A stretch of DNA of 32,122 nt from Macrostomum lignano (lineage: Eukaryota): the NCBI GenBank assembly GCA_002269645.1, contig NIVC01003386.1, forward strand, positions 1-32,122, given 5' to 3'. The notes beneath the pieces were generated by a model. It was not told where the DNA came from. It saw only the letters and a program-made list of their open reading frames with translations, and did no database searches. Numbering within the stretch: position 1 is the stretch's first letter; every line of letters starts with the position of its first letter. Positions 1 to 32,122 of this stretch are shown here, in pieces. Made by a program: the position numbers and the translations under genes.

Positions 1-198
1 GTGCATAGGCCAGCACAGCATGCACAGTACACAACAAATATGCCTTAAAAGCTTTGGTTGAACGTTGAACACAGGAACCCTAGCTCATTCTGTAAATTTT
101 GTTTTCAAATTACATACAAGCTCGAATTAATATTAACAAACGTCGATTTTTCTACGTGCAATGTTATTAAAAACACCTCGTTTTAAAAGCTTTCAATT

Positions 199-720
199 GA
201 TACACTCCCATTTGACTCTGTATCGGGAGGCGCTTCGGGAGGGATTGGGTCTTAGCGCGGAGAAGCGAGAGCTCGAGAGCGCGCTTTCCTGCCGGTTAGC
301 CCGATGATTTTGTAAGCTTTTGGCCCGGCTAGCCGGTTGTCGTCGGGTGACCATGGACAAATTCGGCGAAAGCAAATTCGCTGACAATCTCGTCAAATTC
401 AGCGACGGAATAATTCTGTATAATCTTATTAATTATTTTGGTACAATAGTATTAGGTTATGCATATTAGCTTTCCTTTTTAATTGAATTTGTTTTATCCA
501 TTATTTATCCTGAACTTTAATTCAAATGTGCTTTCCAAGAAGGAGAGGAAAGGAAAGAGGAGAATGGAGAAGGGAGAGAGTAGAGAGAGGAGGAGATAAA
601 AGAGAGAGAGAGAGAGAGAGATATGATAAATTTATATTTTCTATTCAATGTAAAAATAAAAAAAATTCAGTTTAAGAGGGAGGCGCATGTTCTATGCGCC
701 TCCCCCTAAATCTACCACTG
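199..720 (-). mobile_element. Possible non-autonomous Helentron/DINE-like element
   Basis: 11-bp perfect hairpin GGGAGGCGCAT-gttct-ATGCGCCTCCC (678-704) next to the end motif CCTAAATCTACCACTG. A second GGGAGGCGC at 225-233 is inverted relative to 696-704. There is a small stem GATACA/TGTATC (199-224) and an internal GA-rich microsatellite (~540-620). No coding capacity. Confidence 0.4.
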
Positions 721-1427
721 ATGGATATCCTATCTTAATCTTATCTATGGTATAATATCCTATTCTTATGCCCCTAACTTATAAAACGTTTATCAAACAA
801 AGATGGAAAATTATATTGAATATAATTAAAAGCTTTAACACTAATAAGAATAATCTAGATGACCTCTTCATACAATATTTAGCCATGAGACAAATATAGT
901 ATTTGTCATTTAAATTACAAATACTTTAAAATTTTATTATAAATCTACCATAAATATGCAACCATGGGATTTATTTAGGGCTTTCTCTATTTGCAACATA
1001 CATACAAAAGTTGCTATCTATTGGTCAAAATAGTGGTTAATAGCTTTATTTTTGTTTTGCAAATAGATTTTTGTTTCTTGACATTTTAAAATTGATACAA
1101 AGAGAGAGCTAAGAATCCTATATACTCATTTTTTAAAAATACTAAACTTGGCTATTATAGATAGCATAAATCCTAAGCAAAGGTGTTCCAATCTGCTTAA
1201 TATTTAAAATTATTATCAGCCCTATATTGATTTTTTGCATTCTAATTTGGATGAAAAGATAAGCTGACAAAATATAATGTTTTATGGATTTTTTATGTTT
1301 TTGCTTATTCCACAATCTATTACTTATATGAACCAGTTTTTTATTTATAAACACTTATGGCAATAATCTATTCTTTTCCATAAAAATATTTATCAATGTT
1401 ACTTTTTTCATGACATAATTGGCAGTC

Positions 1428-1631
1428 ATGTTGAAGTTTGGTAGGCACAAATCACCAAAGGATCTGGTAGTGCATCTGTATGCCAGCCTATGTGCGCTTG
1501 ATGAAGCCAATGCAACTGCTAGCAAACGATTGGAGAAGGACATTAAGAAGGCCTAGGAGGAGGTGGCCAAATCTTTGACTGGCCTGAAGTCTCTTTTAAC
1601 TGAACGTGCTGAGCATGGGCATGGCTCAAAG
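1428..1631 (+). CDS. CAB39: MO25/CAB39-like protein, exon 1 (contains in-frame TAG at 1554-1556)
   Basis: Manual translation MLKFGRHKSPKDLVVHLYASLCALDEANATASKRLEKDIKKA*EEVAKSLTGLKSLL matches the MO25 N-terminus (FGKSHKSPADIVK...KAxEEVSKNL). Donor AAG|GTTTGT at 1631/1632, phase 0. Confidence 0.8.
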
Positions 1632-1662
1632 GTTTGTGTGACAATTATTAAATGGTCCTTTA

Positions 1663-2035
1663 GTGGGTGTGGGTGGGCTGCTACCTCCCTATGTGTGCCT
1701 TTGGCGGGGTGGGTGGGCTGCTGCCTCCCCGTGTGTGCCTTTGGCGGGTGTGGGTGGGGCTGCTGCCTCCCTATGTGTGCCTTTGGCGGGTGTGGGTGGG
1801 GCTGCTGCCTCCCTATGTGTGCCTTTGGCGGGTGTGGGTGGGGCTGCTGCCTCCCTATGTGTGCCTTTGGCGGGTGTGGGTGGGGCTGCTACCTCCCTAT
1901 GTGTGCCTTTGGTGGGTGTGGGTGGGGCTGCTGCCTCCCTATGTGTGCCTTTGGCGGGTGTGGGTGGGGCTGCTGCCTCCCTATGTGTGCCTTTGGCGGG
2001 TGTGGGTGGGGCTGCTGCCTCCCCGTGTGTGCCTT
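1663..2035. repeat. 42-bp G-rich minisatellite, about 9 copies, in MO25 intron 1
   Basis: Unit GGGCTGCTGCCTCCCTATGTGTGCCTTTGGCGGGTGTGGGTG; explains the repetitive ORFs at 1563-2149. Confidence 0.95.
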
Positions 2036-2103
2036 TTTGCCCCACCGGAAACAGCTATCCCACAAGCAGAGCAGCTAGCTGCACTTTCCAACCCACCCCG
2101 CAG

Positions 2104-2411
2104 GAGTCTGATGCCAACTTGGAGAAGTTGCGAATCAGCGAGGCACTGACCGAAGTGGCGCACGAAATGTTCTGCAACGAGCACCGGACCGCGATCCCAA
2201 TGCTGCTGGAAAATATTGACAAGATCGACTTTGTGAGTGCCAAGTTTGTTGAGCACCTGTTCACCCTGCTGATGTCGAAGAGGATCGAAGACAAGTATCC
2301 AGCTGTCGACTACATCACAAGGAACATGTCCGTGCTATACATGCTGGTCGATGGCTACCAGAATCCTGAGCACGCTGTCAGCTTCGGTGGCATGTTGCGC
2401 GAGGCTTGCAG
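2104..2411 (+). CDS. CAB39: MO25/CAB39-like protein, exon 2
   Basis: Acceptor CCCCGCAG|GAG. Reads ...IDKIDF...AVDYI...LVDGYQNPEHAVSFGGMLREACR, like MO25 IDFEGKK...TVEYI...[20 protein letters not shown]. Donor CAG|GTCAGT, phase 2. Confidence 0.85.
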
Positions 2412-2925
2412 GTCAGTGCGTTCGGCTTAGTATTTGAGCTGGCTAGTTAGTGTTTTGGTAGGGCTTCCGGCTCTCTGGGAATCTCGTCTTTAATTCCATC
2501 GTTGCTACCCAATTTTTTTTTCAAGAGTTCTCTTGTAACTTTTTAATAACAACTCAAATGCATCTAATGCGTGAGCTGTACGTGAGCTGTACCACAGAAT
2601 CGTAAAAGAATCGTCCAAGAATCGTTGTGTTGGCGCTTAACTGTCTACTAACTCAGTAGGCTAGTTGGAGTGTTCACGGCACCAAACAATCTTACTTATA
2701 TATTTGAATAAAAGAAAGGTAAATGTAACCGAGAAGGTAACCGCAAACAGTTTGAGCTGTCTCACAAATATTGTGTTACTCATATAACGGCATGTAGTCC
2801 TACGTATATGTATAAAAAATTCCCTAATCTAAAGTATACGGTGTAATTCTACTAACATAGAATAGAATTCTACTGTCTCAGTGTGTGAGCCGGGTGTTAT
2901 CAAGTGCTGCCAATTCACCAAACAG

Positions 2926-3163
2926 ACACGAGAAGATCGCCGAGATTTTCCTGCACGATGCCCGGTTCTACAGCCTGTTCTCTCACGTACACGGCACAGC
3001 ATTTGACATCAGCTCGGACGGCTTCACCACCCTGAGGGACCTGCTCACCAGGCACAAGCCGATGGTGGCCAGATTTCTAGACGAGAATTTCGACCAGTTC
3101 TTTGAAAATTACCGCGGTCTGGTAGAGTCTGACAACTACGTAACTAGGAGGCAGGCGCTTAAG
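2926..3163 (+). CDS. CAB39: MO25/CAB39-like protein, exon 3
   Basis: Acceptor AAACAG|A completes Arg. Reads HEKIAEIFLH...FDISSDGFTTLRDLLTRHK...SDNYVTRRQALK. Donor AAG|GTGAGG. Confidence 0.92.
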
Positions 3164-3326
3164 GTGAGGCTTGATGTGGGTCATGTGACTGACTGCTAGC
3201 TCAGTCTGTTGCTAGTAGCAACGGCCTGCTCAGGAGTCAGCGGAATTTGCAGAATTGCCTCAGCGCTCATTGATAATGCTTTTTTTTAATCCTAAAGACC
3301 CTGGCAACAAAAACTTTGGTTTGTAG

Positions 3327-3470
3327 TTGCTGGGCGAAATTCTGTTGGATCGGCACAACTACGGCATAATGACTCGGTATATTGCTAGCGCTGAGCATCT
3401 CAAGCTGATTATGAACGCGCTCAAGAGCCGGCAAAAGCAAATCGCATTCGAGGCATTCCACTGCTTCAAG
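3327..3470 (+). CDS. CAB39: MO25/CAB39-like protein, exon 4 (absent from ORF track)
   Basis: Acceptor TTTGTAG|TTG. Reads [48 protein letters not shown]. Donor AAG|GTATGT; 144 nt, phase 0/0. Confidence 0.93.
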
Positions 3471-3552
3471 GTATGTTTTCCGATTGCAGTCACCGGGTCA
3501 AGGTAGCGCTTTGTAGAGTGGGTCAGTAGACCATTTTCGTGTAAGTCGAGCT

Positions 3553-4825
3553 TGACAGGCATCAGTGTAGTGAGTCAGCATGACAGGCATCAGTGTAGTG
3601 AGTCAGCATGACAGGCATCAGTGTAGTGAGTCAGCATGACAGGCATCAGTGTAGTGAGTCAGCATGGCACTCATCAGTGTGAGTGAGTGAGTCAGCATGG
3701 CAAGCATCAGTGTGAGTGAGTGAGTCAGCATGGCAATCATCAGTGTGTGTGAGTCAGCATGGCAAGCATCAGTGTGAGTGAGTGAGTCAGCATGGCACTC
3801 ATCAGTGTGAGTGAGTGAGTCAGCATGGCAATCATCAGTGTGTGAGTGAGTCAGCATGGCAGGCATCAGTGTGAGTGAGTGAGTCAGCATGGCAGGCATC
3901 AGTGTGAGTGAGTGAGTCAGCATGGCACTCATCAGTGTGAGTGAGTGAGTCAGCATGGCAATCATCAGTGTGAGTGAGTGAGTCAGCATGGCACTCATCA
4001 GTGTGAGTGAGTCAGCATGGCAAGCATCAGTGTGAGTGAGTGAGTCAGCATGGCAAGCATCAGTGTGAGTGAGTGAGTCAGCATGGCAAGCATCAGTGTG
4101 AGTGAGTGAGTCAGCATGGCACTCATCAGTGTGAGTGAGTGAGTCAGCATGGCAATCATCAGTGTGAGTGAGTGAGTCAGCATGGCAATCATCAGTGTGA
4201 GTGAGTGAGTGAGTCAGCATGACAATCATCAGTGTGAGTGAGTCAGCATGGCAATCATCAGTGTGAGTGAGTGAGTCAGCATGGCAATCATCAGTGTAAG
4301 TGAGTCAGCATGGCAAGCATCAGTGTGAGTGAGTGAGTCAGCATGGCAAGCATCAGTGTGAGTGAGTGAGTCAGCATGGCAAGCATCAGTGTGAGTGAGT
4401 GAGTCAGCATGGCACTCATCAGTGTGAGTGAGTGAGTCAGCATGGCAATCATCAGTGTGAGTGAGTGAGTCAGCATGGCAATCATCAGTGTGAGTGAGTG
4501 AGTCAGCATGGCAATCATCAGTGTGAGTGAGTCAGCATGGCAATCATCAGTGTGAGTGAGTGAGTCAGCATGGCAATCATCAGTGTGAGTGAGTCAGCAT
4601 GGCAATCATCAGTGTGAGTGAGTCAGCATGGCAATCATCAGTGTGAGTGAGTGAGTCAGCATGGCAATCATCAGTGTGAGTGAGTCAGCATGGCAATCAT
4701 CAGTGTGAGTGAGTGAGTCAGCATGGCACTCATCAGTGTGAGTGAGTCAGCATGGCAATCATCAGTGTGAGTGAGTGAGTCAGCATGGCACTCATCAGTG
4801 TGAGTGAGTCAGCATGGCAATCATT
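3553..4825. repeat. 28-33-bp minisatellite, about 40 copies, filling MO25 intron 4
   Basis: Unit ATCAGTG(TGAG)nTCAGCATGGCAATC with a variable number of TGAG tetramers. Confidence 0.95.
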
Positions 4826-4850
4826 ATTCAGTGCTCAACAACCCGCCCAG

Positions 4851-5060
4851 GTATTCGTGGCGAATCCGAACAAGCCCCGCTCGGTGCAGAACATCCTGGT
4901 GCAGAATCAGGACAAGCTGGTTGACTTTCTGCAGAACTTCCAGACGGACAGGCAGCATGACAGCCAGTTTAACGACGAGAAGCAGTACTTGATGAAGGAG
5001 ATTCGAGACATGCGACCGCTGCCTCCGCCGCCAAAAGCCGTCGTCTCGGGGTCAAGCTAG
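4851..5060 (+). CDS. CAB39: MO25/CAB39-like protein, exon 5 (terminal)
   Basis: Acceptor CCGCCCAG|GTA. Reads VFVANPNKPRSVQNILVQNQDKLVDFL...QFNDEKQYLMKEIRDM, then TAG. The spliced CDS totals 1104 nt (367 aa if the internal TAG is read as sense). Confidence 0.93.
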   Translation, partial: VFVANPNKPRSVQNILVQNQDKLVDFLQNFQTDRQHDSQFNDEKQYLMKEIRDMRPLPPPPKAVVSGSS

Positions 5061-6663
5061 TAGCTGAACTTTCTACTTTTATTAGTTAATATGCTAAATT
5101 TTGTTTTACTGAATACTGAATTTAACGCTGGTGAAAATTCAAGACTTTGTAAGTACTGATTTCCAAATGAGCCTCGGTTCCTGTACACATTTAGCGATTC
5201 AACTTCGGATTGACTGGAGTTTAATGTGCCCGTCTGTTTTTTTATTCGAACTTTGTCATTTTTAGCTTCTAGCTGACGAATGTGCTTAAACCAATCGGAA
5301 CAGCCTATGACCTGAGGGGAGTGCCAACATTTCAGGAACTGGATGTTTAAATTTACTCGTATTTTATGCCTGACCCCTTCACTGGCATTGGATCAATTGT
5401 ATATTATAGTATCGATAGTAGACTATTATATTTTGCGTCGCATATATTCATCAAATCATTTTCGGCGTTGTGATATTTTGTTCTTGCGTTAGCGCCCCAT
5501 CTGGCTAGAGACAACGAAATTAGTTTTTACTTTGTTTTTTTTATACGATTAGCCTTTGTCTACTAGTTGTATACTAGCTCGTGTTTTTATATTGTATTAT
5601 ATTGAATAGTACCCATAAGACTATAAGGTATGATTCATGTTCATAAAATTGTTGCCGTATGGCTGCGAGCACCCTGGCGCAACGCCTTTGGCGACACGAT
5701 CGTCCCGCAACCAGCGCTGGCGGCAACTCCGCCCATCCCGCGGACTCCTGAGCTATTGTCAGACATGTACACTCTCTGTGCCTGGGGGTTGGCCCTCATG
5801 AGTGTGGCAGGAATCGAACTAGGGGCCGTGACGCTTGAGACGCGTTTACTGATGATTGGCTGTTTAAGGTGGAAGTGAAAAAACATCGGAATTTTAATTC
5901 AACCCTATTTTATAAAATTTTTGGTTGACCGTTTAACTGCTGGAGTTAAATCTACATTATTCTGGGTAAAAATATTGGTAGTACTACTGTTAGTAACTCC
6001 TGTCTCGTATTATACCCGTAAGAGTCCAAAAATGTAAGTTTATAACTTCCTCATTGACAATGACATTAGCTATAGCTGTTTTGGCTTTGCACTGTTAACT
6101 TTCGTCCGATTTTGCTCTTCCTGATTGTTTTACAGAATGCTGTTATTAGCGCTAACAAATTACCTGTAGGCCTTGTGTAGATTCCCATTTGGTTTTTTAA
6201 CTGATATTGATGATGAACACTTTCACCTCGCAGATGAGGTGGCGTAGCCTTGATATTTTTTTAATATAAAAAATTATTTTATTCGCTTTTTTCTACTGTT
6301 TCTTATATGCTTGTTGTTGAAGTCTATTCTTCCTCTGCCTTATTGATAATTTGATATTGATAGTGGAAGAACACTGCAAGATGAATTGTTTCAATACTGC
6401 AGGCTTCATTCTCGAATCAAATTTAAATCTGCGACAAATACTTCATAACAACAGTTCATTATAAAGCTGGTTAAATATATTTCTAATATTGCCTCAAAAA
6501 TCAACTATTACAAGCAGCTCAAAAACAAACTACAATATTTGTACTGAAAAAAACAAAAAGAAAAAGCAAACATTGTTAATTGCAACTATTTGGAGTTGAA
6601 ATTCTCATAAATACAACCTCTTACATTGAAAATCTGTGTCTGCAAACACTTAGATCTCAAAGT

Positions 6664-7026
6664 ACTCTGTCAGAACTAGATTCACTCTGTCAGAACTAGA
6701 TTCACTCTGTCAGAACTGGATGCAGTCTGTCAGAACTAGATGCAGTCTGTCAGAACTAGATGCAGTCTGTCAGAACTAGAAGCAGTCTGTCAGAACTAGA
6801 AGCACTCTGTCAGAACTAGAAGCAGTCTGTCAGAACTAGATGCACCTTGTCAGAACTAGAAGCACTCTGTCAGAACTAGAAGCAGTCTGTCAGAACTAGA
6901 TGCACCTTGTCAGAACTAGAAGCACTCTGTCAGAACTAGAAGCACTCTGTCAGAACTAGATGCACCCTGTCAGAACTAGAAGCACTCTGTCAGAACTAGA
7001 TGCACCCTGTCAGAACTAGAAGCACT
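6664..7026. repeat. 20-bp minisatellite, about 18 copies, downstream of SPO11
   Basis: Unit CTGTCAGAACTAGA(A/T)GCA(C/G)T. Confidence 0.95.
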
Positions 7027-7130
7027 TAGGCCAGTTTGACATCAAAACAAAAAACTGCATGAACATTAAACATGTTCAGCGCAAACCGCGGTCACAGATA
7101 GTGCAACTGCTGAGCGGACGCCCTACGAAC

Positions 7131-7871
7131 CTATTCAGCTATTGACATGCCCTCCTCCCCCAGGCGGGCCGGCAGGTACTCAGACGCCAGGTAATCGGCG
7201 CCCATCTCGTACAGGGCTTCGATCTCGCACTTCCAGCCCAGCCGGCGCAGCTCGGCGGCCTCGCCAGCCAGTCCGGGCACCCGGCCGGCCAGGGAGTCGA
7301 GTCGGCGACAATCGGCCGACGTCAGCGGCAGCCGGTGCGCCGCCGGCGGCATCAGGCGGCCGAGATCCAGCGGGCGCAGGCCGAGGAGCCGCATGCCGGG
7401 CAGCGGGGCAGCCAGGTAGCAGGCGAAGATCTCCAGGCCGTAGGGATCGGCGTCCATCAGGGCGAAGACCGGTACGGCGTGGCCAAGCAGGCTGCTCAGC
7501 CTGGCGAGGAACTCCCGCGCCGCCAGCTCCGGGAAGCCGCGCGAGGTCAGCAGGAGCGGCGTGCCGAATCGCTGCGACAGGGCGGTCCGACGCTCCACGA
7601 GGTGCTGGAAGACGGCGTCCTTCTCCACCACCAGGATATAGTCGGCGTCGCAATGAACCTCCGCGATGCGCCGGAGGTCGCCTGGCAGCAGTTTGGGCTC
7701 GGCGGAGCAGTCAATAAGGGCGCCTCCGCCGGTGGATGCGGACGCCTCCGAGTGCAGGCAGATGCGGCAGTTGCCGAAGAGGGAGGTCTTGGAGGCGGCG
7801 ATCACGTTCAGATCCCAGCGCGGCCTGTCCAGCTCCTGGCACAGGCGGTCGAGACGGTTGTCGAGGGCTCG
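7131..7871 (-). CDS. SPO11: Meiotic topoisomerase VI A-like protein SPO11, exon 2
   Basis: Minus-strand acceptor CGTTAG|CGA, phase 0. Reads RALDNRLDRLCQELDRPRWDLNVIAASK..., Toprim motifs ILVVEKDAVFQHL and LMDADPYGLEI, C-terminal KCEIEAL, stop TAG at 7133-7131. Confidence 0.93.
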   Translation of the reverse strand, partial: RALDNRLDRLCQELDRPRWDLNVIAASKTSLFGNCRICLHSEASASTGGGALIDCSAEPKLLPGDLRRIAEVHCDADYILVVEKDAVFQHLVERRTALSQRFGTPLLLTSRGFPELAAREFLARLSSLLGHAVPVFALMDADPYGLEIFACYLAAPLPGMRLLGLRPLDLGRLMPPAAHRLPLTSADCRRLDSLAGRVPGLAGEAAELRRLGWKCEIEALYEMGADYLASEYLPARLGEEGMSIAE

Positions 7872-7982
7872 CTAACGCGGGTATTGAGGGAGGGCCAGAT
7901 GAGATTCAACCATAGGGACTTAATAATAATGATTTTTGTCTGAGGGATAGCGGTTCTCTAAAGGCTATTAGGGCCTCTGAAG

Positions 7983-8794
7983 GGTGTCGGGTGGATTTCT
8001 GAGTGGTGTCGGGTGGGTTTCTGAGTGGTGTCGGGTGGGTTTCTGAGTGGTGTCGGGTGGGTTTCTGAGTGGTGTCGGGTGGATTTCTGAGTGGTGTCGG
8101 GTGGGTTTCTGAGTGGTGTCGGGTGGGTTTCTGAGTGGTGTCGGGTGGGTTTCTGAGTGTGTCGGGTGGGTTTCTGAGTTGTGTCGGGTGGGTTTCTGAG
8201 TTGTGTCGGGTGGGTTTCTGACTGTTGTCGGGTGGGTTTCTGAGTTGTGTCGGGTGGGTTTCTGAGTGTTGTCGGGTGGGTTTCTGAGTGGTGTCGGGTG
8301 GGTTTCTGAGTGGTGTCGGGTGGGTTTCTGAGTGTTGTCGGGTGGGTTTCTGAGTGTGTCGGGTGGGTTTCTGAGTGGTGTCGGGTGGGTTTCTGAGTGG
8401 TGTCGGGTGGGTTTCTGAGTGTTGTCGGGTGGGTTTCTGAGTTGTGTCGGGTGGGTTTCTGAGTGTTGTCGGGTGGGTTTCTGAGTGGTGTCAGGTGGGT
8501 TTCTGAGGAGTGTCGGTGGGTTTCTGAGTTGTGTCGAGTGGGTTTCTGAGGAGTGTCGGTGGGTTTCTGAGTGGTGTCGAGTGGGTTTCTGAGGAGTGTC
8601 GGGTGGGTTTCTGAGTGGTGTCGGGTGGGTTTCTGAGTGTTGTCGGGTGGGTTTCTGAGTGGTGTCGGCCTGTCGGGTGGGTTTCTGAGTGTTGTCGGGT
8701 GGGTTTCTGAGTGGTGTCGGGTGGGTTTCTGAGGAGTGTCGGTGGGTTTCTCAGGAGTGCTGGTGGGTTTCTGAGTGGTGTCGGTTGGGTTTCT
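7983..8794. repeat. About 22-bp minisatellite, about 37 copies, in the SPO11 intron
   Basis: Unit GGTGTCGGGTGGGTTTCTGAGT with 21-23-bp variants. Confidence 0.95.
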
Positions 8795-8983
8795 GTTTAA
8801 GGATCTCTGAACGACGTTAGCAGGTTCTGAATCAGGTCGGATGAGTCAGAGAGTCTCTTGACAGTAAAAGTGCACTCTCTGCCGGTCTCTGGTCGTACAA
8901 AGGTGGAGCTTCACAATCTTTCAAAGTTCAAACTGCAACTTTTAATACTGCCTAATGCAAAACAAAAGATACCAGTGACCAAC

Positions 8984-9253
8984 CTGGCAGCCCCAGAACT
9001 GCGGATCTAAGTAGTAAAGATCGCGCTTGGTAGCCACAGAGCCGGACAGCACCAGCGACTGCACCAGCGCTAGCAGGCGGGCCCGTTTGGCCAGGGCGCT
9101 GGCGCGGGCGCGAGCCGAGCCTCTTCCCCGGTCAGGCCGCCTAGACAAAATCGGCTGCCTGCCAGCCAGCAGGTCCTCGACCGCGGCCGACACCAGGGCC
9201 TCGATTTGGCTGGCCACAGATGCTGGGTCGCTATTGTTTGCTGGGGCTGACAT
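8984..9253 (-). CDS. SPO11: SPO11 exon 1 (winged-helix region with catalytic Tyr motif)
   Basis: ATG at 9253. Contains ATKRDLYY followed by FWGCQ. Donor CAG|GTTGGT, phase 0. The spliced product is 336 aa. Confidence 0.9.
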
Positions 9254-9394
9254 GCCGATGATTAGAAGTGCAATGCTGCAAGTAAATCGATCATGTGTAC
9301 AGTGAACTCTAAATTAAATGCAAGGAGTCTCCGCTGCTTAACTGTTCGGCGTATCCAAGCTGCAGTATTTCTGATTATAACTAGTGAATCCCCT

Positions 9395-9722
9395 ACAACT
9401 CCGGGCGTCACTCCACAACTGGTTCAAGATCAGGGCGTCACTCCACAACTGGTTCAAGATCAGGGCGTCACTCCACAACTGGTTCAAGATCAGGGCGTCA
9501 CTCCACAACTGGTTCAAGATCAGGGCGTCACTCCACAACTGGTTCAAGATCAGGGCGTCACTCCACAACTGGTTCAAGATCAGGGCGTCACTCCACAACT
9601 GGTTCAAGATCAGGGCGTCACTCCACAACTGGTTCAAGATCAGGGCGTCACTCCACAACTGGTTCAAGATCAGGGCGTCACTCCACAACTGGTTCAAGAT
9701 CAGGGCGTCACTCCACAACTCA
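9395..9722. repeat. 30-bp near-perfect minisatellite, about 10.5 copies, upstream of SPO11
   Basis: Unit CAGGGCGTCACTCCACAACTGGTTCAAGAT; internal copies are identical. Confidence 0.95.
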
Positions 9723-11356
9723 AGATCAAGATCATATACATATTACCCGTATCCAAGTGTCTAACAGGGCGTCACTTTACCCCTATCCAAGTGTCTAACA
9801 GGGCGTCACTCACTTTTCTATTATATTGAAATTTTATTGTGCTTATTAAAGCTTAGAGGGCATTACTCAGTTAAAAGTTCATTAATTTTTTTGCTATTAT
9901 TTAAATGTTTTTAAAAAGGCCAAGTAATATGTGCCTTACTGATTAAAGTTTAATATTTAATTTAAGTAAACCATATGCAAGTTTATTCAATTTAATATTG
10001 TATGTATTAAATTTTATATTGCCAACTGTTATTAACAACAATGTTATATTTGATTTAAAATACTTATAGCATTAAATTCTATGATCAACAAAAATTAGTG
10101 CAACAAAATTCTTAGTAGTTTTATTGATACTTACTATGTTAAGAATCAAGAGTAAAACAAGATTTAATATATTTGAATAGAACTGGTGGGGAAACTGTTT
10201 TTGTATTTCTAATTTTAAAAAGCCTTTAATCAAATTTATAGAAGTCGAAAAATATGCCTAAATATTAATTAATTATTTTTTCACTCAAAATGTTTTATTA
10301 ATTTTGACAATTTATTGCCAACAAAGTTCATTTTAATATTAAAAATGCACTTATAGATAGGGGAAGATCAGCATGAAATTAGCATTTTAAATTTTACTAG
10401 GCCTATTATGCTTAAAAGTAGCAATAAAACCTTGATTCTTAAAATCCCAAAGGTATACTTTTGGAAATTAGCATTCAAAGGGTTTTAAATTTTTGTATTT
10501 TTATGTATAGCCTACTGATTATAATATAAAAAAAATTGAATGTTTATATTAATTTTGCAGCTACCTAACCTATAAATAACTAATTATTGAAGATACATTT
10601 TAATGAAGTTGCTGAAGTTAATTAAATTTACTGAATAAAGTGACTACTCATGTATTATATTGTGCTTCTGAATTAATTTACTTATAAAATTCCCTTTAAT
10701 AAATATTCAGCTCCTTGATGCTAAACAGCAAATCTAGATTATAAAAAGCAATGTATTTTGCATGTCTTTAAAATTGTAACAAGAAATTTTTTAAAATATT
10801 CATGGAGAAAATTAGCAGCTCTGAATATCTGTTATTTTTTAATTAAATTGCACTTATTATAAATTGCCTTGATCTTGGTTTACTGAGGTCTTTATAAATA
10901 TATATTGCTGATATGTTAGATTACCCTTAGGTATAAAACTTCGCCTAGAAATATATTAGATTATATGTAAAGAATAAATCTTCAACTGTAAAAAAGTGGA
11001 AATGAAAGCCAAACCAAAAGAACGCGACGCCAGTTTAGTTTAGGATATCCAAGCCATTCCAAGGCACGTCCAAAGCAGTCACAAAATATTTAAAACATAT
11101 TAATCAAAGCTTCCATTTTCATATTTTACTTACCACGACTACACTTTTAAGAAATAAATCGAATATATTGCAAAAACAGTCTTACTCCATTCTTTTATTT
11201 TAGTTTTTAATCTAAAAATTTGTTTGTCTACGTGGTAAAAATGCGCGGTTATATAAGAAGTGATTCAACGTGCTACGTTACTTAGCATGCCCGGCGACCC
11301 TCATCTATTCGGCTTCGTAGTGCTGTCATTATTCACTTAATTTAGCGAAACACACA

Positions 11357-12008
11357 ATGAGTGAATCAATTGGAGATAGTCAGATTCAATCCGTCCCTTT
11401 TTCGGATTCTGCCGCTTTCAGTCATCCATCAGCAATGCTATCTGCGGACAGCACTAAGAATCAGCTTGCCTTCTCGGATTATCTATCTGCCTTTTCTGGC
11501 GTAGATTTTCATGGTCTAAACCTAGACCTTGACAACATCATACCATACATGCAGGCCAGTCAAAATTCACCCTCGGCAATGGCTCTAGCTGGCGCTGATC
11601 AAAATGGTCACGGACACGCTGGCATGTATGAGAACGTAAAACTCGAAGACCAAATGTACGCCGCTGGAAATGCTTCTCAGTACCAGAGCAACCGCAACAG
11701 TACGGGTGCCTATCCTGGCTCCGCTGACATGAACTACGCTTTTAACCCACTTAGTGGCAACACTCAGCAGTTCAGCCAGATGAACTGCAACTATCCGGGA
11801 ATGATTGCGCCTGCCAAGCCGGTGCAATATGGCGCGACGGATTTCGAATCGCTGCAGCAGAAGATTTCGCAGAAGAAGCAGACGCTGGACATTCTGCAGG
11901 GCGTGCTGCCGGATCCGCTGGCTAACCAGGAGAAGCGCTATATGACGATCACCGAGAGAATTCAGGTGCCCTCTTCTGATCACGTGGCCGAAATAGTTGG
12001 CAAAAATG
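11357..12008 (+). CDS. MEX3: MEX3-like KH-domain RNA-binding protein, exon 1
   Basis: Long low-complexity N-terminus, then TERIQVPSSDHVAEIVGKNG, matching MEX3 KH1 (VPSSEHVAEIVGRQG). Donor ATG|GTGAGT, phase 1. Confidence 0.85.
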
Positions 12009-12480
12009 GTGAGTGAAGTTCTTTTTCCAGTCTCTACTGCCTTATTTTTGCACCCATTTTTGCAATGAAAACAATTCCTTGAACGAGCTTTGAATCTGAT
12101 CTTTTTGAGGAGGCAGTTGGCAGTTTGAGTCTAGGCCTAATGCATTATTTAGCGATTGTCAAGTATAAATTTTCTATGTTTTCGTTGTCTAGGCTCATGA
12201 TGCAGCTACTATACATGTATAATATACAGTAAGTACAATAGAATCTTTATCGTGTTTTCTAAACTAGCAGTAATCTATACAAGGCGTGTTGCAAATTTAT
12301 TGATGATAATGAAATGAAAGCTCAATAGCTCTCGCCGACTCTAAGTAAAACCACAAGTGCCAGCTCAGCGAAATGCTCAAGTAAGCACTAGACATAGGCA
12401 GCACGCACACAGCACATACTGTGTACGCTCGTACATTATCGCAACCCTTTTTTATCCCCGCCTGTTCGTAAAACCTGCAG

Positions 12481-12590
12481 GTCAGCGGATCAAGCAGTTG
12501 CGCGAGCAGCTCAAGGTGTGGGTGAAGACGCCTTCGCGGGATGAGCCGCCCATCTTTGAGGTGACGGGCCTACCTGAGAAACTAGCAGAG
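12481..12590 (+). CDS. MEX3: MEX3-like protein, exon 2
   Basis: Acceptor CCTGCAG|GT. Reads QRIKQLREQLKVWVKTPSRDEPPIFEVTG (MEX3: [28 protein letters not shown]). Donor GAG|GTGAGT. Confidence 0.88.
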
Positions 12591-12966
12591 GTGAGTATAA
12601 AATCTTTTTAGTATGCCAAAAACTGATCGCGTTAATGTACACTTAAATTGTGTTTTAGGCCGCACTGCTAAAACGAGAGACCCCCAACATTGTTATTCTC
12701 CGTGCCCCGGTATGAAAAAAAAACATGCAGCTTCCAGTTGCGACCATTCTTACACTATTAGGAATTTGTTCACCAAATAAGATTTTGTAGACTTGATGTA
12801 TAGTTACATAAATAATAAAATATTTTACCAGTTTTGACAATCTGACTCACGTATATACCTTCCCATTTGACTGCATAACATCTCAGACTCTATGTAATGT
12901 TATTGATATGCTAAACTCTTATTCCAATGATTCACTGAACTCCACTCTCTTCACTCATAAATGCAG

Positions 12967-13874
12967 GCCAAGCGCATCATCCTGCAGATGAGCGAGCACT
13001 TCACCAAGGTGCAGCAGGAGCGACTCCACCGTGTGGAGCCCAACCGCATCGAGGATCGACTGTACGTCGAGCAGGACAAAGTGGGCCTCATCGTGGGCGC
13101 CTCCGGCCAGACCATTCGCTGGGTGCAGCAGCTGTCGGACACGCACATCGCCACGCCGCGCAAGCAGGAATCGATCCCCGGCCTACCGCCGCCTCAGACC
13201 TACTTCACCATCTGCGGCACGCCTGACAAGGTCAAGTTCGCCAAGCAGCTCATCTGCGAGTACGTGACGCTGCGCTGCCAGGGCCTCTGGCTCGACCCAG
13301 ACTTGGAGCCGTCTGCCGAGGCTTCCAAGCTGGTGCGCGACTTTCACCAACGGCGTCAGGTTGAGGACAACCAGCGCCGTACAGCGCAGGGCAGCCCGCC
13401 GGAAGCAACACGCCTGTGCTCGGCCGATCTGCCGCGGCCGCTGCCGGTCGCCCGTTGGTTGGCGCGGCTGACGGAGACCACAACCCGGCCAGCGTGAAAC
13501 AGCTGATCAGCGAGATGGACGACCTCTGGGGCTCGGCCGCCGCTCGTGCCAGCGCTCCAACCAGTTCCGCCGGCTCTTCCGGCCAGGAGTCGCCGCGTCG
13601 TTACATGCAGACTGGCGTCTGGAATCCAATGATGTACAGCGGCGGGCCCAGCTGCCTGGTCACCGGGGATCGACGCTTCTCGGCCGACGCGCAGCACGCC
13701 GGCTCGGCGGCCCCCGGCACGGTCGGTGCGGGCGCTGCCGCCAGCGCCATGACGAAGTCGCGCAGCGATGAGCAGGTGTCACCGCAGCCGCCCGTGCCGG
13801 TGCTGTCGCTGCCAGCGGCTTCCGACCCGGGCCAGGCTGGATGTGAGAATGTGGCTCCGAAACTCACCGGATGA
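12967..13874 (+). CDS. MEX3: MEX3-like protein, exon 3 (KH2 plus tail; -1 frameshift near 13365)
   Basis: Acceptor ATGCAG|GCC. Reads AKRIILQMSEHF, then KH2 VGLIVGASGQTIR...THIATP...FTICG. The original frame stops at 13497; GC3-rich coding continues in the -1 frame to TGA 13872-13874. Confidence 0.72.
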
Positions 13875-16800
13875 GTTTGTTTGAGGTCACCGGTATGCAT
13901 GCACTGAGCGCGTCTGCTCATATATTAATCTTTCTATTAATAGTTGTATATTAACAATGCCCGAAATGCGTTCCCCCTCCAAAGCGGAGAATTTACTCGA
14001 TGTTTTATTAAATGTCTGCAGCGACAGCGAATGTTGTATTTTATCGCACAGCCTGCCAGTTCTCAAACTTCTGTTTGCTATATTTTGCACTGACGCAAAG
14101 TTCATTGCTTCTCTATTTTCTATTTTCCTACTATAAGGTCGGCGCGCGTTTTTTTGAAATTTCTCTTTTTTTAATTACAAATCTATCATTTGCTATGAAA
14201 GTTTTTTATTAATATTTTGCTTTAAAGCGGAGATAGCCTATCAAATTCCTATATTATAGTCTATTTCTGCATATAAATCTATTTATCTATTGGTACAGTA
14301 TTTCAAGGCGCCTCACAAAGGTCTATTTGCTACTTGAAATGCTCGTATTTTCGTAGTACCTCGCCACTAAGTTAAATATCATTAGCAATTTTGCGTTTTA
14401 CGTTATACATATATATATATACTATGTCGAATATATATACTATATTATATACATATATTTTATCTCTGTATAGATGCAGTAGGACTGGATGCATTTGCGG
14501 GAATTAATCAATTGGCTAATCGATATTGCTCTCACAATTGTCACTGTTAATTCCAATGCAGTCTGACTGTAGGCGTTGCGCACTGTACATAATGATGTCC
14601 GAATTCATTTTTCAACTATTATGACTCTGCGTTTATAAATTAGCTGATCCAAGCTCGGTGACTGTCCGCTGCTCCCTTCGGATATTCTTGCTGCAAATCT
14701 GTTACAAATCAGCGAATTTTCTACCATAGTTATCTGCCTGCTAATGTATTGAAACCCCGCAAATTGGATCCTCGATTTACGTCAGTTTTAAACACTTTTT
14801 AGAAACAGTTTTTAGATGAAATTTTTTAAACAAATTTACCGGTTCTACCATCTGTCCGTGCTATCCATCAACTCTTTTCAGCAGCTTTAACAAGTGCCCC
14901 TCACCCCACATTTTCAATTCGCGGCTCTCAAATTCGTTCAATATTTTTAACTCCTATTTTTTACTCAGCTTGTCGCAATGGATGGCCACTGCTTGGTTTA
15001 TTTTTTGCTAGAGACTTAAACGCGAACTTCAATGACGCTGCCACTGCCGATCTTTTTGTACTTCGGTCAGATTTTCTAACCGCTGCCTGCGTTTATTCAC
15101 CGATAGCTTTTTTCTAAAAAAACCCTAAACAAAAGCAACTATAAATCAGAGCAGTTTTCCTTTCCGTTTGTCAATTAGGCAGGCATTTAGCTGTGCGAAT
15201 TTGCAATTTTGTCCGAACGGCCTGGCATCCGCATTCTCTATTTTTCTAACTGACGCTTCTCAATCGCAGCTCTCCTAATAGTTGGTTTTCCCATTGAATC
15301 TATTTTAATCCTAATTTTATTAGTCAACAATTTTCATCGACAAAGATGTTTGCACTGTGCGCTCCTAGCTGAAGACGGGACTGTCCGCTTTAACTGACAA
15401 TTTTTAACGAGATTTTGTGCGTACTTTTATATCTAGATAGCTTTTCACGTCGAGAGATCCAGCATATAGTTTAGGTATTTTTCTATTGCTTTATATGGCT
15501 GCAAATCCAAGCACAACAACTGCAGTGCATTTTACTCAGCTGATGGCACTAAAATAATTTAATTCGAGTACCCGCAAATCGCCCCCCCTCAGAAATTCGC
15601 TGTTTGAGATATGCCCTCCCATTTTATATAGTTTGATCGAATCTAGCCGCTATGATAAATTATTTTAATCCACTGTTCCAGCTACGTGTCGACAATTTTT
15701 GCTAACATAGGCAATATCTTTGAATATCTTTGTGCGGGTGTGATCATCGAGTTTTTGTGTCTGCATCGCTGTTCGATATTTGCACTTTCGCCTTCAAAAC
15801 CAATGCTATCGTTTTTTTTCAAATTTAACAACACCTGTTGCGATCGTTTGAAAATGGTGCCCTCACCTGCTCCGTGTACATTTTTACTGCTGGATTGATG
15901 CTGCTATGGACTCTATATTATATTTCATTTATTCATACTTCATATAGCAAATTGCTCTGACCAGAAGTTCTAATCCGCGATAACAATTCTGCATCCCCCC
16001 CCTCTGCGTGACAATAGATTTATAAATATCCGCCCTATATCATATCTCCCACTATGCTTGGAGTAAATCTGTGCGTCTGAGAACACTCGTCTGCTATATT
16101 TTCTAAACACTGCTCACTCAGGTGCAAAGCTAGAGGTTCCTAAATGTGGAGGAGACCGAGCCGAGACATGGAAACATTGAATTATTGAATCCGAATTATG
16201 AATTAGTGAGCTGTGCAGCACCTCCTGTGAGGTCATGACTCGGCAAGGTCTCCCACATTTTGGAAGCGGTCTTGTGATTCGCTAGCGACGTGTGTTTCCG
16301 ACACCGGCTGATGAGTATTGAGAATTCCGAATCAGAACTTTGTCATATCATCATTCAAGGCTATTTTTGCACTTGTTATCAAGAGATTTACCATTCATTT
16401 GGAAAAGTCAAAGCCCCAGAATTTTTCCGCGGACAACCTCAAATACTGATTTTTGTATTAAGTTAAACACCCGAGCACGCTAATTGGTGTTGTGTTTTGC
16501 TCTATTCATTCTCCGTCTTCTTGCACAGCTTGTGTAATTTCTCTTAAATTAATCGCGCAATTTTTCCAATTCATTTAGTTCGATTTTTGTCATCATTTTT
16601 TAACGATAATTTAACTTGCTCCCCGTCTCTTCGCAGACTTCGCTCCCCTCTCTCGGCCGTGCTAAATACATATTAATATACTTAATCGAGTCCCGAGCCA
16701 AGACAAAACTAAATTCTTACAATTTCCTGTCTGTTCATGTTTGGAGCTAAAGACCTGCATTAATCGTGGATAGCTAAGCTATTCGGTCTTTGTTTAGCGA

Positions 16801-18309
16801 GAGAAGGATTTTCACATAGCTAGCTGCTGCCTCAGTGTGTTTCAGATGAGTCATGCTGGATGGCGCTTTGTTGACTAATGCGACCTATTCAGGAAATTCA
16901 GGAAAATGGAAAGGAAGATCAGCCAGAAATTTTTGTATGTATCCGACTGAAGCTTATTTAAGTCGGCTGCTAGGCCCCAAGCATTGACTATTGACTTCAT
17001 GCTGTATTGATTTGCTCCTCATTGTTTATTTGATATTGATTGAAAAATTCACATTTTAAGCGCTATTGCAAGGATAGTAAGGAGACTGTTACAGGCAATT
17101 CTTTCAGACTGTACGCCGTTGAGTCATCTTGCGCTCCAGGGTTGCGCTCTGAGCTCAGACTCCCCTGGGGGCAGGGAGGGTTGGTGGGTGGACCGCACGC
17201 ACGCCCCATCCTTGCTCAGCTATTATAGGACTTGGAAAAGAGAGCTCTGGGCAGGCTGTGGCAACCCCCCCCCCGGCATGCTAAGTGTGCGCGCGAGTTC
17301 AGCCCAGGCTTGAGAGGAAAGCGAGTGAGTGAGTGACTCATGCGAGGAAAAAGAAAGAGGAGTGGAGCGCTGAGCACGGGACCGACAATGCGCGTCTGGC
17401 CTTGTCTAGCATGTCACATGACTCAGCCAAGCCTCTCTAAAGCCAGTGGATATCATGGACGGTATTCCATTTGAACCCAAATATAAAATTCATGGCTAAC
17501 ACTGTGTCTAATAGTGTTTCTTTTGGACTGGCAATGCACACGCATACTTCCCTCCGCAAGTGAAGCACGTGAGAGACCTCCACCCACGTGATTGGGTCTA
17601 GTTCCAGGCGCCGTCAGTTGTATTACTGGTATTGTACCATAGACATTTGGGCCGGAATTGGGTGTGGGTCGAAGCTCCAACTTATGACCATAGACTATTC
17701 AACTATTGAATAAACCAAACTAGCCAAGATGGTCGCCGATTTGCAAAATGCTATTTGCAAAAAGGTCACGGAGCAATATAATATAAGGTATCATTTATTT
17801 GGCATTGCAACAACTGAAAGCCTAATCATTTTTTCTGGTCATTGTCAGATCACCATGGTGACTGCAAGGGAATCAACAAAAAATGTCACATTTTCGTCAC
17901 TTTTTGTTCAGATTTTACCAATGGTCCGGCGCAGACTCCATGCTGAATCTACCAATCTAAATCCAAGGACTACTTAACAACGTGTTGTCTAAATCTCCGG
18001 AATCTCCCGGTGCATTTATCCCACCATCTGTGGCGGGGGGGCTATTTAGCGATCCGATTTTATCATGCGCACGACGAACGTTGGGAATTTCCCCTCCTGC
18101 TCCTAGTGCTGGGCTGGGATCAAAGAAGGCAAGCCGCCGGCTCATAAACTTTTTACTGGACCCACTGTCCCGAAACCCGAGTGCAGTCAAGCTCAGTACT
18201 ATCCAAGAGTTATATTTTGGTTGCATCAGGGAATGTCCAGCTTGTTTTTTTAGAAATTTAAACTTTTAGGCTAGCTAGGATAGCGCCAGAACTTTTAGAT
18301 AGAGAGCGA

Positions 18310-19330
18310 CAGCAGCTGACACATGGCGACGGCATCTGACACAGGGGTTGGCAGTATCTGACATAGTTTGACAGCATCTGACACAGGGGTTGGCAGTACC
18401 TGACAGTTTGACAGCATCTGACACATGACGACAGCATCTGACACAGGGGTTGGCAGTATCTGACATAGTTTGACAGCATCTGACACATGACGACAGCATC
18501 TGACACAGGGGTTGGCAGTATCTGACATAGTTTGACAGCATCTGACACAGGGGTTGGCAGTACCTGACATAGTTTGACAGCATCTGACACATGACGACAG
18601 CATCTGACACAGGGGTTGGCAGTATCTGACATAGTTTGACAGCATCTGACACATGACGACAGCATCTGACACAGGGGTTGGCAGTATCTGACATAGCTTG
18701 ACAGCATCTGACACATGGCGACGGCATCTGACACAGGGGTTGGCAGTATCTGACATAGTTTGACAGCATCTGACACAGGGGTTGGCAGTATCTGACATAG
18801 TTTGACAGCATCTGACACATGACGACAGCATCTGACACAGGGGTTGGCAGTATCTGACATAGTTTGACAGCATCTGACACAGGGGTTGGCAGTACCTGAC
18901 ATAGTTTGACAGCATCTGACACATGACGACAGCATCTGACACAGGGGTTGGCAGTATCTGACATAGTTTGACAGCATCTGACACATGACGACAGCATCTG
19001 ACACAGGGGTTGGCAGTATCTGACATAGTTTGACAGCATCTGACACAGGGGTTGGCAGTATCTGACATAGTTTGACAGCATCTGACACAGGGGTTGGCAG
19101 TACCTGACATAGTTTGACAGCATCTGACACATGACGACAGCATCTGACACAGGGGTTGGCAGTATCTGACATAGCTTGACAGCATCTGACACAGGGGTTG
19201 GCAGTATCTGACATAGTTTGACAGCATCTGACACAGGGGTTGGCACTTGGCAGTGTCTACTTGACATAGTTTGACAGCATCTGACACAGGGGTTGGCAGT
19301 ATCTGATATAGCTTCACAGAATCTGACACA
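18310..19330. repeat. Composite satellite of 42-bp and 20-bp subunits
   Basis: A = TGACAGCATCTGACACAGGGGTTGGCAGTATCTGACATAGTT, interspersed with B = GACAGCATCTGACACATGAC. Produces Cys-rich pseudo-ORFs in all three minus frames. Confidence 0.95.
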
Positions 19331-22300
19331 GAAAGAGCCAGGATCCAATCCTGATTTTCACAATTTTGGTGAGAAACCTGTGACTGAGCTCAGCTGACTC
19401 ATTCTGAATCGCATGGATATTAGGAGTCAGGAGACACCAGCATGTCCTAATCGTGCTAGTACATACAAAAAGTTCTAGTCAGCAAAAATCGCTCCAGATG
19501 TGCTTGGTAAATTTGGTTTGTTTTCCTCTACAACGCACTGTGAGTATGCTTACGCAAAGCTCAACAATTTTGAGATAACAAGCAACTGAACTCATGCATG
19601 CCAGTCATGTAGCTGCGGTTCCATAGTTTACTGAAATTGCGAAATTCGCATTGAAAAAAATAGTCATTCCCTGACATAAATTTAATTCCACAGTCCCCAC
19701 CCGCGCACTCTGATCTCTCTTTCTCTCTCTCTCGATTCAACTCGATCCTTCGGTCAGTTGAGTGATTCGGCGAGCTCAGCTAAACCGAACGCATCGAGCC
19801 GCCATGCACACAGCCTACAGTGCTTGGTTATCTTTCGGTAGAGCGGTACGTGGTGCAGCCTGTGTATCAGTGTGTGTGTGTGTAGTACATGTGCCTGTGC
19901 GCAGCGATAGCAGCAGTGTAGCTCATTTCCGTGTCTGCGGCTCTGTTATTAAGGCAGGAACAGGCACCGAGGCAACGCATGCCATGCGGACCAGCTAATG
20001 CACAATTGCTACACTAATAATTATATTTCGCGCATGCGACAGATAGACAGACAGCAAAGCAGCAAGTCTTTGAATTGGCTGCGAAAAGTGCTAAATGTGG
20101 AAGTTCAGGCGATTTGAATGGCTGCACTTATGTATATCAGCTCGTTTACCCTTAACGCGAAACATATTTATAAATGCGCTCTTCCTTCTCCTGAGAGATT
20201 CATTCTTGGCGGCTCCACCAGTGCGTTCTGCATCGAAAAGCCATAAATAAGGCAGAGAAAATTCTGATTAATTCGAATCGAACCAACCCCAGCAGGACTG
20301 AGAGTTTTCCGCCTTATCGGTAGGGCAGTCATGCCGAACAAAGTATAGCATAGTAAAGCATATATGAATTACTAATGGAGATGTCGTGTGATGCTATTTT
20401 TAGAACGTGACGCAGCCTTCATTTTAGTCATTCGTAATCGTATAAGCAATATCAGTTCGGCCCACCCGTGTCCCTCTAGGATTTTGGCAGACGACGGATG
20501 TTACAGTTCAGTTTTCATCATGTCAATCAACCATACTAAGCGACTTCCTTTGTCCTACGAAGATCGTAAGATCATTTGATGGATGGCTGATTGATCTGCT
20601 ATGTATGAATCAGTTTCTTTCAGAATTCCTATCACTGTAATCACCATGACTTTTCTCAGGGCTTCCTGGTACGTCCGCATGGGAGATGAGCTGAGACTCG
20701 ACAGGTTGGGAATTTCATAAAACCTTCATTTCACATCGCCAAAACTTCAAATAGCCTAATTGCTTAAATTATTAGATATCAGTCCTTACTTCTGCACAAT
20801 TTGTCTCAGGGTTTGTCTCAGTGGTTTGTACATGCGATTTCATGATGTTAACGTTTTTAGGCATTTAGGCGATGTGAACTTCAGTTCCAACGAGTGCGAC
20901 AGCTGGCTGGGTCGTCTAAAGTTTCGGCGACTTGAAAATTTAGATCTTGTGATATGTGAAAGCGCCCCGACTCCGAGGTGGCTTGTAGACTTGTAGTGGC
21001 ATGGAAAAAATGGTTAGAAAGAACAGATCGTGACTCATCGGCTCTGGTCCTGCATTGGGCGCAACAGAAAATTTGAGGCAAAAAGGGGGCGAGTGCATGT
21101 AACAAAGAGTGGTAAGGTGTGGTGACAAGACTTTACAAGACTTTCAATCCCACCGCCTTTACCACCGTTCGTGTGGGCCGAGTTATATGTGAGCAAGAGA
21201 AGCAATAAAATGGCAAAATGTTGGCTTCATCACAAAAAACCCGGGGGCACAAGGAGGATGCAAAGTTCCAATAATTGGGCCCCGACGTTGCGTCAGCTGA
21301 AAATTTCTTTACGAAAGCAGCCAGATTTCTTCAACTATATAAAATGCGAGCTTCATTTCTGTAATTTCATTCCTTTACTTTCCTACAGAAAAGTAAAGCT
21401 GCAGAGACTACAGGATTGGTGGAGGTTGGAACTTGGAAGGTTGGAACTTGCCAGTTCCCCCCTCCACGACTGGCTTTCCATTAGAAGCAATTTGCAGCCT
21501 CCGCGGTGGGGAGGCTGGTCAAGGCGGGACCCGATTTTCAGACTCCGCCAGCCCAGTTTGCGCCCCCCCCCCTACGACTGCCTATGGTTTCTGTTCGAGG
21601 AAGCATTGTTGCTACACCGGCCTGCCCCACTGCCTGCACCTGTGCTGCAGCGAGCGCAATTGCTGCATGCGCAGGTTAATGGCTAACTTCAGATTTTTTA
21701 CCTTCCTTTTACTCCGCCCGAATATTGACGGTCTCTTCTTTTTTCATGTCTTCCTCAATATTCCTTAATTACTAGCGAGATCTCTTATCGAAGGGAATAA
21801 ATATCCCAGAGTATGCTGTATTAGAAGTCAGTTTACATACATATAAGTTAGGCCATTCGAGAAACGTTAAGGCCAACTGCCCAGACAGAGCCCAAGCTGT
21901 CGGGACTCCAAAGCTTTGTGCGGATTCGGACCTTCGCAAGACGTGGAGCGCAATTAGTCAGCAGTTCGGACAAAGACTCTCCCAATTTCTGTTTGTATAC
22001 CGCCCCCTGTTTTCCCATTTATAGGAAGAAAATTCTGTTAGAATTTTAGCTAGCCCCGAACTGGGACACAAGAGTCACGTGTTTGTTCAGGCGGAAGGAA
22101 CGCTGCGGAGGGTTGGGCGGGCGCCTACAGGCTTTGTTTCAAATAAGATCTCTAAGTCAAGGACAACTCGAGCTAGAAATCGGGATAGGAAGGAAGCATG
22201 GTTGGTGATGCCCCAGTTACGCGGAAGAGAAAAAACGTGTTAACAGAAAATTTTGCACATACAAAGTATATTTATCATGTGTGATAGCGTTCTTAATTTT

Positions 22301-22347
22301 TTTCCATCTCTTGTCCTCGGGCTTTCACTACTCATCATCCCAATTCC

Positions 22348-22712
22348 CTTCATCTCAGCTTCCTTCATCTCAGCTCCCTTCATCTCAGCTCCCTTCATCT
22401 CAGCTCCCTTCATCTCAGCTCCCTTCATCTCAGCTCCCTTCATCTCAGCTCCCTTCATCTCAGCTCCCTTCATCTCAGCTCCCTTCATCTCAGCTCCCTT
22501 CATCTCAGCTCCCTTCATCTCAGCTCCCTTCATCTCAGCTCCCTTCATCTCAGCTCCCTTCATCTCAGCTCCCTTCATCTCAGCTCCCTTCATCTCAGCT
22601 CCCTTCATCTCAGCTCCCTTCATCTCAGCTCCCTTCATCTCACCTCATTCATCTCACCTCCCTTCACCTCACTTCCATTTATCTCACCTCACTTCCCTTC
22701 ATCTCACCTTCC
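22348..22712. repeat. 15-bp pyrimidine-rich minisatellite, about 20 copies plus degenerate tail
   Basis: Unit TCATCTCAGCTCCCT. Confidence 0.95.
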
Positions 22713-23748
22713 TTCTTCCCATATCTGCAGCGAGAGTTCCAAAACTTGGTCTTTGTCGCTCCTTCTTCGATGCCCCTCAGCCAGCTAGTGCGAGGCCTCT
22801 ATAGGAAGTTCGCATCCCAAATATTTCCGTGGATTTCTCCCAATCCAAAGTCCCGAATGGGATTTTTCCGGGAGGGCTGCTCCTGCTTTGGGATTTGCTT
22901 GAACTAGGGGAGCACGGGCTTCACTATATTCATGGGGGATGTGGCGGGCTGCTGGCGATGACTCATCAGCCATCGCAATTGGCGCTTTCATTTCTTCCCC
23001 TCGTATTTTCTTCCCCCAAAAATCCTCGCGCCGATCGAAACGGGCAAATTCCAAAATCGAACTCCACGATGGGGAAGAGAGATGGGGGGTTGGGCGTGGA
23101 GGCGGAATGAGGCTGTCAGGTCAACCGGAGTTCAAGGCTGCGGCCGCTGCGCTCCCGCCACTGGCTGCTTTCTCCTGTCGTCTCTCTTATTTTGATCTTC
23201 ATCTCCCAGCCTCCCAGTCCTTTAGCCCATGGCCCGCATACCCGAAGGCTTCCCCAAAACTGTGTCCTCGCCGCCCGCCAGGCACTGCAGGTGTCACTCT
23301 ATGCCCGTCCCCCCGAGCCAGCTAAGCAGACGGGCTGCCTCCCACACAATGCCAGGCCTTCCTTGCCCAGATCTTCTCCCTAACTCTCTTCTCTCTCTTC
23401 TAGGGCCTCTGGCTGAATGGGGGGGGGGATTACGTAACCCCGCAGCGAAGTGGGACCCGCGCCAGCCCCCCCGCCAGTCCTTCAATTCCACGGCGTCATG
23501 TGACACTGTTCAGCAGCTCTCCCCTCGTCCTCTCGGCTCTGCGTGCCTCCTCCAATGCGCCCTTGAACTGCCCGTCCGCTCTTCCCAACTTGGCTTCCCA
23601 ATTCTGGCACTAACTTCGACCGAATTTCCCACAGCTCATTTAGACTGGGGGTCGGGAAAAGTGCGCAGGCACTGAGACAGCGATGGTGGCCTGGAAATAT
23701 CCTTCCTGGAAGAATCCTTGGAAAATCTGTCATTTTGCCGGCTTAGGT

Positions 23749-24055
23749 AATAATACTATAATAATTGATTACACCGCCCTAATATGCAGATGTGCAACCG
23801 ACAGCTCAGCCGCAGCTATTGCGCGGCGCATCTGAAGGCTGCGTACGGCTGTTCAGTTCAAGGACTGGGGGGTCGCCACACACAGCCTCAATTACCCCAG
23901 CTAATGCTGGCACCCATTTTACAGCTGGGTGAACTGAAGCAATGCAGAGTTAAGTGTCTTGCTCAAGGACACAAATAGTTTCAAAAGGGATCGGGAATCG
24001 AACCCCCGACCTTCAGGTGAGTCCGACGCTCTGACCACTAGGATACAACCGCCTC
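23749..24055 (-). mobile_element. tRNA-derived SINE with CORE-like central domain
   Basis: Minus strand: A-box-like CCTAGTGGTCAGAGC and B-box GGTTCGATTCCC, then GTGTCCTTGAGCAAGACACTTAACTC...CTTCAGTTCACCCAGCTGTAAAATGGG, resembling the MIR/CORE consensus (GTGACCTTGGGCAAGTTACTTAAC...CTCAGTTTCCTCATCTGTAAAATGGG). Ends in an ATT-rich tail. Confidence 0.8.
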
Positions 24056-25083
24056 TGGCTGAGATGGCTGAGGCTGAGCAAACAAAAATTATTTTCTATC
24101 ATTGTTATTTTCTGTTATTCTTTTACCAGCAACACCAGGAGAAGGGCACAGAATGTATAGCTGGTGGCGGCTGATGAATTTTCGGTTGGGTGGGAATGCT
24201 AATTTTAGCGAGTTCAGTTGGAAACTCAGGTATTAATAGAACGGCATAACAAGCCTTTAAAGCCAAAACGGGCGTAAAGGAAGAAGTAAAATTAGCAACA
24301 GTTTTATGACTTCTTCGCTTTGTCAGCACCAAGATTCGGAGCTGGCCGGCTTTCGATGCTTCAAACAAACGGAACTGAGGTTGGGGGTATGTATAAACAC
24401 GAATCCTAAAAGCCTCAAAAAGCCGGCCTGGCAACATGAAATTAAAGTTGGGGCGTCTGTCTCTGTCTTGGAGTCGCAACCAGCAACTTATTCATCTAAG
24501 TCGACGGGGTATTTTTAGCCAAGCACAAAATTTCCCAAAGTGTACGCTGGTATACGCAAGGATTTTAATTATATCTGATTTAAAATCCGAGTGGTTTGCG
24601 ACCCCCTCCCATGCCCTGAATTTGCATCTGGCAAATCGCCAAACTAATGGGGGGCTTGAAATCTTGTGAAATCAGAGCCGGGCCCCAGTGCAGTTTTGCA
24701 GTTGGTATTTCTCTCCTCTCCGCTTTCTGATTAAAGAAGAGTTCCTTCGTTACTCAGCCCCGCCGCCCATTCTCATTGAGGCAATTTCGATACAGTCCTG
24801 CTTGAACTCTCTAACCCCGTATTATTTAATAAGCCCGCGAGCAAACGGCCGACCCAGAAGGAGGACGCGACGCGATGCTTCCGCAGCTTTTCTGCTTTTC
24901 AAAAGATTTGCATTCCGTCTTATTTTTTACTCCCATTTTTCTCGCAGTCTTTTGAAGGCATTTCCGACTTGTTTTTTAGTAAAGGTATAAAAACCGGTTG
25001 CGTGCCTAATTATATTCAGGACACATTCTGCTTCTTCATACCCCCAATCGAACTGAAGAGTTTTCTCAAACCTTTATGCAGCG

Positions 25084-25740
25084 TTGTGAAACTTCAAGGT
25101 TGTGAAAATTTGGGGTTGTGAAACTTTGGGGTTGTGAACTTTGGGATTGTGAAACTTTGGGGTTGTGAACTTTGGGGTTGTGAAACTTTGGGATTGTGAA
25201 ACTTTGGGGTTGTGAAACTTTGGGGTTGTGAAACTTTGGGATTGTGAAACTTTGGGGTTGTGAAACTTTGGGATTGTGAAACTTTGGGATTGTGAAACTT
25301 TGGGGTTGTGAAACTTTGGGTTGTGAAACTTTGGGGTTGTGAAACTTTGGGGTTGTGAAACTTTGGGATTGTGAAACTGAGGTTGTGAAACTTTAGGGTT
25401 GTGAAACTTTGGGGTTGTGAAACTTTGGGATTGTGAAACTGAGGCTGTGAAACTTTGGGGTTGTGAAACTTTGGGATTGTGAAACTGAGGCTGTGAAACT
25501 TTGGGGTTGTGAAACTTTAGGGTTGTGAAACTTTGAGCTTGTGGAACTTTGGGTTGTGAAACTTTGGGATTGTGAAACTGAGGCTGTGAGACTTTGGGGT
25601 TGTGAAACTTTGGGATTGTGAAACTTTGGAGTTGTGAAACTTTGGGATTGTGGAACTTAGGGTTGTGAAACTTTGGGGTTGTGAAACTTTGGGGTTGTGA
25701 AACTTTGGGGTTGTGAAACTTTGGGGTTGTGAAGCTTTGG
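25084..25740. repeat. 16-bp minisatellite, about 40 copies
   Basis: Unit TTGTGAAACTTTGGG(G/A). Confidence 0.95.
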
Positions 25741-26906
25741 TTTTGTGAAGTTTATGGATTTAAAAATTTCAGGATTGTAAAATTCTGTGGTTATACTCGT
25801 ATTGTGGAGTTTATGAATTCTTTGTGAAGTTTGTGAAGCTTGGGAATAGTGAATTCAATATCTGAATATTGAGGCTGTGGAACTTGCAGGCCTATACTCA
25901 GTTCAGGTGAATTGGCAACTCGGTCATCAATCGATTATAAAAAGCAGGTGCAGGTTCCCCTCTGCAGGCAGCACAGACCCGGGGCTGCTGGGATAACCGA
26001 TGGGGACCCAAAGATAGATGGCATTTCCCTCTAATATTGGCTGTTCGGCGGGACGGCAATTATCCACGATCCTCGAACACACAGAGAAGCCCGGCCCATC
26101 TGTCGCAGGGATATTTTAATGAATTTCTTTCGGCTCATTCGGCTCCAACCCCAACCCCAGATAGGGGTGGGGGGCAGCCTTTGTTCTCCAGTTCACCCAG
26201 TTTTAATAAGCGCACTGCGATTAAAAGCCAATCACGAATTTTCCTTTAAAAATTCCGACAGCCTACTTGCAGTAGTGCTAAAAGAATTTTAGTTCGCGTT
26301 CGAATGAATAGAAAAAAACGCAATGGTTAAAAAGTACACCGTGCTATAACTTGCTGCAAAACTGCACACTTTTCTAACAGTAAAATCAATATTTTTAGCA
26401 GCCTATCTATTAAAAGCGTTCTGCTTGGAAAAGTACAAACTAAAGTAATAAAGTACACAGGCATACTTAAAATGGGCGACTTCATTTCACTACTATCTGG
26501 GCCATTGCTTATAACACTTAAGCCAATTCCATGATCGCTAACTACACGTTTGACAGCAGATTTAACAATTTTTTATGTACTTTACCGATTGCTGATGTAC
26601 TTTAAAAGCAAATTTTTGCTTTTGTGTTTTCCCAGACACTTACTTTGAGAAACGCATGCAGACTTGTAGATATGACTCACAAGGCCCTACATCGTACCAG
26701 CAAGAAATTGGCCCGTATGGCTGAGCTACGAACTAAACCCTTCTCATAGTAAGCTTTGAAAGAACGGCTAACATGGCGACTCCTAATTATCGGCCTTGGG
26801 ACCACAGTAACCCGCTAGTGCTACTCAGAGCCTAACGAACTCTGCGCACTGACAAAAACAGCAATGGCAGTCTCTCCGATCAGCACTATTCAAGCCAGTC
26901 TGTCCG

Positions 26907-27506
26907 TCATCTCTGCTGGTCGCCCATCCGGCCGCCGCCGACGCAGCCGCCGGCGCCGCCGCTTCCTCCGATCGGCACAACGTCGACATTGAGGCCCCGC
27001 CGGCCGCAGGCGATGCAGCGGTGCTCGTGCACCGGCGGCGCGGGCGGCAGGTTCAGGCCAACCACCTGGGTCTGGCCGTTGCAGTTCGGCAGCAGGGTGC
27101 CCGCGGGCGGTCGCCAGCCGGCGCCAGACGCCGACGTCGACGACGACAAAGCTGCGGCGGTCGCAGCGGCTCCGCCCGACGCCGCCATAGTGTCCTGAGC
27201 CTGCGGCCGCATGTCACCAACCCAGACATGCAGCTGGAGGCCGGCGTTGGTGTACAGGGTGGTCCAGCCCAGCGGCGGCGGCACATAAGCGATGCTGCAG
27301 CCCAGAGGCCCAGGTGGATCCCGGACGTCCCACAGCAGCAGGCCGGGGAAGGGCCGCAGCATCCGCTCGCCGGGGTACAGATTGGCCTCCAGCGGGTAGA
27401 AATTGTGCAGAGCCCCGGCCGAGGCGGCCCGCTCGACCTCGTCGCTCTCGCACATCTCATCGTCGAGGCTGGCGCACCAGCAGTCCGGTTGAGGGAAGTG
27501 CGCCAT
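26907..27506 (-). CDS. Intronless orphan protein, 199 aa
   Basis: ATG in CCCATGG context. The ORF coincides with a GC-rich island in AT-rich flanks and has C/G-ending codon bias like the neighbouring true exons. No family recognised. Confidence 0.55.
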   Translation of the reverse strand: MAHFPQPDCWCASLDDEMCESDEVERAASAGALHNFYPLEANLYPGERMLRPFPGLLLWDVRDPPGPLGCSIAYVPPPLGWTTLYTNAGLQLHVWVGDMRPQAQDTMAASGGAAATAAALSSSTSASGAGWRPPAGTLLPNCNGQTQVVGLNLPPAPPVHEHRCIACGRRGLNVDVVPIGGSGGAGGCVGGGRMGDQQR

Positions 27507-27761
27507 GGGACGGTGCGGTGATGGGCTGGCTGTTGATGACTGATCTGTTTGAGTCCTTTCTCAGATCTGATTGCACTCGTTGGTCAGACAAACTACTGAA
27601 TCGATACTTTCTAGCGAATATAAGACCTACGCGACATATTAGGGAAATTGGAACAGCACTTTGTCTATGGGATAAAAGTAAGTTCCGCCAAATATAAAGC
27701 TGATACTATAGTCCGGGTGACGTTTGAAAAATAGTAAGCAACAACAAAGCGATATGATGGG

Positions 27762-28520
27762 GAGACAATGAAGCTGGATGACGAGACAGCGGAGCTCGAT
27801 GAGGAGACTGCGAAGCTCGGTGGGGAGACAGCGGAGCTCGATGGGGAGACAGCGGAGCTCGATGGGGAGACAGCGGAGCTCGATGGGGAGACAGCGGAGC
27901 TCTTATCGGGGGAAGGGGAGATCGGGGAGGAGACAGCGGAGCTCGATGGGGAGACAGCGGAGCTCGATTGGGAGAAAGCGGAGCTCGATGGGGAGACAGC
28001 GGAGCTCGATGGGCAGACAGCGGAGCTCGATGGGGAGACAGCGGAGCTCGATGGGGAGACAGCGGAGCTCTTATCGGGGGAAGGGGAGATCGGGGAGGAG
28101 ACAGCGGAGCTCGATGAGGAGACTGCGAAGCTCGGTGGGGAGACAGCGGAGCTCTTATCGGGGGAAGGGTGGAGCTCGATGGGGAGACAGCGGAGCTCGA
28201 TGGGGAGACAGCGGAGCTCGATGGGGAGAAAGCGGAGCTCGATGGGGAGACAGCGGAGCTCGATGGGCAGACAGCGGAGCTCGATGGGGAGACAGCGGAG
28301 CTCGATGGGGAGACAGCGGAGCTCGATGGGGAGAAAGCGGAGCTCGATGGGCAGACGGCGGAGCTCGATGGGTGAAGGGGAAATCGGTGAGGAGACAGCG
28401 GAGCTCGACAAGAAGAAGGGGAGCTCGATGGGGAGTCAGCGGAGCTCGACAAGGAGAAGGGGAGCTCGATGAGGGGACAGCGGAGCTCGGTGGGCAGACA
28501 GCGGAGCTCGATGGGGAGAC
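27762..28520. repeat. 21-bp purine-rich minisatellite with higher-order block duplications
   Basis: Unit GAGACAGCGGAGCTCGATGGG; the interruption block CTTATCGGGGGAAGGGGAGATCGGGGAG recurs. Confidence 0.93.
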
Positions 28521-28611
28521 AAAGCCAGTGTGGCAAGTAAAAATTTAACAGTGCAGGCTGCCTTTGCTGGAAGTGCTGTGATTGGCCCGCGCAAAAGAAT
28601 TGTAGCAGTGC

Positions 28612-30881
28612 ATGTCATGTCGGCGCTCCGTCTTCTCTGCCAGCTATTTGAAGCAGCAGAAGGCAGTGCAGACCCAGCCGCATCGCATTATCATGCAGCA
28701 GGCCGATCTCGCATCCCGCATGCACGCGGCCGTCCAGCTGGACGATGCTGACGCCCTTGAAAAGCTTTTGCGTAGCGGCGGCGATCCCAACGCGCCCTGC
28801 GCAGCTTGCGAGGAGGCCGGCGTCATCGGGCGCCGTTGCCGGCGCCGCCTGCTGCACGCGGCCGTGTCGCCTGAGTGCCGGCCGGCCTGTCTGCGCCTTT
28901 TACTAGCCAGCGGCGCCGACCCAGACCTCACCGACGCTGATGAAGATCGCGGCAGCAGCGGTGATAACGAAAGCTTCGAATATAATGGCGAAGATGTCGG
29001 CGAGACGCCGCTGCACACGGCAGCCGAGAGCTGCCACAGCGGCGACGCACCCTGCCTGCTCGCCCTGCTCGCCGCCGGTGCCGACTGCTGGGCGACTGAC
29101 GCCGATGGCGACAACCCGCTGCATCGCGCCTGCCTGGCCGGCAACAATTCTGCCGCGGCAGCTCTGCTGGCGGCGGAACCGCGGCTGGCTTGCTGCCCCA
29201 CCATCGGGCTCGGCCTCGGGAAAATCACTTGCCTGCACGTGGCCGCGGCCGCCGGCAACGCTGAGCTGCTGCAGCTGCTGCTGCGTTGCGGCGCCGACCA
29301 CCTGGCTCTGGACGGGCGAGGCCGGGCGCCGGTTGACATCCTGCTGGTTGGCCGCGACACCGATGGCCTGGACTGCCTTGGCCGGCGCCTGGCTGCCCCC
29401 CTGCGGCCGGGCCTGCGACGGGGCCAGACCGCCAGCGACCTGCTCTCCAGCCGACCCGGCCGCGCCTACCTGGCCCAGCTGCTGAGCATCGACACAGGCA
29501 CCGCCTTTGACGGGGAGACGCCGTTCCGGCCGAGCGACCGGGTCTGTAAGGAGCGGCTCGCCGGTCTGGAGGCGGTCGCCAGCGAGCGGGGAATGTCGAG
29601 CCAGCGGCTGGTCGACGCCTTGGTCGACGCGCATCAGCTGGGCCTGACGCCCGATCTAGAGCTGGCGGACTCGGCCGGCCTGGTTGGCCGACTGGCCGGT
29701 CGTGTCGGCCGACTCGTCCTTTTGACGCAGGAAGCTGGCCAGCTGAGGCGGCTGACCGCCTGCAGGCGTCTCTGGCTGCTGCTGGCCGCCCGGCTCCGAC
29801 TGCGCATCCGCCAGCTGTACTCGGTGGCCCTCCGCTACCGCAAGGCGACGGTCTCTGGGTCGTCCGCCGCTGCGGCTGCCTCGGCTTCTGTTGTCGGTGG
29901 GCCGTGTCAGGCGATTCGCCGGGAGCTGGCCGCCGGCTCCCCTGACGGCCGCTGGCGCGTGGAGGCCGGCCGGCTGAACCGGGCGGTGGCCCGGCTGACC
30001 GGCTTCGAGCGGTTCCGCTCCCGCGAGCCGGTGTTCCCTCGTGAGATCGACGCCGTCGGGGCGCTGCGCGATCCGCTGCAGTCGCTGACCACCTGGGCGG
30101 TGCTGACAGGTCGCCTGCGGCTGGTGACGGTGCTGCTACGCCAGGAGGAGTTCGACATGGTGCCGCTGGCGCTGCTCTCTGCCACGCTGCTCCGCGCCCT
30201 GGCTCGCCGGCCGGAGGTGGACAACGTGTTCGCCGAGGCCGCAGCCCGCGTCGCCGGCATCTGCGAGTCCTTGGCGGTGCGGACGCTGCGCGCGGTGAAA
30301 GACGTCGACAGCTCTGTGGGCAACTGCCTGACCATCAGCTTCATCAGCCAGCCACTGCCCAACTACGCCGACTACACGGTGCTTGACTTGGCCGCCATCG
30401 GCTGCGTCACCAGCCTCGTCAAGCTGGACATCGCCGAGCTGGCCACGGACATGCGCTGGTATGGCGAGTTCTTTAACAGTCGCTCCCTGCCCGGCCAGTC
30501 GTTGTTTGTTCGCGAGCTGCTCATCGCCTGCGGCTTCCTGCCGCCGCTGCTGCCCTTCCTGCCGCGCCTGCTGCGTCGGCTGAATGATCCGGAGAAGAGG
30601 CGCTTCCTGGACAAAATGCTGGGCGACTCGGATGGCGAGGGCAACGACGACGGTGTTGAAGAGGATGAGCTCGCTAACGCCGATGAGGAAGAGTCTGTCG
30701 AGAATAACTCGTCAATCGGCCGCCGCCGCCGCATCCACCCGGCTGGTGCTCAGAGCTTCGGGCCTGCGCCGCCGACCTGCACCGCTTCTACGACACTCCG
30801 TGCGTGAAGTTCCGCGCCAGCGTAGCGTTCTACTTTGCAACCGTGACCATGCTGTCGCTGATGATTTTGCACGACTTTCAG
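28612..30881 (+). CDS. Ankyrin-repeat TRP channel with TRPM-like body, exon 1 (-1 frameshift near 30740)
   Basis: About 5 ankyrin repeats (e.g. GETPLHTAA...LLAAGAD, GDNPLHRAC, TCLHVAAAAGNAELLQLLLRCGAD). TRPM MHR4-like WAVLTGR...LALLSATLLRALA and LPNYADYTVLDLA...WYG. After the shift: FYDTPCVKF plus S1. Donor CAG|GTGAGA. ATG at 28612 (alternative 28693). Confidence 0.8.
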
Positions 30882-31042
30882 GTGAGACAGTTTTACTTAT
30901 TGGCGTGATGGCAGATTGTTTGGCATGCGGCTGAGCTGACGGCAAGAAGGTGCCGAAAAGAGTTGCATTCTTCCACGTTTATTTCCTGCTAAAGCAAAGA
31001 TAAGGAGGGCTGAATAGATAAAAGGTTTTCGGCACCACGCAG

Positions 31043-31583
31043 GGTGACGTCAGCAGCCTGGAGGTGGCGAGCTACTTGGCCATGCTGGGCGTTCTGGCCG
31101 AGGAGCTTCGCGAGCTGGTCGCATGTTATCACCGGGGCGTGCTCGCCACCTACCTCTCCGACGGCTGGAACATCTTGGACTTGGTGGCTGTCACCTGCGG
31201 CTTGATCGCTTTCGTCTCTCGCCGCTTCAGCTCGAGCGATTGGGACTTGCTTGGCACCCTGATGCCGGACCACGAGCGCCGCTCCCGCAGCGTCGGATAC
31301 ATCTTCGTGGTAGCGGCCACCCTCATCTTCTGGCTGCGCATCCTGTTCGTCTCGGTCGTGCTGGAGTCTGTCGGCGTCAAGCTCAAAATGCTGTCCCAGG
31401 TCATCCGGCGCGACTTCATCCCGTTCCTGTACATCTTGGCTGTGGTCATGGCCGGCTTCGGGATCGCCTTCGCCGCTCTGCTCTGGCCGGGCGCCGCCTA
31501 CCACCGGAACGGCAGAAGTGTGAACATCCCGCCTGCCGAGCTGGCGGTGGCCATCATCAGGAGGACATTTTATGCCATTGTGG
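31043..31583 (+). CDS. TRP channel exon 2 (S2-S5 and pore helix)
   Basis: Acceptor CACGCAG|GGT, phase 0. Contains EELREL (S2), DGWNILDLVAV (S3), FWLRIL (S4) and DFIPFLYILAVVMAGFGIA...LLWP (S5). Donor GTGG|GTAAGT, phase 1. Confidence 0.88.
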
Positions 31584-31635
31584 GTAAGTAGCTGCGGACA
31601 CACTGGAGGCTAGGCAACAGGGGCTTTTGGTTAAA

Positions 31636-31920
31636 TTGGATTGGATTGGATTGGATTGGATTGGATTGGATTGGATTGGATTGGATTGGATTGGATTGGA
31701 TTAGATTGGATTGGATTGGATTGGATTGGATTGGATTGGGTTGGATTGATTGGATTGGATTGGATTGGATTAGATTGGATTGGATTAGATTGGATTGGAT
31801 TAGATTGGATTGGATTGGGTTGGATTAGATTGGATTGGATTGGGTTGGATTGATTGTATTGGGTTGGATTATATTGGGTTGGATTGGATTGGATTGGATT
31901 GGATTATATTGGGTTGGGTT
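31636..31920. repeat. (TTGGA)n pentanucleotide microsatellite in TRP intron 2
   Basis: Direct reading of tandem TTGGA with TTAGA/TTGGG variants. Confidence 0.95.
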
Positions 31921-31936
31921 ATAACTCCCCTCGCAG

Positions 31937-32122
31937 GCGAATACGGCCTGGACGAACTCGAAAACGTGTGCGACTACAGCCCCAGCGACGGCAACGACAC
32001 CTCCGCGCCGGATGGCGCTAGCATGTGCGTGGCGCACCCGGCAGCGACCTGGTGCACTACATCCTGCTAGTCCTATAACATCGCCATCGTACAGATCCTG
32101 CCTCCTGAACGTGATCGTGGCG
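31937..32122 (+). CDS. TRP channel exon 3 (pore loop and S6), partial, with apparent indels
   Basis: Acceptor CTCGCAG|GC gives GEYGLDE...C...C..HP. S6-like VHYILLV / YNIAIVQIL / LLNVIVA is recovered only across three frame changes. Runs off the window end. Confidence 0.7.

Follow-up and report, generated by a model that had tools for sequence, protein, structure and literature searches.

At the 3′ end of the window, the whole stretch of 32,122 nucleotides of Macrostomum lignano DNA that was analysed, lies a TRP channel gene in which ankyrin repeats are placed in front of a TRPM-type body and which has no SLOG domain. Its features are as follows.

28612..30747, + strand: first coding exon, frame 1, 712 codons, N-terminal cytosolic region (open reading frame list)
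28699..29349, + strand: five ankyrin repeats and a C-terminal capping helix, aa ~30-246 (Pfam, AF2, Foldseek)
29359..29697, + strand: helical linker, aa 250-362 (AF2 helices; upstream of the region aligned reliably by hhalign, which starts at aa 363)
29698..30561, + strand: homology to the C-terminal part of MHR3 and to MHR4, aa 363-650 (hhalign, Foldseek)
30562..30758, + strand: poorly conserved acidic loop with a frame change (three-frame translation, tblastn HSP boundaries)
30759..30881, + strand: pre-S1 motif FYDTPCVKF and S1, frame 0 (exon end CAG/GTGAGA)
30882..31042, + strand: intron 1, 161 nt, GT..AG, phase 0 (spliced translation continuous and aligning to homologs)
31043..31583, + strand: exon for S2-S5 and the pore helix (Pfam Ion_trans 6e-9, PDB TRPM alignment, column comparison)
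31584..31936, + strand: intron 2, 353 nt, GTAAGT..CAG, phase 1
31937..32122, + strand: selectivity-filter loop GEYGLDEL, two-Cys pore loop and S6 (..ILLLNVIVA) (three-frame translation)

The ankyrin repeats are carried by an open reading frame of 731 aa (28612-30807, + strand; open reading frame list and Pfam), which starts at the ATG at 28612 or possibly at that at 28693. The initial annotation had spoken of a single uninterrupted frame. This holds from the ankyrins to the MHR4-like region, within the 712 codons, but not for the pre-S1 segment and S1-S6, where a frame change, two GT-AG introns and indels in S6 intervene. Residues 38-644 of P0001, a homolog from M. lignano, align to 28720-30690 with 42% identity and residues 681-721 to the pre-S1/S1 exon with 63% identity (tblastn); the switch from frame 1 to frame 0 falls somewhere within 30690-30759, as judged from the three-frame translation and the ends of the tblastn HSPs. 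The P0001 gene has an intron between L654 and E655 that maps near the acidic loop. A small intron at 30697-30755 (59 nt, phase 0), near this P0001 intron, and introns of 101 nt at 30653-30753 or 30655-30755 were considered in place of a frameshift, but their splice sites are weak and the segment is GC-rich. Either a 1-nt indel or an intron could account for the switch, the indel being in better agreement with the length of the loop in the homologs.

The exon at 31043..31583 holds the cation-site residues of the VSLD (voltage-sensor-like domain), in EELRE of S2 and WNILD of S3, as well as the pore helix FYAIVG. Intron 2, which is filled by a (GGATT)n microsatellite (31635-31917), is shared in position and phase with the P0001 gene (FYxIVG/EYGLDEL). 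To read S6 three 1-nt homopolymer corrections are needed within 31937..32122, for one deletion near the C-run at 32037-39 (~32035-39), a surplus A at 32077/78 and a surplus C at 32101/02; in the alignment with the corrected window sequence S6 of P0001 and of P0002, a second M. lignano homolog, reads LVPYVLMVVYIVVVQVLLLNVIVA. Because the window stops inside S6, the TRP helix and the C-terminus fall beyond it. In the homologs the TRP helix reads MWLFERYDLNKEF..PPPF in P0001 and HWLAGRYKMVKEY..PPPF in TRPM_MCLZ, with a TRP box of WLFERY.

About five ankyrin repeats had been proposed from the letters of the DNA, and Pfam, the AF2 helix pairs and the Foldseek matches to DARPins all bear this out. 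Pfam matched Ank (2e-18) and Ank_2 (1e-16) together with Ank_3, Ank_4 and Ank_5, the Ank families ranging from 1e-11 to 2e-18. The AF2 model of the N-terminal region (pLDDT 77) contains five helix pairs and a cap at aa ~30-246, and the ankyrin region matches DARPins with a TMt of 0.83-0.84 and an rmsd of 2.6-2.8 Å. When the whole N-terminal model was used in Foldseek, designed ankyrin proteins dominated, and NOMPC (5vkq) appeared only in that search. The ~5 repeats seen by AF2 contrast with the long arrays of TRPN and TRPA, which have about 29 and 14-17 repeats, respectively. For the linker at aa 250-362 no counterpart was detected in canonical TRPM channels by hhalign against the TRPM N-terminal profile. 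It is conserved only inside the Macrostomum-type subgroup, the P0001 linker matching only P0001-P0004 (phmmer). Of the ~230-aa linker that had initially been described a part therefore remains, since residues 363-480 align to canonical TRPM MHR3/4.

Residues 363-650 align to positions 495-791 of the canonical TRPM N-terminal profile with a probability of 99.7% and an E-value of 1.5e-25 (hhalign) and include the motifs WAVLTGR, ALLSATLLRALA, LPNYADYTVLDLA and RWYG. The Pfam family PF25508 (TRPM2-like) is matched weakly by the window protein (E 2e-3) and more strongly by the homologs. With the helical region remodelled separately as aa 251-683, all of the best 50 Foldseek matches in the PDB were TRPM chains and none was TRPC. 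The TRPM MHR4-like region recognised at the outset is confirmed, with the phmmer alignment to PDB chains spanning MHR4 to the pore. The suggestion that ankyrins had replaced MHR1-3 is too wide: of MHR3 the C-terminal part, the only part detectable in the window protein, has been kept along with MHR4, and by this alignment the ankyrins stand in place of MHR1/2 only.

The channel domain is likewise of TRPM type. The best 60 phmmer matches in the PDB are all TRPM chains, with nvTRPM2 (6co7) at the top (5e-16) and no TRPN or TRPA chain among them. Aligned by hhalign, the TM domain scores 497 against TRPM (E 3e-71), 123 against TRPC3 and 85 against TRPV1, which places it, by sequence comparison, far nearer to TRPM than to TRPC or TRPV; in phmmer TRPM_MCLZ comes out higher (7e-28) than any TRPM with SLOG (best 5e-20). 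Both the pre-S1 motif named in the initial annotation, here FYDTPCVKF, and S1-S6, matched by Ion_trans, are present. From the column comparison the S2/S3 cation-site residues are E/E/N/D, the Macrostomum subgroup having a glutamate at the S2 ‘Q’ position like TRPC3. No match to LSDAT was found in the window by Pfam at E<=1, and an SLOG HMM built from 73 TRPMs was negative for the window and for all members of the ankyrin clade described below. Pfam gave no match to TRP_2 (PF08344) in the window or in P0001 and P0002, none to TRPM_tetra in full-length P0001 and P0002, though this model may miss divergent coiled coils, and none to Nudix in the full-length homologs; NUDT9H was not detected in P0001. 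A PF23317 tag was discarded as a family marker, being a generic YVC1_C/TRP domain that is also present in TRPV1 and TRPC3.

Set against the known families, the gene combines an ankyrin N-terminus with a TRPM-type body. With canonical TRPM channels (TRPM2, for which nvTRPM2 6co7 and the choanoflagellate TRPM2 chanzyme 8sr7 may be named, as well as TRPM3/4/5/7/8) it shares MHR3C/MHR4, pre-S1 FYxxPxxKF, S1-S6, an E/Q/N/D-type VSLD site and an ‘FGE’-like filter, but the window protein has canonical ankyrin repeats where SLOG/MHR1-2 sits. By profile matches it has the MHR3/4 and S1-S6/VSLD features of TRPM sensu stricto and lacks the MHR1/2 SLOG. TRPC hallmarks are the TRP_2 domain and an EWKFAR TRP box. 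TRPC channels share ~4-5 ankyrin repeats, a helical domain, pre-S1 and S1-S6 in the same order, and TRPC3 shares the E/E/N/D site; however, TRP_2 is not matched, the TRP box of the homologs is WLFERY, and the TM score and the helical-domain matches given above also speak for a family other than TRPC. TRPS (soromelastatin) has an SLOG N-terminus and a C-terminal Nudix and is without ankyrins (Himmel 2020); the window gene has ankyrins and no SLOG match, and the full-length homologs have no Nudix match.

The nearest proteins are M. lignano P0001 (BOX15_Mlig030258g2) and P0002 (BOX15_Mlig004154g2), both uncharacterised database entries, with an E-value of 1e-177, the same Pfam layout and domain order, and 44-46% identity to the window over 93-100% of the non-ankyrin part; paralogs of the same layout, which it had been proposed to look for, therefore exist. 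Apart from the shared intron in P0001, intron positions differ between the window gene and the P0001 and P0002 genes. The base composition of the window gene is similar to that of the P0001 gene; Ala, Arg and Gly are far more frequent in the window protein than in P0001 and P0002, and exon GC is 0.63-0.69 versus 0.53-0.62. In an exhaustive HMMER search every one of the top full-length matches was ankyrin-bearing and from a flatworm, the ankyrin-bearing matches coming from M. lignano (many clusters), Opisthorchis, Dicrocoelium and Schistocephalus. The ankyrin-MHR join is conserved in at least 25 homologs, and a 6.8-kb contig assembled from a sequencing run shows the same layout without introns, in an ORF of 1072 aa. 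In M. lignano the family is strongly duplicated, and many of its models are partial. An exact look-up of the 731-aa ORF returned no entry, and the 15-billion-protein collection held no identical or near-identical protein. All clade members with an organism label are from Platyhelminthes; P0012, P0014, P0025, P0031 and P0033 carry none. P0014 is derived from run DRR639838.

The architecture had been put forward as undescribed, but ankyrin-bearing TRPM-like channels without SLOG/MHR1-2 have been published from flatworms since 2023-2024 as TRPM_MCLZ (S. mansoni Smp_333650; Park et al, 2023/24, JBC, PMC10788528; Sprague et al, 2024, PMC11731825; PMC12861061). Sm.TRPM_MCLZ is encoded by a three-exon gene, was cloned from cDNA and, in HEK293 cells, responds to meclonazepam with Ca2+ signals and currents (PMC10788528); the schistosome ligand pocket is the S1-S4/TRP-helix cavity (VSLD), with a histidine in S4 (TRPM_MCLZ papers). 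Two of the sequences compared, P0192 (CAH8438365.1) and P0222 (CAH8481013.1), are the exact TRPM_MCLZ accessions of Park et al, and H946, Y1038, R1120, T1121, Y940 and F952 agree with the TRPM_MCLZ papers. With TRPM_MCLZ the window gene shares the N-terminal ankyrins, the lack of SLOG/MHR1-2, the TRPM-type VSLD and pore, the S2/S3 cation-site residues, the small number of exons and, as seen in the M. lignano homologs, the TRPM-type TRP helix. Overall identity to the neodermatan TRPM_MCLZ is only ~20%, however, and the filter is ‘VGEYG’ rather than ‘FEVS’. The subgroup to which the window gene belongs is a separate one that has its own linker and is expanded in Macrostomum; it is paralogous and not orthologous to the neodermatan TRPM_MCLZ. 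In place of His946 of S4, the residue on which meclonazepam sensitivity depends, the window has a phenylalanine, as does the low-sensitivity Echinococcus ortholog (PMC12861061), and the window channel is therefore predicted to be insensitive to meclonazepam.

A neighbour-joining tree, a distance method only, was built from 297 TM-domain columns with 300 bootstraps. All ankyrin-bearing relatives, including trematode and cestode TRPM_MCLZ orthologs, form one clade in 80% of these replicates, another 22% recovering it without P0031, which is not ankyrin-labelled. Within it the window groups with P0001 and P0002 in 100%, the Macrostomum-type group is recovered in 99% and the neodermatan TRPM_MCLZ in 100%. 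The window gene thus lies in one clade with the verified TRPM_MCLZ orthologs, so that ankyrin-TRPM proteins were already described for its clade. In this tree the clade sits inside the SLOG-bearing TRPMs, and a further flatworm TRPM group splits off earlier. The outgroup search, made with fragments of TRPC3, NompC, TRPA1 and TRPV1, gave TRPV1 and TRPC3 only, among the matches listed, and TRPN, TRPA and labelled TRPS sequences lie outside the taxon set. TRPC3 was drawn inside the TRPM sequences, and all TRPM-like sequences formed one group in only 1% of bootstraps; deep relationships in this tree are unreliable, as TRPC3 is misplaced by long-branch effects.

The locus is very probably a gene, or a recently decayed copy of one, whose product is a flatworm TRPM-like cation channel that belongs to the TRPM_MCLZ clade, in the Macrostomum-expanded subgroup. 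In such a protein SLOG/MHR1-2 would give way to ~5 ankyrin repeats followed by a helical linker that is short and novel. Next would come the helical domain of MHR3(C-terminal)/MHR4, which is retained, then a TRPM-type pre-S1, an S1-S4 voltage-sensor-like domain and S5-pore-S6, with a TRPM-type TRP helix presumably following S6 as in the homologs. Channel function, permeation and gating are predicted by homology: TRPM structures and Sm.TRPM_MCLZ suggest a tetrameric, non-selective, Ca2+-permeable cation channel, and the ligand pocket of the latter suggests that gating may be controlled from the S1-S4/TRP-helix cavity. The TRPM/TRPC-type cation site in S2/S3 is preserved as E, E, N and D. Since there is no SLOG domain, the N-terminal ADP-ribose/nucleotide site of TRPM2-type channels would not be usable, and the ankyrin domain presumably supplies protein-protein or inter-subunit contacts instead. 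The clade includes TRPM_MCLZ, a validated anthelmintic target, and free-living flatworms, among them Macrostomum, can readily be worked with in the laboratory and carry many paralogs, which could be used to study an ankyrin N-terminus on a TRPM body and the natural stimuli of orphan channels. The window itself adds one more copy, possibly broken, of an already known layout, from a free-living relative of the TRPM_MCLZ-bearing flatworms.

Frame errors and repeats in the locus might suggest that two neighbouring genes were fused into an ankyrin-channel chimera during assembly or annotation. This is effectively refuted by the single 712-codon ORF that holds both the ankyrins and the MHR3/4-like region, the same layout in over 25 flatworm proteins from independent assemblies and on the intron-free contig, and the cloning of Sm.TRPM_MCLZ from cDNA (PMC10788528). 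The initial annotation had also argued that genes had not been merged, and rightly so, there being no intron or stop between the two parts. An undescribed TRP family bridging TRPC/TRPN and TRPM, its ankyrins an ancestral retention and its clade outside TRPM+TRPS, seems very unlikely. According to two papers on TRPM evolution that did not sample Platyhelminthes (PMC7306681, PMC13143021), ankyrins are absent from TRPM and TRPS and were lost before the two split; the glutamate shared with TRPC3 in S2 and a deep position that the tree does not fix would also agree with a separate lineage. Against it stand the published TRPM_MCLZ architecture, the restriction of organism-labelled members to Platyhelminthes (five being unlabelled), the nesting of the clade among SLOG-bearing TRPMs with an earlier-branching flatworm TRPM group, a TM profile much nearer to TRPM than to TRPC3, and the retention of MHR3C/MHR4, which is compatible with the N-terminal module having been exchanged secondarily among flatworm TRPMs. 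Similarly, it is unlikely that TRPM_MCLZ and the Macrostomum expansion together form an old group-1 TRP lineage outside TRPM+TRPS that kept an ancestral ankyrin N-terminus; if true, this would overturn the loss of ankyrins before the TRPM-TRPS split and constitute a further TRP family. As both of the main evolution papers are without Platyhelminthes, the conclusion that TRPM/TRPS are ankyrin-free needs a footnote.

With the assignment to a flatworm TRPM-like channel of the TRPM_MCLZ clade preferred, the state of this copy has to be considered. The four frame disruptions within ~1.4 kb, three of them inside 70 nt of the essential S6 helix, mark it as either a pseudogene or an error-prone stretch of long-read assembly, and given the frame change and the three S6 indels it may not encode a working channel. 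That it is a pseudogene, a decayed member of the expanded Macrostomum-type family that has ceased to work as a channel gene, is a real possibility that falls somewhat short of an even chance; the heavy duplication of the family, its many partial models and the missing near-identical protein are in keeping with this. On the other hand, the first exon (2.1 kb) and the second (540 nt) are fully open and well conserved with their invariant motifs kept, and each of the three S6 indels is a single base lying in or beside a homopolymer run, adjoining the microsatellite and the window end, a pattern that is more the signature of long-read assembly error than of random decay. Once corrected, S6 equals that of the homologs in length, residue for residue.

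The channel gene lies on eukaryotic DNA in which exons with a GC content of 0.63-0.69 stand out from a minisatellite-rich background with a GC content of 0.48. Its elements are:

Features of the channel gene
28612-30807, + strand: first open reading frame (ORF), 731 aa
30759-30881, + strand: pre-S1 motif FYDTPCVKF and S1, in frame 0, which differs from the frame of the ankyrin ORF
30882-31042, + strand: intron 1, canonical GT-AG
31043-31583, + strand: S2-S5 and pore-helix exon, continuous once spliced; Ion_trans 6e-9
31584-31936, + strand: intron 2, canonical GT-AG, filled by a (GGATT)n array
3' of intron 2, + strand: last exon, with pore loop and S6; the window stops inside S6
~32035-39, + strand: first S6 correction, one C missing
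32077/78, + strand: second S6 correction, one extra A
32101/02, + strand: third S6 correction, one extra C

Reading through S6 requires these three single-base corrections, all in or beside homopolymer runs, after which S6 and its M. lignano counterpart have the same number of residues. The ankyrin repeats, linker and MHR4 share one uninterrupted frame, which excludes a gene-merging artefact at the join, as the initial annotation had argued. The single frame that it described does not extend to the channel body, where pre-S1 and S1 are in frame 0 and two introns are present.

Pfam identified ankyrin repeats in the 731-aa ORF (Ank 2e-18, Ank_2 1e-16, also Ank_3, Ank_4 and Ank_5) and a weak match to the TRPM2-like domain (PF25508) at aa 485-594, with no SLOG/LSDAT domain in this ORF even at E<=1. 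In the AF2 model of aa 1-712 the repeats form five helix pairs and a cap, in agreement with the initial count of about five, and this part matches DARPins in Foldseek (TMt ~0.83). In a comparison of N-terminal profiles, aa 363-650 align with residues 495-791 of the canonical TRPM P0024, whose PF25508 domain spans 481-754 (probability 99.7%, E 1.5e-25), while upstream of aa 363 there was no reliable alignment to canonical TRPM. For the AF2 model of aa 251-683 (pLDDT 81), the best 50 Foldseek matches in the PDB were exclusively TRPM chains, with TRPC chains absent from among them. Since the profile alignment starts at aa 363, these 50 Foldseek matches are TRPM and the model shows ankyrins, sequence and predicted structure indicate that the ankyrin repeats and a novel helical linker of ~110 aa stand where SLOG/MHR1-2 and the beginning of MHR3 would be, whereas from the remainder of MHR3 onward, through MHR4 and the TM domain, the protein is of TRPM type. 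The earlier proposal that ankyrins replaced MHR1-3 therefore holds except for the retained remainder of MHR3, and the linker, originally put at ~230 aa, is shortened because aa 363 onward aligns with canonical TRPM.

Searched against all PDB chains with phmmer, the non-ankyrin part gave only TRPMs among its best 60 matches, headed by nvTRPM2 (6co7, 5e-16), the choanoflagellate TRPM2 chanzyme and TRPM1/3/8/4/7/5. These alignments span MHR4 through the pore and, with the match at aa 363-650, bear out the MHR4-like motifs of the initial annotation. In hhalign, the TM-domain profile built from the ankyrin family scored 497 against SLOG-bearing TRPM (E 3e-71), 123 against TRPC3 (E 5e-17) and 85 against TRPV1 (E 2e-11).

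A word-indexed search returned two M. lignano proteins, P0001 (BOX15_Mlig030258g2, 1176 aa) and P0002 (BOX15_Mlig004154g2, 985 aa), which are 44-46% identical to the window protein and share its order of Ank, TRPM2-like and Ion_trans domains. When a profile of the non-ankyrin part was used for an exhaustive HMMER search, 655 proteins matched at E<=1e-3, and every top full-length match carried N-terminal ankyrin repeats. The relatives come from M. lignano, in at least 9 separate clusters (library clustering at 50% identity), Opisthorchis, Dicrocoelium, Schistocephalus and sequencing-run assemblies; the Dicrocoelium protein as query led to orthologs in Schistosoma, Trichobilharzia, Fasciola, Calicophoron, Echinococcus, Taenia and Sparganum. 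The window protein nests within the M. lignano paralogs, and no identical or near-identical protein was present in the protein collections searched. Its gene and the P0001 locus have in common a phase-1 intron between FYxIVG and EYGLDEL, and a similar contrast in GC between exons and background. Together these observations make a macrostomid flatworm without proteins in those collections the most likely source. The O. viverrini protein P0010 (XP_009163665.1, 1906 aa; cluster mates up to 2059 aa) has two Ion_trans stretches and is probably either two tandem genes like that of the meclonazepam-activated channel TRPM_MCLZ merged in one model or a real opisthorchiid tandem duplication.

In a neighbour-joining tree of the pre-S1-to-TRP region (297 trimmed columns; 133 TRPM-like sequences with TRPC3 and TRPV1, none labelled TRPS, TRPN or TRPA), all ankyrin-bearing sequences formed one clade, with the window protein among them. 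Bootstraps (300 replicates, 84-sequence subset) were 100% for the window protein with P0001 and P0002, 99% for the Macrostomum-type subgroup and 100% for neodermatan TRPM_MCLZ. The ankyrin clade received 80% when the non-ankyrin-labelled P0031 was included and 22% without it. TRPC3 is misplaced by long-branch attraction, so this distance tree does not place the clade with respect to TRPM alpha/beta or TRPS.

The architecture had been taken as undescribed, but parasitic-flatworm channels with it are already in the literature. Schistosoma mansoni Smp_333650 was identified as TRPM_MCLZ by Park et al. (JBC 2023/24, PMC10788528); the gene has three exons, and its product, which (S)-meclonazepam activates in HEK293 cells, has 'multiple ankyrin-like repeats' at its N-terminus. 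Sprague et al. 2024 (PMC11731825) describe it as having ankyrin-repeat modules instead of MHR1/2-SLOG, and a 2026 paper (PMC12861061) names the group 'TRPM-like' owing to its N-terminal ankyrin repeat domains. The parasitic-flatworm proteins retrieved here are these channels: P0192 (CAH8438365.1) and P0222 (CAH8481013.1) are accessions used by Park et al., and the published residues are at the stated positions (H946, Y1038, R1120, T1121, Y940 in S. turkestanicum; F952 in Echinococcus). Papers on TRPM/TRPS evolution that call the family ankyrin-free (PMC7306681, PMC13143021) sampled outside the flatworms. The ankyrin-TRPM architecture is real and unusual by TRP textbooks, yet known, and the window gene is a new case of it from a free-living flatworm. 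Interest now lies in the large Macrostomum expansion, which is apparently undescribed, and in the deep origin of the ankyrin clade.

Four frame disruptions fall in the last 1.4 kb of the channel gene, whereas its first 2.1 kb has none, the first exon being clean. Three are single-nucleotide indels in homopolymers (32035-32102), clustered within 70 nt of S6, and the other is a frame change in the acidic loop (30690-30759). Such a cluster suggests either a young pseudogene or assembly polishing that is locally poor next to the (GGATT)n array. Long-read assembly error is somewhat favoured because the disruptions are homopolymeric and lie close to both the end of the window and the microsatellite; the alternative, that a member of this highly duplicated gene family has recently become a pseudogene, is somewhat less probable.

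From architecture and homology, the protein would form a non-selective cation channel that is tetrameric, permeable to Ca2+ and controlled through the S1-S4/TRP-helix cavity. E/Q/N/D-type residues in S2/S3 coordinate Ca2+ in TRPM2/4/5/8; the window protein has E, E, N and D at this site, the Q-to-E change being common to TRPC3 and the Macrostomum subgroup. The filter, VGEYG, is close to the FGE type of TRPM. Phe occupies the S4 position on which meclonazepam sensitivity depends, and the drug is therefore not predicted to act; with no SLOG domain, the N-terminal nucleotide/ADP-ribose site is absent.

Ankyrin matches also occur in other TRPMs. M. lignano P0020 (PAA85706.1), a 1781-aa TRPM that the TM tree places outside the ankyrin clade, has 3-4 ankyrin repeats (aa ~90-212), after which come a SLOG domain in full (280-532), a TRPM2-like domain and the channel. 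With P0179 and P0180 it makes three near-identical gene copies of equal length; either an intermediate architecture with both ankyrins and SLOG or a model merge repeated across the copies could explain the layout. The canonical TRPMs P0043 and P0051 match a consensus ankyrin query weakly (E ~5e-4) at aa ~383-475, just after SLOG, and the P0024 MHR3 motif (494-522) aligns with the first window ankyrin repeat (alternative match 3, of low probability). These two observations agree with the degenerate ankyrin repeats reportedly described in MHR3 by Burroughs et al. 2015.

Elsewhere in the window, a GC-rich ORF of 224 aa with a Topoisomerase VI-A/Spo11 Toprim domain (7131-7805, - strand; PF21180, 1e-26) probably belongs to a SPO11 gene, as one of its exons. 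At 1657-2430 (+ strand), a 42-bp minisatellite with 9 copies (1657-2036) shares one open frame with a Mo25-like (CAB39) exon (PF08569, 2e-13) immediately 3' of it. Several ORFs at 11357-13874 (+ strand; KH_1 1e-10 at 12961-13494) probably belong to one gene for a KH-domain RNA-binding protein, two of them overlapping in different frames at 13416-13497, which may reflect another indel or an intron. Minisatellites are unusually dense, with units of 15-166 bp (for example at 3648-4824, 7976-8795, 9403-9720, 18308-19331, 22345-22695, 25083-25749 and 27756-28521), and one 21-bp array stops only ~90 bp upstream of the channel start codon. GC content ranges from 0.23 (10001-11000) to 0.73 (29001-30000).
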